Shown here: piece by piece, positions 1 through 64,000 of the stretch | How positions within the stretch are numbered: position 1 is the first letter of the stretch | How the letters are laid out: the number at the start of each line of letters is the position of its first letter | Assembly: GCA_016177705.1 (NCBI GenBank) | Contig: JACOUT010000005.1 | Coordinates: forward strand, 30,374-94,373 | Direction: 5' to 3' | Length of the DNA stretch: 64,000 bases | From: Deltaproteobacteria bacterium | GTDB lineage: Bacteria > Myxococcota > UBA727 > VGSZ01 | Position numbers and translations under genes: made by a program | The notes under the pieces: model-generated | What the model was told of the DNA's origin: nothing | The model's database searches: none | The model's input: the letters and a program-made list of their open reading frames with translations, nothing else

Positions 1-482
1 TCTACTTCGCGCGCGTCACGGGCGCGACCGGGGCCTACCTCACAGAGGTGGACAGCGATTGCACCGCAGCGGCACCTTGGCCGGAGATCACGGCGCCGCC
101 CACGGCGCCGTCGACCGTGGTCGGCGGCAACGACATCACCATCAGCGTGCCGGTGAACGCGCTGGTGCAGGGGGGCAGCATCTCGCTCTGGAACGAGCCG
201 AACGCGATGGGCTTGACGGACGGCATCGTGGCAAACGGCGTGCTGACCGCGACGCTGTACACGTACGCGGGCGCCGCCTACCAGGGACCGTGGACCGTGC
301 GGGTGCAGGTGTGGACGCTCGACGGCAGTGGCTTCATCCAACACCGCAGCACGTACCAGCTATCCCCTCCCTATTCGATGACGCAGTACACCCAGATCGA
401 AGAGAACTTCGAGTTCTTTCCGGAGTTGGTGACCACACAGTCCACGCCGTTTGATCTCGTCACCGTCACCGTCACTCCCTGA
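1..482 (+). CDS. 3' fragment of a CDS that starts upstream of the window (codon_start 3); hypothetical secreted protein C-terminus
   Basis: Open frame from nt 3 runs without stops into ORF 48..482. No family recognised. Confidence 0.35.
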   Translation, partial: YFARVTGATGAYLTEVDSDCTAAAPWPEITAPPTAPSTVVGGNDITISVPVNALVQGGSISLWNEPNAMGLTDGIVANGVLTATLYTYAGAAYQGPWTVRVQVWTLDGSGFIQHRSTYQLSPPYSMTQYTQIEENFEFFPELVTTQSTPFDLVTVTVTP

Positions 483-954
483 CCGACGGCTGGCGCGACC
501 GGACGCGCTTTCCAAGCGCCTGCGTCGTCCCGCGCGCGACGTCGCCGCCCCCGGCGATGACGAGAAGGAAGGGCAAGCGGCTGAGCGTGCTGCAGGACGC
601 CGGATCACGGGTGGACGGGCCGGGCGTGAGCGCGTGGGCTCGGATGTGACCGCGCAAGCGAGCGCATGGGTGCTCGGACGTCCGAATCGGCTCCGCCGTG
701 AAATTGAACACCCACGTTCACGTCGCCACCGCCGACGGCGTGCTCGTGCGCGGCGCCGAAGGTCGCGCCGCGCTGTTGCGTCTCCCGGCACCCGATGACG
801 ACGACAGTGACTCGCATGTCGTTTCGAGAGGTGTCCACCAAACCGGGTCAATTTCATACCAGCGCGACGTACCCGTCGAACGCCGACGCCGGCAGATCAG
901 GCTTTGGACGTGTTCGCTTTGCGGGAGGCGGTACGCCACGCCTTGGCGCGTGTG

Positions 955-2208
955 CTACGCGCCGAGCAGCCGCACCGCGGCGGCGACGCCGTCGTCCCCT
1001 CGTAGCCGTACCGCCAGCGCCTCGGCGCGCGCCTTGACGGCCGGGTCGAGTAGCGCGCGCAGGGCGGTGACCAGCCGCTCCGCGTCGACATGGCGGAACG
1101 GCACGCGCGCACCCACGCCGTTGGCGATCAATCGGCGGGCCCAATAGGGCTGGTCCACCAGGAAGTGGCACACGACCGCCGGCAAACCCGCGCGCAGCGC
1201 GGCGTGCGTCGTGCCGGCGCCGCCGTGGTGCACTGCTGCACGACAGCGCGGCAGCACCGCGTCGTGATCGAACGCGGGCGCGACGAACGTGCGCGCCCCG
1301 CGGCCGCCGCTCGGGCGCAGCGCGCTCCAGCCCGCGCCGACGAGGCCGCGTACGTCGAGCTCGGCGCACACGTCGTCGACGATCGCCAGCAGGCGCGAAG
1401 GGTCACGCACCGGCATGCTGCCGAAGCCGAAGAACACCGGCGCGTCGCCGGCGGCGAGCCACTCCTCGAGCCCCGACGGCGGGGCGCCTTCGCCCAGCTG
1501 TGCCCGTGTCGCCGGGTCGAGCACCAGCGCACCGGTGACAATGTGGTGCGACGGCCAGTCTCGCGGTCGCGGCTGCAGCACCTCGCTGTAGAGGTGCAGC
1601 GTCAGCGCCGCCAGCTCCTCGGCGCGCGCGTGCACGTTGCCGCGCGGGGGCGTCACGCCGAGCCTTGCTGCCGTGGCGCACGCGGTCGCGGCGCCGCCGC
1701 GTCCCAGCGTGCCGAGCAGGAACACCGCCGACAACCGGTTCAGCGCCCCACCGAGGTCACCGACGTCGATGAGCGGGAACGGCAGCTCGCGCGTCGGCAC
1801 GGTGGGCCCGAGCGCGACCCGCACCAGGCGCGCGCCGCGCGCCGCCACCACGGCCAGCGCAGGGCCCACCATGAGCGGGTGCGCGATCACCACCTCGGCG
1901 TCTTCGCCGGCGCGCGCGAACGCCTCGACGAGCTGCGGGCGGTGCTCGGCGTCGAGCCGCATCAGCGCGCGCGCGAACGCGAGCAAGCTGCCGTCCTCGA
2001 CGAAGCGCTGGCCGAACTCGCTGTGTAACACCTCTTGCGCGCCGAACGGCAGCGGCACCGCGGCGATGCCACCCGCCTCGGCGAACGCCACCAGGTCCCG
2101 CGGCGTCGTCATGGCGACGGCGTGGCCGCGCTGCGCGAGCGCGGCGCCGAGCGCGACGAGGGGCTGCACATCGCCGCGGGTGCCGGTCGTGAGGATCGCG
2201 ATGCGCAC
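955..2208 (-). CDS. GT1-family UDP-glycosyltransferase (MGT/UGT-like)
   Basis: 417 aa, N-terminal 'MRIAILTTGTRGDVQP', C-terminal 'HHGGAGTT' nucleotide-sugar binding signature typical of GT1 (GT-B) enzymes. Confidence 0.8.
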   Translation of the reverse strand: MRIAILTTGTRGDVQPLVALGAALAQRGHAVAMTTPRDLVAFAEAGGIAAVPLPFGAQEVLHSEFGQRFVEDGSLLAFARALMRLDAEHRPQLVEAFARAGEDAEVVIAHPLMVGPALAVVAARGARLVRVALGPTVPTRELPFPLIDVGDLGGALNRLSAVFLLGTLGRGGAATACATAARLGVTPPRGNVHARAEELAALTLHLYSEVLQPRPRDWPSHHIVTGALVLDPATRAQLGEGAPPSGLEEWLAAGDAPVFFGFGSMPVRDPSRLLAIVDDVCAELDVRGLVGAGWSALRPSGGRGARTFVAPAFDHDAVLPRCRAAVHHGGAGTTHAALRAGLPAVVCHFLVDQPYWARRLIANGVGARVPFRHVDAERLVTALRALLDPAVKARAEALAVRLRGDDGVAAAVRLLGA

Positions 2209-2280
2209 GCGTCCCGCATAGCGCGCCGGCGTAGCGAGCCCAACCTGCTACCGTGTGGCAACCCTCTGGTGGAGGAGCTC

Positions 2281-4857
2281 ATGCGCCGGTTCGTGCTCGC
2301 GCTCGCCCTGGTTGTCCTCGTCGTGCCCGCCTGCTCGTGTGACACGCCGGCGTCGATCGACGACGCGGGCACTTCCGACGACGGAGGCGCGCGCGATGGG
2401 GGCGCGGACGCGGACGCGGGCGAGCAGCAGGATGGGGGCGGCGATCTCGACGCGGGAGCTGACGACGACGCGGGTGGCGGCGGGGAGGACGCTGGCCCCA
2501 CCGACGCGGGGCCGACCGCGCCCGTCATCGCGCAGTTCACGGCGACACCGTCGACGGTCGACCTGCAGGCGCCGACCTCCGTCACGTGGAGCTGGAGCTA
2601 CGCGACGCTGCCCTCGCCGACGCCGAGCTGCACCATCGATCAGGGCGTCGGCGCCGCCGCCAGTGGCGCCAGCACGCAGGTGACGCTGCTCGGCGACACG
2701 ACCTTCACGCTCACCTGCGCCAGCTCGGCGGGCAGTGACACGGCGACGGCGCAGGTCGGCACCGCGATCCGGTCATGGACGCAGGTGTCCGCTGGCTCCC
2801 TGCACGCGTGCGGCCTCAAGGGCGCGGGCGAGCTGTTCTGCTGGGGCGACAACGCGAACGGCGCGCTCGGCACCGGCACCTTCGACGACGGCATCTACCC
2901 GTTGCGGGTGGGGCTCGCCGCAGACTGGACCTCGATCGCCGCCGGCACCGGGCATAGCTGCGGCATCCGCGGCGGTGAGCTGTACTGCTGGGGCGCCAAC
3001 ACGCACGGCAAGCTCGGCGTCGGCATCGCCGTGGGCGTCCCCACCTGGGTGCCGCTGCGGGTTGGCGGCGACAGCGACTGGACCAGCGTCACGGCCGGTG
3101 AGAATCACACGTGCGGTATCAAGGGCGGTGGCGAGCTGTGGTGTTGGGGCATGAATTGGTTCGGGCAGCTCGGCGACAGCTCCATCGGCACGCAGGAGGA
3201 CAAGGACGTGCCGGTGCGTGCGGGCGGCGACAGCGACTGGACGAGCGTGGTCGCCAGTACCTGGCATACCTGCGGCACCAAGGGCACAGGCGAGCTGTAC
3301 TGCTGGGGCTTCAACAGTTTCGGCCAGATCGGCGACAACTCGACCAGCCACAAGAGCGTGCCCACGCAGGTCGGCGTCGACGCGGATTGGCGCGCCGCGG
3401 CGGCCGGCGGCGACATGAGCTGCGCTGTCAAGGGCGCGGGCGAGCTGTTCTGCTGGGGCACGGGCGAGCTCGGTGACGGCGCCACCTACCTCTCGCGCGT
3501 GCCACTACGCGTCGGCAGCGCGACGGACTGGAGCCGCGTGGCGGCCGCCCCGACGCACATCTGTGGCGTGAGGGGCGTAGGCGAGCTGTACTGCTGGGGC
3601 GGCAATAACTCCGGGCAGCTCGGCGACGACAGCGTCGCGCTCCGCCGCACGCCGACGCGCGTGGGCAGCCTCGACACATGGAGCCAGGTCGACGTCGGCT
3701 ACCAGCTTAGCTGCGGCATCCACGACGGTGAGCTCGACTGCTGGGGCAACAACGGCGAGGGACAACTCGGCCTCGACACGCCGGGCTACGCGACCGCCCC
3801 TGAGCGCGTCGGCGTCGACAGCGACTGGAGCGCGGTGGCCGCCGGTGCGCGCTTCACCTGCGGCGTGAAGAGCGGCGAGCTGTGGTGCTGGGGTGAAAAC
3901 GCGGCGGGTCAGCTCGGCTCGGGCGATCGCGTGCCACTCGCCGAGCCGGCGCGCGTTGGCGCCGCCAGCGATTGGGCGTCGGTGTCGGCAGGCGCGCTCA
4001 CGGCTTGCGCCGTCACCACGCAGCGCGAGCTGTGGTGTTGGGGCGACAACGGCTTCGGCCAGGGTGGCGTGGGCTCGCCGGGGCCGCTGCTCGTGCCGAC
4101 GCGCGTCGGCACCGACAGCGACTGGACCGCGGTGGGCGTCGGTCTGTGGGTGAGCTGCGGCGTCAAGGGCGTCGGCGAGCTGTACTGCTGGGGCAGCGCG
4201 AGCAACGGCGCGCTCGGTGACGGCACCGACGTGAACAAGCCCTCGCCCACGCGCATCGGCAGCGACGACGACTGGATCGAGGTCGTGGGTGGCGGGCACT
4301 GGTTCATGTGCGGGCGTCGCGCCGGCGGCGAGGCGTTCTGCTGGGGCAACGGCGCCTTCGGACAGGTCGGCGATGGCAGCACGCAGCAGCGCAACGTGCC
4401 GACGGCCCTCGACACCGCCAAGCTGTTCTCGTCGCTGGCGGCGGGGCAGGCGCACGCGTGCGGCACCACCACCGACGGCGAGCTGTACTGCTGGGGCGCG
4501 AACGCGGGCATCGGCGCGTCGGGCAACGCCATCCCTGCCCAGAGCCCCGTGCCGGTCGGCCTCGAGACCGACTGGGGCGTGCTCGGCGCCGGCTCCGGCT
4601 TCACCTGCGGCCTGCGTGGCCCCGGCGCGCTCTACTGCCGCGGCGCCAACGACTACGGTCAGCTCGGCACCGGCAGCCGCGATGCCGCGGTCTACGCCGT
4701 GCGCGTGGGGCTCGGCGACGATTGGCAGGACGTCGCCGCCGGCACGTTGCACGCGTGCGGCGTCCGCGCGGGCGCGCTCTTTTGTTGGGGCTCGGACGCC
4801 TCGGGTCAGCTCGGCGTTGGCCGCGGCTGGGTGCAGGTGCCGTCGCGCGTGTGGTGA
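2281..4857 (+). CDS. RCC1-repeat (beta-propeller) lipoprotein with Asp/Gly-rich N-terminal linker
   Basis: Internal ATG at 2281 gives signal peptide + lipobox 'LVVPACSC'; upstream 82 codons of the ORF are R/G-rich junk. At least 14 repeats of the 'GEL(Y/W)CWG.N..GQLG' RCC1 blade signature. Confidence 0.8.
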   Translation: MRRFVLALALVVLVVPACSCDTPASIDDAGTSDDGGARDGGADADAGEQQDGGGDLDAGADDDAGGGGEDAGPTDAGPTAPVIAQFTATPSTVDLQAPTSVTWSWSYATLPSPTPSCTIDQGVGAAASGASTQVTLLGDTTFTLTCASSAGSDTATAQVGTAIRSWTQVSAGSLHACGLKGAGELFCWGDNANGALGTGTFDDGIYPLRVGLAADWTSIAAGTGHSCGIRGGELYCWGANTHGKLGVGIAVGVPTWVPLRVGGDSDWTSVTAGENHTCGIKGGGELWCWGMNWFGQLGDSSIGTQEDKDVPVRAGGDSDWTSVVASTWHTCGTKGTGELYCWGFNSFGQIGDNSTSHKSVPTQVGVDADWRAAAAGGDMSCAVKGAGELFCWGTGELGDGATYLSRVPLRVGSATDWSRVAAAPTHICGVRGVGELYCWGGNNSGQLGDDSVALRRTPTRVGSLDTWSQVDVGYQLSCGIHDGELDCWGNNGEGQLGLDTPGYATAPERVGVDSDWSAVAAGARFTCGVKSGELWCWGENAAGQLGSGDRVPLAEPARVGAASDWASVSAGALTACAVTTQRELWCWGDNGFGQGGVGSPGPLLVPTRVGTDSDWTAVGVGLWVSCGVKGVGELYCWGSASNGALGDGTDVNKPSPTRIGSDDDWIEVVGGGHWFMCGRRAGGEAFCWGNGAFGQVGDGSTQQRNVPTALDTAKLFSSLAAGQAHACGTTTDGELYCWGANAGIGASGNAIPAQSPVPVGLETDWGVLGAGSGFTCGLRGPGALYCRGANDYGQLGTGSRDAAVYAVRVGLGDDWQDVAAGTLHACGVRAGALFCWGSDASGQLGVGRGWVQVPSRVW

Positions 4858-4897
4858 AGCGGCGCATCGCCGAGGGCGCGGTTGCGCCGCCGGGCGG

Positions 4898-5605
4898 TCA
4901 CTGCGGCGCGGCGCAGGCGACGTTGGAGGAGTGCCCGCCGCGATCTTCGGTCCACACCGCCAGCTCGCGATCGACGCGGTCGACGCAGCCGAGCACGACG
5001 ACGGTGCCGGCAGCGGCGTCGCCCGACTGCGACAGCACAGCGTCGATCTGAAAGACGTACGGGAAGCCGACGAAGGACTGGCTCTGCACGAACACCGCGG
5101 CGCCCGAGTCCGTCGCCAGTTGCCACATGTCAGCTTCTCGATCGAGGAACGAATAGCTCACCCGCACACCTTCGAGGTCGGGGTCGCACGGCGAGGTCGC
5201 GATCACTTCCACGTCGAAGATCGCCGGCCCTCCGGCCTGCCGCGGCTGCGCGTTCGAGCCCGCGGCGCAACTGGGCGCCGCGCCACCAACGCACTGGGCC
5301 GCGGCACAGGGAGCCACGTCGCAGCAGAGCCCCGGTGCGCACGACCCATCCGTCGTGCAGGTCGGGTCGCCTTCGCCTTCGCCCTCTCCTTCGCCCTCGC
5401 CCTCTCCTTCGCCTTCGCCTTCGCCGGGTGGCGTGTCTTCTGCGCAGACGCGGTCGACGCAGTACGGCAGCGACTCGGGGCAGTCATCGTCGTCGTCGCA
5501 GCGGACGCGCGCTCCGTCGCAGCCGTCGAGGGCCGCCACACACCCGAGCGCGAGCACGACCGCGGCCACCGGAGACGGCCAGCCTCGGCGCTGCGCGCGG
5601 GTCAT
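4898..5605 (-). CDS. secreted lipoprotein: signal peptide, Cys motif, (GE)n tract (copy 1 of the recurring module)
   Basis: 'VVLALGCVAALDGCDGARVRCDDDDDCPESLPYCVDRVCAEDTPPGEGEGEGEGEGEGEGEGD', then a ~130 aa Cys-containing domain. Overlaps the upstream gene by 4 nt. Confidence 0.7.
   Translation of the reverse strand: MTRAQRRGWPSPVAAVVLALGCVAALDGCDGARVRCDDDDDCPESLPYCVDRVCAEDTPPGEGEGEGEGEGEGEGEGEGDPTCTTDGSCAPGLCCDVAPCAAAQCVGGAAPSCAAGSNAQPRQAGGPAIFDVEVIATSPCDPDLEGVRVSYSFLDREADMWQLATDSGAAVFVQSQSFVGFPYVFQIDAVLSQSGDAAAGTVVVLGCVDRVDRELAVWTEDRGGHSSNVACAAPQ
5368..5426. repeat. GGYGAR hexanucleotide microsatellite encoding (Gly-Glu)n
   Basis: 'gccttcgccttcgccctctccttcgccctcgcc...' read on the + strand; in-frame within 4898..5605. 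Confidence 0.85.
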
Positions 5606-6381
5606 GGGCCACGCTCGACGAGCAGCCCGACGCCGAGCGCGCCCAGGCCGACCACGGCCACGCCCGCCGCGACCAGCGAGAGCGCACCGAGCGGAGCGCC
5701 GTAGTCGAGGAAGCCTTGCTTGAGATTCGGATCGCCGCTCGGATCCTGGGTCGAGCCGTAGAGGATCCCGAGGGTGGCACCGAGCCCCACCGCAGCCACA
5801 GCCCCAACCGCGGCCACTGCGCCCCCTGCGACGGTGAGGGTCGGGAAGCGCGACTCCTGCGATCCGAGTCCCGCGACGGCGCTGGGCGCCTTGTCGACGA
5901 GATCCTCGATGCTCGCGGCCCGCACCGTGGTGCGGCCGAGCGCGCGCGCCGTCGCGGGATCGATGAGCGCGACGCTCAAGACCAGGCCCTCGCCGAGCCG
6001 CACCGCGCTGCCGTGGAGCACGCGGCTCGCGCCAAGCGCGGCGCCGAGCTCGGCCAGGCAGGCGTCGGTTCCCGTGTCGCAGCCGACCAGTTGCCTGCCC
6101 GCCTCAACGTCGAGCACACGCCGCAGGTCCTCCGAGGTGAGCACCTCGGTAGCCGGCGACCGTTGCAACTGTGCGGCGAGGGCGTCACGCACCAACGCGG
6201 CCTCGGCGTTCGACAGCGCGTCGCCAGAGATGTCGAGCACCAGCACGCGCAGCGGCGCTGACGCCGCTAGGAGCGCAAGGAGCGTGACGTGGCCCACGGG
6301 CCCATCCTCGCCTTCCCGTCGTGGTCGGCAAGCGGGCTTGCCGGCACGGCCGACCTTCCTCTTGAAGACCAGCGTTCGCAT
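5602..6381 (-). CDS. module partner protein: N-terminal signal, conserved CxxxxxC domain, C-terminal double Gly/Ala-zipper hydrophobic tail
   Basis: Real coding part starts around 'MRTLVFKRK...VGHVTLLALLAASAP' (ATG at 6381, or GTG at 6297). The N-terminal 87 codons of ORF 5602..6642 are Arg-rich junk. Clear paralog of 45433..46287 ('EVLTSEDLRRVLDVEAGRQLVGCDTGTDACLAELGAALGA' vs 'DVLSSSDVRRAVELEGDKRALGCAEQTSCLAEVAGAMGA'). Ends 'VAAGVAVVGLGALGVGLLVERGP'. Confidence 0.6.
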   Translation of the reverse strand: MRTLVFKRKVGRAGKPACRPRREGEDGPVGHVTLLALLAASAPLRVLVLDISGDALSNAEAALVRDALAAQLQRSPATEVLTSEDLRRVLDVEAGRQLVGCDTGTDACLAELGAALGASRVLHGSAVRLGEGLVLSVALIDPATARALGRTTVRAASIEDLVDKAPSAVAGLGSQESRFPTLTVAGGAVAAVGAVAAVGLGATLGILYGSTQDPSGDPNLKQGFLDYGAPLGALSLVAAGVAVVGLGALGVGLLVERGP

Positions 6382-6433
6382 CGTCCACGCCACAGGGCGC
6401 AGGCGCGACCGCCTGCTGGCGAGCTTCGACCAG

Positions 6434-8086
6434 TCACGCTCGTGGCGCGGCGGCGTAGTCGGGATAGGCTGGCGACCACAGCAGCGATCGGACGTGGGCG
6501 TCGAGGTCGTGCGGAGGCGGCGCGGTCGCCAGCCCGCGCGCGAACGCGACCTGCGCGACCGCGCAGGCGACGCGCACCGACACCTCGCGCACGCGCGACA
6601 GCCTCGGGAAGACGCGCCCAACCGCGAGATCGTCGTCGCCAACCTCTGCCGCCAGCGCCCGCGCCGCAGCCAGGAACATCTCGTCGGTGACTAGACGGCT
6701 GCGCGCGGCCACCACGCCAAGGCCGATTCCCGGGAAGACGTACACGTTGTTGCCCTGACCCGGCTCGATGCGCCGCCCCCCGAACGTGAGGGGCGGAAAT
6801 GGGCTGCCGCTGGCGAAGATCACGCGGCCGCCGGTGGCGTTCACCGCGGCCTCGGCGGTGCACTCGGCCTTGGCGGTCGGGTTGGAGAGCGCGAACACGA
6901 TCGGCCGCTGGTTGAGGGAAGCCATGCGCGACAGCACCTGGTCGCTGAAGGCGTTGGCCTGCGTGGAGGTGCCGATCAGCGCGGTAGGCCGCAGCGCCTC
7001 CACCGCGTCGAGCAAGGTCGAAGCCGGAGCGTGCTCGTGCGCGAAGTGCACCTTGTGGCCGGCCAGCGTGCCGTCGTTGCGAGCGCTCGTGACCAGCCCT
7101 CGCGAGTCGAACAGCCAGCATTGGCGTCGCGCGTCGCTCTCGGCCATCCCGTCTTGGACCGCGGCCGCGACGAACAGCTCGGCGATCCCGGTACCCGCCT
7201 CGCCCGCACCGAAGAACAGCAGGCGCTGCTCGCGCAACGACGTACCGCTGAGACGCAACGCGGCAACCAGCCCGGCGACGGCGACGGCGGCAGTACCTTG
7301 GATGTCGTCGTTGAAGGTGAGCACGCGACCGCGATAGCGCTCGAGCAAGCGGAACGCGTTGTTGTTGCCGAAGTCTTCGAATTGGATCAGCAGGCCCGGC
7401 CAGCGTTTGTTGAGTGCGCCGACCAGCTCCTCGACGAGCGCATCGTAGCGTTCGTCGCGTGTGCGACGACGCTTGAGGCCGAGGTAGAGCGGATCGGCGA
7501 GCAGCGCCTCGTTTTCGGTGCCGACGTCGAGCGTGATGGGCAAGCAGCGCAGCGGGTCGAAGCCGGCGCACGCGGTGTAGAGGGCGAGCTTGCCCACCGG
7601 GATGCCCATACCGTTGGCACCGAGATCGCCGAGCCCGAGGATGCGCTCCCCGTCGGTCACGACCACCACAGATGCGTCATCCTGCCAGTTGTCGACGATG
7701 CGCCCCACCCGACCTGCGTCTTCGATGGTCACGTAGAGGCCGCGGGGTCGGCGGAAGATCTGCCCGTAGCGCTCGCAGGCGAGGCCGACCGTGGGCGTGT
7801 AGACGATCGGCATCATCGTCTCGAGGTGCTCGGCCAGGAATCGGTAGAACAGGCGCTCGTTGCGGTCCTGCAGACCGATGAGCGCGATGTACTTCTCGAG
7901 GTCGTTGGGCTTGCTGTCGAGATTGTGCTTCACGCGCGCGACTTGCTGCTCCGCCGTCTGCACGCGGGGCGGCAACAGGCCGCGCAGGCCGAGCAGATCG
8001 CGCTCCTCTTCCGTGAAGGCGGTCCCCTTGTTGAACGCCGGATCGTGCAGCAGTGCGATGCCGGTCGGGAGCTGGTGGGGGCTCAT
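6434..8086 (-). CDS. maeA: NAD(P)-dependent malic enzyme
   Basis: 550 aa; 'IVYTPTVG', 'FNDDIQGTAAV', 'FGAGEAG', 'FALSNPT' malic-enzyme signatures. No C-terminal PTA domain. Confidence 0.9.
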   Translation of the reverse strand: MSPHQLPTGIALLHDPAFNKGTAFTEEERDLLGLRGLLPPRVQTAEQQVARVKHNLDSKPNDLEKYIALIGLQDRNERLFYRFLAEHLETMMPIVYTPTVGLACERYGQIFRRPRGLYVTIEDAGRVGRIVDNWQDDASVVVVTDGERILGLGDLGANGMGIPVGKLALYTACAGFDPLRCLPITLDVGTENEALLADPLYLGLKRRRTRDERYDALVEELVGALNKRWPGLLIQFEDFGNNNAFRLLERYRGRVLTFNDDIQGTAAVAVAGLVAALRLSGTSLREQRLLFFGAGEAGTGIAELFVAAAVQDGMAESDARRQCWLFDSRGLVTSARNDGTLAGHKVHFAHEHAPASTLLDAVEALRPTALIGTSTQANAFSDQVLSRMASLNQRPIVFALSNPTAKAECTAEAAVNATGGRVIFASGSPFPPLTFGGRRIEPGQGNNVYVFPGIGLGVVAARSRLVTDEMFLAAARALAAEVGDDDLAVGRVFPRLSRVREVSVRVACAVAQVAFARGLATAPPPHDLDAHVRSLLWSPAYPDYAAAPRA

Positions 8087-8262
8087 GGCGCTCCTCGCGG
8101 GGGTGATGCTGACCCCCTTCGTTGGACGGTCGGTCTACGCCGCACGGCTCATGCGCGCGACTCCTTCCTAGTCCGCCAGGCCTTTGCGTCCCAGCGAGTC
8201 CTGCCCGGTTCTTCGGCCCAGTGCTCGTTTGGCGCGGTCGCCGTGTGTGCCTGTTCGCAGCG

Positions 8263-10737
8263 CTACTCGGGGTCCACGGTAAACGTCCAGCTGGTCGTGA
8301 CCGACCACCCCGGGCCTTGCATGGTCACGGTGTCGCTCAGGTTGGTCAGGTCCCCTGCGGCGGTGCCTTCGCCGGCGATGTCGTCGATCGCGAGCACTAC
8401 GGCCTCCTCGAGTGGATCGTCGACGTTGGTGGCGCAGGTGTCCAGCGTGCCGAGGAACTCGTAGCGGGCCGTGAAGGCGCCCCGCCTCGTGCCGTCGACG
8501 GTCGTGCCCACGCTGGGCTCGACGCCGTAGCCGTTGTCCTCGGGGTCGTGGCCGAACAGAAAGGTACCGCCGGTCACCGACCCGCTGCCTTGCGTCGTCT
8601 CATGGGTCTCGAGCGTCTCGTGGTAGGTGCATTCCCCGCTGCCCAGGTCGGTGTTGCGCTCCACGTAGTCGTAGGTCTCGTCATAGGACGCGGTGCCACC
8701 GGTGACCAGGAACTCCTTGGCGTAGGCCGTGCTCGAGACCAGGCGCAGCGAGTAGCTCACCTGCTGCGTGCGTACGGTCCGGCTCGTCGCCGTCGAGGTC
8801 GCGGTCACGACCGACGACTCGTTCTCGTCGCGCCGGGTCGCCGTATAGCTGCCCAAGCGAACGCTCGTCGACGTCGCGTCAGCGAGCTCGAAGCGATAGC
8901 TCGGCGTCAGCACGGTCTCCACGAAGGCGACGAAGTTGCCCGGGATGGTGCCGGTCTCCGAGGCAGTCCAGCGCAGATTGAAGTCGGTCTGTCCTGGCGA
9001 CGCTTGCACCTCGTTCGCCAACTGCAGGTTGCCGCCGACGCGTCGATAGAGGCGTACGACCGTGACGTTGTAGCCGATGACCGGGAACACCGTGCTGCCA
9101 GGATCGAGCTTGACCTCGAAGGTGACCTCGTCGGCGGGCTCGAAGGCCTCGCGATCCGCAGTGACGCTGGTGGCCACGGGGGAGCTGGCGAGCGGGTGCT
9201 TGAGCTCGAGCGCGAGCGAGAAGACGTTGACGTGCATCGAACCGAGGAAGGCGGCGAAGTCGCGGCCCGCCTCGGCGCTGGCGAACAACGACAGCTGATA
9301 GTCGCCCTTGAAGTCGACATCAGCGGCCTGGCTCTGGTCGGGCGCCAGCACGGCGTCGAGCTCGATCCCCGCCTTGCACTCGATGGCGCGCACGCGCCAG
9401 CGGCGCCAGAAGCGCGCGCCTCCTTCGATGTCGGCGAACACGAACGCCGACAATTGCGCCTCGACGGTCAGGTCGGTCGAGGGCAGGCTCGCCGGGTAGA
9501 CGGGCTTGGCCTTGCCCGTGGCGACGCCGTCGAGCTCGGTCACCGCCTCGCAGTCCGGATCGCAGATGAAGCCGACGCGCGCGTTGACGCCGACCTCGCT
9601 GGTGGCTTCGAGTCCGACGTCAGCGAACGGGATCTCGCCCGCCAGCTCGAAGCCCGCGCCGAGCGGCACGGTGGCGCCGACGACGAACCCGATCACGCCC
9701 GGCACGCCGATGTAGAGCTTGGCCAGCTCGAGCTTGCACGTCACGGAGCCCGCCAGGGCCACGCCGGCCACCGGTGTGACCTCGAGGGTGGCGCGCGGCT
9801 CGCCGACCAGCAGCATCTTCTTCAGCTGGTCGTTCCAGGTGATCTCGTAGGAGAGGCCGGTGGTGATGGTGAGGTTCGACGTGAGCAGGTTGATCTCCAC
9901 GGCGGAGAGGTCGGCCTCACACGCAAAGGGGCCGAGCGGGAACTCGGCGGCGTAGGCGTTCGAGATCGGCGCCTCGCGCGGCGTGAACCGCAACGAGCCG
10001 TCCGGCAAGCGCTCCCACGTGAAGGCCTGCTGCACCTCGACCGGCACCTCGAACGGCGCGCGCGAGAGGTCGAGCGTTGCGTCGATGTCGAGCGAGGCGA
10101 ACAGCTCGTCGAGCGGCACCAGCTCGAGCGTGACGCGCGCGCCGTCGACCGCCACCACGCGACCGCTGACCAGCTTGTCGCCGGTGCCGAGCAGCAGCGT
10201 GCCCACCGCCGGTGGCGACACGCCGGTGAGCGTGATCGCGTAGCGCGAGCCCACGTGCGGCGCCTCGTCCGGCAGCTCCGGCTCGAAGCCGTCGATCACG
10301 TCGTCGTCGTTGATGACGACGGCGCCCGCGGCGGGCACTGCCGCGACAGCGAGCACCTCGCCGGTGAGCATGGTGCCGTCGGCGCTGGTGACGGTGGCGG
10401 TGATGAGCGCGCTGCCGGCCTCGACGAGCGCGCTGACCGTGCCTTGCTCGTCGACGGCGACCACGTCCGGCTTCGCCGAGGCCCACTGCACGGCGGCCTC
10501 GAGCTCCGTGCCGGCCGCGTCGAGCAGGCGCGCGCGCAGCTCTTGGCTGGGCATCGAGGGTGTGAGCAGCACGCCGCTCGGCGTGATGACGACGCTGATG
10601 GGCGGCCCGGGCGGCGTTTCGCCTTCCCCTTCGCCCTCACCCTCGGCGGGGCCGGGCGGTGGCTCGACGCAGGCGACACCGGCGAGCGCGAGCGAAAGGG
10701 CGGCGGGCAGAAGCGCGGAGGTTAATCGACCGATCAT
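8263..10737 (-). CDS. large secreted lipoprotein with a short (GE)n tract, otherwise uncharacterised
   Basis: Internal ATG at 10737 gives 'MIGRLTSALLPAALSLALAGVACVEPPPGPAEGEGEGEGETPPGPP'. The 824 aa frame has balanced composition, unlike the antisense frame 8122..10725. Confidence 0.7.
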   Translation of the reverse strand: MIGRLTSALLPAALSLALAGVACVEPPPGPAEGEGEGEGETPPGPPISVVITPSGVLLTPSMPSQELRARLLDAAGTELEAAVQWASAKPDVVAVDEQGTVSALVEAGSALITATVTSADGTMLTGEVLAVAAVPAAGAVVINDDDVIDGFEPELPDEAPHVGSRYAITLTGVSPPAVGTLLLGTGDKLVSGRVVAVDGARVTLELVPLDELFASLDIDATLDLSRAPFEVPVEVQQAFTWERLPDGSLRFTPREAPISNAYAAEFPLGPFACEADLSAVEINLLTSNLTITTGLSYEITWNDQLKKMLLVGEPRATLEVTPVAGVALAGSVTCKLELAKLYIGVPGVIGFVVGATVPLGAGFELAGEIPFADVGLEATSEVGVNARVGFICDPDCEAVTELDGVATGKAKPVYPASLPSTDLTVEAQLSAFVFADIEGGARFWRRWRVRAIECKAGIELDAVLAPDQSQAADVDFKGDYQLSLFASAEAGRDFAAFLGSMHVNVFSLALELKHPLASSPVATSVTADREAFEPADEVTFEVKLDPGSTVFPVIGYNVTVVRLYRRVGGNLQLANEVQASPGQTDFNLRWTASETGTIPGNFVAFVETVLTPSYRFELADATSTSVRLGSYTATRRDENESSVVTATSTATSRTVRTQQVSYSLRLVSSTAYAKEFLVTGGTASYDETYDYVERNTDLGSGECTYHETLETHETTQGSGSVTGGTFLFGHDPEDNGYGVEPSVGTTVDGTRRGAFTARYEFLGTLDTCATNVDDPLEEAVVLAIDDIAGEGTAAGDLTNLSDTVTMQGPGWSVTTSWTFTVDPE

Positions 10738-10948
10738 CCTGTTTTTTCTAGGGGAGCCACAGGGGGAGGGCAAGGCGGAGCCGGCCGATCGGTCGTCCAG
10801 GTCACACGACGAGGGTCACCTGCTTCTCGCCGCGGAATGGCGCCCCAAGGACCCCGTTCGATCCTTGTCTGCCAGGGAGAAGCGCAACTCAGGAAATGTG
10901 GGACCGATAACCACCTGGCCCTACAGAACCTGCAACAAGGAAGCGCCC

Positions 10949-12016
10949 ATGCCCGTCAGCGTCACCGCCCCCGCGTCCCCGGCTCCCACCGCGCTCATCA
11001 CCCGCCAGCCGCCGCCGGGCTACGCCATCGCGCCCGCCTGCGGGATCGTGCCGCTCGGCGACAAGGACGTCTGGGACACCAAGGTGGGCCGCGCCGGTCA
11101 CGCGCTCGACACCGCCAGCCGCGGCGTGGGCAAGGCCGAGCTCGAGGGTCTGTTGGCCGTGATGACGCGTTCGCCCGCCGAGTTCCTCTCGCGCCTGGCG
11201 GCCGACTCGGAGAACGGCACGCCGGTGGCGTACACCATCAAAGCGAAGAAGATGAAGGACTTCGGCATCGCGCAGCTCGACGTCAAGGTCGAGAACCGGA
11301 AGCTCGAGGCCACCGTGACCTTCCAAGTCACCAACAAGGCGGTCAACTCGGTGACGGCGCAGTACGCCGACAAGAAGACCGGCCCGCGCCTCACCGCCGC
11401 GCTCAAGATCACGGGCGAGATCGATCCGGCCACCGCCAGCATCAACAACTTCTCGGTCGGCCTCGACGTCAAGAACCTGCTGAGCTTCGACGCTGCCGCC
11501 ATCGACCAGACCAAGCAGAAGCTGAAGGAATTCAGCGACGCGCTCAAGAAGCTCGACAAGAAGGACCCGCAGGCGCAGACCGTGGCGGCCACCGCCGACG
11601 CCCTCACCAAGGCGCTGCAGGAGGCCTCGCTCGTGGCCGTGCTGATGGAGGTCGCGCACGACGACAAGAAGACCACCATGCGCATCAGCCGCGAGGGAGA
11701 AGCGGTGCGCGCGAAGGTCGAGCTCGGCGACGACAAGTTCTCCGTCGATCTCGAGAACGTGCTCGGCAAGGTCGGCCCCGGCTACCCGAAGACGCACCTG
11801 GTCATCGCGGGCGGCACCGACAGCGCCAAGAACAAGGTCGCGCTGCAGTCGATCCGCTTCTTCCACAACGACAAGCTCTCGCTGTCGTTCGAGGGCGGTC
11901 CGATCCCCACGCTGTACAAGATGAACAAGGACGGCACGCGCACCGAGCTCAAGGGCGACGCCGGCATGCTCATCGCGGGCGCCGGCGCCCTGCCGATGCT
12001 GCTGAACCGGCCTTGA
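10949..12016 (+). CDS. lysine-rich hypothetical protein without a signal peptide
   Basis: ATG at 10949 after the intergenic gap; the upstream part of ORF 10310.. overlaps gene 8263..10737 and is discounted. 355 aa, K/E/D-rich, very different composition from neighbours. Confidence 0.6.
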   Translation: MPVSVTAPASPAPTALITRQPPPGYAIAPACGIVPLGDKDVWDTKVGRAGHALDTASRGVGKAELEGLLAVMTRSPAEFLSRLAADSENGTPVAYTIKAKKMKDFGIAQLDVKVENRKLEATVTFQVTNKAVNSVTAQYADKKTGPRLTAALKITGEIDPATASINNFSVGLDVKNLLSFDAAAIDQTKQKLKEFSDALKKLDKKDPQAQTVAATADALTKALQEASLVAVLMEVAHDDKKTTMRISREGEAVRAKVELGDDKFSVDLENVLGKVGPGYPKTHLVIAGGTDSAKNKVALQSIRFFHNDKLSLSFEGGPIPTLYKMNKDGTRTELKGDAGMLIAGAGALPMLLNRP

Positions 12017-12135
12017 GTCACGCCGCCTCGCACTCGGCTGCACCGGCTCATCGGACCCGCGGGCCTGGTGGGCGGGCGCTAGTCGGTGGGCGGTGCCCGG
12101 TTGAGTTGCCGACGTGATTTGGACAGCCTGACGCT

Positions 12136-12363
12136 ATGGCCGGCTTGAGCCCCGAGGAGATCGAGCGCATTCGCGAAGAGGAGCGCGTGCGCGCACAGGT
12201 GCGGGCCGAGGTCGCCGCCGAACAGGCGACGCGTCTTCGCCGCGGCACCTTCGCCAAGACGCTGGTGCTGTGGGCGCTGCTGATCGTCGTCATGTTCGGC
12301 ATCTGGCGCGTGTTCGCGACGTCCCCTGGAGAGCCGCAAAGCACGCAGCAGGACGCGCGGTAG
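12136..12363 (+). CDS. small membrane protein
   Basis: 75 aa, charged coiled N-terminus then one TM helix 'TLVLWALLIVVMFGIW'; abuts the next gene. Confidence 0.45.
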   Translation: MAGLSPEEIERIREEERVRAQVRAEVAAEQATRLRRGTFAKTLVLWALLIVVMFGIWRVFATSPGEPQSTQQDAR

Positions 12364-12882
12364 ATGCGACCATGGGCGGCCTGCCTTTGGACCGCGCGCA
12401 ACAGCCTCGTGCGCACCGTTGGTCCCTGCGCGCTTCTGATGCTGCTCGCGGGCTGCCAGGGCGGTCCTGCCGAGGGGACCTGGAGCGGGATCGGCAACCT
12501 CGATCCCCTCGACGCGCCCGGCGGGTTCGAGGGCACCGTCGTGGTCATGGGGTTGCAGGTCGGGGAGGCGGACGAGGACTGGCCGCTTCAGCCCTGCGGC
12601 GTCGTGCCGGCCGAGGCTCGCGCGGAAGACCCGAACGCCTTCGCCATCGAGGACGCGAGGTGCACCTTCGAGGACCTCCCCGGCACCTGGCTGTTCACCG
12701 CGCCGCGCTTGGAGGTGCTCTTCGTAGCGTCCGATCCCATCGAGCGCACGGGGACGTTGCAGGTCGGTGGCGAGGGCGAGGTGAGCTTCAACGGCGCAGC
12801 GCCGGTCGCGGCGCTGCTGCAGGCGTCGCTCTCCTTGGAGCAGCCGCGTGCCTACGGCGACGCCGGGGCACTCGCCCCTTGA
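12364..12882 (+). CDS. lipoprotein
   Basis: Lipobox 'LLMLLAGCQGG'; 172 aa. Confidence 0.55.
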   Translation: MRPWAACLWTARNSLVRTVGPCALLMLLAGCQGGPAEGTWSGIGNLDPLDAPGGFEGTVVVMGLQVGEADEDWPLQPCGVVPAEARAEDPNAFAIEDARCTFEDLPGTWLFTAPRLEVLFVASDPIERTGTLQVGGEGEVSFNGAAPVAALLQASLSLEQPRAYGDAGALAP

Positions 12883-12967
12883 GCGCGAGCTCCAAGCAGC
12901 TCAACTCCGGCGGTCGGCACGGCCCACGTCAGGCCCAATCGAGGTGCGTCGGGATAGACTGGGCGTG

Positions 12968-13735
12968 ATGCGGACGCCGTTCTCCTCGATCATCGCGGGC
13001 ATGGGGTGCGCAGCGTGCACGCTGATCCCGCCGGCCCCGCCCGAGGAACCACCGATCCTCGATGACGCAGCTGCGGCGCGTAGCTTCTGTGGGCGCTACG
13101 TCGACTGCGCCGATGCGCCCGCCAGCTACGTCGGCACGTGTGAGATCGATCTCCGTAACTCGCTCATCCGCCTCCACAACAAGCAAACGCAGGAGTGCGA
13201 CGCCGCCGCGACGACGCTTGCGAGCGCGTTCATCTGCCTCGGTGATCAGGCCTGCGAGGTCGTGCAAAACAGCTCGCAGTGGGAGAGCGCGTGCGACGAG
13301 TGGCGCATCGCCCGTGAGCAGAGCGACGTCTGCGAAGGTCGGCAGCAGCAGCCCGTCGAGGAAGGTCCGGAGTACCCGTGCGACGCGGCGCAGGTCTTCG
13401 AGTCGATCGATGGCGATCAGGAAGACGTCACCTTTGAGCGCCTGGCCGGGTCGTTCGACGCCGAGCCGCTCGCCGCATGTGAGACCGACCTTGGCCGCCC
13501 TGCCTCGGCGACCGTCACGATGGATGTGACCGGCGACGCGAGCCTGGTGGTGGCCGCGATGTCCGGCTTCGACGGCAACAGCGCGACGACGGTGCTGAAC
13601 CTCGCGACCACCGACGCTGACACGCTCACGGCGACGATCTGCGCCGAGAGCACCTCGCTCGCCGAGGTTGCCGTGCAGCTCTACACCGAGAGCGGCGCGA
13701 CGCGTGTGCTCTGTGCGATGCTCGACGGGTCGTGA
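12968..13735 (+). CDS. Cys-rich lipoprotein
   Basis: ATG at 12968: 'MRTPFSSIIAGMGCAACTL' lipobox; about 14 Cys. Confidence 0.6.
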   Translation: MRTPFSSIIAGMGCAACTLIPPAPPEEPPILDDAAAARSFCGRYVDCADAPASYVGTCEIDLRNSLIRLHNKQTQECDAAATTLASAFICLGDQACEVVQNSSQWESACDEWRIAREQSDVCEGRQQQPVEEGPEYPCDAAQVFESIDGDQEDVTFERLAGSFDAEPLAACETDLGRPASATVTMDVTGDASLVVAAMSGFDGNSATTVLNLATTDADTLTATICAESTSLAEVAVQLYTESGATRVLCAMLDGS

Positions 13736-13747
13736 GCGGCCCGAACG

Positions 13748-14935
13748 TCATTCGACGAGATCGACGAACACGTCCCGCGAGAACAGGTGTAGTTCGAACG
13801 CCGCGAGCTGGAGCGGTTGCTCGACGCCAGCGACGTCGACGACGTCGAAGGGCTCGTGCATGTCGACGTGGAAGCCCTCGAGATCGTTGACCGCGCCGAT
13901 GCGCGTTCGTTGCGGAAGGGTGCCACGAAAGGTGGCGGCCCCTCCGATGTCGAGCTCGGCGACGTCGTCATCGCCGAACCGTAAGCGCAGCGCCGTCACG
14001 GCGAGGCGGGCGGGCGCGTCAGGATCGGCCTGCTCGAGCTCCGCATCGATGGCGACGACTTCGCCGTCGGTGTTCGCGCGCGCGTCGACGACGTGCAGGC
14101 GCGGATGCGCCTCGTCTCCACCCTCGGCTATCTCCAAGGACAGCGACACGTCGAGCAGCGGCACCGACAGCGTGCCGTCGCCGTTGGCGGTCGCCGACAC
14201 GACCCGATTGAGCGCCTCGAACTGATGCCAGACGCGCGCCGTGCCGATGGCGCTGTCGATGGTGGTCACGAGCTTGATCGGGAAGGCGTAGCCAAAGCCG
14301 AAGTCCCGCTGGGTCCAGTCGTCGGGTACGAACAGCTCCGCGGACGGGGCTTCGCCGCACGCGGTGCCGGAAAAATCGCCGCCGTTGCCGATGACGCGTC
14401 CAACGTCGTCAGCGAGCGCGAGGCGCACGCCGTCCGTCTCGCGTGTCGCGCCGACGATTCGAGGTGCGCGTTCGGGGAAACGCGGCAGCGCGAGCTCGAG
14501 GTCACCGCCGCAGCCGCTCACGTTCAAGGTCAGCTCGTCGACCGCCGGGTTGAGCCCCTCGACGGTCAGCAGGGCGTACGCGACCGAGCCGCCGAACAGC
14601 TCCCAGGTGCGTGGCGGTTCGCTGCTCGTCCGCGTGAGGAACAGCGCGTCGAGGCATGGTGCGGTGCTAATAGGGAAATCCCCGGGGCAATCGCAGACAG
14701 GAACGTCGGACCCGGTCCTGCACACACCGACGTCGGCGAAGGTGCCGTCCTGACAGTCGCACGTGAGCGCCGGATCACGCGCATAGACGAGGACCGCGTG
14801 CGTGGTCACCATCACGTCAATACCGATAGGGGTAACTCCGGCTGGTGGTACCTCAGGCGGCGGCGGGTCCTCGCCCGCGCCGACGCAACCGCCGATGAGG
14901 CCGAGCAAGGTTCCGACGACGAGCGACGCGCGCAT
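13748..14935 (-). CDS. lipoprotein, uncharacterised
   Basis: Internal ATG at 14935: 'MRASLVVGTLLGLIGGCVGAGEDPPPPE'. Confidence 0.6.
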   Translation of the reverse strand: MRASLVVGTLLGLIGGCVGAGEDPPPPEVPPAGVTPIGIDVMVTTHAVLVYARDPALTCDCQDGTFADVGVCRTGSDVPVCDCPGDFPISTAPCLDALFLTRTSSEPPRTWELFGGSVAYALLTVEGLNPAVDELTLNVSGCGGDLELALPRFPERAPRIVGATRETDGVRLALADDVGRVIGNGGDFSGTACGEAPSAELFVPDDWTQRDFGFGYAFPIKLVTTIDSAIGTARVWHQFEALNRVVSATANGDGTLSVPLLDVSLSLEIAEGGDEAHPRLHVVDARANTDGEVVAIDAELEQADPDAPARLAVTALRLRFGDDDVAELDIGGAATFRGTLPQRTRIGAVNDLEGFHVDMHEPFDVVDVAGVEQPLQLAAFELHLFSRDVFVDLVE

Positions 14936-14978
14936 CCCTAGATGATAGCGCGGTGCCGGCACCCGGCAGCCACCGCCG

Positions 14979-15416
14979 TCAGCGCGGCAGCTTCCTCTTC
15001 GCCGCCACCGCGCTGTTGTGAGCGATGGCCGCACGCACGAGCGTGCGGAAGGCTGCGGCATCGACCTGCTCGCCCTCGCGCACGTCGATGGCCCGCCGCG
15101 CGTTGCCCTCGAGGCTGGCGTTGAACAGCCGCTTGGGGTCGGGGAGGCTCGCGCCCGCGGCGAAGGTGAGCTTCACGATCTGCCGGTACGTCTCACCGGT
15201 GCACACGATGCCGTCGTGCGACCACACCGGCACGCCGACCATGCCGTTGGACGGCTTGCGCCACTTGCGCTCCTCGATCATCGCGGGGTCGGCCTCGAGG
15301 ATCAGCGCGCGCATGCGCTCGAGCGTCGCCGCGCGCCAGTCGGGCTGTTCGCCCGGAGGGCTGGCCTCACGAGCCGAGGTGCGCTTCTTCGCGGGAGCGG
15401 ATGCACGTGACGCCAT
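14979..15416 (-). CDS. DUF1801 (YdhG-like) domain protein
   Basis: ATG at 15416 'MASRASAPAKKR...'; the 150 upstream codons of ORF 14979..15866 are Arg/Gly junk. 'ILEADPAMIEERKWRKPSNGMVGVPVWSHDGIVCTGETY' fits DUF1801. Confidence 0.55.
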   Translation of the reverse strand: MASRASAPAKKRTSAREASPPGEQPDWRAATLERMRALILEADPAMIEERKWRKPSNGMVGVPVWSHDGIVCTGETYRQIVKLTFAAGASLPDPKRLFNASLEGNARRAIDVREGEQVDAAAFRTLVRAAIAHNSAVAAKRKLPR

Positions 15417-15451
15417 AAGCACTCCTTCATCGACCTCGGTAGCGCTCCTCC

Positions 15452-15907
15452 TCACGGGCCGAGCTTGGCGAGCGCGAGCGCGACCTTGAGCGCGGCCTCG
15501 TCCTGCTGATGCGTGGGAGAGAGCGACACCACCAGCGCGCCCACCGGCAGGTTGAGGTGACCCGTCAGCACGGCGGCGGCGCCTTCGAGGAACGGCGGAT
15601 CGCCCGGGCGCGGTCCGCGCAGCGTGTAGGCGATCACGGCGTCCGCTTGCTCCGCCTTCCCTGGGCACCAGAAGACGTCGGCCGAGATGCCCTCGAGGGT
15701 CAGACGTCGCGCCAGCTTGGGGATGGGCACGCCGGTCGCGAGCGCCTGGTTGAGGTTGTCGAGCTCCTGCTGCATCACCGAGCCCGCCCCCTTGCGCTCC
15801 GCGACGCGGATGCCCTCGCGCTCGAGCCCCGCCACCAGCTCGTCGACCGACAGCTCGCCCGCGCACGACGTCGCGAACAGCAGGGCCAGGGCGAGCGCGC
15901 GGCTCAT
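15452..15907 (-). CDS. small secreted protein
   Basis: C-terminal 151 codons of ORF 15452..17158: 'MSRALALALLFATSCAGELS...'. Overlaps the upstream kinase-like gene by 4 nt. Confidence 0.55.
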   Translation of the reverse strand: MSRALALALLFATSCAGELSVDELVAGLEREGIRVAERKGAGSVMQQELDNLNQALATGVPIPKLARRLTLEGISADVFWCPGKAEQADAVIAYTLRGPRPGDPPFLEGAAAVLTGHLNLPVGALVVSLSPTHQQDEAALKVALALAKLGP

Positions 15908-17430
15908 CGCGCGTCCCTTCGTGCCATCTCGGCGCGGGCCGTGAGGCGCATGCCGAACTCGTGGCAGCGCGTGCCCATGGGAACCAGCTCGCTCGCCTCG
16001 CCGAGGAGCTGCTGTGCCAGCTCGGCCTCGCCGAGCTGTGCCGCCTGCATCGCCTTGATGAGCACCACGCGCCCGCCGGGCTCGCAGTCGGCGGCGGCCT
16101 GCGCGAGCATACCCATCTGCACGGCGCGGTTCGGGCGTGACCCCGTGCGCTGCGCGACCAAGAGCGCGCCGCTCACGAGCCCGCTGCCGGTGAGCACCAT
16201 GAGGAACAGCCGGGCGCGCGGCTCGAGCCGGCCGTAGGCCTGCCCGAGCGCGCGCAGCACCTGGCCGATCGGCCCCGGCACCTGCTCCTCGTCCGCGGCG
16301 AACGGCGCCTGCGTCGCCGGCGACGCAGGCATCGGCTGGTTCCTGGCAGCCGTCGCTGCGGCGATCGGCGCCAGCACCCACTCGCCACCGACGGCGAAGG
16401 GCGCGTCCACCGCGTCGGGCGCCAGCTCGGCGAGCTGCGCGGCGAGGATGCGGTTGGTTGGCTGCGCGAGCATGACGCGCTTCATCAGGCCGAGCGCCTC
16501 GAGCAGGTTGCCGCAGCCGAGGTGCAGCGTGGCCGCTTTGCGTAGCAGGGCTGGCGATGGGTCGGGCTCCGCCTGCGCGATGTGCGCGTTGGCGTCGGTG
16601 ACCTCCAGCGGCTCGGGCCGCGCGCCGCGGATGAGGCCGGCCGCGGCGGCCTGCCCGAGCAGCTCCACCACCTGCGGCAGGCCGGGGAGCAGCGCCTGCG
16701 CGCGCAGAAGGCAGACGGCGGCCGCGACGCGGGCGCGCGGATCGGCGACCAGCGCGGCGCCGCGCTCTCCCTCGGCGACGGCCTGCGCTTCGTGCAGGTG
16801 GCGGGCCGCGTCCTGCGGTCGATCGACGAGGACGCTGAGCGCGTCGGGGAAACGCGCGCGCAGCGACGCGATGGGCGCCGCGATGGACGCGTGAGCCGAC
16901 GCCGCGTCCGGCGGACGCCGCGCCACGTCGGGGTGCAAGAGCGCGAGCAGCACGTGCTCGAGGAAGCCGGGCGTCGTCGGCCACAGGACCGCGATCGGCG
17001 GCGGCTGCTTGAGCCGTGCCAGCAGGGCGGTCGTCGCCTCGGCGCTGCCGGCGTCGAACACGCGACGCCCGCACAGCAACTCGAGCAGCAACGCGCCGAG
17101 CGCGAACAGGTCCGCCTTGATCGTGGGTGCGCCCGTGGCGCCGCGCTCGGGCGCGCACAGCCAGGGCGCCGGCGTCGTCGCAGGCGCGAGCTGTACCCCG
17201 CCGGCGGTGACCGTGATGGCACCCGGTTGCAGGTCGAGGCCCACCGTGCCGGCGTCGTGCAGCAGCGCCATGCGCTCGAGCAGCGCGTCCGCGAGGAGCG
17301 CGACCGCGGCCGCCGGCAGGCGGCCGAAGGGCGCCACGAGATCGGCGAGGCTCCGCGCACGCTCGTTCACGGCGCCGAGACTAGCGCAGCCCCGGTTCGG
17401 CGGATCGTCCGGGCGTCGGCCGGCGAGCAC
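15904..17430 (-). CDS. degenerate protein-kinase-like domain protein with helical-repeat C-terminus
   Basis: 'GLDLQPGAITV' in place of HRDLKPxN, 'IKADLFALGALLLELLCG' sub-domain IX-like; no Gly-loop or VAIK visible; C-terminal Ala/Leu-rich TPR-like region. Confidence 0.5.
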   Translation of the reverse strand: MLAGRRPDDPPNRGCASLGAVNERARSLADLVAPFGRLPAAAVALLADALLERMALLHDAGTVGLDLQPGAITVTAGGVQLAPATTPAPWLCAPERGATGAPTIKADLFALGALLLELLCGRRVFDAGSAEATTALLARLKQPPPIAVLWPTTPGFLEHVLLALLHPDVARRPPDAASAHASIAAPIASLRARFPDALSVLVDRPQDAARHLHEAQAVAEGERGAALVADPRARVAAAVCLLRAQALLPGLPQVVELLGQAAAAGLIRGARPEPLEVTDANAHIAQAEPDPSPALLRKAATLHLGCGNLLEALGLMKRVMLAQPTNRILAAQLAELAPDAVDAPFAVGGEWVLAPIAAATAARNQPMPASPATQAPFAADEEQVPGPIGQVLRALGQAYGRLEPRARLFLMVLTGSGLVSGALLVAQRTGSRPNRAVQMGMLAQAAADCEPGGRVVLIKAMQAAQLGEAELAQQLLGEASELVPMGTRCHEFGMRLTARAEMARRDAR

Positions 17431-17448
17431 ACGCGCGGAGCGCCGCGG

Positions 17449-18717
17449 CTATCGGCGGGGCTCGAGGTCGCAGGTGCCGACGAGGTCAACGTCTTCATCG
17501 TCGACGTCCACGTCGAAGATGCACGCGAGCGCGAAGGCGCAGGCGTCGTGACTGTCGCAGGGCTCGCCTGGCCCAGCGGGCTGCGTGCAGCGTTCGCGCA
17601 CACAGCGGAGCTCATCACGGCACTCCTCGCTCGTGACGCAGGAGTCGCCTTGGCCACCAGCGAGCGCGCAGGTGCCGTCCCGGCAGAAGGTGGTTCGCAG
17701 AAGGCCCCGGCACCGCGCCTCGTTGTCATCGCACCGCTCGCCGACCTCGGCGTAGCGCACGGGCAAGCAGGCGGGACCGTCAGCGCCGTCGACGCACGCC
17801 ACTCCGTCGCTGTCATTTCGACACGAGCACGGCGGCGGCTCGGCCTCGTGGTGGCCCAGCGGTCGCAGGGCGTCGTTGAGGGCGCGCAGGTCCACGCACA
17901 GTCCCTCGAGGCACCAGTTGTCCTCGTCGCATCGATCGCGGCGCCGGTCGCAGGGCTCGCCGGTACCGACCTGCCTGAACGCCCGGCAGCGCAAGTCGTC
18001 GCCGCACCAATGATCCTCGGCGCACCGGGCGCCGAGCAAGCAGGGCTCGCCCTCGAGCGGGGCGGGGACGCACGTGCTGCTGCCGAGCTCGCCCGCGACG
18101 CAGAACATGCTAGTACCGCAGTCGGCTTTGGTTTCGCACTCGTCGCGCGGCGCGCATCGACCGAGGCGGCACGTCTCCGAGCTGCATTGCCCGTCGACCG
18201 CGCACGCGTCCCCCTCTGCGAGCGTGCCGGCGAACGGCTGCGCGCACGCCTCCCACGACGCTGCCACCTCGGCGCAGGCCGCGCGCGCGAAGGTCGTTTG
18301 GCACCGCTGCATGCGTTCCTCGTCGAGCACCACGCCGTACAGCATGCGCCAGGCGTCCCAGGACGGACGCAGGTCGGGCTTGAGCGCGCGCCAGTCGTCC
18401 TCCAGCTCCAGCAGCACCGCAGGGTCGACGCCCTCGAGCTCGGGGGCGCAGCGCTGGTAGCCGTCGCCGAGCGTCGCGTCGAACGCCGCGAGCCTCTCCC
18501 CCTCGATCTGACCGGTGGACGGCTCGACAGCCCTCGCTGGCGTTGTCCGGAGTAGCTCGTCTTGTGCCTCGATCGTCGCTGCACGCGCGGCGCGCCCGGC
18601 GACGCGCACCCGTGCGGTCGACGTCACCTGGGCATCGCCTCGTGCCCAGGTCCAGGCCGCCGCGCCGAGCACGCCGGCGACGAGGAGGGCGAACGCAGGA
18701 GCGCGGCGCGACATCAA
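17449..18717 (-). CDS. secreted multi-repeat cysteine-rich protein (about 7 copies of C-x(3,4)-D-C-x2-G-x2-C-x(4,6)-C)
   Basis: Signal peptide 'MMSRRAPAFALLVAGVLGAAAWTWARG'; repeats such as 'CSSETCRLGRCAPRDEC', 'CETKADCGTSMFCVAGELGSSTC', 'CDEDNWCLEGLCV', 'CVTSEECRDELRCVRERC'. Confidence 0.7.
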   Translation of the reverse strand: MMSRRAPAFALLVAGVLGAAAWTWARGDAQVTSTARVRVAGRAARAATIEAQDELLRTTPARAVEPSTGQIEGERLAAFDATLGDGYQRCAPELEGVDPAVLLELEDDWRALKPDLRPSWDAWRMLYGVVLDEERMQRCQTTFARAACAEVAASWEACAQPFAGTLAEGDACAVDGQCSSETCRLGRCAPRDECETKADCGTSMFCVAGELGSSTCVPAPLEGEPCLLGARCAEDHWCGDDLRCRAFRQVGTGEPCDRRRDRCDEDNWCLEGLCVDLRALNDALRPLGHHEAEPPPCSCRNDSDGVACVDGADGPACLPVRYAEVGERCDDNEARCRGLLRTTFCRDGTCALAGGQGDSCVTSEECRDELRCVRERCTQPAGPGEPCDSHDACAFALACIFDVDVDDEDVDLVGTCDLEPRR

Positions 18718-18974
18718 CGCCCGACACCGCCCGGCCCTCGCCGGTTCCGCCTGACGCGCTGTTCCTGTGAAAGAACCTCTCGTCGCCGTCCCGGTGCCGC
18801 TCGTCGAGGTCCATGCCGCTGAGCAGCACCAGGGGCACCACGAGGTGCAGGCTGCGGTCGATCGCGTGAGGCTACCCCCGCGGGATCGCAGGGAATTCCA
18901 GGGCCGCGGTCCGGATCTGCTGGCAGAGCGTCACGGCATCCGTTATAACGGACAGAGCGCAAATCTCGACGTGC

Positions 18975-19448
18975 TTGGGAGCGGAGGAGCTGATGGAGCG
19001 CTGGGAATTCTGGCTGGGCGCGCTGGCGCTCGGTGGCATCGCGGTGGCGACGCTGGCGGCCAGTGGTCGACCGCTCGGCGTCTCGGGCTTCGTCGCGGCC
19101 ACGCTCGGGCGTCGCGCCGCTGCGCCGCGCCTTGGCTCGGCGCTGTTCCTGGTCGGCATCGTCGTCGGCGGCGCGCTGGCGGCGCTTGGTAGCGGCTGGT
19201 CGACGTCGCTGGCGGACGCCGCGCATGCGCGCTTCTTCGGCGCCGGCGCCTCCGGCCTGGCGGCGCTCCTCGTCGGCGGCGCGCTGGTCGGCTTCGGTAC
19301 CTCGTGGGCGGGCGGCTGCACCTCGGGTCACGGGCTGGCGGGAGTGTCGCGCGTGCAGCCGGGCTCGCTGGTCGCCACCGCGGCCTTCTTCGGCACCGCC
19401 GTGGTGGTCTCGCTCGCGCTCGCGCAGCTCTTTGGCGGTGCCGCATGA
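18975..19448 (+). CDS. YeeE/YedE family membrane protein, N-terminal half of a two-gene split pair
   Basis: 'GTSWAGGCTSGHGLAG' signature; 4 TM segments. Confidence 0.75.
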   Translation: MGAEELMERWEFWLGALALGGIAVATLAASGRPLGVSGFVAATLGRRAAAPRLGSALFLVGIVVGGALAALGSGWSTSLADAAHARFFGAGASGLAALLVGGALVGFGTSWAGGCTSGHGLAGVSRVQPGSLVATAAFFGTAVVVSLALAQLFGGAA

Positions 19449-19888
19449 CCCCGACCGCCGTCGTCCCCTCGACGTCGCCGGCGCGCCAGCTCGTGTCGCT
19501 GCCGCTCGGCATCGCACTCGGCTACTCCTTGTCGCGCATCGGCTTCACCGACTACAGCGAAGTGCACCGCATGTTCGTGTTCGCCGACCTGCGCCTGTTC
19601 CTGGTGTTCATGGGCGCCGTGCTGGTCACCGGCATCGGCACCGCGGCGCTCGGCCGCTGGCGCACGCTGCCCAACAAGCGTATCCACCGTGGAGCCGTCG
19701 TCGGTGGCGTGCTGTTCGGCCTCGGCTGGGCGATCGCCGGGGCCTGTCCGGGCGCGGCGTTGGCGCAACTTGGCGAAGGCAAGCTGTACGCGTTGGTCAC
19801 GCTCGTCGGCATCGCGCTCGGGACCACTGCGTTCCACGCCCTCGCCGGGCGCTTCCGGCTGTTGCGCAGCGAGGACGCCTGCGGCTGA
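19445..19888 (+). CDS. YeeE/YedE family membrane protein, second half
   Basis: ATG overlapping the previous stop; 'GLGWAIAGACPGAALAQLG' signature. Confidence 0.7.
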   Translation: MTPTAVVPSTSPARQLVSLPLGIALGYSLSRIGFTDYSEVHRMFVFADLRLFLVFMGAVLVTGIGTAALGRWRTLPNKRIHRGAVVGGVLFGLGWAIAGACPGAALAQLGEGKLYALVTLVGIALGTTAFHALAGRFRLLRSEDACG

Positions 19889-19936
19889 CCGAGGCGCCGG
19901 GTCGCCCCGCGGTGCTGCGCGCCCGACCAGGAGCCG

Positions 19937-20962
19937 CTACTGCGGCGCGGCGACGAGCGCGCGCACCGCGTCCCGCAAGGTCTCGAGCGCTGCGTAGTCG
20001 GCGCCCGAGGTGTCTCCTTCGACGCGCGCGACGCAGCGTGGTTTGCCCTTCATGACCTCGAGGCAGGTCTCGCTTGCCGGTGAGCCCTTCCTGCGAGGCA
20101 CCGCCGGGCGCGACGCCTTGGTCCGCTGGAACGCCTTGAGCAGGCCCTCAACCTCGGCGGGGTTCGTCAGCACGCCCGCGGCCTTTCGTTGTGGTGTGGT
20201 CTGCTCGACGCGCGTGCCGACGACGTTGAACGCCTCGATGGCGGCAGCGCCGGCGCCGGCGCTGCGCGTCGTCAGCGTGAAGCACAGCGCGGGCGCGTCC
20301 TTCTTGCTCAGCTCGATGGCGAGTGACCAGGCGTCGACGTTGGCCGCGGCACGCGCGATCAGGCGCTGCAGCGCCGGGGCATCCGCGCTCAGCACGGTCT
20401 CCTTCAGCGACTGCCGCTCGCCATCTCGTGCGTCGCCGTAGCCGCGCACCAGCTCGACCACGGGCAGGCTGCCCGGGTCGCGCGCGATCTCGGCGTCGAG
20501 GAAGTCGGCGTCCAGGTATTCGAGCGCGACGCCGTCGGCGGGCGTGCGCACCACCCTGAGGTAGAGATGCTGGGGCAGGCTCATGCCCTTGGCGAGCTTG
20601 CCGGTTTTGCTCAAGTCCTCCGCGACCAGATCGGCGTAGCGCTTGCCCTCGACGTCGAACAGGAACAGGCGCAGCCGCACGTCCTTCAGCTCGGAGGTCG
20701 GGCTCTCGTCGCCGATCACCAACAGGTAGGACGGGCCGTCGGTGGTGTCCTCGCGCTTGATGGTCGAGGTCGGGAAGGTGCCGGGCCGCTTCTTCGACGG
20801 CTCAGCCGACACCGTCACCCAGCTTCCGACCAGGGAGTCGTCGGCGACGACGGTGCCCGGCATGAACGCTGAGTGAAGCCCGGCGGCCGGGCCACAGCGC
20901 TCACCTTGCAGGAGCAGGGCGGCAGGGAGGAAGGCGAGCGGGAACAGGCGAGAGCGGCGCAT
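19937..20962 (-). CDS. secreted hypothetical protein
   Basis: Signal peptide 'MRRSRLFPLAFLPAALLLQGERC'; 341 aa, balanced composition. Confidence 0.55.
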   Translation of the reverse strand: MRRSRLFPLAFLPAALLLQGERCGPAAGLHSAFMPGTVVADDSLVGSWVTVSAEPSKKRPGTFPTSTIKREDTTDGPSYLLVIGDESPTSELKDVRLRLFLFDVEGKRYADLVAEDLSKTGKLAKGMSLPQHLYLRVVRTPADGVALEYLDADFLDAEIARDPGSLPVVELVRGYGDARDGERQSLKETVLSADAPALQRLIARAAANVDAWSLAIELSKKDAPALCFTLTTRSAGAGAAAIEAFNVVGTRVEQTTPQRKAAGVLTNPAEVEGLLKAFQRTKASRPAVPRRKGSPASETCLEVMKGKPRCVARVEGDTSGADYAALETLRDAVRALVAAPQ

Positions 20963-21036
20963 GCGGCCAGGCTACAGCGGTGGTCGCTGCACGTCGCACG
21001 GCGAGAGCCCAGGCCCGCTGCTCACGGCGCCCGGGG

Positions 21037-22578
21037 TCACGGCGGCGTTGCGCCAAACTCGAACGCGCCGGCGTCACATGCGCCGTCAGTGCGCAAGAAG
21101 CCGCGCTGGTCTGCAGGCGGGCAGGTGACGGACGCGGCGGCGCCTCTGGCGGGGCTGGTAGCGGCGATTGACAGCGTCGGGGTCAGGCCGCCCTGGTTCG
21201 CGACATTGGCCGCGAGCTGGGGATCGGCGAAGACGTCGCCGTAGATGATGCTGAGGCCGCAATCTGTGTCGACGGTGGGCGAGACGTTGCCGCCGAGTGA
21301 GAGGAACTGCCCGTCGTTGGCGAAACAGGTGCCGGCCGACGGGTCGTCGATGATGGAGCCGAGCAGCACGACTGAGCCGGGCGGCCCCTCTTGATCGTCG
21401 AGCCGCGCCATCGCGCCGGTGTTGCCGCGGAACGTGGTGTGCACCAGCTCGATGGTCTCGTCGCCGCAGATGAAGATGACCTCCTGGCCGGCGTTGGCGA
21501 AGAAGGTGCTGTTCTCGAAGCGCACCGTGCCCTCGGTGGCGCAATTGACGTCGATGGCGCCGCCGCGGTTGTCGCTGATGTTGCCGATGAACAGCGAGCG
21601 GCGGATCACGACGTTGGCGCCGGGCACCGCCAGGTAGAGTGCGCCGCCGACGTCGCCGGCGCGGTTGCGATCGAGGACGCAGTCCTCGAGCAGCATGGTG
21701 GCGTTGTCGTGCACGCCGATGGCGCCACCGCGGGAGTAGCCCGGCGGCGTCTCGAGCCGGTTCATCACGAACGACGCGTGGTGCCCCTCCAAACGGGCAT
21801 TGCCGAACAGCGCGATGGCACCGCCTTGGTAGTAGACGGTGTCGACCGAGGTGCTGACGTTCTGCCGAACGTCCACGTCCTCGAGCAGCAGGGTCGCGCT
21901 CGTGGTGACCACCGCGGCGGCGGCGTGGGTGGTGGAGACGCCGCCCGCCAGCATCATGGTGCGCAGCCGCAGGCGCACCGTGCCGCTCAGGACGAACAAC
22001 CGGTTCGTGCCGCCGCCCTGCAGCGCGACGCCGTTGCCCTCGATGGTCAGGTCGCCGACGTCGAGGTTGAGGCTCGAGCCGATGCCGATGGTGCTGAGCG
22101 CGGCCTCGATGCAGATGGTGGTCGGCAGCGGCCCGAGCTGGTTCGCCTCGTCGAGCGCCGCTCGCAAGGTACAGCCACCGCTTGGCGCCAGGCACGTGCC
22201 GTCTGGGGCAGCGTCCCCGTCGTCGAGCTCGGAGGTGACCTTGAACGCGCCGACGCAGGCCGGCTCCCCCTCACCTTCGCCTTCGCCCTCACCCTCACCT
22301 TCGCCTTCGCCCTCACCCTCTCCTTCGCCCTCACCCTCGCCTTCGCCCTCACCCTCGCCTTCGCCCTCTCCTTCACCCTCGCCTTCGCCCTCTCCTTCAC
22401 CCTCGCCCTCCCCCTCGCCCTCGCCCTCGGCCGAGCGGCACGCGCCCTCGACACACCGTTGCCCGGCTTCACAGTTCGCATCGCCCTGGCACGGCAGCGG
22501 CGCCAGACCAAAGGACAGGCAACCCGCGACCAGCGCGGCGAGGAGCGCCAGCGCCAGCACCCATCGGCGCCCGCTCAC
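21037..22578 (-). CDS. lipoprotein: Cys motif, ~35x(GE), then right-handed parallel beta-helix domain (copy 3 of the module)
   Basis: GTG start at 22578 overlaps the upstream TGA (GTGA): 'VSGRRWVLALALLAALVAGCLSFGLAPLPCQGDANCEAGQRCVEGACRSAEGEGEG...'. C-terminal beta-helix repeats ('NRLFVLSGTVRLRLRTMMLAGG', 'GGAIALFGNARLEGHHASFVMN', 'GGALYLAVPGANVVIRRSLFIGN', 'GGAIDVNCATEGTVRFENSTFFAN'). The upstream ~380 codons of ORF 21037..23730 are poly-Arg junk. Confidence 0.75.
   Translation of the reverse strand: MSGRRWVLALALLAALVAGCLSFGLAPLPCQGDANCEAGQRCVEGACRSAEGEGEGEGEGEGEGEGEGEGEGEGEGEGEGEGEGEGEGEGEGEGEGEGEGEGEGEPACVGAFKVTSELDDGDAAPDGTCLAPSGGCTLRAALDEANQLGPLPTTICIEAALSTIGIGSSLNLDVGDLTIEGNGVALQGGGTNRLFVLSGTVRLRLRTMMLAGGVSTTHAAAAVVTTSATLLLEDVDVRQNVSTSVDTVYYQGGAIALFGNARLEGHHASFVMNRLETPPGYSRGGAIGVHDNATMLLEDCVLDRNRAGDVGGALYLAVPGANVVIRRSLFIGNISDNRGGAIDVNCATEGTVRFENSTFFANAGQEVIFICGDETIELVHTTFRGNTGAMARLDDQEGPPGSVVLLGSIIDDPSAGTCFANDGQFLSLGGNVSPTVDTDCGLSIIYGDVFADPQLAANVANQGGLTPTLSIAATSPARGAAASVTCPPADQRGFLRTDGACDAGAFEFGATPP
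22268..22428. repeat. GGYGAR microsatellite (~27 units) encoding (GE)n
   Basis: 'ccctcaccttcgccttcgccctcaccctc...' in-frame within 21037..22578. Confidence 0.85.
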
Positions 22579-23246
22579 GGCTCGCCTCCGGCGGCGACGC
22601 CGACGATGACACCGCCGGCGATGGCGAGCAGCACCCCCGCGCCGGCGCCGACGGCGCTCACCTGCCCGACGGCGCGCAGCGCGCCGCGCTCGGCGCCCGG
22701 TCGCGTCGGATCGGCGAGCGCGCTCTCGGCGTAGGCGAGCCCGCCCGCGCCGCCGACGAGCACCACCGCGCCCGCCCCCGCCACCACCGCGCCCGCCACC
22801 ACCGCAGTCGACGGCCCGTCCTGCTGCGCAGGCGGGACCGGCGCCGGCAGCGCCTCCGGGCGCGGCAGAGCAGGGGCTTGCGCGGCGCGCTCCGCCTCCA
22901 CCTCCTGCCGCACGCTCGCGAAGAACAGCGCCACCTTGGGCGGCGCGTCGGCGTCGAGCGTGGTCTCGGGCGCGCGCAGCAGCACGTAGCGGAAGTTGAT
23001 GCGAGCCTCCAGGTCGCGCCCGAGGATGCGGTGCGCGATGCCGGCGAGCAGGTTGGCGCGCAGCTTCTCGTCGTCGCTGGCCTCGGGAGCGGTGGCCGCG
23101 CGCATCAGCTCGTCCGCCGCGATCTCGTAGTCGAGCGCCGCCATCGCCGCTTCGCCTCGGGCGAGGTGTTGGGCGGGGGTGACGGGCGCGGCGACGGCGA
23201 CGAGCGCGGCGAGCAGCAGCACGGTGGCAGCATACCGTGCGCGCAT
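22575..23246 (-). CDS. module partner (copy 3): signal peptide, TPR-like helical domain, Pro/Ala linker, double Gly/Ala-zipper tail
   Basis: ATG at 23246: 'MRARYAATVLLLAALVAVAAPVTPAQ'. Tail 'VVAGAVVAGAGAVVLVGGAGGLAYAE...VSAVGAGAGVLLAIAGGVIVGVAAGGEP'. Confidence 0.6.
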   Translation of the reverse strand: MRARYAATVLLLAALVAVAAPVTPAQHLARGEAAMAALDYEIAADELMRAATAPEASDDEKLRANLLAGIAHRILGRDLEARINFRYVLLRAPETTLDADAPPKVALFFASVRQEVEAERAAQAPALPRPEALPAPVPPAQQDGPSTAVVAGAVVAGAGAVVLVGGAGGLAYAESALADPTRPGAERGALRAVGQVSAVGAGAGVLLAIAGGVIVGVAAGGEP

Positions 23247-23362
23247 GATCCGGGCGGGGTTGTCGCAGGCGGTGCAGGTGCGCATCCTGGCTCGATGTCC
23301 TTGCGCGAAGACGTGGCGCTGCCGGAGCCGGTGCGGGACGCCCTCGACCGTGCGAGGATGCC

Positions 23363-24790
23363 GTGGTGAGCGCCGCGCGCACCGCCACCGAGACGCGCAC
23401 CTCGACGCGTCCGTCGACCGGCACCTCCACCGGCACTGAGGCGCGTCGCGCGCCCGACATCGTCGCGGGCGTGGTCGACGCCGACAAGCTGGCCGACGAG
23501 ATCGCGGCTACCTCGGTCGACCCGCGCCTGTGGACCGGCGCCTTCGCCACCAACGTCTGGGGCGGCCGCTTCGCCGTCGACGGCGTGCTCGGCGAGGGCG
23601 CGCAGGGCACCACCTTCCAAGGCACCGACCTCAAGACCGGTGGCCGCGTCGCCATCAAGGTCTTCGACGTTGGCCGCGCCAAGGACTGGAAAGCGGTGCA
23701 GCTCTTCGACCGCGAGGCCGAGACGCTCAAGAGCGTCGATCACCCGGGCATCCCCAAGCTGCTCGACGTCATCGTCGACGAGGAGACCGGCGCGCGCGCG
23801 CTGGTGCGCACGCTGGTGCCGGGCGAGAGCCTGGCCGCCGAGATCAAGAGCAAGGGGCCGCTCGCCGAGGCGGCGTTGTGGAGCGTGATCATCGACGTCA
23901 CCGACGTGCTCGGCGCGCTGCACGGCCGCTCCTCGCCCATCGTGCACCGGGACATCAAGCCGGCGAACCTGATCCGCCGGCCCGACGGCAAGGTGTGTCT
24001 GGTCGACTTCGGCGGCGTCGGCAGGATGCGCGAGGCGGCCGGCTCCACGGTGGTCGGCACCTTCGGCTACATGGCGCCCGAGCAGCTCTATGGCGCGCAG
24101 ACGCCGGCCACGGACATGTACGCGTTCGGCGCCACGCTGCTGATGCTCGCAACCGGCCGAGAGCCCGAGGAGCTGCCAAGGAGCGGCCTGTCGCTCGACG
24201 TCGACCAGGCGGCGCCCAAGCTGTCGCCCCAGTTGCGCGCGCTCGTGAAGAAGCTGACCGCGCCCGACCCGAGCGGCCGTCCGGCCGACGCCAAGGCGCT
24301 GCTCGCGGAGCTGCACGCCATCGCTGACGCCAAGGACCGTCCGGCCGTCGAGCCGAGCTGGCCGGAGCCGATGGTCGACAGCCCGTTCGCCGCGCGCGGC
24401 GTCGAGGGCGACTTCCTGGTGGGAATCGTCGGCCTGGTGTTCGGCGTGCTCGGCGTGGTCGGTGCCGTCATCGTCGGGCAGCTGCTCATCCCGCTCGTGC
24501 TCACCATCATCGCCGCCACCGCCGACGGCGCGCAGAAGGAGCGCATCCTGGCGGCGCGCGCGCGCGTCGTCGAGGCGGCGACGTTGGCGCAGCGCTCCTT
24601 CGAGCGCTCGGCGCAGCACGGCGCCAAGAAGCTCGAGAGCGCCTCCGAGCGCGAGCGCGAGCGCGCCGAGGATCGCCGCCGTCGCCGGCGTGAGCTCAAG
24701 CGCCACTGGAAGGAAGAGGAGCGACGCCTCAAGCAGCTCGCCAAGGACGCCAAGCGCTCGGCACGGCGCGACGGTAGGTTCTGGGTGTAG
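23363..24790 (+). CDS. Hanks-type Ser/Thr protein kinase with C-terminal TM helix and coiled coil
   Basis: 'VAIKVF', '[10 protein letters not shown]', 'DFG', 'GTFGYMAPE'; TM '[34 protein letters not shown]'. Confidence 0.85.
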
Positions 24791-24859
24791 CCCTTTCTGG
24801 TCTGAGCACGCCCGCGCCGGGGCTTGTGCGCCCAGCGCGCGTGGGGCAAGAGGAACGCG

Positions 24860-25591
24860 ATGAAGTGGTCGACGATCGCCGCGCTGATGTTCAAGCACCG
24901 CGTGGCCTTCCTGCTCGTGTGGGTGGTGTGTTGGGTCGGCTGCGATCAGGCGAGCAAGATCTGGGCGCAGGGCGCGCTCGCGGAGCAGCGCGAGGTGGTC
25001 AGGCCCAAGGAAGTGGTGGCGCCTGACGGCACCAGCACGCGCACCGAGGAGCGCGTCACCCAGTTCTTCGCCAAGCGCACCATCACGCTGCACGAAAACG
25101 GCCTGTTCGGCCTCGGCTTCAAGTACGCCGAGAACCGCGCCGCTGCCTTCTCGCTCACCGAGTCGATCCCCGAGGGCGCGCGCCGGCCGCTGTTGTTGCT
25201 CGTCAGCGTCGCGGCGTGTGCGCTGATCGCCGTGTGGTACCTGCGCCTCAAGGTGGTCGACGGGCTTCTGATGCTCTCGTTCGCGCTCATCATCGGCGGC
25301 GCGCTCGGCAACTTCTTCGACCGGCTGCGGCTCAGCTACGTCATCGACTTCCTCGACATGTACCTGACCGGGCCGGGCGCGGTCGCCTGGCTGCGCGCGC
25401 CGCACTCGCTGTTCGGCATCGGCTTCCGCCTGTCCGACCACTGGCCGACGTACAACGTCGCCGACGTCGGCATCGTGTCGGGCGCCATCGGGGTCTTGCT
25501 GCGCACCTTCAAGCCGCTGCCGGGCACCTCGACCGACAGCGCCGTCGAGCCGAGCCCGCCGGCGCCCGCACCCGCCAAAGAGGCCGCCTGA
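24860..25591 (+). CDS. lspA: lipoprotein signal peptidase (signal peptidase II)
   Basis: 'GGALGNFFDRLRLSYVIDFL', 'WPTYNVADVGI' LspA motifs; 4 TM segments. Confidence 0.85.
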   Translation: MKWSTIAALMFKHRVAFLLVWVVCWVGCDQASKIWAQGALAEQREVVRPKEVVAPDGTSTRTEERVTQFFAKRTITLHENGLFGLGFKYAENRAAAFSLTESIPEGARRPLLLLVSVAACALIAVWYLRLKVVDGLLMLSFALIIGGALGNFFDRLRLSYVIDFLDMYLTGPGAVAWLRAPHSLFGIGFRLSDHWPTYNVADVGIVSGAIGVLLRTFKPLPGTSTDSAVEPSPPAPAPAKEAA

Positions 25592-25875
25592 TGTACCTGG
25601 CGCGCGTCATCGGCACCGTGGTCGCCACCAAGAAGGCCGACCACATGACCGGCCTCAAGCTGTTGGTGGTCGAGCCCGTCGACCGGGCCAACAAGCCGAA
25701 CGGCGAGATTCATGTCGCGGTCGACGTGGCGCAGGCCGGCGAGGGTGACCTGGTCACCTGCGTCGGCTCGCGCGAGGCGGCGCTGGCCATCGAGCCCTCC
25801 TTCGTGCCGGTCGACGCCGCCATCGTCGGCATCGTCGACCAGACCGACTGGGTGGCCGACCGGGTGCGCGCATGA
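25591..25875 (+). CDS. bacterial microcompartment vertex protein BMC-P (EutN/CcmL/PduN family, PF03319)
   Basis: 94 aa 'MYLARVIGTVVATKK...LKLLVVEPV...VAVDVAQAGEGDLV'; SD 'aagagg'; start overlaps the lspA stop (TGATG). Confidence 0.85.
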   Translation: MYLARVIGTVVATKKADHMTGLKLLVVEPVDRANKPNGEIHVAVDVAQAGEGDLVTCVGSREAALAIEPSFVPVDAAIVGIVDQTDWVADRVRA

Positions 25876-26231
25876 TCCTGTGCGACGTGGTCGGCACGGT
25901 GGTGATGACCGTGAAGCACCCGGCGCTCGCCGGCGAGAAGGTGCTGTGCTGTCAGCCGCTCGACGACGCCAAGGAGCCGGCCGGCGCCGTCATCCTGGCC
26001 GTCGATCGCGCGCAGGCCGGCGTGGGCGACCGCGTGCTGGTGATGCGCGAGGGCAACGGCGTGCGCCAGATCATCGGCCGCGAGCAGGGCAAGCCGCTCG
26101 ACGAGGCCGTCAAGATGGATTGGCCGGTGCGCTCGATGGTGGTGGGTGTGGTCGACCGTGTCGATGTCGCGCCGCGCGGTGCTTCGGTCGGCGGTGCTTC
26201 GCTCGGTAGGGCGCGCGACGCCAAGGCGTGA
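25872..26231 (+). CDS. second BMC-P (EutN/CcmL family) paralog with ~25 aa C-terminal extension
   Basis: '[16 protein letters not shown]...KVLCCQPLD...[17 protein letters not shown]'; ATGA overlap with the preceding gene. Confidence 0.8.
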
Positions 26232-26235
26232 CGAC

Positions 26236-26901
26236 GTGAGCGAGCCGCACAAGCGCCTGCTTGCCGAGGTGTCGCGCCGCATGCACGCCGCCGGCTGGGT
26301 CGCCAACCACGACGGCAACGCCTCGGCGCGCCTGGCCGACGGCAAGCGCTTCCTGGCCACGCCCACGGCCGTCTCCAAGCGACTGGTCGACGCGCACGAG
26401 GTGCTCACCGTCGACGTCGAGGGCAAGGTGCTGTCCGGTCGGAAGCGCCTGTTCTCGGAGTGGCACCTGCACGCCGCCGCCTACCGCGCACGCCCCGACG
26501 CCGGTGCCGTGCTGCACGCGCACCCGCCGCACGCGACCGCCGTCGGCGTGGCGCGCAAGCAGCTCGGCGTGCCGGCGCTGCCCGAGATGGTGGTGAGCCT
26601 CGGCGCCAACGTGCCGACGCTCGACTTCGCGATGCCGAAGAGCGCGTCGCAGGACACCGCCATCGCGCGCGCGCTTTGCGAGGGTGACGCCGACGCGCTC
26701 CTGCTGGCCGGCAACGGCGTGCTGGTGGTCGGCGTCGACCTCGAGCAGGCGTACCTACGCCTGGAGCTGGTCGAGCACTACGCGCGCATCCTGGTGGCGG
26801 CCGCTGCCCTCGGCGGGCCAGCGCCGCTGCCGGCTGACGACGTCAAGAAGCTGCTCGAAGCGCGCACCAAGGCGGGGCTCGGCCGAGCGGCACGGCAGTA
26901 G
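26236..26901 (+). CDS. class II aldolase/adducin-family protein (fuculose/rhamnulose-phosphate aldolase-like)
   Basis: GTG 5 nt after the BMC-P stop; '[11 protein letters not shown]', '[10 protein letters not shown]' metal-binding His pair typical of class II aldolases. Confidence 0.8.
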
Positions 26902-26910
26902 CCCAAGAGC

Positions 26911-28704
26911 TCACGGTGGCGAGCAGGAGCCGTCGATGCGGCAGAGGCCGCCGCCGCACTCGAGGTCCGAAGCGCACCGGTCGAGCACGGCGCCGAAGAT
27001 CTCGGACGCGCGCGCCGCGTCTTGTGCGCGCACCTCGAGCACCAGCCCGTCCCCGCGCACGCAGCCGCACTCGGTGCAGGCCGCCGGGTCGAGCGCGCCC
27101 TCGTGGTCGAGCGACACCGCCGCGAGCTGGTGGCTGGCGAGCGCCCAGGAGAGCACGCCGAGCAGCTCGTCGAGGGAGCCCGGCTCGCCCTGGTAGCCTG
27201 CCTCCTGCCAGGGGTTGGCGCACACGGTCGGCGCCACGCGGAACAGCACGCTGGTTGGGCAGGGCGCGTCGACCAGCATCTCGGTGGCGTTGCCGCACTC
27301 GTCGCGCAGGTCGCAGGAGAGGTGCACGTCGCCGTTGACCGGGTCGCCGGCGGTCGCTGTCTGCGCGCACTGCCGGCAGCTCGCCACCGCCGGCCCGTTG
27401 TCGAGCGTCAGCGACGTGCCGTTGACATCGGCGAGCGCGAAGGCACCGAGCACGGAGCAGCTCTCGCCGTTGCAGCTCGAGTAGATGGGGGCGCCGGTCG
27501 AGGGGTCGTAGCAGATCTCGCAGCCGGCCGTGCCGTCGGCGCCGGGCAGCGTCTCACACGAGGGCGGCGGCGCGCCGCCGCAGTCGCGGTACACCTCCAC
27601 GCCGGTACCGAGGTCGTAGCAGACCGTGCACCGCTGCGTTGGGTCGAGCAGCTCCTCGCACGCGAGCGTCGGCTCGCCGATGCACTGCGTCTCGACGTAG
27701 CCGTCATCGGCCGGGCAGCTCCGGCACAGGCTGCCGTCCTCGGCGTACTCGAACCAGCAGGGCTCGGCCGGCGCGCAAGCGTCGCCGGGAGCACAGTCGT
27801 TGCGCTCGCACGAGGTCGAGCTGACGCCGCCGTATTGGTCGAGGCAGACCACGCAGGTCTGGTCGGTGTAGGCGAGCACCTCGCACTGTTGCGGCGCTGG
27901 CACGTCGGGGCTGCAGCTTTGGTCGACCACGATGCCGTTGGCGTCGACGCAGGTGGTGCACCACAGGCCGTCGACGGTCACGCTCTCGACGCACGACACC
28001 GGCACGGTGGTGTCGGAGCAGCGGTGGCTCAACAGCACGTCGCCGCTCCAGCAGTCGACGCAGCGGCCGACGTCGTTGGCGTAGGCCTCGCACACCTCGG
28101 GATCGAGGCGGTCGTCGCCGGCGCCGGCGCAATCTTGCACCACCACCTCGTTGTCGCGCGTGCAAACCCGGCAGGTGGCGTCGCCGAGCACCTCGGCGTG
28201 GCACTCGTCGCTTGCAGGCTCGCAGCGGTTCTCCACCACCACGCCGCGCTCGTCGCGGCAGACCGCGCACGCCATGTCCGCCGACACCGGGTCGTTCGGG
28301 TCGACGGGCGCGGGCTCGCACGCGAGGTCGCCCTGCGCGCCCGGCACGAAGCAGTCGTCGAACAACACCTCGCCCAGGTCGGTGGCGCAGTAGCGGCACT
28401 GCTGGCCGTCGGCGTCGAAGCGCAGCTCGCACTCGGCGACGGTCGGCTCGCCGCAGATGGTCACGTCGCCGCCGGCGGTCTGGCACGAGGCGCAGGTCTC
28501 GCCCTCGTTGCGCTCGACCGCGGTGCCGTCGCAGCCCGGGCTGGTGACCGCGCATGAGCCGTCCGCGCACGGGTCGCGCTCGGGCCCGCCGTCCTCCTCG
28601 CCGACGCATTGGGGCAAGGTGGGGTCGAAGAAGCAGTCGCAGCCGAGCGCCGTCGCCGCGCCGAGCACGGCGAGCAGGGAGCGCAGGAGCGAGCCGGGCG
28701 CCAT
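26911..28704 (-). CDS. secreted lipoprotein built from ~10 Cys-rich ~22-aa repeats (CxxC-x2-D/N-x2-G-x(5,7)-C)
   Basis: Lipobox 'LGAATALGCDC'; repeats 'QCRYCATDLGEVLFDDC', 'ACAVCRDERGVVVENRC', 'TCRVCTRDNEVVVQDC', 'RCVDCWSGDVLLSHRC', 'WCTTCVDANGIVVDQSC', 'TCVVCLDQYGGVSSTSC', 'LCRSCPADDGYVETQC', 'RCTVCYDLGTGVEVYRDC', 'GCEICYDPSTGAPIYSSC'. Confidence 0.7.
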   Translation of the reverse strand: MAPGSLLRSLLAVLGAATALGCDCFFDPTLPQCVGEEDGGPERDPCADGSCAVTSPGCDGTAVERNEGETCASCQTAGGDVTICGEPTVAECELRFDADGQQCRYCATDLGEVLFDDCFVPGAQGDLACEPAPVDPNDPVSADMACAVCRDERGVVVENRCEPASDECHAEVLGDATCRVCTRDNEVVVQDCAGAGDDRLDPEVCEAYANDVGRCVDCWSGDVLLSHRCSDTTVPVSCVESVTVDGLWCTTCVDANGIVVDQSCSPDVPAPQQCEVLAYTDQTCVVCLDQYGGVSSTSCERNDCAPGDACAPAEPCWFEYAEDGSLCRSCPADDGYVETQCIGEPTLACEELLDPTQRCTVCYDLGTGVEVYRDCGGAPPPSCETLPGADGTAGCEICYDPSTGAPIYSSCNGESCSVLGAFALADVNGTSLTLDNGPAVASCRQCAQTATAGDPVNGDVHLSCDLRDECGNATEMLVDAPCPTSVLFRVAPTVCANPWQEAGYQGEPGSLDELLGVLSWALASHQLAAVSLDHEGALDPAACTECGCVRGDGLVLEVRAQDAARASEIFGAVLDRCASDLECGGGLCRIDGSCSPP

Positions 28705-28876
28705 GCCAGGGTTTTAGCACCCTCCGTGCCAGCGGGCCGGCTTGGTGCCGGCGCGTCGGGACGCCACGATCCGTCGTCCGACCGACCTTGGCGCGGCGGC
28801 TGCGAGGTCGATGCCGCAGGTCCGTGCGATCTCGTCGTCGCGGGGACAGTGGGCCACATGGTACGACAGCCTACAG

Positions 28877-29644
28877 ATGCTACCTCTCGTCGTGGCGCTG
28901 GTTGTGGCGCAGGTCGACGCCGGCCCTGCCGACGCTGGACCTGTCGACGCCGGACAGCCGCCAACGGTCTGCGGCACGCTCAGCGCCGAGGGCGCGTGCT
29001 TCGGCGAGGTCGCCGCCTGGTGCAGCGAGGACAACACGGGCGGCGCCGCCGCCGCCGCCGATGTGCACGTCGAGGACTGCGCGGGCGGCGCCTGCGCCGT
29101 GCTCGACGACGTCGGCGCTTGGTGCTTCGCCGCGGACGGCGCGCGCTGCGCGTTCGCCGCGGGGGCCGGCGCCACCGCGCACGCCTGCGGGCCGGTGCAG
29201 GCCGCGCCCGACCCTGCCTGGGGCTGCGACCTCGTCGACGGCTGCGTGCCGCTCGCGACCGCCGGCTGCGGCGCGGGCTGCGTCGATGCCGAGCGCGTGC
29301 GCCTGGCCTGTTCGCCCTTCGGGCAGCCGGTGATGTTTCGCTGCGCGGGCTTCGGCGGCGCCTGCGTCGGTGAGGGCTGTGTCGACCTTGGCGTCGGCGC
29401 GCCCTGCGACGAGCGCTTCACCTGCGCCGCGGGCCTCGCGTGCATCGTCGGGGCGTGCGTGGCGGACCTGCCGGGCGCGCTCGTCGACGCTGGGCCGGGT
29501 GAGCCGCCGGCACCACCGGCACCGCCTCCCCTGTGCGGCGCCGGCGCCGTCACCTGCCTTGGGCCCGCGGCGCTCTTGCTCGTCGCTGTTCGCCGAGGCA
29601 GCCGGCGCGCGCGCACGACGTCACCGCCCTATCGGTTGACCTGA
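28877..29644 (+). CDS. Cys-rich secreted protein with MYXO-CTERM-like C-terminal sorting tail (array member 1)
   Basis: ATG at 28877 'MLPLVVALVVAQVDAGPADAGPVDAG'; C-terminus 'PPPLCGAGAVTCLGPAALLLVAVRRGSRRA'. Confidence 0.65.
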   Translation: MLPLVVALVVAQVDAGPADAGPVDAGQPPTVCGTLSAEGACFGEVAAWCSEDNTGGAAAAADVHVEDCAGGACAVLDDVGAWCFAADGARCAFAAGAGATAHACGPVQAAPDPAWGCDLVDGCVPLATAGCGAGCVDAERVRLACSPFGQPVMFRCAGFGGACVGEGCVDLGVGAPCDERFTCAAGLACIVGACVADLPGALVDAGPGEPPAPPAPPPLCGAGAVTCLGPAALLLVAVRRGSRRARTTSPPYRLT

Positions 29645-29816
29645 CAGCAGGCCCTGACAAGAGCGTCGCATCGGCCGGGTGTCCGACCGAGCGCGGCGCC
29701 GCCGGCCTTGCGCTCGTCGACGTGTCGGGTACGGTGCCAGGCGTCCCGGACCAACCGGGATCATGCCGGCTCGACCGGCCAGGAACCCGGCCGAACGGCC
29801 CCCCAGGAGAGGTCAC

Positions 29817-30650
29817 ATGCGGAACGTGCTGCTTTGTTGTTCGTTGGCGTTGGTTGCGTCGGGCGCGGCGTTCGCGCAGGGCGAGGGAGAGGGCGAGGGC
29901 GAGGCCTGCGGCGCCGTCACGCTCGAGGGCGAGTGCCAGGGCACGGACGCCGTGTGGTGCCAGGACAATGTCCTGCAGCGCGTGACCTGCGCGGATCTGC
30001 TGGGTGATGGCAGCGTGGTCGGCAGCTGCGAGGTCTACACCGGCTTCGGTTCGTGGTGCGCCTTCAACGACGGCGACCCGTGCGCGTTCCAGACCCAGGA
30101 CGGCAACGCCATCTACTTCGCTTGCGCCAACGACAGCTCGGGCTGCGTCGACGGTCAGTGCACGGCCGGCACTGGCGCCTGCACGCCCGACGCGGATCCG
30201 CAGAACCCCACCGTGACCTGCCTCGACGGCGGCAACCTTCAAATCGGCTGCCAGCCCTGGGCGCAGGCGTTCGTCTACACCTGCGCGGGCATCAGCGCCG
30301 CCTCCACCTGCGCCAACGACGTGTGCGGCAACGTCGGCTCGGGCGATCCGTGCGCTGACGGCATCGCCGAGTGCGGCGGCGGCCTCTCCTGCGGCGCCGA
30401 CAACACCTGCGGTGGCGGCGGCGAGGGCGAGGGCGAGCCCGCCGAAGGCGAAGGCGAGGGCGACAACGGTGAGTGCGCCAGCGACCGCGACTGCGACGAA
30501 GGCGAGATCTGCGACAACGGCGAGTGCACCGGCGGTGGCGAGCAGCCCCCGGTGTGCAGCCACACGGCCACGAGCGCCGGTCTGCCGGCGGCGGGCCTGT
30601 TGGCGCTCGGCGGTCTGGTGATCGGCGTGCGCCGTCGCCGTCGCGCCTGA
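29817..30650 (+). CDS. Cys-rich secreted protein with short (GE)n tracts and MYXO-CTERM-like tail (array member 2, paralog of 28877..29644)
   Basis: SD 'ggagag' then ATG 29817: 'MRNVLLCCSLALVASGAAFAQGEGEGEGEACGAVTLEGECQGTDAVWCQDN' (compare 'CGTLSAEGACFGEVAAWCSEDN'). C-terminus 'PPVCSHTATSAGLPAAGLLALGGLVIGVRRRRRA'. Confidence 0.7.
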   Translation: MRNVLLCCSLALVASGAAFAQGEGEGEGEACGAVTLEGECQGTDAVWCQDNVLQRVTCADLLGDGSVVGSCEVYTGFGSWCAFNDGDPCAFQTQDGNAIYFACANDSSGCVDGQCTAGTGACTPDADPQNPTVTCLDGGNLQIGCQPWAQAFVYTCAGISAASTCANDVCGNVGSGDPCADGIAECGGGLSCGADNTCGGGGEGEGEPAEGEGEGDNGECASDRDCDEGEICDNGECTGGGEQPPVCSHTATSAGLPAAGLLALGGLVIGVRRRRRA

Positions 30651-30674
30651 TTGCTTCGCGCTCGCGCGAGTGAC

Positions 30675-30706
30675 AAAGGGGGCCGCGAGGCCCCCTTTGC
30701 TTTTTC
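30675..30706 (+). terminator. rho-independent terminator hairpin
   Basis: 'aaaGGGGGCCgcgaGGCCCCCtttgcttttt' 25 nt after the stop at 30650. Confidence 0.7.
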
Positions 30707-31233
30707 GCACCAGCGTCCTGCTCGCCGTCGCCGCCGCGCCCGTGCTGTTCGCCGTGCCGGCGCGCGCACAGGCCGACGCAGGTGTTCAGGACGCAGGTGT
30801 CGAGGATGCCGGCACGCCCGACAACCCCTGCGACCCCAGTTGCGACGGCGACACCCTGCGCTTCTGCGACGGCGAGACGCCCCGGGAGCTGCCGTGCGAC
30901 GCGCCGTTTGCGCGCTGCGATGAGCTGTCGGCCGCGTGGGGCGCCGACTGCCTGCTGCCCGAGGGCGCCGCGTGCGATCCCGGCTACGCCTTCGGCGAGT
31001 CGCGCTGCGACCGCGCCGCGTCGCTGTACTGCATCGAGGGCACCTGCCAGGTGGCGAGCGGTCCGGAGGTGCCTGGTCCGTTGTCGCCGAGCCCCGGCAC
31101 CAGCTCGACGTCCGGCACCAGCGCCACCAGCGACCCCTTCGGCTGCTCGTCGTGCGGCTCGGCGTCGGCGCTCGGGCTGCTCGGCTGCGGCGGCGCGCTG
31201 CGACGCCTGCGCCGACGTGCTCGGCGGACCTGA
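30697..31233 (+). CDS. Cys-rich secreted protein with MYXO-CTERM-like tail (array member 3)
   Basis: Probable TTG start at 30697 inside the terminator U-tract gives 'MLFRTSVLLAVAAAPVLFAVPARAQA'; the alternative GTG at 30670 would place the hairpin in the CDS. C-terminus 'GCSSCGSASALGLLGCGGALRRLRRRARRT'. Confidence 0.5.
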   Translation: MLFRTSVLLAVAAAPVLFAVPARAQADAGVQDAGVEDAGTPDNPCDPSCDGDTLRFCDGETPRELPCDAPFARCDELSAAWGADCLLPEGAACDPGYAFGESRCDRAASLYCIEGTCQVASGPEVPGPLSPSPGTSSTSGTSATSDPFGCSSCGSASALGLLGCGGALRRLRRRARRT

Positions 31234-31236
31234 CCA

Positions 31237-31938
31237 GTGCTCACGCCGCGCATCGGCCAGGACGAGGCGACGGACCTGTCGGATCCGAACCTCGCGAGCA
31301 TCCCTCCCGCGGTGCTGCACGGCGGCATCGCCGGCTCGTTTCGTGTCGCCATCGCGGGCGTGCTGCGCACCATCGCGGCGCAGCGCAACATGAAGATCCA
31401 CGTGCTGTCGGGTCTGATGGTGCTGATCGTCGGCATGACGTTGCCGCTCGGGCTCGAGGTGCGGGTGGCGCTGATCTTCGCCGTCGCCATCGTCTGGTTC
31501 GCCGAGATCCTGAACACCGCGCTCGAGGCGTTCGTCGACCTGCACATCCGCACGTACCACCGCCTCGCCATGATGGCGAAGGACGCGGCCGCGGCCGGCG
31601 TGCTCGTGCTCGCCAGCGCCACCGTCGTGGTGCTCTGCGAGATCCTCTACACCCAGTGGCACTTGGTGACCGACAACCTGCCGGCGGTGCAGCGCGCGGT
31701 GCTGTTCGGCGTCCCCTGTGTGGCGCTCGAGGCCGTTGGCTTGTTTGCCGTGCGACGCGGCGCGCTCGCCGTGGTGCGCTTGCTCGCGTCGCTCGGGTTG
31801 TTGGCGCCGCTCGTCGTGGCCACGCACGATCCGTTCTTCGCCGGCCTGGCGGTGGTGCTGGTGCTGGTGGCCGCCTACGCGCGTTGGTCGTTCCCCCTCA
31901 TGCCTCGCGCGGGCAGCGTGCGCATCGACGCCGCGTGA
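31237..31938 (+). CDS. dgkA: diacylglycerol kinase (DgkA/prokaryotic DAGK) family membrane protein with ~100 aa extra C-terminal TM extension
   Basis: 'AVAIVWFAEILNTALEAFVDL' matches the DgkA 'EILNSAIEAVVD' core; 3 + 3 predicted TM segments. Confidence 0.65.
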   Translation: MLTPRIGQDEATDLSDPNLASIPPAVLHGGIAGSFRVAIAGVLRTIAAQRNMKIHVLSGLMVLIVGMTLPLGLEVRVALIFAVAIVWFAEILNTALEAFVDLHIRTYHRLAMMAKDAAAAGVLVLASATVVVLCEILYTQWHLVTDNLPAVQRAVLFGVPCVALEAVGLFAVRRGALAVVRLLASLGLLAPLVVATHDPFFAGLAVVLVLVAAYARWSFPLMPRAGSVRIDAA

Positions 31939-32788
31939 GCGCGGGCAGCGCCGTCACCATCGACGTCGACGGCGTGCGCCACTACCACGCCATCCACGGC
32001 CTGCCGCCGCCGCGCGGCCCCGATCCGATCTGGCGCGCGGGCGTGCCGCGCGTGCTCGAGCTGTGTGCCGAGCACCGGGTGCGCGCGACGCTCTTCATCG
32101 TCACCGAGGACCTCGAGGACGAGACGGCGCGAGAGCTGGTACGGCGCGCGCACGTCGCCGGTCACGAGATCGCGAGCCACAGCCACCGTCACCGCTACGA
32201 GCTGAGCACGCTCGCGCCCGCCGAGATCGACGCCGAGCTGCGCCGCTCCATCGACGTCATCACCGCGGTGACGGGCGAGCCGCCGCGCGGCTTCCGTGCG
32301 CCCGGCTACACGTTGTCGGCGCCGCTCGTCGACGCGCTGGTGCGGCTCGGCTTCCGCTACGACTCGAGCGTGATGCAGGCGCCGGCCTATTGGGCGGCGC
32401 GCGCGGCCGCGCGCCTGGCGCTGCGCGCCCGCGGTCGCCGGAGCGCGTCGCTGCTCGGCGACCTCCGACAGTTCCTGCCCGGCTATGCCCCGCGCGGTCT
32501 CGTCGAGCTGCCGATCAGCAGCGCGCTCGGCTGGCCGTGGCTCGGCACCACGCTCGCGTTGCTGCCGGCGCCGCTCGGGGCCATGGAGACCGCCGTCGCG
32601 CGCGCGACCCCGCGGCGCGGGCCCGTGGTGCTCGAGTTGCACGCCGTCGACCTATGCGACGCCGGCGACGGCTTCGAGGGCGCGCTGGTGCAAGCGCAAC
32701 GTGATCTCGCCGTGCCGCTCGCGCGCAAGCGCGGACGCCTGGGCCAAGCGGTGGCGGCGCTCGCCAAAGACGCCCGCCCGCTCGCCGA

Positions 32789-32798
<10 letters not shown>
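31935..32798 (+). CDS. polysaccharide deacetylase (NodB homology domain, CE4)
   Basis: GTG overlapping the dgkA TGA; 'RATLFIVTED', 'HEIASHSHRHR' (H-S-x-x-H zinc motif), 'RGFRAPGY'. Confidence 0.8.
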
Positions 32799-35017
<2,219 letters not shown>

Positions 35018-35038
35018 CCGAGCTCCCAGGAGCTGGCG

Positions 35039-36406
35039 TCACTGCACCTCGCCGTCCCCGTCGTCGTCGTCGAGCGGCTCGTGTTCGCAGCCGCCACCGC
35101 CGGGCTCGCCCTGCGCGCCGTCGTCACCCTCGCCGGTGGGCTTGGCCGCGGCGGCAGGCTTTCCCGATGCGGCCATCAGTGCGGGGATCGTGCTCGGGTC
35201 GAGCGGCGGTAACGACGCATGCGGCGGCACGGCCATTCCCTCGATGGGCCAGCCCTTGGTGCGATCGGGCAGGTTGCCGCGCTCGTCGAGCAAGAGCCAC
35301 CGCGCCGGGTTCTTCTGGTAGATGCGCGACAGCACGTCATCATCGAGGTGCATGCCGTGCATGGTGTAGCCGGGGGCCAGGAAGAAGCGCCAGCGCTCCA
35401 TCTCGAGGAACTGCAGGTAGCTGCGCAGCGTGTTCTCGACGTAGGGCTGGTCTTTGGTCGGCTCGAGCACCATGTCCGAGGCGTAGAGCACCTTGTCTTG
35501 GTTGGTGGCGAACCACTCGCGGCTGCGCGAGCGCCAACGGGCAAGCTGCTCGAAGCCCTCGATCTGGAACGTGTAGAAGCCGAAGCTGACGTCGGTGTAG
35601 ACGTTCGGGTATCGCTGCAGCAGCCACGCCATGCGCTTGAGCTTGCCCTCGGAGTTCTTGTGCAGCCCGAAGTGCGGGACGTTCAAGCGCAGGTACGGGT
35701 GCTTCTCGAGCAGTCGTACCGTCTCGTCCCAGTACTTGTTCAGGTTGATGTGGACCACCAGCGGTAGCTGCGTCTCCTCGGCGTAGGCCCAGAACGGCTC
35801 CATGCGCGGATCGTCGAGCGGCATGACGTGGAACGGCCCCTTGCCGGTCTTCTCGCCGTGGCCGAGGTAGAGCTTGACCCCGTCGGCGCCGCGCGCCACG
35901 TAGTCCTTGACCAGCTCGAGGTTGCCCTCGTCGAGCGGGTTGAAGGTGACGAACGCCGCGAAGCGGTCCGGCCACTTCTTCTCCACGGCCAGGATCGACT
36001 CGTTGTTCTCCTTGAACCCCTCGAAGCCGTAGACGGGGTTGAGCGTCAGCGTGTAGATGGTCGATGCCATCAAGATGGTGCGCTTGATGCCGAGCTTGTC
36101 CATCTCGGCGATCAGCACCTTGGCCTCGTCCTCGCCCTTGAGGTGCTCGTGCACGTCGATGATGGCGAAGCGCCGCGCGGGCAGCGAGTCGACCTTGAGC
36201 GTGAGGTCATCCTCGGACAGGTACGCGTTCTTGCTCTTGGCCGACGGCTTGTGCCCGAGCAGCGGCTGGTTGCCCATCGACGGCAGCGGCGGCGGTGACA
36301 CCACGCCGAAGCGGCTGGCGATGGTCCAGCCGACCAGCGCGAGCGCCACCACCAACAGCAGCCACCACGCGAGCTGCAGGACGCGGTTCTTCGTCGACGG
36401 CGCGGG
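35039..36406 (-). CDS. membrane-anchored amidohydrolase-family (TIM-barrel metal-dependent hydrolase) protein
   Basis: ATG at 36406 'MSDPAPSTKNRVLQLAWWLLLVVALALVGWTIAS' (TM anchor); 'AIIDVHEHL' metal-ligand motif; acidic C-terminal tail. The upstream 146 codons of the ORF are junk. Confidence 0.7.
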   Translation of the reverse strand, partial: PAPSTKNRVLQLAWWLLLVVALALVGWTIASRFGVVSPPPLPSMGNQPLLGHKPSAKSKNAYLSEDDLTLKVDSLPARRFAIIDVHEHLKGEDEAKVLIAEMDKLGIKRTILMASTIYTLTLNPVYGFEGFKENNESILAVEKKWPDRFAAFVTFNPLDEGNLELVKDYVARGADGVKLYLGHGEKTGKGPFHVMPLDDPRMEPFWAYAEETQLPLVVHINLNKYWDETVRLLEKHPYLRLNVPHFGLHKNSEGKLKRMAWLLQRYPNVYTDVSFGFYTFQIEGFEQLARWRSRSREWFATNQDKVLYASDMVLEPTKDQPYVENTLRSYLQFLEMERWRFFLAPGYTMHGMHLDDDVLSRIYQKNPARWLLLDERGNLPDRTKGWPIEGMAVPPHASLPPLDPSTIPALMAASGKPAAAAKPTGEGDDGAQGEPGGGGCEHEPLDDDDGDGEVQ

Positions 36407-36467
36407 ATCGCTCATGCGCCGGAGCACAGCAATTGCGCCGGCGGCGCGCAATCCCGTGCTGCCGTCG

Positions 36468-38288
36468 TCAGCCGGCGAGGCCGAGGCGCTCGGCGATGGC
36501 GCGCGGCACGCAGAAGTGGTTCGCGCTGATCGAGGGGTTGTGGCCGTGGTGCGGCGCCGTCGGGTAGATGGTGCGGCTCCTCGACGAGTACCGCTCCGCC
36601 CGCAGGTAGCCGGCCAGCGCCGTGCACTCGTGCCAGCTCTTGGCCAATGGGAAGCGTGACGGCGGCGGCGCCTCCGCCGGCCGCAGCCCCTGGCCGCTCT
36701 TCTCGTGCACGTAGCGGAACCCCGCATGGTAGGTGTTCCAGGCGGTGGCGAGCAGGTCATCGATGGAGAGCGCGCTCTCCTCGGTGAAGGACAAGATGAT
36801 GCCCGCGTCGGCGTAGCCGCGCAGCACCTCGACCATCCGCTCATCGGTCTGGCCGCGCACCTCGTGAAAGCCGTTGCCGACGATCATGACGGCGCCTTGT
36901 GGGTCGGCGCCGGCGGCGCGGATGGCGTCGATCAGGCGTGCGGGCTCGCCGATGTCGGCGTTGCGCACGAACACCATGCCGGCCGGCAAGCGGCCCGCGC
37001 GCTGCTCTTCGAGACACGCGTCGATGGCGGCGTCCTCGAGGTCGGCGCCGAAGTAGCGCAGCTCGCGGCCACCGGGCCGCGAGTAGCGCTGGCGAGTGGC
37101 TTCGCCGCGGCCGATGGCGTGCTCGATGAACACGCGCGGCGTGAAGCCGGTGTCTTTGCAGAAGGCGTCGAGCGCGTCGTTGGCGCGGGTGAAGCTCTCG
37201 CGGTTGGCGTCTTGGCTGGCCGCGATGTTGGCGCCGCGCGTCACCCACGAGCCGCCCTGGCCGTCGATCAAAATGGTGTCGAGCCTCGCCAGGTACGGGT
37301 GGTAGGCCTCGATGATGCCCATCGGCCCGGCGCCCTTGTCGCCGATGCGTCTCCCGCAAGCGGTGGGTGCGGCGGCCTCGCCATCTCGAACCGCGACGCC
37401 AGTGGCCACGAGGATGGTGAGCGCCGCTTCCCCGACTTCGCGGTCCGCGGGCGAAAGCGAGCGGGCCACCATCTCGATGCCCGAGGCGAGCAGCGTGTGC
37501 TTGCCGGCGGCGCGCAGGCCGAGCACCACCGGCAAGAGGTGCGCGCCCGCCTCGATCTCGTCGCCGGTGGGCAGCCAGCTCCGCGGCCCTGTATCGGGCA
37601 GCGAGGGGCAGCTCCTGCCCAGCGCCACCAGCTCCTTCCGCTCGGGCGCCTCGAGCGACACGCCGGCGAAGGCGCGCGCCCACAGCCGTGAGACGTCGGC
37701 CGGCCACGACGGTGGCGCCGTAAACGCGCCGAGCGCGCCTTGCGCATGCGGGTCCCTCGGGCGCACGAAGCGGCCGGCCTCGTCCTGCTCGAGCAGGCCG
37801 CGCGACAGCACGAAGCCGAGATCGGCCAACAGCTCGCGGCGGTTGGCGGCGATGCGGCGGCCATCGCGCTCGACGTCGGTGGCGGCCGGATCGAGCGCCT
37901 CACCCTCGAGCGCGCGGTGGGTGAGGCCGACCTGCGCCAGCGTGCCGAGCACGTAGCGCAACAGCCACAGGTCCGACGGCGCCGTGATGGCAGCGGTCAG
38001 CACGCAGCCCTTGACCACCTTGGCCGCGGCGTCGACGTCGAGACCGTGTCGGCGCGCGGCGGCCTGCACCAGCTCGAGCGCGTGCAACGCGCGCGGCCCC
38101 ATGGCGAGAATGTGCGGCACGCGATCGCGGAAGCGCGCGTACGCGGACGGCTCGAGGAAGGGGAATCCCTTGGACGAGGTGCCGGTCGGCTCCGCGAGCA
38201 CGTGGGCCAGCTCGAAGGCGATGGGGTCGGCGCGCACCACGTCGTCGCGTGTCAGCGCCGCTTCCGCCGGGTGCACGTGGCCGGACAT
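36468..38288 (-). CDS. hypothetical protein (606 aa), no family recognised
   Basis: Long frame with balanced composition; the alternate frames are Arg-rich. Confidence 0.55.
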   Translation of the reverse strand: MSGHVHPAEAALTRDDVVRADPIAFELAHVLAEPTGTSSKGFPFLEPSAYARFRDRVPHILAMGPRALHALELVQAAARRHGLDVDAAAKVVKGCVLTAAITAPSDLWLLRYVLGTLAQVGLTHRALEGEALDPAATDVERDGRRIAANRRELLADLGFVLSRGLLEQDEAGRFVRPRDPHAQGALGAFTAPPSWPADVSRLWARAFAGVSLEAPERKELVALGRSCPSLPDTGPRSWLPTGDEIEAGAHLLPVVLGLRAAGKHTLLASGIEMVARSLSPADREVGEAALTILVATGVAVRDGEAAAPTACGRRIGDKGAGPMGIIEAYHPYLARLDTILIDGQGGSWVTRGANIAASQDANRESFTRANDALDAFCKDTGFTPRVFIEHAIGRGEATRQRYSRPGGRELRYFGADLEDAAIDACLEEQRAGRLPAGMVFVRNADIGEPARLIDAIRAAGADPQGAVMIVGNGFHEVRGQTDERMVEVLRGYADAGIILSFTEESALSIDDLLATAWNTYHAGFRYVHEKSGQGLRPAEAPPPSRFPLAKSWHECTALAGYLRAERYSSRSRTIYPTAPHHGHNPSISANHFCVPRAIAERLGLAG

Positions 38289-38347
38289 GGCAGCAAGACC
38301 CCCACACCGAAGAGAACCGCTGCCAACCCTGGTAGGTTTGCCGCCGC

Positions 38348-39568
38348 GTGTCCACTGGCAAGAAGCTCGGCCTGCTCGCGACGCTCTACCTGTCCCAGGG
38401 CCTGCCCTACGGCTTCTTCGTCACCGCCGTGCCGGTGTTGCTGCGCAAGCAGGGCTCGTCGCTCGCGCTGGTATCGCTCAGCTCGGTGCTGCTGTTGCCG
38501 TGGGGCTGCAAGCTGTTGGTGGCGCCGTTCGTCGACAAGCACCACGGCAGCCCGCTCGGTGCGCGCCGCGGCTGGATCCTGCCGCTGCAAGTGATGACCG
38601 CGCTGTGCGTGCTGGCGGCCGCGCTCGCCGGTGAGGCGGTCGGTCGCGGCGGCGAGCTGTTGATGGCGGCACTCGCCATCGCCACCGTGCTGACGGCGGT
38701 GCTGGCCGCCACGCAGGACTGCGCCACCGACGGCCTGGCGGTCGAGCTGCTCGAGCACCGAGAGCGCGGGCTCGGCAACGGCGTGCAGGTGGCGGCGTAT
38801 CGGCTTGGCATGATCGTCGGCGGCTCGGCGCTGCTGGTGGTCTTCGACGTCGCCGGCTGGTTGCCGACCTTCGTCGCCATGGCGGCGCTGCTGCTCGTTG
38901 CCACGGTGCCCATCGCGCTGTGGCGCGAGCCCGCCGGTACGCCGCCACCGACGGCGGCAGCGCTCGCCATCTTCCGACGCTTCCTGGCACGGCCGCGCGT
39001 CTGGCCCTGGCTCGCGCTCATCGTGCTCTACAAGGTCGGTGACGCCTTCGGCTCGCCCATGGTCAAGCCGCTGCTGGTCGATCGCGGGTTGTCGCTCGCC
39101 GACATCGGCGTGTTGGTCGGCGGCTTCGGCTCTGCCGCGGCGTTGATCGGCGCGCTGGCAGGAGGCTGGCTCGCCGGGCGTGCCGGGCGCGGCCCCGCCC
39201 TGCTCGGCGCCGGTCTGGTCCACGCGCTCTTGATGGGGGCGTACGCGTTGCCGGTGTACGGCTACGGCGGCACGGCGCTGCTGTCGACGTTGATGGTGCT
39301 CGAGCACCTGACCGGCAGCATGGCCACGGTGGCGCTCTTCACCGTGATGATGGACGCCTCCGACGAGAGCACCGGCGCCACCGACTACACGGTGCAGGCG
39401 AGCGTCATCGTCTGGGCCACCTTCGCCGGCGCGGCGCCCTCGGGCCTGGTGGCGCAGAGCCTCGGCTACGCGGCGCACTTCCTCATCGCCGGGCTGGTGT
39501 GCGCGCTCGGCGCGATCGTGCTTCCCTGGGGCCTGACACGTGGTGCACTGCCGCCACGTGCGCCATGA
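38348..39568 (+). CDS. ampG: MFS transporter, AmpG/muropeptide-permease-like
   Basis: 'LLATLYLSQGLPYGFFVTAVPVLLRKQG' N-terminal signature; 12 TM segments. Confidence 0.7.
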   Translation: MSTGKKLGLLATLYLSQGLPYGFFVTAVPVLLRKQGSSLALVSLSSVLLLPWGCKLLVAPFVDKHHGSPLGARRGWILPLQVMTALCVLAAALAGEAVGRGGELLMAALAIATVLTAVLAATQDCATDGLAVELLEHRERGLGNGVQVAAYRLGMIVGGSALLVVFDVAGWLPTFVAMAALLLVATVPIALWREPAGTPPPTAAALAIFRRFLARPRVWPWLALIVLYKVGDAFGSPMVKPLLVDRGLSLADIGVLVGGFGSAAALIGALAGGWLAGRAGRGPALLGAGLVHALLMGAYALPVYGYGGTALLSTLMVLEHLTGSMATVALFTVMMDASDESTGATDYTVQASVIVWATFAGAAPSGLVAQSLGYAAHFLIAGLVCALGAIVLPWGLTRGALPPRAP

Positions 39569-39806
39569 CGATCGCGATCTAGAGACAGCGTTCGCGGATT
39601 TACGGCGCCGCGCCCGCGTCACGACGCCATGTAGGCGTGGGTGCGCGTGCGCCAAGCACCCGGAAGATCGAGATCACGCACCCTTGATCCGCGTGACGAC
39701 GATCGCCGCGAAGAAAAGCGCCGTCAGGCATGTTTCTCGCTCCGAATCCTTCACGAGCGTCGCGCACGCTCACGACCTGGGCCAACGTGATCCCGCCGGG
39801 GTGCAC

Positions 39807-40002
39807 CATGGCAGAGCCGAATCGGAACCGAGCCCCGCTGCCCGTCGCCCTCGACCGCGACGACGAGCCGACCTCGCCCGACACGCCGGCCGCCCAGACC
39901 GAGTTGGTCGAGGCCATCGAGTGGCTGAAGAAGAAGGGCATCGTCAGCGACTCCAAGCCGCCATTCGCCGGCTTCTACGAAGAGCTGGTCGACGGCGAGT
40001 AG
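39807..40002 (+). CDS. small acidic hypothetical protein
   Basis: Internal ATG of ORF 39730..40002; 64 aa; weak. Confidence 0.25.
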
Positions 40003-40008
40003 CCGAGC

Positions 40009-41322
40009 TCACTCCTCGATGGTCGTGTAGTGCTGCGGCCTCGGCGCCAACGATCCGGCACCGGCGCTGTACTGCTTCCAGCTCACGCTCGGCGCGCCGT
40101 TCTCCACCTTGCGCATGGTGATGCAGCCGGGCACCGGGCACACCAGGCTGCACAGGTTGCAGCCGACGCACATGTCCTCTTTGACCTCGACGAGGCGCTT
40201 GCCGTTCTTGGGCGCGAGCGCGAGCGCCTGGTGCGCGCCGTCTTCGCAGGCGATGAAGCACAGCTCGCAGCCGATGCACTTGTCCTCGTCGATGTGCGCG
40301 CGGATGAAGTGGTTGAGGTCGAGGTTCTCCCACTTCTGGATGCTCGGCACCGCCAGGCCCTGGAAATCCGTCAGACGTGTGTAGCCCTTCTCCGCCATCC
40401 AGTTGGCGAGCCCGTCGATCATGTCCTCGACGATGCGGAAGCCGTAGTGCATCACCGCCGTGCACACCTGCACGTTGGCGCAGCCGACCGCGATGAACTC
40501 GGCGGCGTCCTTCCAGGTGGAGATGCCGCCGATGCCGGAGATGGGCAGGCCCTTCAGCTCGGGGTCGGCGGCGATCGACGAGACGAAGTTGAGCGCGATC
40601 GGCTTGACCGCCGGGCCGCAGTAGCCGCCGTGGCTGCCCTTGCCGGCGACGTTGGGCCGCGGCGCCATCATGTCGAGGTCGACGCCCATCAGCGAGTTGA
40701 TGGTGTTGATGGCGCTGACCGCGTCGGTCTTGGCGCGCTTGGCCGCCTTCGCCGGGTAGGTAATGTCGGCAACGTTGGGCGTGAGCTTGGTGATGACCGG
40801 GATGGTGCTCACCTCTTTCACCCACTCGACGATCTGCTGGCAGTAATCGGGCACCTGACCGACGGCGGCGCCCATGCCGCGCTCGCTCATGCCGTGCGGG
40901 CAGCCGAAGTTCAGCTCGAAGCCGTCGCAGCCGGTCTCGCCATGGGTGCGCTTGACGATCTCGTGCCACACCTCGCGCTTGCTCTCGACCATCAGGGACG
41001 CGATCAAGGAGTGCTTGGGGTAGCGCTTCTTGATGAGCTTCATCTCCCGCAGGTTGTCCTCGATCGGGCGGTCGGTGATCAGCTCGATGTTGTTCAAGCC
41101 GATCAGCTTCTGCGTGCCGGAGTCGATGCCGCCATAGCGCGAGTAGACGTTGACGATGGGCTGGCCGATGGTCTTCCACACCGCGCCACCCCAGCCGCAA
41201 TCGAACGCGCGCGCCACCTGTCCGTAGGTGTTGGTGGGCGGCGCCGAGGCGAGCCAGAACGGGTTGGGCGAGACGATACCCGCGAGGTTGGCGGTGAGAT
41301 CGACGTTGCTGGCAGCGGCCAT
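40009..41322 (-). CDS. preA: NAD-dependent dihydropyrimidine dehydrogenase subunit PreA (DHOD-like FMN domain plus two 4Fe-4S ferredoxin motifs)
   Basis: 'GFELNFGCPHGM', 'CIGCELCFIACEDGAHQA', 'CVGCNLCSLVCPVPGCI'. Confidence 0.9.
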   Translation of the reverse strand: MAAASNVDLTANLAGIVSPNPFWLASAPPTNTYGQVARAFDCGWGGAVWKTIGQPIVNVYSRYGGIDSGTQKLIGLNNIELITDRPIEDNLREMKLIKKRYPKHSLIASLMVESKREVWHEIVKRTHGETGCDGFELNFGCPHGMSERGMGAAVGQVPDYCQQIVEWVKEVSTIPVITKLTPNVADITYPAKAAKRAKTDAVSAINTINSLMGVDLDMMAPRPNVAGKGSHGGYCGPAVKPIALNFVSSIAADPELKGLPISGIGGISTWKDAAEFIAVGCANVQVCTAVMHYGFRIVEDMIDGLANWMAEKGYTRLTDFQGLAVPSIQKWENLDLNHFIRAHIDEDKCIGCELCFIACEDGAHQALALAPKNGKRLVEVKEDMCVGCNLCSLVCPVPGCITMRKVENGAPSVSWKQYSAGAGSLAPRPQHYTTIEE

Positions 41323-41324
41323 GA

Positions 41325-42683
41325 TCAGTGCCCCCTCAGGAAGGTCGAGATGGCGGCGGCGGCGCGCTTGCCGTCGGCGGCGGCGTTGACGATCTCTTTG
41401 CCGCCGTTGACGCAGTCGCCGCCGGCAAAGACCTTGGCGTTGCCGGTGCGTCCAACCTCATCGATGACCACGCGACCGGCGCCGTCGAGCTGCACGCCGG
41501 ACACGCCGCGCAACAGCTCGACCCGCTTGGTCTGCCCGAGCGCCTTGATGACCAAGTCGCAAGGGAGCACGTGCTCGCTGCCGGCGACGGCGCTGACGCC
41601 GCGGCGGCCGCTCGCGTCCGGCGCGCCGAGCGCCATCTTCACGCACGTGAGGCCGGTGACCCGTCCGCCGTCGGCCACGACCTCGACCGGCGCGGTCAGC
41701 CAGTGGAATTCGCAGCCGCTCGCGCGCGCGAGCGCGATCTCGAAGTCGTAGGCCGGCGCCTCGTCTTCCGAGCGCCGATAGACGAAGGCGACGGACGCAG
41801 CGCCGAGCCGCTTGGCCTGCGTGGCGGCGTCGACGGCGGTGTTGCCGCCGCCGATGACCAGCACGCGCGTCGGCGGCGTGAAGGTGCCGTACGGACGCGT
41901 CTTGAGCTGCTCGATGAAGGAGAGCGCGTCGACCACGCCGGCATGTCCCTCGCCCGCGATGCCGAGCGACTGAGTGGCGCCGAGCCCGACCCCGAGGAAG
42001 ACCGCGTCGAAGTCGCGCTCGAGCTGGGCGAACGACAGGTCCGTGCCGACCGTGACGCCGGTGCGTAGCTCGACGCCGAGGTCGAGGATGGTCTTGGCTT
42101 CGGCGAGCGCGGTGTCCGGGCGCAGCTTGTATTGGGCGATGCCGAAGGTGTTGAGGCCGCCGGGTTGCTTGCGCGAGTCGAACATCACCACCGCGTGTCC
42201 CGCGCGGCGCAGCTCCTGCGCACAGGCGAGGCCGGCGGGGCCCGCGCCGACGACCGCGACCTTCTTGCCGGTCGAGGCGCCGGGCGCGAACAGCTTCCAG
42301 CCCTTGGCCAGCACGGCGTCGGTAGCGTGGCGCTGCAGTCGGCCGATGGCGACCGGCCGGCGCTCGGACTGGTTCATCACGCAGGAGCCCTCGCACAAGA
42401 CCTCGACGGGGCAGGCGCGCGCGCACGAGTGGCCGAGCGGGTTGGCATCGAGGATGACGCGCGCGGCACCCTTGAGGTTGTCGTTGGCGATCTTCTTGAT
42501 GAAGGACGGCACGTCGATGTGCGTGGGGCACGCGATGGTGCAGGGCGCGTCGTAGCAGTAGAGGCAGCGCGCCGACTCGGCCACGGCTTCGCTGTCGGTG
42601 AGCGCGGGGTGCAGCTCGGCGAAATTGTGCGCGATGTCGGCAGCAGAGAGCGGCGCGCCGGCGCCGGCGGTGCGGAGACTCAT
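41325..42683 (-). CDS. preT: dihydropyrimidine dehydrogenase subunit PreT (GltD-like NAD(P)H oxidoreductase)
   Basis: 'CLYCYDAPCTIACPTHIDV', 'VAVVGAGPAGLACA', 'VLVIGGGNTAVD'; 2-nt gap to preA. Confidence 0.9.
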   Translation of the reverse strand: MSLRTAGAGAPLSAADIAHNFAELHPALTDSEAVAESARCLYCYDAPCTIACPTHIDVPSFIKKIANDNLKGAARVILDANPLGHSCARACPVEVLCEGSCVMNQSERRPVAIGRLQRHATDAVLAKGWKLFAPGASTGKKVAVVGAGPAGLACAQELRRAGHAVVMFDSRKQPGGLNTFGIAQYKLRPDTALAEAKTILDLGVELRTGVTVGTDLSFAQLERDFDAVFLGVGLGATQSLGIAGEGHAGVVDALSFIEQLKTRPYGTFTPPTRVLVIGGGNTAVDAATQAKRLGAASVAFVYRRSEDEAPAYDFEIALARASGCEFHWLTAPVEVVADGGRVTGLTCVKMALGAPDASGRRGVSAVAGSEHVLPCDLVIKALGQTKRVELLRGVSGVQLDGAGRVVIDEVGRTGNAKVFAGGDCVNGGKEIVNAAADGKRAAAAISTFLRGH

Positions 42684-42785
42684 GGGGCCTTCTCGGACGG
42701 CGCCACCTCGAGGTCAACCGGGACGCGCGCGGCGCGCTGCGGCGGCGAGGTGCGCCGCGGCGGCACCCTGGGGTAGACCTGCCCG

Positions 42786-44150
42786 GTGCTGGTCCCGCTC
42801 TCGTCCTTGCTGATGGTCGGTTGGCTCGCCGCTGCGCCCGGCATCTCCGAGGTCGTGCGCACCAAGAGCGCCAACGCAACCTTCACCGACGCGTTCGAGC
42901 TGCGCTTGGTGGACGGCAAGATCTGGTGGCGCCCGCGCTCGACGACCGCGTCGGCGCTCGAGCCATGGACGCTGTTCCCCAAGGACGGCGTGCCGACGCC
43001 GCCGAGCAAGCTCGCGGCCGTCAAGGAGCGGCTCGGCCTGCGCGGCACCGTCCGCGCCGGCGCCTTCGATGCGGCCGCGCGCCTCGTCGCCATCGCGGCC
43101 GACGGCGACGATCTGGTCGCCGTCGACGAGCGGCAGCGCGTCTACACCACCCGCCTCGACCGGGTGCGCTGGTCCGATCGGTTCGCGCCCGGCCCACGCG
43201 GCGCGCCCTTGCGCGTGCCGAGCGGATCCCGGATCGCGATGAGCGTGCGTCGCCAGCCCTACCTCGACGTTGACGGCAACGCCCACGCGCCCGATGGCGA
43301 GGTCGCGACGCTGTACGCGCTCACCAGCGACGGCGCGCGTCTCTTGTTCAGCGACCGTCGAGACAAGAACCGCCTCGAGGACGAGCTGTGCTTGCCGGAG
43401 CGCGGCGCGTTTCGCGGCGCTGCGCTGGCGGCCACCGCGTCGACCGTCGCCGTGCTTGACGACGCCGGACGCGTGTTCACGCGGCTCGCCGACTACGACA
43501 GCCTCGGTCACGACGGGCACGCGTTCTACTCGTGGCGCCGCGAGCGCCGCACCGGCGCGCGCAGCGAGGTGCGCTCGTTGCCGCCCGAGCCGTGGCGCGA
43601 GCAGCCGCCATTGCCCGGTCCGTTCGCGCGTGAGCTCACGGTGCTGGCCGCCGGCCCGAGCGCGGGCGCGCGCGAGCTGCGCGTGCCGACCGACGGTGGC
43701 TACTTTCACAAGCCGATGCAGGGCGGCGCTTGGGCCAAGGTGGTCACGGGGGTCGCCCGCCACGACGTGGCACCGGCCGCCGCGCTACCGACACGCGGGC
43801 CGAGGCGGACCAAGATGCTTCCCGGCGCCATTTGGCACGGCGCGAGCACGAGGCTGCAGCAGTTCGATCCGGTGTGCCCGCCGGCCGAGGTGGTGGTCGA
43901 GCGCGACGGCGAGCGTGTGATGCTCGAGTTGTGGATGCGCGAGAACCTCGAGCGCCTGGCGCACGGCCGAGAGCTGTCGGGCGCGCTCGTGCTGCCGGCG
44001 TCGGCGAAGGGCGCGCTCGCCACCGACCTGCGCGCGCTGCTCGGCGACACCACGGTCGAGGTCAAGATCGACATCGACGAGCGGCGCGTCTCCGTGCGCT
44101 CCGCCAACCGCACCCGCTCCGAGCCGCGACTGAACTTCACGCGCCGTTGA
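42786..44150 (+). CDS. secreted hypothetical protein
   Basis: Hydrophobic N-terminus 'MLVPLSSLLMVGWLAAAPG'; 454 aa. Confidence 0.55.
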   Translation: MLVPLSSLLMVGWLAAAPGISEVVRTKSANATFTDAFELRLVDGKIWWRPRSTTASALEPWTLFPKDGVPTPPSKLAAVKERLGLRGTVRAGAFDAAARLVAIAADGDDLVAVDERQRVYTTRLDRVRWSDRFAPGPRGAPLRVPSGSRIAMSVRRQPYLDVDGNAHAPDGEVATLYALTSDGARLLFSDRRDKNRLEDELCLPERGAFRGAALAATASTVAVLDDAGRVFTRLADYDSLGHDGHAFYSWRRERRTGARSEVRSLPPEPWREQPPLPGPFARELTVLAAGPSAGARELRVPTDGGYFHKPMQGGAWAKVVTGVARHDVAPAAALPTRGPRRTKMLPGAIWHGASTRLQQFDPVCPPAEVVVERDGERVMLELWMRENLERLAHGRELSGALVLPASAKGALATDLRALLGDTTVEVKIDIDERRVSVRSANRTRSEPRLNFTRR

Positions 44151-44155
44151 TCCGG

Positions 44156-45274
44156 TCAGCGCCGGGCAGGCTCGAGCTTCGGCCCGCGTAGCTCGGTGTA
44201 CGACGACGCCGCCAACAGCAGGTCACCGTCCGGCGACAGGCTGACGCGCCCGTCGCCGCCCACCGGGCCCGCCCTGGCGCCGTGCGGCAGCGTCCAGCGC
44301 GCGGCCACCGGGGAGCCGGTGACCAGCAGCGTACCGTCGCGCGCCAGCGCGATCGAGCGCGTACGACCGCCGACGTCGATGGCGGCGGTGCGTTCGGCGG
44401 AGTCGACGCGCCACACCTCGGCGCGTCCGTCGAATGCGAAGGCGACGCGTTGGCCATCGGCGGTAATGGCCGAGGCGCAGCCGATCCGCTCGCTCACTTC
44501 CTTGGGCGTGAGGCGCGCGGGGAAGCGGAACAGCTCGTTGCCGCGCTCGGCGTCCCACACGACGGCGACGCCGTCGGGGCCGAGCACCGCGATCACCAAC
44601 AAGCCGTCCGAGTGGAAGGCGACGTCGCGCAACGGGCGATCGACGGCCGGCGAGCGCCACAGCGGCACGCCGGTGCCGGCGTCGAGCACCACCGCGAAGC
44701 CGCGTCGCAGCAGCTCCTCGATCAACACGTCGCCGACGACGAGACGGCCGCCGTCGGGCGCGAAGGCGATGGCAGTGACGGCGTGCAGCGACGCGGTCCA
44801 GGCCAAGCTGCCCTTGGTGGTGTCGTAGACGCGCACCTCCGGGTGGCCATGGCTCGCCACCGCCAAGCGTGCGCCGTCGGGGGAGAGCGCGATGCGATCG
44901 GGCACGCCGACCTCGGTGACGCGCAGCACCAGCGCGGCGTGCTCGCCGCGGCGCACCGGCGCGAGATCCCAGACGTGGACCTTGCCCTCGGACGACGTCG
45001 CCAGCCAGCGACCGTCCCTCGAGAAAGCGGAGGCCACCAGCGAGAACTCACCGGCCGCGCGGGCGACACCGGCCGGCGCGCGCTTCGACCGGCGACGCGC
45101 CGCCGGCTTGCGGCGCACGCCGGCTTTGGCCTTGGCCTTCGTTGTGGCCTTGGCCTTGATCTTGGTCTTCTTGCGGGCCACCGGCTTCGCGCGCACCTTC
45201 GCGCGGGCGCGTGGCTTTGGCTTCGCCCTCTTGCGGGTCTTCGCCTTCGCCGTCTTCTTCTTGCGGGACGCCAT
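44156..45274 (-). CDS. WD40-repeat protein with Lys/Ala-rich (histone-H1-like) N-terminal tail
   Basis: 'MASRKKKTAKAKTRKRAKPKPRARAKVRAKP...' then WD-like blades ('VHVWDL', 'VRVYDT', 'VAVVWDA'). Confidence 0.7.
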   Translation of the reverse strand: MASRKKKTAKAKTRKRAKPKPRARAKVRAKPVARKKTKIKAKATTKAKAKAGVRRKPAARRRSKRAPAGVARAAGEFSLVASAFSRDGRWLATSSEGKVHVWDLAPVRRGEHAALVLRVTEVGVPDRIALSPDGARLAVASHGHPEVRVYDTTKGSLAWTASLHAVTAIAFAPDGGRLVVGDVLIEELLRRGFAVVLDAGTGVPLWRSPAVDRPLRDVAFHSDGLLVIAVLGPDGVAVVWDAERGNELFRFPARLTPKEVSERIGCASAITADGQRVAFAFDGRAEVWRVDSAERTAAIDVGGRTRSIALARDGTLLVTGSPVAARWTLPHGARAGPVGGDGRVSLSPDGDLLLAASSYTELRGPKLEPARR

Positions 45275-45432
45275 GGCCGCCTCGTCGCTGGTGGTGGGCG
45301 CACGGTACTCTGGACCGCCCGCAACGCAACGGGGTCGCCGCGGCGGCGTGGGAATCGGCTCTCACGTCGATCGTCTTGCACCGGCCCCAAACGCCGCCTA
45401 GCCTCGCGCGCGGTCCGCCAGGGGAACCGCCG

Positions 45433-46287
45433 ATGTCGACGCCGCGAAACACCATGGTCTCCCCCCGCCCCCATCGCGCGGTGGTCGCCGCGTTGCTCTG
45501 CTCGGTGCTCGGCTGCGCGCGCGCGGCCGACGCTGCCGAGCTGTCGCCATCGACGTTCGCGACGTTGACCAGCGTCATCACCGTCGCGCTCGGCCGCCAC
45601 GAGAATCTCGACGTGCTCTCCTCGTCCGATGTGCGGCGCGCCGTCGAGCTCGAGGGCGACAAGCGCGCGCTCGGCTGCGCGGAGCAGACCTCGTGCCTGG
45701 CCGAAGTCGCGGGCGCCATGGGCGCTCGGCTGGTGGTGTTCGGTCAGCTCGGCGACCTCGACGGCGAGCTGGTGCTGACGCTCAACCTCTATGACTCGCA
45801 GTCGGCGAGCGCGGTCGGCCGAGCGCTCGAGCGCGCCCCCGACTCGCGGCGCTTGGCGGCACAGCTCGAAGGAGCCGTCGACCGGCTACTCGCGCGCACG
45901 CTCTCCTCGCTCAAGGCGGGCGAGCGCCTGCGCATCCTGGTGCTCGACCTCGAGCCAGGCGCGCCGACAGCAGCGCCTGGGCCTGCCGAGGCGGCGGCCG
46001 CGACCACCTCGTCCGACGAGCCAACTCCCTGGCTGCTTTATGGCGCGGGCGCCACCGCGGGCGTCGCGGCGCTGGCGGTCGGCGTTGGTGCCGTGCTCGG
46101 CGGACTCAACGTCGCGGAGCTCGATGCCGGCGCCAAGGAGCCGCTCGCGAAGAAGGCGCTGGAGCACGATCAGGCGGCGCAGGTGCTCGGCCTCGGCGCC
46201 AACGCCTCCTTCCTCACGTCTGCGGCCGCGCTGGTGGTCGCCGCCAGTCTCGGCGCTGCGCACCTCGTCGTCGGAGGGCCGGAATGA
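45433..46287 (+). CDS. module partner (copy 2), paralog of 5602..6381
   Basis: ATG near 45433: 'MSTPRNTMVSPRPHRAVVAALLCSVLGCARAADA'. Conserved 'LGCAEQTSCLAEVAGAMGARLVVFGQLGDLDGELVLTLNLYD'. C-terminal zipper 'GAGATAGVAALAVGVGAVLGG...SAAALVVAASLGAAHLVVGGPE'. Confidence 0.65.
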   Translation: MSTPRNTMVSPRPHRAVVAALLCSVLGCARAADAAELSPSTFATLTSVITVALGRHENLDVLSSSDVRRAVELEGDKRALGCAEQTSCLAEVAGAMGARLVVFGQLGDLDGELVLTLNLYDSQSASAVGRALERAPDSRRLAAQLEGAVDRLLARTLSSLKAGERLRILVLDLEPGAPTAAPGPAEAAAATTSSDEPTPWLLYGAGATAGVAALAVGVGAVLGGLNVAELDAGAKEPLAKKALEHDQAAQVLGLGANASFLTSAAALVVAASLGAAHLVVGGPE

Positions 46288-46793
46288 GAATCGTGGCGCT
46301 GCTGGCGTCGATGATCGCGCTCGGCTCGTGCTTCGGCCGCGTCGACCTCGAGGGCAAGCAATGCGGGGCCGACGAGGACTGCGGCGACGGCTACGTGTGC
46401 CGCGACGAAGTCTGTCGCGCGACCGGTGAGGGTGAAGGCGAGGGTGAAGGCGAGGGTGAAGGCGAGGGTGAAGGCGAGGGTGAAGGCGAGGGTGAAGGCG
46501 AGGGTGAAGGCGAGGGTGAAGGCGAGGGTGAGGGCGAGGGTGAGGGCGAGGGTGAAGGTGAAGGTGAGGGCGAAGGCGAGGGTGAGGGTGAAGGCGAGGG
46601 TGAGGGTGAAGGCGAGGGTGAGGGCGAGGGCGAAGGTGAACCGCCCGCCACCGTGCTGCTGGCCGGCATCGAGTCCGGCGGCGGCATGGTCCAAACCGCG
46701 GGGGGCGAGCTGCGGCTCTTCGCGGGCGGCCTGGAGATGCCCACCAGGGCGTGCAGCGGTGTTGTGTGTTTGCTCGGAGGGATCGCGCCATGA
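46284..46793 (+). CDS. lipoprotein: signal/lipobox, Cys motif, ~36x(GE), short tail (copy 2 of the module)
   Basis: ATGA overlap with the partner; 'MRIVALLASMIALGSCFGRVDLEGKQCGADEDCGDGYVCRDEVCRATGEGEGE...'. Confidence 0.7.
   Translation: MRIVALLASMIALGSCFGRVDLEGKQCGADEDCGDGYVCRDEVCRATGEGEGEGEGEGEGEGEGEGEGEGEGEGEGEGEGEGEGEGEGEGEGEGEGEGEGEGEGEGEGEGEGEGEGEGEPPATVLLAGIESGGGMVQTAGGELRLFAGGLEMPTRACSGVVCLLGGIAP
46424..46640. repeat. GE-coding microsatellite containing a perfect 12-bp unit 'ggcgagggtgaa' x~9
   Basis: 'gaaggcgagggtgaaggcgagggtgaa...' read directly. Confidence 0.9.
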
Positions 46794-47734
46794 GGCTGGT
46801 CATCAACGTCTCGAACACCTTGCTGCGCCGCGCGCTCGGCGCCGCTGCCATCAGCGGCCTGCTCGCGGGCGCGTACTTCATCGGCAGCGCGCGCGCCGAT
46901 GGCATCCCGACCGGCAACGCCATCTTCTATTCGGGCCTGCTCGAGGAAAGCGGCGTGCCCGCCGAGGGTGATCGGTCCGTCGTTATTCGCCTGTTCGACG
47001 CGCCCTCGGCTGGCACCGAGCGCTGCACCACCACACTGACGGCGACGTTCACGGCCGGTCGCTTCCGCGTGCCGCTGGTCGGTGCGTGCACGGCCGCCAT
47101 CCACACCTACGCCGATCTGTTCGCCGAGGTGAGCGTGGGCGTCTACACGCTGCCGCGCACCAAGCTCGGCGCCGTTCCCTACGCCGTCGAGGCCGAGCGT
47201 GCGACGCAGGCACAGGTGGCCGACGACGCCAACCTGCTCGGCGGCTCGGCGCCGAGCGCGTTCGCGACTGCCGCGCACAATCACGACACCGGCGCCATCA
47301 CCAGCGGCACCTTGCCGATCAACCGCGGCGGCACCGGCATCAACACCGTCACCGGCAATGCCAACCGCGTGCTCGGCGCCAACTCCGGCGGCACCGGCTA
47401 TGAGCTGAAGGCGATCAACGGCACCTCGGGCCAGATCGCGGTCACGCAGGCACCGGGCGCCGTCGCGCTCAGCCTGGCCGCCGGCGTGCCGCGCGGCTGC
47501 TCCTATGAGAGCAATTCGACCGCCACGCAGCAGACGCAGGTGACCTGCCCAGCCGGCAAGTACGTCGTCGGTGGCGGCGGCGCCTGCGCGCCGAGCAACG
47601 ACCAGGGGCAAGCGACGGAGAACCGTATGAAGTACACGCGGCCGCTGAGCAACCGCACCGGCTGGGAGACCATCTGCACGGTCACCGACGGGTCGAAGTC
47701 GACGTACTCGTATGCGATCTGCTGCACCGAGTGA
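46790..47734 (+). CDS. secreted Gly/Thr-rich fibre-like protein with Cys-rich C-terminal knob
   Basis: ATGA overlap with 46284..46793; signal 'MRLVINVSNTLLRRALGAAAISGLLAGAYFIGSARA'; 'SGTLPINRGGTGINTVTGNANRVLGANSGGTGYELKAINGTSGQIAV'; C-terminus 'CPAGKYVVGGGGACAP...YAICCTE'. The sequence line numbering and the ORF track disagree by 1 nt here. Confidence 0.55.
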   Translation: MRLVINVSNTLLRRALGAAAISGLLAGAYFIGSARADGIPTGNAIFYSGLLEESGVPAEGDRSVVIRLFDAPSAGTERCTTTLTATFTAGRFRVPLVGACTAAIHTYADLFAEVSVGVYTLPRTKLGAVPYAVEAERATQAQVADDANLLGGSAPSAFATAAHNHDTGAITSGTLPINRGGTGINTVTGNANRVLGANSGGTGYELKAINGTSGQIAVTQAPGAVALSLAAGVPRGCSYESNSTATQQTQVTCPAGKYVVGGGGACAPSNDQGQATENRMKYTRPLSNRTGWETICTVTDGSKSTYSYAICCTE

Positions 47735-47769
47735 GCGTGCGCCGCGTGACGATGTAGTGGCGAATCGAG

Positions 47770-49209
47770 CTATCGCAGCAGCTCGCCTGCGCGCGCCCGC
47801 CTGATGAACTGCCCGCCGCCCTTGGCCTGCTGGCTGCCCTTGTCGACGACAATACGGCCGCGCGAGATGACCGTGTCGGGATAGCCCTTGACGGTGAAGC
47901 CCTCGAACGCCGAGTAGTCCACCCGCATGCGGTGCGTCCGCGGGTTGTTGACGCTGATGGTCTCGGTGCGGTTGGGGTCGAAGACCACGATGTCGGCGTC
48001 GGACCCGACCGCGATGGTGCCCTTCCGGGGGAACAGGCCGAAGATCTTGGCCGCGAACGTGGAGGTGACCTCGACGAAGCGGTTGAGCGACAGTCGGCCC
48101 TCGACCACGCCGCCCTGGTACATGAGCGCCATGCGGTTCTCGACGCCGGGAGCGCCGTTCGGGATCTTGTTGAAGCCCGCGCGGCCGAGCTCCTTGCCCG
48201 GGCGTTCGGGCGACGGGTCGCCAGGCTTCCAAGTGCCGTTGAAGAAGAAGGGGCAGTGGTCGGTGGCCACCGAGTGCACGTGGTGGAGCCTGAGCCCCTG
48301 CCACAGCGCGTCTTGGTTCCCCTTCTCGCGCAGCGGCGGCGACATGACCCACTTGGCGCCCTCGAAGCCGCCGTTGCCCTCGCTCAGGTAGGCGCTCTCG
48401 TCGAGGAACAGGTACTGCGGGCAGGTCTCGGCGTGCACGTCGACGCCGCGCATCCTACCGAGCTTGATCTGCTCGAGCCCGTCGGCCGACGACAGGTGCA
48501 CGATGTACAGCGAGGCGCCAGCCAGCTCGGCGATGGCGATGGCGCGGTGCACGCTCTCGGCCTCCATGCGCGTCGGCCGCGTCCTGGCATGCCAGATGGG
48601 TGCGAGCTTCTTGTCCTGCACCGCGCCCTTGATGATCTCGTCGATGACGATGCCGTTTTCGGCATGGAGGCACACGCGCGAGCCGTCGGCGCCGGCCTGC
48701 CGGAAGGCGCGGTAGAGTGTGCCGTCGTCGGCGTAGAGCACGCCGGGGTACGCCATGAACATCTTGTACGAGGTGACGCCGTCGTCGGCGAGCCGCCGCA
48801 TCTCCGAGATGCGCTCCTCCGGCATGTCGGTGAGGATCATGTGGAACGCGTAGTCGATGGCCGCCTTGCCCTCGGCCTTCTTGTGCCAGGCGTCGAGCCC
48901 TTCGAGGGCGCTCTTGCCGCGCGTCTGGATGGCGTAGTCGATGATGGTCGTGGTGCCGCCGAAGGCGGCCGCGACCGTGCCGGTGTCGAAGTCGTCCGAT
49001 GAGAAGGTGCCACCGAAGGGCATGTCCATGTGCGTGTGCGGATCGATGCCGCCCGGGATCACCAGCTTGCCGGTGGCGTCGAGAACGGTTTCGGCCTTGA
49101 CCGCGAGGTCCTTGCCGATCTGCTTGACGGTGCCGCCGTCGACGAACACGTCGGCGAAGTAGTCGTCGGTGGCGGTGATGACGCGGCCATTCTTGATGAG
49201 CAGGCTCAT
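47770..49209 (-). CDS. dihydropyrimidinase / D-hydantoinase (cyclic amidohydrolase)
   Basis: 'IPGGIDPHTHMDMPFGG', 'VHLSS', C-terminal 'GSDADIVVFDP' typical of the family. Confidence 0.9.
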   Translation of the reverse strand: MSLLIKNGRVITATDDYFADVFVDGGTVKQIGKDLAVKAETVLDATGKLVIPGGIDPHTHMDMPFGGTFSSDDFDTGTVAAAFGGTTTIIDYAIQTRGKSALEGLDAWHKKAEGKAAIDYAFHMILTDMPEERISEMRRLADDGVTSYKMFMAYPGVLYADDGTLYRAFRQAGADGSRVCLHAENGIVIDEIIKGAVQDKKLAPIWHARTRPTRMEAESVHRAIAIAELAGASLYIVHLSSADGLEQIKLGRMRGVDVHAETCPQYLFLDESAYLSEGNGGFEGAKWVMSPPLREKGNQDALWQGLRLHHVHSVATDHCPFFFNGTWKPGDPSPERPGKELGRAGFNKIPNGAPGVENRMALMYQGGVVEGRLSLNRFVEVTSTFAAKIFGLFPRKGTIAVGSDADIVVFDPNRTETISVNNPRTHRMRVDYSAFEGFTVKGYPDTVISRGRIVVDKGSQQAKGGGQFIRRARAGELLR

Positions 49210-49281
49210 GGAAGCACCTCGGCGCAGAGGTGACTCCAAAAGCGAAGGCCGCGCAATCAGGCGCGACCGGCGCGACGCGCG

Positions 49282-50181
49282 CTACGACGCTGCGCGTGGC
49301 TCGACGTGGACCTGCACGCCCATCACACCGGGTATGCCCTCCTTGACCGCATCCTCGACCCGGTGAGCAAGCACGTGCGCTGCGGCCACGGTGAGCGCGC
49401 CGTCCACCTCGACGGTCAGGTCGATGAAGATGCCGCCCGGCGTACCGCGCGAGCGTCCATCCTTCGCGGCGCCGACACCGTCGACGCCGCGTGCCAGATC
49501 GAGCACGCGCGCCGGATCGAGCACGCTGGCGTCGAGCAAGTAGCCGGCGTTCTCGCGCAGCACGCGCGACGCCAACAGCACGATATAGACGGCGATGGCC
49601 GCGCCGGCGAGCGCGTCGAGCCAGACCAGCCCCCGCCACACCAACAGCGTCGAGGCGGCGACGCCGACCGTGACCAGGATGTCGCCGCGCGTGTGTGCCG
49701 CGTCCGACAGCAGCCCCGGGCTCATCAACCGCTTGCCGGCGCGCGCCTCGTAGGTCGCCACCACCACGTTCACCAAGAAGGTCACGCCGAGCACCACGAA
49801 CGCGATGGGTTCGATGGCCGGCGCGCCGCCCATGCCGCGCAGCCGATCGACCACGCCCATCAGGACGTTGAAGGCGGCGGCCAGCAGCGACAGCCCGATG
49901 AAGCTCGCTGCCAGCACCTCGAACTTGCGGTGGCCGTAGGGGTGCTCCTTGTCGGGCGGCGCAGCGGCGAGCCAGGTGCCGACCAGCAGCACCACGTTGT
50001 TGAGCCCGTCGGTGGAGGAATGGAATCCGTCCGCACGGATGGAAAGCGAGTCCAACGTCGCGCCCACCACCACCTTGGCGACCGCCACGGCGACGTTGGC
50101 TACCAGCGTGACGATGAGGACGGCGCGGATGCCGCGCGCCCGCTGCGCCTCCTGCTCCTCGCGAGTCATCGCGCCGAGCAT
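49282..50181 (-). CDS. cation diffusion facilitator (CDF) family efflux transporter
   Basis: ATG at 50181 'MLGAMTREEQ'; 'HSSTDGLNNVVLLVG', 'YGHRKFEVLAA', 'DAAHTRGD' CDF motifs. Confidence 0.8.
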   Translation of the reverse strand: MLGAMTREEQEAQRARGIRAVLIVTLVANVAVAVAKVVVGATLDSLSIRADGFHSSTDGLNNVVLLVGTWLAAAPPDKEHPYGHRKFEVLAASFIGLSLLAAAFNVLMGVVDRLRGMGGAPAIEPIAFVVLGVTFLVNVVVATYEARAGKRLMSPGLLSDAAHTRGDILVTVGVAASTLLVWRGLVWLDALAGAAIAVYIVLLASRVLRENAGYLLDASVLDPARVLDLARGVDGVGAAKDGRSRGTPGGIFIDLTVEVDGALTVAAAHVLAHRVEDAVKEGIPGVMGVQVHVEPRAAS

Positions 50182-50262
50182 AGCGTTGCTGCGCCGTCTC
50201 GACCCAGCGCAAGACCGGCCGGATTCTCGCGATGTCGCGCGCCACTCGGTACAACGTGGGAG

Positions 50263-51549
50263 ATGGCCTCCGACGGCCCCCGCGCCGCAACCGTCCTCGG
50301 CATGACCATCGCGCGCAACCGCATCGAGCGGCTGATCGGCGGCGGCGCGATGGGGCGTGTCTTCGTGTGTCGAACCCCCGAGGATCGGGTGGTCGCGGTC
50401 AAGCTGCTGCGCAGCTCGCACGCCGCCATGGGTGATCGGCTGCTCGACAAGCGCGGCGCGCTCGAGAAGGTGCGCTCACCGCACGTCGTCGAGGTGTACG
50501 ACGTCTCGGTCTACAACAACGTGCCCTTCGTGGTGATGGAGCTGGCGGAGGGCGGCACGCTCGCCGACCTGCTCAAGCAGGGCCCGCTGCGCACCGTCGA
50601 CGCGCTCGGCTACGCGGGCGAGATCGCCGAGGGCGCGCGGGCCGCCTGGGCGCAGGGCGTGGCGCACGGCGATCTGCGCCCGCACAACGTCTTGTTGGTG
50701 CAGGACCACGTCAAGCTGGTCGACTTCCTGCTCGCGCCCGCCGTCGAGGGCACGACCTCGGTCCGCGGCACGCCGGCCTACGTCGCACCCGAGTTGTTGG
50801 TAGGCACGCCACCGGACGCGCTCAGCGACATCTACGCCTTCGGCTCGATGCTCGCCGAGTGCTTGACCGGCAGGACCCCGTACCAGGGATCGCCCGGCGC
50901 GGTGCTGCAGCAGCAGAGCGCCGATCGGCCCATCTCCTTCGCGGCGATGATGCCGGGCGCACCCCACTTCCTGGTCGAGCTGGTCGATCGCCTGCTCGAG
51001 AAGGACCGCGCGCGCCGCATGAAGACCTGGGACGAGGTCATCGAGGGCGTCGAGCGCGCAAAGCGCGGCCTGTCGATGAAAGAGGTCAAGCCGCAGTTGC
51101 CCGACGTCGAGCTCGACATCGACACCTCGTTCGACGATGAGCACAAGACCGCCGAGGTGCACACCTCGGCCTCGGCCAAAGACCTGATGGACTCCATCGA
51201 CGACGAGGAGCCCATCATCCCCGCTGCTGCTCCCGCGGCGCCGGCCGCCGCCGCGTCGCCATGGGTCCATCGCGCCGCCGCCAAGCCGGAGCAGGCTCCG
51301 CCGTCGGTGTTGGCGCCGGCGCCGATGCCGATGAGCCTCGAAGAGCTGGAGCTGCCGGAGCTGCCGCCGCCGGCTGCTCTCGACGAGGCCGTCGCCTTCG
51401 ACGTGGACGAGGCGATCGACGATCAGGTGCTCGAGGACGAAGCGACGCGCGTGCAGCCGGGCATCACCTCGGCAGCCGACGCGCTCGGCGACCTGCTCGG
51501 CGACCGATCCGGCGCCGGGCAGGCCAAGCCGAAGCCGAAGAAGCCCTGA
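50263..51549 (+). CDS. Ser/Thr protein kinase with acidic/Pro-rich C-terminal tail
   Basis: ATG 50263; 'VAVKLL', 'HGDLRPHNVLL', 'DFL', 'GTPAYVAPE'. Confidence 0.8.
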   Translation: MASDGPRAATVLGMTIARNRIERLIGGGAMGRVFVCRTPEDRVVAVKLLRSSHAAMGDRLLDKRGALEKVRSPHVVEVYDVSVYNNVPFVVMELAEGGTLADLLKQGPLRTVDALGYAGEIAEGARAAWAQGVAHGDLRPHNVLLVQDHVKLVDFLLAPAVEGTTSVRGTPAYVAPELLVGTPPDALSDIYAFGSMLAECLTGRTPYQGSPGAVLQQQSADRPISFAAMMPGAPHFLVELVDRLLEKDRARRMKTWDEVIEGVERAKRGLSMKEVKPQLPDVELDIDTSFDDEHKTAEVHTSASAKDLMDSIDDEEPIIPAAAPAAPAAAASPWVHRAAAKPEQAPPSVLAPAPMPMSLEELELPELPPPAALDEAVAFDVDEAIDDQVLEDEATRVQPGITSAADALGDLLGDRSGAGQAKPKPKKP

Positions 51550-51555
51550 CCCGCG

Positions 51556-53355
51556 CTACAGCCCGAGCCGCGCGTTCACCTCGGCCTTGGTGCGCTGGCC
51601 TTGCGCCTCGAGCCGCGCGCGCGCCGCCGCGATCTCGCCACGCGCGCTCACCCTCGCCACCAGCTCGTCGTACAGCTTGATCTTGGGCTCTGTGCCCGAG
51701 GGGCGCACCGTCAGGCGCGCGCCGTCCTCGGTGTGCAGCACCACCACGTCCGCCGGGTTGCCGTCCCTCGCCAGATCGTCGACGCGCACCACCTTCTTGC
51801 CGTCGAGCACGGCCGGTGGATCCTTGCGCAACGCCGCCATCGCGCCCTTGATGCGCTCCATGCCCGAGGCGCCGGGCATGGTCACCGACCAGTTGACGGC
51901 GTGCGACAGGCCGTGCGCGACGAACAGCTCCTCGAGCCGGTCGAGCACGGTCTTGCCCTCCGCCTTGAGCGCGCGCGCCAGCTCGGCGAAGCGCACGGCG
52001 GCGCCGATGCCGTCCTTGTCTTTCACCAGCGGGCCCACCGAGTAGCCGAGCGCCTCCTCGTAGCCGCACACGAAGTGCTCGCCGTGCGGCGCCCGCTCCA
52101 TGGCCTTGTTGGCGATCCACTTGAAGCCGGTGAGCGTCTCGGCGTACGCGGCGCCCTTGTCCTTGGCCATGCGTGACAAGAACGTCGACGACACGATGGT
52201 GGTGACGACGAGCTTCTTGCCGGCGCCCACCGGCAGCGGCTGGTGGTCGAGCGCGTCGGCGCACAGCAGCATGCCGATCTCGTTGCCCGACAAGAGCCGA
52301 TAGGCGCCGTCCGTCGCAACGGCGACCGCCAGTCGATCGGCGTCGGGGTCGTTGGCGAGGATCAGCTCGGCGCCGGCCTCCTTGGCGACCGCGATGGCGC
52401 GGTCGAGCGCGCCCTTCTCCTCGGGGTTGGGAAACGCCACCGTGCGGAAGGTGCCGTCGGGATCGGCCTGGGTCGGCTCGTCGATGACGCCGAGAAAGCC
52501 GGCCTCGGCGAGCGCTCGCAGCGCCAGACGATGACCGACGCCGTGCATGGCGGTGTAGACGATGCGCAGCGGCGCGCCGCCGGCCGACGCGCGGTGCCAA
52601 GCCAAGCCGCGCACGGCGTCGAGGTAGGCGCGCTCGACGTCGTCGGCGACCAGCCTGCGCACGCCGCGCGCCGCGGCGTCAGGTGGTGCCACGCGCTCGA
52701 TCGCGTTCGGCGCGGGCGCCTTGGTGATGCAGGCGGCGATGCCGGAGTCGTGCGGCGGGATGATCTGCGCCGCGTTGGCCCAGTAGACCTTGTAGCCGTT
52801 GTCGGCCGGCGGATTGTGGCTCGCGGTCACCATGACACCGGCGGCGGCGCCGAGCTGCTCGACGGCGAACGCGCACAAAGGGGTCGGCACCGGGTCGAGG
52901 AAGACGAGTGCAGGGACGCCCTGCGCCGCCAGCACCGCGCAGGTGTCCTCGGCGAATTGGCGCGACGACAGGCGGCCGTCGAAGCCGACCACCACGCCGC
53001 GCTTGCGGGCGTCGACGCCGAAGCGCGCGCCCTCGTCGAGCAGGTAGCGGCCCACGCCCCAGCTCGCCTGCATGACCACGCTGCGGTTCATGCGGGCGCT
53101 GCCCGCCTCGACGCGCCCGCGCAGGCCCGCCGTGCCGAAGCTCAGCGTGCCGGCGAAGCGCTCGACGAGGTCGGCGCCGGCCGCGTCGTCGCCGGCCTCG
53201 GCGCGAGCGAGCAACGCCGACAGCTCGGCCCTGGTCTCCGGGTCCGGATCCTCGGCGAGGAACTTGCGCGCGCGCGCCAGCGTCTCAGTCAACTTCCCTG
53301 TGCTGGTCCCTGTGCTGGTCCCTGTGCTGGTCCCTGTGGTCGATCCTGCGGCCAT
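51556..53355 (-). CDS. alpha-D-phosphohexomutase (phosphoglucomutase/phosphomannomutase family, PgcA-like)
   Basis: 'VTASHNPPADNGYKVY' active-site loop (phosphoserine), 'GFDGR', C-terminal domain conserved. Confidence 0.85.
   Translation of the reverse strand: MAAGSTTGTSTGTSTGTSTGKLTETLARARKFLAEDPDPETRAELSALLARAEAGDDAAGADLVERFAGTLSFGTAGLRGRVEAGSARMNRSVVMQASWGVGRYLLDEGARFGVDARKRGVVVGFDGRLSSRQFAEDTCAVLAAQGVPALVFLDPVPTPLCAFAVEQLGAAAGVMVTASHNPPADNGYKVYWANAAQIIPPHDSGIAACITKAPAPNAIERVAPPDAAARGVRRLVADDVERAYLDAVRGLAWHRASAGGAPLRIVYTAMHGVGHRLALRALAEAGFLGVIDEPTQADPDGTFRTVAFPNPEEKGALDRAIAVAKEAGAELILANDPDADRLAVAVATDGAYRLLSGNEIGMLLCADALDHQPLPVGAGKKLVVTTIVSSTFLSRMAKDKGAAYAETLTGFKWIANKAMERAPHGEHFVCGYEEALGYSVGPLVKDKDGIGAAVRFAELARALKAEGKTVLDRLEELFVAHGLSHAVNWSVTMPGASGMERIKGAMAALRKDPPAVLDGKKVVRVDDLARDGNPADVVVLHTEDGARLTVRPSGTEPKIKLYDELVARVSARGEIAAARARLEAQGQRTKAEVNARLGL
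53296..53340. repeat. 12-bp tandem repeat 'ccctgtgctggt' x3.75, encoding (TSTG)n at the N-terminus of the phosphohexomutase
   Basis: Read directly; gives '[13 protein letters not shown]' in the minus frame. Confidence 0.85.
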
Positions 53356-53440
53356 AGCTGCCTCCGTACGCGCGCGTCGCTAGTGAGTTCATCTACACTC
53401 GACAATGCAGGCGCGCTGAACCGCTCACCTCGGAGCCGAC

Positions 53441-54676
53441 ATGAGACGACGGATGAACAGCGTGCCCACCTTCCTGGCGGGCGTCCTCGTCGGGCTGGTC
53501 TTGGCCGCGGGCGGCGGCGTGGCGCTCGCCGCCGGCAACGTCGACGCCGCCTACCAGAAGCTGCGCGTGTTCTCGCAGGTGCTCACCTACGTGCAGCAGA
53601 GCTACGTCGACGAGGTGGACGGCGACGAACTGGTCTACGACGCGGTGGTCGGCATGCTGTCGGGCCTCGATCCGCACACCGTCTTCATGCGCCCCGCCGA
53701 GTACGAGAAGCTGCGCGAGGACACGGTGGGCGAGTTCGGCGGCCTCGGCATCGAGGTCGGCGTGGCCGGCGACGTCATCCAGGTGGAGGTGGTGCACGCC
53801 GAGAGCCCGGGCGCGCACGCGGGGCTGCGCCCGGGTGATCGCATCATCGCGGTCGACAACGAGAGCCTGCGCGGCCAGCCCATCGAGGCGAGCGTGCGGC
53901 TGATGCGCGGGCTGCCGGGCACGCGCGTGGTGCTGACCGTCGAGCGCAAGGGCTGGGAGCGCCCACGCGACATCCCGCTGGTGCGCCGTCAGGTGCGGGT
54001 CCCCTCGGTGGATCTCGAGGATCTCGGTGACGGCGTCGCCTACGTGCGCGTGCGCGCGTTCCAAGAACGCACCGACTTCGAGCTGTCGAAAGCGCTGGCC
54101 GAGGCGCGGCGCAGCGCCAAGGCGGCCGGCCGCGAGCTTCCCGCCGGGCTGGTGCTCGATCTGCGCGACAACCCGGGCGGCCTGCTCGACGAGGGCGTGC
54201 GCGTCGCCGACCGCTTCCTGGCCGAGGGGATCATCGTCACCACCAAGGGGCGCAACCCCCGCAACACCGAGGTGGAGAACGCGCGCCCCGACGGCACCGA
54301 GCCCGGCTACCCCATCGCGATCCTGGTCAACGACGGCACCGCGTCGGCCAGCGAGATCGTCGCCGGCGCCCTGCAGGACCACCACCGCGCGGCCGTGGTC
54401 GGCACGCGCACCTTCGGCAAGGGATCGGTGCAGACCCTGTTCGGCCTAGACGACGGCGCCGGCCTCAAGCTGACCATCGCGCGCTACTTCACGCCGAGCG
54501 GCCGCTCCATCCAGGACGTCGGCATCGAGCCCGATCTGGCGGTGCGTCCCGCCGACGAGCTGCCGGCCGGCCTCAAGGGGGCGGAGCGCGCCAAGCGCGA
54601 TCCCCAGGTGGCGGCGGCGCTCGACGCCCTCCGCCGGGGGCCGAAAAACCTCGCGCGTGGCCAAAAGGACGGATGA
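53441..54676 (+). CDS. ctpA: carboxyl-terminal processing protease (S41A) with PDZ domain
   Basis: Signal anchor, PDZ 'GLRPGDRIIAVDNESL', catalytic 'NDGTASASEIVAGAL', 'GTRTFGKGSVQT'. Confidence 0.85.
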   Translation: MRRRMNSVPTFLAGVLVGLVLAAGGGVALAAGNVDAAYQKLRVFSQVLTYVQQSYVDEVDGDELVYDAVVGMLSGLDPHTVFMRPAEYEKLREDTVGEFGGLGIEVGVAGDVIQVEVVHAESPGAHAGLRPGDRIIAVDNESLRGQPIEASVRLMRGLPGTRVVLTVERKGWERPRDIPLVRRQVRVPSVDLEDLGDGVAYVRVRAFQERTDFELSKALAEARRSAKAAGRELPAGLVLDLRDNPGGLLDEGVRVADRFLAEGIIVTTKGRNPRNTEVENARPDGTEPGYPIAILVNDGTASASEIVAGALQDHHRAAVVGTRTFGKGSVQTLFGLDDGAGLKLTIARYFTPSGRSIQDVGIEPDLAVRPADELPAGLKGAERAKRDPQVAAALDALRRGPKNLARGQKDG

Positions 54677-54687
54677 GGCGCGCGCCG

Positions 54688-54720
54688 CAGTGCCTTCTCA
54701 GTGCCTTCTCAGTGCCTTCG
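54688..54720 (+). promoter_or_regulatory. 3 x 11-bp direct repeat 'cagtgccttct' in the intergenic region upstream of the T3SS block
   Basis: Read directly at 54688-54720, 12 nt after the ctpA stop and ~170 nt upstream of the ATG at 54891. Confidence 0.6.
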
Positions 54721-54890
54721 AAGAGGCTATGGCTATCGTGTGCCGCGTGGCGCAGATCGGATGGCGCTGGCGGTCGATGTAGGACAGCGGCGCCACGCCG
54801 CCGATTGCCTCTTGGCGTCACCCCGCCGACGCGACGTATGATGCCGTTGGACCAACAGCCTCTCCACCCCGGACTCTCGTCGACAGCACC

Positions 54891-56861
54891 ATGGCCGCCT
54901 TCAAGCTGATCATCGAAGACGACGCCGGCAAGCAGATCATCGTGCCGTTCGCCAAGGACGTGATCACGATCGGTCGCAAGGAGGGCAATACCATCCGCCT
55001 GACCGAGCGGAACGTGTCGCGCAAGCATGCGCGGCTCTCCAAGGAGAACGGTCATGTCCTGGTAGAGGACCTGTCGAGCTACAACGGCATCCGGCTGAAC
55101 GGCGAGCGCATCACCGGGCGCGTGCAGGTCGCCGAGGGCGACACCATCCAGATCGGCGACTACCACCTCGCCATCCACGCGCAGGACGGGGCTGCCGCCA
55201 AGCCCGCAGGGTCCGGCGATCCGAACGAGACTGCGCAGATGCGCAGCGTGTCGGCGCCCACCACGATGGCGCCCGAGGATGACGAGTTTGCCGGCGATAC
55301 CCAGCGCTGGGAGGCTCCCGCCGACCTGTCCCCCGTGCCGGTCGGCTCGATGATGACGCAGGAGGAGCCCGCCATCCTGCCGACCGCCACGGCCGAGGAG
55401 ACCGTGCCGGGCCCGCATGCGGCTGGCGCCCCTACCGCCGACGGCAACCCGTTCCTCGGCGGCGGCGACACCGTGCGCGTGCCGTCGCCGTCGTCGCCGC
55501 TGTCGTCGCTCAACGCGGGCGCACCGTCGGCGATGCCCGCGCGCCGGCACGAGGTCGAGCTCGAGCCCACCGTGCGCCAGGTCGCGTCGCCCGCACCGGT
55601 CTCGGTGCCGGGCTCCGGCCATTTGGGAGAAGTCCCACGCCCGTCGTCCGCGCCGCCGGCAGCAGGCTCCGGCCCGAACCCGGCGCTCGCCGAGGACACC
55701 GCCACCGTGCGCGCGCCACCGGCGCCCGACGAGGACGTCGCCCAGCCGCGGCTGGTGGTGCTGAACACCATCTTCGCCGGCAGCGTGTTCCCGCTGCGCT
55801 CCACCGAGCAGGTGATCGGCCGCACCGACGAGAACGACATCACCGTCGAGCACCGCTCGGTGTCGCGCAACCACGCCAAGCTGGTGCGCGAGGGCGACCG
55901 CGTGCGCATCCTCGACCTGAAGAGCGCCAACGGCGTGCTGGTCAACGACGAGGAGGTCGAACAGCAGGTCTTGCAGTCAGGCGACGTCATCGAGCTCGGT
56001 CGCGTGCGATTGCGCTTCGTTCCGGTGGGCGAGCGCTTCGCCGTGCCGGCCGACGAGATCGAGCGCGCGCGCCTGGCGGACGCCGCGGGCGACGACTTCG
56101 AGAGCGACGCCAGCACCGGCATCACCAACCCGGTGCGGCCCAAGAAGAGCCTGCACTCGGACGCCGACCTGGTGCTACCGACGTCTGGCCTGGGCATGCG
56201 CAAGCTGCCGGTGCCGGTGTTGGCAGGCGCCGGGGTGCTTTTGCTGCTGCTCGTCGTCATCGTGGTGCTGTTGGCGCGCGGTGGCAGCGACGAGCAGCCG
56301 GCGGTGACGCCGCTGCCGCCCGGCGACCCACGCGTGGCGGTCATCGACAAGCCGGCCCCACCCACGCCGCCGGCCGACCCCGCGGCGACCGCGCCGACGC
56401 CGACGCCACCGGTCGCCGACCCCGCCGTGCCCGACCCGGTCGCCGCCGACCCCGCCGTGCCGGCGCCGGTCGGCGACCCAACGCCCGATCCCGCGCCGGA
56501 TCCGATCGACGCCACGCCCGATCCCGATCCCGGCGCGACGCGTCCGCCCGACCCGAACCGGGTGCGCAAGCCGCCCCCGGCCGAGCCGCGCATGTCCAAG
56601 GCGGACATCGAGAGCGCCATCACCGAGGCACGCAAGTTCTACGTGCAGGGCAAGCACGACAAGGCGATCGAGACCATCAAGCCGGTGACCAAGGCGGACA
56701 AGAACAACGCCACCGCGTGGAAGCTGCTCGGCATGGCCGCCCAGAAGCTCAACCGCTTGCAGACCATGTGCGGCGCCTACGGTGAGCTGCTGCGCCTGCA
56801 ACCGAGCGGGCCCGACGCCGAACAGGCACGCAGCAACCGCAAGACGGCGAACTGCAAATGA
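54891..56861 (+). CDS. FHA-domain inner-membrane protein, candidate T3SS SctD/YscD-like (2 FHA, TM helix, Pro-rich periplasmic part, TPR)
   Basis: Two FHA cores ('ITIGRKEGNTIRLTERNVSRKHARL', 'VIGRTDENDITVEHRSVSRNHAKL'), TM 'LPVPVLAGAGVLLLLLVVIVVLLA', Pro-rich repeats 'PAVPDPVAADPAVPAPVGDP'; 4-nt overlap with sctN. Confidence 0.65.
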   Translation: MAAFKLIIEDDAGKQIIVPFAKDVITIGRKEGNTIRLTERNVSRKHARLSKENGHVLVEDLSSYNGIRLNGERITGRVQVAEGDTIQIGDYHLAIHAQDGAAAKPAGSGDPNETAQMRSVSAPTTMAPEDDEFAGDTQRWEAPADLSPVPVGSMMTQEEPAILPTATAEETVPGPHAAGAPTADGNPFLGGGDTVRVPSPSSPLSSLNAGAPSAMPARRHEVELEPTVRQVASPAPVSVPGSGHLGEVPRPSSAPPAAGSGPNPALAEDTATVRAPPAPDEDVAQPRLVVLNTIFAGSVFPLRSTEQVIGRTDENDITVEHRSVSRNHAKLVREGDRVRILDLKSANGVLVNDEEVEQQVLQSGDVIELGRVRLRFVPVGERFAVPADEIERARLADAAGDDFESDASTGITNPVRPKKSLHSDADLVLPTSGLGMRKLPVPVLAGAGVLLLLLVVIVVLLARGGSDEQPAVTPLPPGDPRVAVIDKPAPPTPPADPAATAPTPTPPVADPAVPDPVAADPAVPAPVGDPTPDPAPDPIDATPDPDPGATRPPDPNRVRKPPPAEPRMSKADIESAITEARKFYVQGKHDKAIETIKPVTKADKNNATAWKLLGMAAQKLNRLQTMCGAYGELLRLQPSGPDAEQARSNRKTANCK

Positions 56862-58267
56862 TCTCGGCGAAACAGTCGCTCGAGGAGAACCTGGTTGGCG
56901 ACAAGCGGGGCGACCTGCCCGCCGGCAAGGTCATCGAGCTGCGCCGCGCCATCGAGGAGATCCGAGACGCCAAGCCGTACCGCGTGCGCGGCCGTGTCAC
57001 CGAGGTCACCGGCCTGATCATCAAGGCCGCGGTGCCGGGCGTGCGTATCGGCGAGATGTGTTACGTGACGTCGCCCAAAGAGGACACCGCACCGCTCAAG
57101 ACCGAGGTGGTCGGCTTCAAGGACGGCGCCGTCTTCTTGATGCCGCTCGGCGACGCCAAGAACGCCGGCCTTGGCCCCGACAGCGAGGTCATCCCCTCCG
57201 GCAAGCCCTTCCAGGTCAAGTGTGGCTTTGGCCTGCTTGGCCGCACGCTGTCGGGCATCGGCGAGCCCATCGACGGCCTCGGCCCGCTCGACGAGATCGA
57301 GGGCTTGCAGGACTGGGCGGTCGAGCGCGAGTGCCCCGATCCCTACACGCGCCAACCCGTCGACCGCGTCATCTCCTTCGGCGTGCGCGCGTGGGACGGC
57401 CTGCTTACCGTCGGGCGCGGCCAGCGCGTCGGCCTCTTCGCAGGCTCGGGCGTCGGTAAGTCGACCTTGATGGGGCAGATCGCGCGCCAGACCTCAGCCG
57501 AGGTGGTGGTCGTCTGCATGGTCGGCGAGCGCGGCCGCGAGGTGCTCGAGTTCATCCACGACTCGCTCGGCGAGGAGGGTCTCAAGCGCTCGGTGGTGGT
57601 GTGCGCCACGTCCGACCAGCCGAGCTTGGTACGCCTCAAGAGCACCTTCGTCGCCACCGCGGTCGCCGAGTGGTTCCGCGATCAGGGCAAGGACGTGCTG
57701 TTCATGATGGATAGCGCCACGCGCTTTGCGCGCGCGCAGCGCGAGATCGGCCTCGCCCTCGGTGAGCCACCGGCGCGCCAGGGATTCCCGCCCAGCGTGT
57801 TTGCGCTCATCCCCAAGCTGATGGAGCGCACCGGCAACAACCACATCGGCAGCATCACCGCCATGTACACCATCCTGGTGCAGGGCGGCGACATGGAGGA
57901 GCCCATCGCCGACGAGGTGCGCGGTATCCTCGACGGCCACGTCATCTTGAACCGCGACCTCGGCGCCCGAAACCACTGGCCCGCCATCGACGTGCTGCCC
58001 TCGCTGTCGCGCGTCATGAGCGGCATCGCCTCCGATGAGCATAAGAAGGCCGCAGGCATCATGCGGCGCACCATGGCGACCTACGAGAAGAACCGCGATC
58101 TGATCCTGCTCGGCGCCTACAGCTACGGCACCGATCCCAAGGTCGACTACGCCATCGACAAGATCGAGGAGGTCGAGACCTTCTTGAGGCAGGGCACCTA
58201 CGAGTCCTCGCCCTTCGAGGAGACGGTGCAGCGCATGGTCGACATGTTTGCCGACGCGCAGGAGTGA
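56858..58267 (+). CDS. sctN: type III secretion system ATPase (SctN/YscN/FliI family)
   Basis: Walker A 'GSGVGKSTL', 'VLFMMDSATRFARAQREIGLALGEPP', 'SITAMYTILVQGGD'. Confidence 0.9.
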   Translation: MISAKQSLEENLVGDKRGDLPAGKVIELRRAIEEIRDAKPYRVRGRVTEVTGLIIKAAVPGVRIGEMCYVTSPKEDTAPLKTEVVGFKDGAVFLMPLGDAKNAGLGPDSEVIPSGKPFQVKCGFGLLGRTLSGIGEPIDGLGPLDEIEGLQDWAVERECPDPYTRQPVDRVISFGVRAWDGLLTVGRGQRVGLFAGSGVGKSTLMGQIARQTSAEVVVVCMVGERGREVLEFIHDSLGEEGLKRSVVVCATSDQPSLVRLKSTFVATAVAEWFRDQGKDVLFMMDSATRFARAQREIGLALGEPPARQGFPPSVFALIPKLMERTGNNHIGSITAMYTILVQGGDMEEPIADEVRGILDGHVILNRDLGARNHWPAIDVLPSLSRVMSGIASDEHKKAAGIMRRTMATYEKNRDLILLGAYSYGTDPKVDYAIDKIEEVETFLRQGTYESSPFEETVQRMVDMFADAQE

Positions 58268-58650
58268 AGTGCTTCCACCACCCTGACGCGGACGCGGTGG
58301 GCCTGTGCAAAGCCTGCGGCAAGGGCCTGTGCCGGTCGTGCGCCGTCGACATGGGGCAGGGGCTCGCCTGCGCCAACTCCTGCGAGGTCGCGGTGCGCGA
58401 CCTCATCGTGCAGCTCGCCATCAGCAGGAAGGCGCTCGCGACGACGCCGGGCGCCTACAAGACGCAGTCGACCATCGGCTTCGTCACCGGCGGCATCTTC
58501 ATGGCCACCGCCGGGCTGGCGGCGCTCACGCCCGCGTGGTTCGTGGCGCCCCTGCTCGCCCTCTTCGGCTTGCCCATGATCTACCAGGGCGTGCGCGCGC
58601 GGCGGACCTATCGTTCGCTCGTCGCTGCGCACAAGGAACTACCTCCCTAG
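58264..58650 (+). CDS. small zinc-ribbon (B-box-like Cx2Cx5Cx2C) membrane protein embedded in the T3SS block
   Basis: 'MKCFHHPDADAVGLCKACGKGLCRSCAVDMGQGLACANSCE' then 2 TM helices; GTGA overlap with sctN. Confidence 0.5.
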   Translation: MKCFHHPDADAVGLCKACGKGLCRSCAVDMGQGLACANSCEVAVRDLIVQLAISRKALATTPGAYKTQSTIGFVTGGIFMATAGLAALTPAWFVAPLLALFGLPMIYQGVRARRTYRSLVAAHKELPP

Positions 58651-58667
58651 CTTGCTAGGATCGCCTC

Positions 58668-59180
58668 ATGGCCAAGACGCCTGCCTACCGCCTGCAAGTC
58701 CTCTTCGAGATGCGCGAGAAGAAGAAGAAGGAAGCGGAGGAGCTGTACGCCGAGAAGAAGAAGAAGGTCGTCGAGGAGCAGAAGAAGCTCGACGGCATGA
58801 AGCAGACGCTCAAGGAGATGGTGCAGCTCCGCCAGGACAAGAAGCGCGAGTACGCAGAGCGCACCCGCGCGGGCGAGTACACCGTGAGCCAGATCACAGC
58901 GAATGATCGCCACGTCGAGCGTTTGAAGCAGCAGGAGCAGGCCTACCAAGTGGAGATCGACCGTCAGGCGGAGCGTGTGCAGGAAGCCGAGCGCATCGCC
59001 CAGGAGGCGATGGACGCGCTCGTCAAGGCGACGCAGGACCACAAGGCGCTCGAGAAGCACAAGGACAAGTGGCTCAAGGCGGTCAGGCGCGAGGCCGCGA
59101 TGAAGGAGGAGCTGCAGGTCGAGGACATCGCGCAGGCGCAGTACTTCCAGAAGCTCCTCGAAGAGCTGGGCGAGGCGTGA
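58668..59180 (+). CDS. coiled-coil stalk protein, SctO/YscO/FliJ-like
   Basis: 170 aa all-helical K/E/Q-rich, positioned immediately after the ATPase as in T3SS loci. Confidence 0.5.
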   Translation: MAKTPAYRLQVLFEMREKKKKEAEELYAEKKKKVVEEQKKLDGMKQTLKEMVQLRQDKKREYAERTRAGEYTVSQITANDRHVERLKQQEQAYQVEIDRQAERVQEAERIAQEAMDALVKATQDHKALEKHKDKWLKAVRREAAMKEELQVEDIAQAQYFQKLLEELGEA

Positions 59181-59182
59181 CC

Positions 59183-59455
59183 ATGGGGCCCCTGGTCGGC
59201 AAGGTGCTGCTCGAGATCGCCAAGGCGCTCGGCAAGGCCGTCATCGCCGGCGTGGGCGTGGAGCTGGCGCGCGTCGCCTCGGGGCATGTGCAGAAGCGCT
59301 TCGGGCCCAAGACTGGGAAGGACGAGAAGAAGCCCGAAGAGATGACGCCCGACGAGCTGAAGAAAGAAAACGAACGCCTGCGCGCCGAGGTAGAGGAGCT
59401 GAAAGAGCGGCTCGGCACCTCGACCGTGCCGCCGGACGTGGCCATAGGCAGCTAG
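59183..59455 (+). CDS. small T3SS-associated hypothetical protein (hydrophobic N-terminus plus coiled coil)
   Basis: ATG 2 nt after the sctO-like stop: 'MGPLVGKVLLEIAKALGKAVIAGVGVELARV...ENERLRAEVEELKERL'. Confidence 0.35.
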   Translation: MGPLVGKVLLEIAKALGKAVIAGVGVELARVASGHVQKRFGPKTGKDEKKPEEMTPDELKKENERLRAEVEELKERLGTSTVPPDVAIGS

Positions 59456-59540
59456 GCGCCCGCGAGAGACGCATCGCGTCAAGACCGATCGCGGCCGCCG
59501 TCCGATACTTCGACGGTCAACCGCTCTCTCGGGGTTCCCC

Positions 59541-60467
59541 ATGTCCAGCAGAGTCGACGAGCAGAACGCGCAGGCGGCAGCCGAAGCGGAGCGCGTGGCC
59601 CAGAAGGCCGACAAGCAGGCGCGCGAGGCCAAGACCAGCCAAACGAGCCGCGAAGCGTTCTCCAAGCTGGTCAAGGCGAACCAGCAGGGCTCGGACGTGC
59701 ACCGGGGCAAGGCGGAGAAGCAGCAGGGCGAGACGCGGCAGGGGGAGGCGCATGCGCAGAAGCAGGTGAAGGGCTCCGAGCAGGCCGATCGCGCCGCCAG
59801 GATGGCGCGCGGCGGCGTGATGCAGCACTCGCGCGTGATGGAGCAGGCCAAGAGCTTCTCGCAGGTGCTCGGCAAGCAGCAGACCGAGACCGCGCAGGCC
59901 GACGGCCAGCGCGTCGAGGCGCGTGAGCAGGGCAGCACGAAGGATCGGGTGGAGCGCGACGACCGCGACCGCGACGTCGGCGCGACCGAGGTGAAGAGGG
60001 AGAGCGAGCGGGAACAGGCGCGCGTGGAGGCGCGCGACGGCGGCGCACAAGGTGGCCCCGTCGACCCCGACGGCAAGAACCGCGGTGGCGGCGGCAAGCA
60101 GCAAGGCCGTGGCGATGAGGGGGCGGCAGCGCTGGCCGCGCTCAGCAAGCCGTCGACGCCGCAAGCCGCCGCGGGCCCGCAGGGCGCGGTGGGCGTCAAG
60201 CAGATCCCGCCCGAGCTGCTCGAGAAGCTGGTGAGCGCGATCTACCTGGCCGTCAACGACAAGGGACTCAAGGAATTCCAGATCGAGCTGAAGGACGGAC
60301 CGCTCAAGGGCGGCTTCCTCAAGCTCACTGCCGACGGCGGCAAGGTCAGCCTGTCCTTCCTCGGGCTCGCCGGCGATCAGAAGCGGCTGGTGGAGGCGAG
60401 CAAGGGCGAGCTGATGCGCCGGTTGGAGAAAAAGGGCCTCCGTCTGGAACGCCTGTCCGTCGCGTGA
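59541..60467 (+). CDS. T3SS length-control/substrate-switch protein candidate (SctP/FliK-like with T3S4-type C-terminal domain)
   Basis: Q/E/R-rich disordered N-terminus; C-terminus 'FQIELKDGPLKGGFLKLTADGGKVSLSFLGLAGDQKRLVEASKGELMRRLEKKGLRLERLSV' follows the FliK/YscP C-terminal pattern. Confidence 0.5.
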   Translation: MSSRVDEQNAQAAAEAERVAQKADKQAREAKTSQTSREAFSKLVKANQQGSDVHRGKAEKQQGETRQGEAHAQKQVKGSEQADRAARMARGGVMQHSRVMEQAKSFSQVLGKQQTETAQADGQRVEAREQGSTKDRVERDDRDRDVGATEVKRESEREQARVEARDGGAQGGPVDPDGKNRGGGGKQQGRGDEGAAALAALSKPSTPQAAAGPQGAVGVKQIPPELLEKLVSAIYLAVNDKGLKEFQIELKDGPLKGGFLKLTADGGKVSLSFLGLAGDQKRLVEASKGELMRRLEKKGLRLERLSVA

Positions 60468-60522
60468 GCACTGCCGCTGGCCCGGAAAGCTGCTAGAGCC
60501 GTTCGACCTGAACGGAGGCAGC

Positions 60523-61629
60523 GTGCAGTCGATCGGGACACCCGCCTTGTGGGTCGCCTTCACCGCCGTAGTGACGGTGGTGCTGGTCGCCGACCTCTAC
60601 GTCGGCAGCAAGAAGACCGAGCCGATGTCGCGCCGCGCCGCGCTCGGCTGGACCTCGTTGTGGGTGTCGCTCGCGTGCGCGTTCGGCGCCGGTATCTGGT
60701 TGGTGATCGACCACGATCGCTCGCGCGAAGCGGCGATGGAGTTCTTCACCGCCTACATCATCGAGTACTCGCTCTCCGTCGATAACCTCTTCGTCTTCTT
60801 GCTGCTGTTCTCGTCGTTCAAGGTGCCGCAGGCCTGGCAGCACCGCGTGTTGTTCTGGGGCATCTTCGGCGCCGTCATCCTGCGCGCCATCTTCATCTTC
60901 GCAGGTACTGCGCTGTTGCAGCGCTTCCACTTCCTCATCTACCTGTTCGGCGCGTTCTTGCTCTACACCGGCGTCAAGCTGGTATTCGGCGGCGAAGACG
61001 AAGAGGAGGTCGAAGTCAGCGAGAACCGCATCGTGCGCTTCGCGCGGCGCTTCGTGCCGGTGACTGATCATTACGACGGGCACCGCTTCGTCACCGTCGT
61101 CGACGGCGTCAAGAAGGCGACGCCGCTGCTGCTCGTGTTGGTGGCGGTCGAGCTATCCGACGTGGTGTTCGCGCTCGACTCGATCCCGGCGGTGTTCGGC
61201 GTCTCCCTCGATCCCTTCATCGTCTACACCTCGAACATCTTTGCCATCCTCGGCCTGCGCTCGCTCTATTTCTTGCTGGCGGGCGCGCTGTTCGGCCTGC
61301 GCTTCTTGAAGCCGTCGCTCGGCATCGTGCTCGCGTTCGTCGGCGCCAAGATGTGCCTGCCGCTGGTGCATTGGCTCGCGGCCAAAGCGGGTCAGGCGGA
61401 CGCGGTCTCCTGGCTGCCCGAGCACGTACCGACACCGGTGTCCCTTGGCGTGGTGGGCGGGTTCCTCGTCGGTGGCGTCGCGCTGTCAATGCTGTTCCCC
61501 GGCAAGAAGCCCGAGGGCGTCGAGGCCGCCGAGGAGATCAAAGAGGACATCCTCGAGGCGGTCACCGGCGAGCCGCAGCCGCACGAGCCGCCGAGTGGCG
61601 TCCCCCCCGGCGCCGCCGGTCCGGGGTAG
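60523..61629 (+). CDS. terC: TerC/Alx family integral membrane protein
   Basis: 'YIIEYSLSVDNLFVFLL', 'ALDSIPAVFGVSLDPFIVYTSNIFAILGLRSLYF' duplicated TerC motifs. Confidence 0.8.
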   Translation: MQSIGTPALWVAFTAVVTVVLVADLYVGSKKTEPMSRRAALGWTSLWVSLACAFGAGIWLVIDHDRSREAAMEFFTAYIIEYSLSVDNLFVFLLLFSSFKVPQAWQHRVLFWGIFGAVILRAIFIFAGTALLQRFHFLIYLFGAFLLYTGVKLVFGGEDEEEVEVSENRIVRFARRFVPVTDHYDGHRFVTVVDGVKKATPLLLVLVAVELSDVVFALDSIPAVFGVSLDPFIVYTSNIFAILGLRSLYFLLAGALFGLRFLKPSLGIVLAFVGAKMCLPLVHWLAAKAGQADAVSWLPEHVPTPVSLGVVGGFLVGGVALSMLFPGKKPEGVEAAEEIKEDILEAVTGEPQPHEPPSGVPPGAAGPG

Positions 61630-61641
61630 AGTCCGTCCACG

Positions 61642-63090
61642 ATGGCGAAGAAGCTGCGCAAGTACCGGCTGCAAGACCTGCCGCGGCTCACGCGCGAGCA
61701 GGTGCGGGCCACCAACGCGCTCTTGTGCCACCTGCCACAGACGCCGTTCGAACAAGGGTTCAAGAGCCGGCTGCGCGACCTCCTCTCGCAGCTCGTGCAC
61801 GCCGACGTCGACGTCTGGTTCGACGGTGCGCGCGCGCTCGCGCAAGGCGAGCTGAAGCGGGTGCTGGCCGAGCCGACCTGCGTTGCCGTCGTTGGGCTGC
61901 CGCCGCGCACGGACAAGGCGCTGCTCGAGGTCGACCTGACGGTGGCGCAGTTCGCCATCGACAAGATGCTGGGCGGCGGCGCCGAGGACGTCGACGGGCA
62001 GCGACCGCTCTCCGAGATCGAAGACGGCGTGTTCTCCTTCATCCTGCTCAAGGTCTTGCAGCTCGTCACCGCTGACCTCGAGGAGAGCCAGCTCGGCCTG
62101 CGCCTGGAGGCAGTGCACGGCACGCTGGCCTCGCTCAAGGAGCGCTACCCCACGTCGGACGCGTGCCTGTGCCTGAGCTTCAAGGTGTTCTTCAACCAGA
62201 AGGTCGGCTTCGCGCGCATCTACCTGCCGCTCGCCTTGCTGAGCGAGGCGCTGACGGGGGCGCCGCCCGAGGAGGGGCCGGCGCAGCAGCGCGCGTTCGC
62301 GCGCATGCAGCAGCGCATCGATCTGGTGCGGCTCGTCACGGCGCCGCTGGTGGTCGAGGTCGGGCGCATCACGCTGCCGGTGGCCGACGTCGAGGCGCTC
62401 GACACCGAGGACATCATCCTGGTCGAGGACAGCGAGCTGCGCCTCGAGCCCGGCGAGCCGCCCGCCTTGACCGGTCGTGCGCAATGCCGCGTGGGCGACG
62501 GCGCGCATGGCGTCCTGACCGGCACCGTCGTGGTAGGAGAGCGCGGCCGCTACGAGATCCAGGTGGAGGCGATCGCACCGGTGGGCACGCCGCGTCCGCG
62601 CGGCCACCTGTTCCTGGGTACGGTGGGCACGGGCGAGGGAGAGGCGGGAATGGCGAGCGAGCACGCGAGGGAGCTGTCGGCGCCGGGCATCGTCGACGAG
62701 GTGGAGCGGTCACTGCGCGCGCGTCGCGCCGTGGCCGTGCGCGCGCTCGCCGGCTCCACCTCGCCGCTCGGGCACGGCGGCGTCGACGACGAAACGGGTG
62801 CCGAGCACAGCGACAGTCAAGAGGAGCAGGGCGAGGACGACGGCGACAACATGCCGTCGGCGTCGGCCAGCCTGCTCGACGACGTCTCGGTGGCGCTGGT
62901 AGTGGAGCTTGGGCGCGTCTCGGTGTCCGCCGCGGACGTGGTGCAGCTTCGGCCGGGCCACGTCATCGAGCTGTCGAGGAAGCCCGGCGACGCGGTGGAC
63001 CTCGTGGTCGACGGCAAGCGCATCGGCAAGGGTGAGCTGGTCGAGGTCGACGGCGAGCTCGGGGTGCGCATCCTCTCGCTGGCGAAGTAG
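61642..63090 (+). CDS. sctQ: T3SS cytoplasmic sorting-platform protein SctQ (YscQ/FliM-FliN family, C-terminal SpoA domain)
   Basis: C-terminus 'VALVVELGRVSVSAADVVQLRPGHVIELSRKPGDAVDLVVDGKRIGKGELVEVDGELGVRI' matches the SpoA/FliN fold pattern. Confidence 0.7.
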   Translation: MAKKLRKYRLQDLPRLTREQVRATNALLCHLPQTPFEQGFKSRLRDLLSQLVHADVDVWFDGARALAQGELKRVLAEPTCVAVVGLPPRTDKALLEVDLTVAQFAIDKMLGGGAEDVDGQRPLSEIEDGVFSFILLKVLQLVTADLEESQLGLRLEAVHGTLASLKERYPTSDACLCLSFKVFFNQKVGFARIYLPLALLSEALTGAPPEEGPAQQRAFARMQQRIDLVRLVTAPLVVEVGRITLPVADVEALDTEDIILVEDSELRLEPGEPPALTGRAQCRVGDGAHGVLTGTVVVGERGRYEIQVEAIAPVGTPRPRGHLFLGTVGTGEGEAGMASEHARELSAPGIVDEVERSLRARRAVAVRALAGSTSPLGHGGVDDETGAEHSDSQEEQGEDDGDNMPSASASLLDDVSVALVVELGRVSVSAADVVQLRPGHVIELSRKPGDAVDLVVDGKRIGKGELVEVDGELGVRILSLAK

Positions 63091-63404
63091 CGCCGAGGTG
63101 CGGGGCGGAGCGGGGGGCGGGTGGTCGCCGCCGCGCCGCTGGTCCTCGGCCCCTTCACCTTCGTGCCGTGTCGCGCGGCCGCCGCCGGCTCTTGATGGTC
63201 GTGGCGCATGGCTGCGTTCGTGCCGAGGATTGGTTCGGCGTGCCTCTCGGTGGCCGGCGTGCGATCGGCGTCGTCACGCGGGTCGTGGAGGGTAGGGGCG
63301 GAGCTGTGGGCCTGCGGGCGCGGCACGTCGACGACCACCCGCCCCCCGCTCCTGGTGCCACGCTCGAAATCGAGGCGGCGCCGTCCCCCGCCGGTATTCG
63401 CAGT

Positions 63405-63441
63405 CCATGAAATCACATTGATGGGAAACGTAATTTCATGG
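63405..63441. promoter_or_regulatory. AT-rich 9-bp inverted repeat 'ccatgaaat-N19-atttcatgg' overlapping the start codon of the downstream ATPase gene
   Basis: Read directly; a local AT island in a ~70% GC background. Confidence 0.5.
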
Positions 63442-64000
63442 ATGATCGTACCATGGTTGCACGCCCGCGCCACCTCGCCGACGTTCGACGGCTGCTCAAG
63501 TCCAACCCGATCGTCGCCCTGCTCGGCGCGCGGCAGACCGGCAAGACCACGCTCTCCCGTGAGGTCATCGGCGATCGATCGGCAACGCGTTTCGACCTCG
63601 AGTCTCCCCACGACAGCGAGCGGCTGCGCGATCCGACGCTCGCGCTCGCGCCGCTTCGCGGCTTGGTGGTGCTCGACGAGGTGCAGCGGCGACCGGACCT
63701 ATTTCCGGTGTTGCGGGTGCTCGCCGATCGGCCGCGCACCCAGGCGCGCTTCCTCGTCCTCGGCAGCGCCAGCGGCCAGCTGTTGCGGCAGACGTCCGAG
63801 TCGCTCGCCGGCCGCATCGCCTACCACGAGCTGCCGGGCTTCGCGCTCGATGAGGTCATGGCTACCGGCACGGGCGCGCACCTCAGGCTCTGGCGCCGCG
63901 GCGGGTTTCCCCGCTCGTTCCTCGCCAGGAGCGAGGCAGAATCAGCCCGATGGCGCGACGACTTCGTGCGCACCTTCCTCGAGCGCGATGTTGGCACGCT
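63438..64000 (+). CDS. AAA+ ATPase (COG1373/DUF4143-type), 5' part; runs off the window end
   Basis: 'VALLGARQTGKTTL' Walker A, 'VVLDEVQRRPDLFPVLRVL' Walker B region. Confidence 0.7.
   Translation, partial: MDDRTMVARPRHLADVRRLLKSNPIVALLGARQTGKTTLSREVIGDRSATRFDLESPHDSERLRDPTLALAPLRGLVVLDEVQRRPDLFPVLRVLADRPRTQARFLVLGSASGQLLRQTSESLAGRIAYHELPGFALDEVMATGTGAHLRLWRRGGFPRSFLARSEAESARWRDDFVRTFLERDVGT

Follow-up and report, generated by a model that had tools for sequence, protein, structure and literature searches.

The closest described system is the needleless T3SS* of Myxococcus xanthus (mxan_2434-2464), which is the 'long' Myxo NF-T3SS locus of Abby & Rocha 2012 (PMC3459982, PMC10433427, PMC12075869). 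T3SS* is functional in Myxococcus (PMC12075869). In the published phylogeny it is basal among the non-flagellar systems, and a relic argument for it was rejected on conservation grounds (both PMC3459982). Secretin and needle genes are lacking in the whole Myxo group (PMC3459982). Two further points of reference are KilD, an FHA protein of the Myxococcus Kil/Tad system (PMC10433427), and the TerC proteins MeeF/MeeY, which in Bacillus subtilis act at the SecYEG translocon (PMC10550928).

Here we describe an ATPase and sorting-platform operon from an uncultured Myxococcota MAG, contained in a 64 kb stretch of DNA that was analysed as a whole and is called the window below. On balance, we take it to be a variant, specific to one clade, of the needleless T3SS of myxobacteria. 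Related loci are given L numbers where they need to be told apart.

Organization of the locus

Eight closely packed genes occupy positions 54891-63090, all on the + strand. They are listed here with the flanking features.

53441..54676, +, S41 C-terminal-processing peptidase (PDZ + Peptidase_S41; Pfam Peptidase_S41 7.9e-53)
54775-54792, +, conserved non-coding block CGATGTAGGACAGCGGCG upstream of the FHA gene
54806-54817, +, conserved non-coding block TGCCTCTTGGCG upstream of the FHA gene
54832-54846, +, conserved non-coding block CGACGTATGATGCCG upstream of the FHA gene
54891..56861, +, FHA-FHA-TM-(Pro-rich linker)-TPR inner-membrane protein (Pfam FHA 8.6e-35, Yop-YscD_cpl 1.8e-32)
56858..58267, +, SctN, FliI/YscN-family T3SS ATPase (ATP-synt_ab and T3SS_ATPase_C 2.3e-25)
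58264..58650, +, small B-box-like zinc-finger protein with a two-helix membrane hairpin (zf-B_box)
58668..59180, +, SctO, YscO/FliJ-like coiled-coil stalk (Pfam YscO-like 6.4e-19; weak FliJ match)
59183..59455, +, 90-aa protein conserved in relatives
59541..60467, +, SctP/FliK-like T3S4 protein of 308 aa (T3S4 fold)
60523..61629, +, TerC/Alx-family membrane protein (TIGR03718 383 bits)
61642..63090, +, SctQ, sorting-platform or C-ring protein (Pfam FliM 1.2e-10, FliMN_C 5.6e-22)
63441..64000, +, AAA_14 (DUF4143-type) ATPase gene, incomplete at the end of the window (Pfam AAA_14 1.9e-22)

All eight ORFs are intact and of coding-type composition (GC3 0.91-0.94), and successive genes are separated by -4, -4, 17, 2, 85, 55 and 12 nt. 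The FHA and sctN genes overlap by ATGA, and sctN and the zinc-finger gene by GTGA. The sequence-only reading had proposed this order and the GTGA coupling, and the ORF positions, domain calls and junctions bear both out. Its description of a non-flagellar, myxobacterial-type T3SS block, with TerC and a B-box-like membrane protein as non-canonical members, is likewise supported.

The S41 peptidase gene is probably a neighbour with its own transcription unit. It lies 5' of the FHA gene in 8/8 related loci that have both the FHA gene and upstream sequence, and S41-FHA-SctN synteny is seen in L003, L004, L011, L012, L013, L084, L097 and L099. The 3x11 repeat that had been pointed out upstream of the block is real and exact (CAGTGCCTTCT x2.9 at 54688-54719; TRF, 100% matches) but not conserved: in the alignment it falls within a 52-nt stretch that the closest relatives lack. 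Since the repeat is absent from the two closest, L003 and L004, no role can be demonstrated for it. The three non-coding blocks within 54775..54846 are largely invariant in the alignment of the window with L003 and L004, and are a candidate promoter or operator of the operon. A consensus promoter scan upstream of the FHA gene gave no match, and TTGGCG-N19-TATGAT in this region is a poor sigma-70 match.

Comparison with T3SS*

By its N-O-P-Q gene order and a SctN identity of 65-67% to Myxococcaceae T3SS* SctN, the block is orthologous to the M. xanthus T3SS* locus. The order N-O-P-Q-FliO-R-S-T is conserved in ~50 Myxococcaceae/Archangiaceae loci, and the same sctN-sctO-sctP-sctQ-fliO-sctR-sctS-sctT order is obtained here when fliO-sctRST are taken from relatives. 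Both systems have a SctP with a FliK/HpaP-type T3S4 domain and a SctQ with FliM-like and SpoA parts, and neither has secretin or needle genes nearby (PMC10433427, PMC3459982). In contrast to M. xanthus, sctI-sctJ-(FliG_C-like)-sctL are missing upstream, the relatives have no sctU after sctT, and there are four additions: the FHA-FHA-TM-TPR gene coupled to sctN, the B-box-like membrane protein, the 90-aa protein and TerC before sctQ.

HMM scores fail to separate SctN into injectisome or flagellar type, with TIGR02546 at 582 bits and FliI_clade2 at 570 bits, both below their equivalog cut-offs. TIGR01026 gives 559 bits (cut-off 379.5), and the best PDB matches are a T3SS ATPase (9e58), FliI and EscN. 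SctQ combines a FliM-like N-terminal and middle part with a C-terminal SpoA/FliN domain, its best NCBIfam match being SpaO_YscQ (4e-27).

In the 308-aa protein, two long helices at the N-terminus are joined by a disordered linker to a C-terminal T3S4 domain (approximately aa 223-308). Its own sequence is too diverged for a direct Pfam match, while the C-termini of homologous proteins match Flg_hook in 15/18 and HpaP in 9/18 cases. A profile search against the PDB finds 2RRL (E 0.012), and Foldseek with the AF2 model finds 2RRL (8.7e-5) and the PscP SS domain 5CUK (4e-4). The suspected FliK/SctP-like nature of this protein is thus confirmed. The resemblance to FliK, YscP, PscP and HpaP lies in the C-terminal alpha/beta domain, which matches FliK-C and the PscP SS domain, and in a long, helical, disordered N-terminal part. 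Unlike in FliK or YscP, a ruler function would hardly make sense here without a needle or hook.

Gate genes and missing components

A tblastn search of the 64 kb with Myxococcaceae queries found no sctR, S, T, U, J, I or L gene, and the other window ORFs scanned contain no T3SS, secretin or FHIPEP Pfam families. The earlier observation that gate, secretin and needle genes are missing from the window therefore stands, but their suggested absence from the genome is unlikely for the gate. The window ends 0.9 kb after sctQ. In L096, which comes from the same MAG as L003, fliO-sctRST directly follow sctQ (TerC-SctQ-FliO-FliP-Bac_export_3-Bac_export_1), and in L083 two inserted minus-strand genes separate sctQ from the fliO-sctR-sctS-sctT that follow. 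Both belong to the same genus-level group as the window, and L085 and L097-L102 have a similar arrangement. From these relatives we infer that fliO-sctRST probably also lie downstream in the window's own genome. The AAA_14 gene has a low-GC inverted repeat (63406-63440) in front of it. We regard the gene as inserted at the sctQ/fliO junction and not as part of the machine; at this junction L083 has other inserted genes and L096 none.

Neither the window nor any +/-10 kb flank in the clade contains sctU, sctV, sctJ, sctL, sctD, sctI or a secretin gene, and with the six sct genes missing there, a complete machine is an assumption rather than an observation. In the sister lineages L005-L010 an orphan sctN stands among housekeeping genes and L011 stops after sctO, which could mean decay rather than dispersal.

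The FHA protein

The FHA protein contains two FHA domains, a single TM segment (aa 443-461) and, at its C-terminus, a TPR, and its linker bears a conserved motif, EDDEFAGDTQRWE (aa 129-141). GR...SRxH...NG residues are retained in both FHA domains across nine homologues, and the PDB matches of both domains are FHAs of the GarA/OdhI/EmbR type. On these residues and matches, both look phosphothreonine-reading. The 4-nt overlap with sctN is present in three sampled loci (window, L097 and L099).

This protein had been called SctD-like. It shares with SctD (YscD/PrgH/MxiG) a cytoplasmic FHA-fold domain at the N-terminus, one TM segment and a place inside a T3SS locus, which is a generic FHA-then-TM pattern. 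In contrast to SctD, it has two FHA domains, both with GR/SRxH/NG, and in place of the ring-building periplasmic domains it carries a Pro-rich linker followed by a short TPR of ~70 aa. The YscD periplasmic domain (Yop-YscD_ppl) gives no match, and the suggested comparison of 54891..56861 with YscD/PrgH returned neither among the PDB matches. We conclude that the FHA protein and SctD are not homologous.

Threonine-phosphorylation control of a secretion machine by an FHA protein is known from the T6SS, where Fha1/TagH is paired with PpkA/PppA. The present locus resembles that arrangement in that the FHA gene adjoins a secretion ATPase gene and Ser/Thr kinase genes are nearby. Such kinase genes are directly beside T3SS-like genes in L019, L022, L023 and L102 and in the vicinity in the window, L003 and L004; this proximity is weak evidence because Myxococcota carry very many Ser/Thr kinases. 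Unlike TagH and KilD, the window protein is membrane-anchored and carries a TPR. It is no member of either family, scoring far below their cut-offs (the NCBIfam TagH match of 2.1e-21 is below threshold).

The zinc-finger and 90-aa proteins

The zf-B_box match of the zinc-finger protein is weak (E 0.002, under the Pfam cut-off). In the family alignment seven Cys and one or two His positions are conserved or nearly so, and two hydrophobic helices form a C-terminal membrane hairpin. With 1866 representatives at E<=1e-3, which give weak zf-B_box matches, the family as a whole is large, and one relative is found in a sugar-metabolism context. As for the placement of this gene, close homologues (59-64%) also come after sctN, but the slot between sctN and sctO that it occupies is variable and in different relatives holds PMT, a methyltransferase, four small ORFs or a 333-aa gene. 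The 90-aa protein is clade-specific. Its N-terminus is amphipathic and G/A-rich and is accompanied by an ENERLxAEV coiled coil. The protein matches no family, and it has homologues directly after sctO in L003, L004, L095, L097 and L099.

Linkage of TerC to sctQ

The window TerC belongs to the Alx subfamily (TIGR03718, cut-off 246), not to YkoY/YceF, and its transporter motifs ExSLSxDN and ExxDxxFAxDSxPA are intact, the signature motifs being 100% conserved. Its gene start is preceded by a GGAGG Shine-Dalgarno sequence. No riboswitch of the yybP-ykoY type, which usually controls Alx-type genes, was found upstream.

The placement of terC had been flagged for comparison with other loci, and it is conserved: TerC is directly 5' of sctQ in 10/10 loci of one clade, at SctQ identities down to 50%, and in the SctQ tree the loci with TerC form a monophyletic group. 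A one-off local insertion was considered and rejected on this clade-wide fixation. Among eight sampled TerC homologues (50-89% identity), seven are directly upstream of sctQ, all of them at least 53% identical. The junction is never interrupted and ranges from a 1-nt overlap to a 162-nt gap, while insertions or breaks are found at the N/O junction, at the Q/FliO junction and upstream of TerC. TerC stays with sctQ-fliO-sctRST through three or four independent operon splits. No sampled Myxococcaceae/Archangiaceae locus contains TerC. Conserved adjacency may also persist by operon inertia.

Alternative readings

A canonical injectisome, with the FHA protein as a true SctD ring protein and secretin, needle and translocon genes just outside the window, is very improbable. 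Yop-YscD_cpl does cover both FHA domains, and the gene, with its one TM segment, is directly 5' of sctN, but this family is FHA-related and the generic FHA model scores equally well or better. The reader-type residues and periplasmic part described above also argue against it, as does the lack of a secretin or needle gene in all of ~100 related loci. That the ATPase and the FliM/FliN-like protein go back to a flagellar export apparatus is barely credible. The near-equal FliI_clade2 score, the Pfam FliM match of SctQ and the FliO of the relatives fit it, but the window contains no flagellar rod, hook, filament or motor genes, the YscO-like, HpaP and PscP-type matches point elsewhere, and the block is orthologous to T3SS*. 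A decaying relic, in which the clade is losing its T3SS-like system and the ATPase of a fragment without gate, rings or stator has been co-opted for another function, would agree with the PGM and S41 peptidase genes that replace I-J-L upstream, the lack of U or V after T in any relative, the orphan sctN genes and the truncated L011. We consider it distinctly unlikely: all eight ORFs are intact with GC3 >0.9, SctN is 86-95% identical among relatives whose SctQ is only 50-87% identical, and SctO, SctP, SctQ and R/S/T are retained as modules with translational coupling kept.

It is also possible, though on the unlikely side, that a T3SS* operon has picked up TerC, the zinc-finger gene and the 90-aa ORF as neutral insertions, co-transcribed but functionally unrelated, with TerC being the cell's Alx protein for Mn/pH homeostasis. 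The locus is insertion-prone, with varied genes between sctN and sctO and ATPase genes between sctQ and fliO, the zinc-finger family is generic and reaches into sugar metabolism, and the operon of L012, L013 and L084 does without TerC. As an account of the zinc-finger gene and the 90-aa ORF this reading is quite plausible. For TerC it is opposed by the 10/10 adjacency maintained through the operon splits, the overlap of its stop codon with the sctQ start codon in L097, L098 and L099, the correlation of TerC and SctQ pairwise identities (r = 0.89) and the missing riboswitch.

Proposed function

In the needleless T3SS* variant that we favour, SctN, SctO and SctQ would energise and sort unfolded substrates into a SctRST-based gate, with SctU and SctV presumably encoded elsewhere in the genome and the T3S4 protein switching substrate class. 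The FHA protein may tether the ATPase or platform to the inner membrane, or gate it, upon phosphorylation by a Ser/Thr kinase, and so would fill the topological place of SctD without homology to it. The B-box-like and 90-aa proteins would be lineage-specific accessories.

Like MeeF/MeeY, the window TerC is a family member with the same conserved acidic motifs, tied to a machine that exports unfolded proteins, and the precedent offers a ready mechanism in co- or post-translocational metalation (PMC10550928). In Bacillus the association with Sec is physical and functional and the genes lie outside any secretion operon, whereas here it is purely genomic and with a T3SS-type gate. From the conserved adjacency and this precedent, we propose that TerC may help to metalate exported proteins. 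Produced along with SctQ and the gate proteins, it would export a divalent metal, Mn2+ or another, next to the gate. Substrates, probably lytic metalloenzymes, would reach the periplasm unfolded and receive their metal there, analogous to the action of MeeF/MeeY at SecYEG. The constant position of TerC just before sctQ thus hints that the machine exports metal-dependent proteins.

Organization of the operon

The block at 54891–63090 is a real and intact operon of a known system, the needleless type III secretion-like system of myxobacteria (T3SS*). The traits that define this variant are a clade-wide linkage of terC to sctQ and an FHA–TM–TPR partner of the ATPase SctN. Eight forward-strand ORFs are found here, with GC3 values of 0.91–0.94 (strong coding composition) in a window of about 71% G+C.

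54891–56861, +, FHA protein, 656 aa; two FHA domains (Pfam FHA, 8.6e-35), one transmembrane (TM) helix at residues 443–461, C-terminal TPR
56858–58267, +, SctN; ATP-synt_ab and T3SS_ATPase_C
58264–58650, +, zinc-finger protein, 128 aa; weak B-box match, Cys/His positions, two-helix hydrophobic hairpin
58668–59180, +, SctO; YscO-like (6.4e-19)
59183–59455, +, 90-aa ORF
59541–60467, +, SctP/FliK-like protein, 308 aa; no direct Pfam match
60523–61629, +, TerC/Alx; TIGR03718 383 bits (cut-off 246.4), PF03741 2.3e-50
61642–63090, +, SctQ; FliM and FliMN_C

The junctions, in gene order, measure −4, −4, 17, 2, 85, 55 and 12 nt, and spacings of this size make it very probable that the eight genes form a single operon. 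Family searches bore out the gene list drawn up in the sequence-only reading, with SctO, SctP (T3S4) and SctQ (SpoA) encoded 3′ of sctN in that order. In the public annotation the SctO, 90-aa and SctP-like genes are all 'hypothetical'. The 308-aa protein is identical to NCBI record MBI1946044.1 (HYS27_10130), whose neighbours are labelled 'FHA domain-containing protein', 'FliI/YscN family ATPase' and 'hypothetical protein'. An exact-protein look-up of SctQ gave two short Logan contigs only. An internal Met ahead of the SpoA domain of SctQ was considered as the start of a SctQ-C product and rejected, as this Met is not conserved.

A phmmer search of the PDB with the 308-aa protein returned only noise, and profile and fold routes were needed to place it. 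The C-terminal domains of its homologues match Pfam Flg_hook in 15 of 18 cases and HpaP in nine of 18, and a profile of these C-termini has FliK-C (PDB entry 2RRL) as its best sequence match in the PDB (E = 0.012). In an AF2 model based on 43 homologues the C-terminal domain has a pLDDT of about 88, and Foldseek finds only two significant matches to it: 2RRL (8.7e-5) and the substrate-switch domain of PscP (PDB entry 5CUK; 4e-4, TM 0.68). The model and the profile matches point to a SctP/FliK-like protein with a C-terminal T3S4 fold, and the earlier call of a FliK/SctP-like gene at 59541–60467 is borne out by the matches to both FliK and PscP structures.

Relationship to the myxobacterial T3SS*

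SctN is a member of the FliI/YscN family (TIGR01026, 559 bits against a cut-off of 379.5; T3SS ATPase C-terminal domain PF18269, 2.3e-25). The SctN model TIGR02546 gives 582.3 bits (cut-off 604.75) and FliI_clade2 gives 569.8 bits (cut-off 629.8), both below the equivalog cut-offs, and its PDB matches to T3SS ATPase, FliI and EscN have similar scores. HMM scores alone do not separate SctN from FliI. These near-equal scores agree with the published tree, in which the 'Myxo' group is basal among the non-flagellar systems (PMC3459982). The placement of SctN relies on this tree and on orthology and synteny with the Myxococcus T3SS*.

Scanning a genome collection with SctN gave 80 loci, all Myxococcota-like, in which genes were mapped by tblastn. 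In about 50 Myxococcaceae/Archangiaceae loci, including that of M. xanthus, SctN is 65–67% identical and the gene order is sctI-sctJ-(FliG_C-like)-sctL-sctN-sctO-sctP-sctQ-fliO-sctR-sctS-sctT-sctU. This long T3SS* locus is without secretin, needle or translocon (PMC3459982, PMC10433427, PMC12075869). The N-O-P-Q core that it has in common with the window places the latter in the myxobacterial non-flagellar T3SS lineage. The two differ upstream of sctN, where the Myxococcaceae loci carry SctI, SctJ and SctL, whereas here and in the relatives of the window a phosphoglucomutase (PGM), an S41 peptidase and the FHA gene occupy that side.

The export gate and the sctQ|fliO junction

With SctI, SctJ, SctL, FliO, SctR, SctS, SctT and SctU of one Myxococcaceae locus as tblastn queries (identities verified with Pfam), no match was found in the 64-kb window. 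Neither T3SS, secretin and FHIPEP Pfam families in the other window ORFs scanned nor secretin, needle and translocon families in the window ORFs scanned were detected, a result that applies to the window and is consistent with PMC3459982. The earlier remark that no sctRSTUV, secretin or needle gene falls inside the window agrees with these tblastn and Pfam results. In addition, sctU, sctV, sctJ, sctL and sctI were found neither in the window nor in any flank of the TerC-positive clade. A regular expression for the FHIPEP motif gave no match over the window and the loci of its relatives; this is a weak negative, as the Myxococcaceae SctV likewise lies beyond the ±10 kb flanks.

In related loci of other genomes (L096, L083, L085 and L097–L102) SctR, SctS and SctT are encoded downstream of sctQ, and the window stops 0.9 kb past sctQ. 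L096, a second contig of the metagenome-assembled genome (MAG) of the close relative L003 (SctN 95%), reads sctP-terC-sctQ-fliO-fliP(sctR)-Bac_export_3(sctS)-Bac_export_1(sctT), followed by unrelated genes. In L085 (73%) sctQ is directly followed by fliO-sctR. L083 (SctQ 87%, TerC 91%) has the same genes as L096, but two minus-strand genes (3830–6591 in that locus), an ATPase_2/DUF234-HTH gene and one without assignment, separate sctQ from fliO; in L101 a LysR gene and a 191-aa gene are inserted at this position. In the window, a non-coding stretch of 350 nt follows sctQ; it contains an inverted repeat of low GC content at 63406–63440 (CATGAAAT...ATTTCATG), which precedes an AAA_14/DUF4143-type ATPase gene (63441–64000) running off the window end. 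Homology is lost about 40 nt past the sctQ stop in the alignment, so the insertion boundary is not mappable. From these comparisons the sctQ|fliO junction looks like an insertion hot spot and, as the AAA_14 gene occupies the same junction as the inserts of the relatives, fliO-sctRST likely lies just beyond the window end.

Non-coding DNA upstream of the operon

The 3 × 11-bp direct repeat reported upstream of the block is present, the tandem repeat being exact at 54688–54719. The closest relatives, L003 and L004, are without the 52-nt alignment stretch that holds it, which suggests a local duplication with no demonstrable role. Three non-coding blocks 3′ of the repeat (54775–54846) are largely invariant in the window, L003 and L004. 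A scan for sigma-70 promoters and terminators gave nothing above chance.

The FHA protein

FHA homologues are encoded directly upstream of sctN in L003, L004, L011, L012, L013, L017, L084, L097 and L099. An S41 C-terminal-processing peptidase gene (53441–54676 in the window) precedes the FHA gene in all eight loci with upstream sequence (L003, L004, L011–L013, L084, L097 and L099). The loci listed without the FHA gene (L015–L018) also have no S41 gene, and in them PGM immediately precedes sctN. In the window, L097 and L099 the FHA stop and the sctN start overlap by 4 nt. The GR, SRxH and NG residues are kept in both FHA domains in nine of nine aligned homologues. Between the two domains lies an acidic motif with a TQ site, EDDEFAGDTQRWE (residues 129–141; 55275–55313), which is conserved in the window, L003, L004, L011, L097 and L099. 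Speculatively, this motif might be phosphorylated and then bound by an FHA domain of the same protein, as in a GarA-like switch.

The gene had been described as SctD-like. This description stands for the topology, as in SctD (YscD/PrgH) a cytoplasmic FHA fold is followed by one TM helix, but the periplasmic ring-building domains of SctD are not present here. PDB matches are to GarA/OdhI/EmbR-type FHA domains and to consensus TPRs (down to 8e-22), with none to YscD or PrgH; Pfam gives no Yop-YscD_ppl periplasmic domain at E ≤ 0.01, and the periplasmic part is Pro-rich with TPR. The topology of SctD is shared and its defining periplasmic feature is not; we read the protein as a putative phosphorylation-responsive membrane partner of SctN. 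Ser/Thr kinase genes recur beside these loci (window, L003, L004, L019, L022, L023 and L102), a proximity that is weak evidence as the phylum is rich in kinases.

In L008, a locus with an orphan sctN, the product of a divergent minus-strand gene (6995–8953; 653 aa) has an MJ0042-like zinc ribbon at its N-terminus, one TM helix and a TPR at its C-terminus. Its layout parallels that of the FHA–TM–TPR protein, with the zinc ribbon replacing the FHA domains.

TerC is locked to sctQ across one clade

TerC was first thought to be confined to the nearest relatives of the window, since L012, L013 and L084 (SctN 78–81%) are without it. This reading as a recent genus-level insertion was overturned when the genomic context of TerC homologues was examined at identities falling from 89% to 50%. 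TerC directly precedes sctQ in a full operon in L096 (89%), L097 (72%) and L099 (66%). In L098 (70%) and L100 (63%) terC-sctQ-fliO-sctRST forms a separate operon, L102 (55%) has sctO-sctP-terC-sctQ-fliO-sctRST without sctN, and L101 (53%) has sctP-terC-sctQ, two inserted genes and then fliO-sctRST. Only in L103 (50%) is TerC unlinked, and the MAG of this locus has an orphan sctN as well (L014).

A neighbour-joining tree of SctQ unites the ten TerC-positive loci in one monophyletic group, with L012 as the nearer and L013/L084 as the more distant outgroup. This topology implies a single acquisition of TerC and its retention while SctQ diverged to 50% identity. Pairwise identities of TerC and SctQ correlate with r = 0.89. 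At the terC|sctQ junction the two genes overlap by 1 nt at one extreme and are 162 nt apart at the other, with no interruption in any of the loci; insertions or breaks are seen at sctN|sctO, sctQ|fliO and the point 5′ of terC. The motifs ExSLSxDN and DxxFAxDSxPA are 100% conserved in the sctQ-linked clade, which comprises about 61 clusters at 90% identity and in which the proteins exceed other TerC proteins in length by about 30 residues. The spacing between sctP and terC is only 55 nt and, with no Rfam family at gathering score in the whole window, there is no yybP-ykoY (Mn) riboswitch before terC of the kind that precedes 'R_switched' family members. TerC was not found in any sampled Myxococcaceae T3SS* locus. 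Its designation as a non-canonical member of the block is upheld, with a position before sctQ that is fixed across one clade.

The zinc-finger and 90-aa genes

The zinc-finger protein scores 18.7 bits against zf-B_box (GA 24.1), and its family alignment shows full or near-full conservation at about eight Cys/His positions. Its remote relatives have weak zf-B_box matches, one of them above GA. An AF2 model (pLDDT 80) has no significant Foldseek match in the PDB. Its family of small, B-box-like proteins with two TM helices initially appeared tiny (11 clusters); a profile search showed it to be large, with 1866 representatives at E ≤ 1e-3. Close homologues (59–64%) are also found 3′ of sctN with extra genes inserted before sctO, and one relative is in an unrelated sugar-metabolism context. 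The sctN|sctO slot holds a PMT-family gene in L097 and a 333-aa minus-strand gene in L099. The zinc-finger gene may be a passenger. In L003, L004, L095, L097 and L099 the gene for the 90-aa protein is conserved 3′ of sctO.

Stepwise remodelling of the locus

Along the SctN tree the complete long loci come first. The I-J-L block is then lost, leaving PGM upstream (L015–L018), the S41 and FHA genes are gained (L012, L013 and L084), and TerC, the 90-aa ORF and the variable slot follow (window clade, L097 and L099). At the last step sctN stands alone among housekeeping genes (L005–L010) and terC-sctQ-fliO-sctRST stands alone on other contigs (L098 and L100). Orphan sctN genes, 80–87% identical to that of the window, occur in the sister lineages L005–L010, L014 and L019, at about 10001–11380 in each full-length locus and with no other T3SS gene within ±10 kb; in L005 the neighbours are xth, a SUI1-like gene, a DUF2237-like gene, rplM and rpsI. 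Either the system has been dispersed or the ATPase has another job. Throughout the series SctN identity is 86–95%, a degree of conservation that makes dispersal under selection likelier than decay.

Other genes are found 3′ of sctT in some relatives: a 664-aa MlaD-domain protein and an OmpA-family protein in L013 (11759–14811) and L084 (12460–15572), and a 2763-aa TIG/beta-helix/FG-GAP protein in L098 (15477–21122). Their products may serve the machine as substrates or as partners in the envelope.

Other genes in the window

Pfam assigns metabolic genes among the remaining ORFs and leaves many without a match; those assigned include two Ser/Thr kinases, the phosphoglucomutase, the S41 peptidase and dihydropyrimidine-dehydrogenase-like genes. 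The minus-strand phosphoglucomutase ORF (51556–53355) has at its 5′ end a perfect 12-bp tandem repeat, TCCCTGTGCTGG (× 3.7, 53295–53348). A PreA/PreT-like pair at 40009–42713 and 47770–49281 (a DHO_dh and 4Fe-4S protein; Fer4_20 and a pyridine-nucleotide oxidoreductase) looks, with a nearby amidohydrolase, like a reductive pyrimidine-degradation cluster. The 940-aa protein encoded at 2035–4857 consists mostly of RCC1 repeats (WD40_RLD, 1e-112). Large ORFs without any Pfam match lie at 8263–10773, 13748–15061, 15904–17430, 26911–28704, 32789–35017, 36468–38288 and 42777–44150.

Implications for the T3SS* machine

Metalation of exported Mn enzymes by TerC proteins takes place at the Sec translocon (PMC10550928). 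In this precedent from Bacillus TerC works with Sec, whereas here the link of terC to the genes of a T3SS-type gate is genomic. By analogy with the Sec-associated proteins, TerC is proposed to supply metal to unfolded substrates on their way out of the needleless gate. It is conceivable, and in our estimate rather unlikely as a whole, that TerC is a dedicated accessory subunit of the T3SS-type gate in this uncultured Myxococcota clade, loading metal onto unfolded substrates as they enter the periplasm, with the FHA–TM–TPR protein, as a reader of Ser/Thr phosphorylation, taking the place of the missing SctD/SctK/SctL link. Among the matches listed in a search of the literature for TerC, T3SS and Myxococcota, no paper combined all three terms.

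The series of loci records a stepwise remodelling, in which I-J-L is lost, an FHA partner is acquired, insertions gather at hot spots, modules split and ATPases become orphans; it is useful for ideas on the evolution of T3SS-derived machines. Prey lysis by myxobacteria requires the T3SS*, and a metal transporter tied across a clade to sctQ and the genes of the gate gives a testable idea of its substrates, namely that they would be metal-dependent enzymes reaching the periplasm in an unfolded state. If true, a metallochaperone would for the first time be tied to a type III system, the recently found link between TerC proteins and translocons would extend from Sec to a type III machine, and the T3SS* would export metalloenzymes to the periplasm rather than inject effectors.
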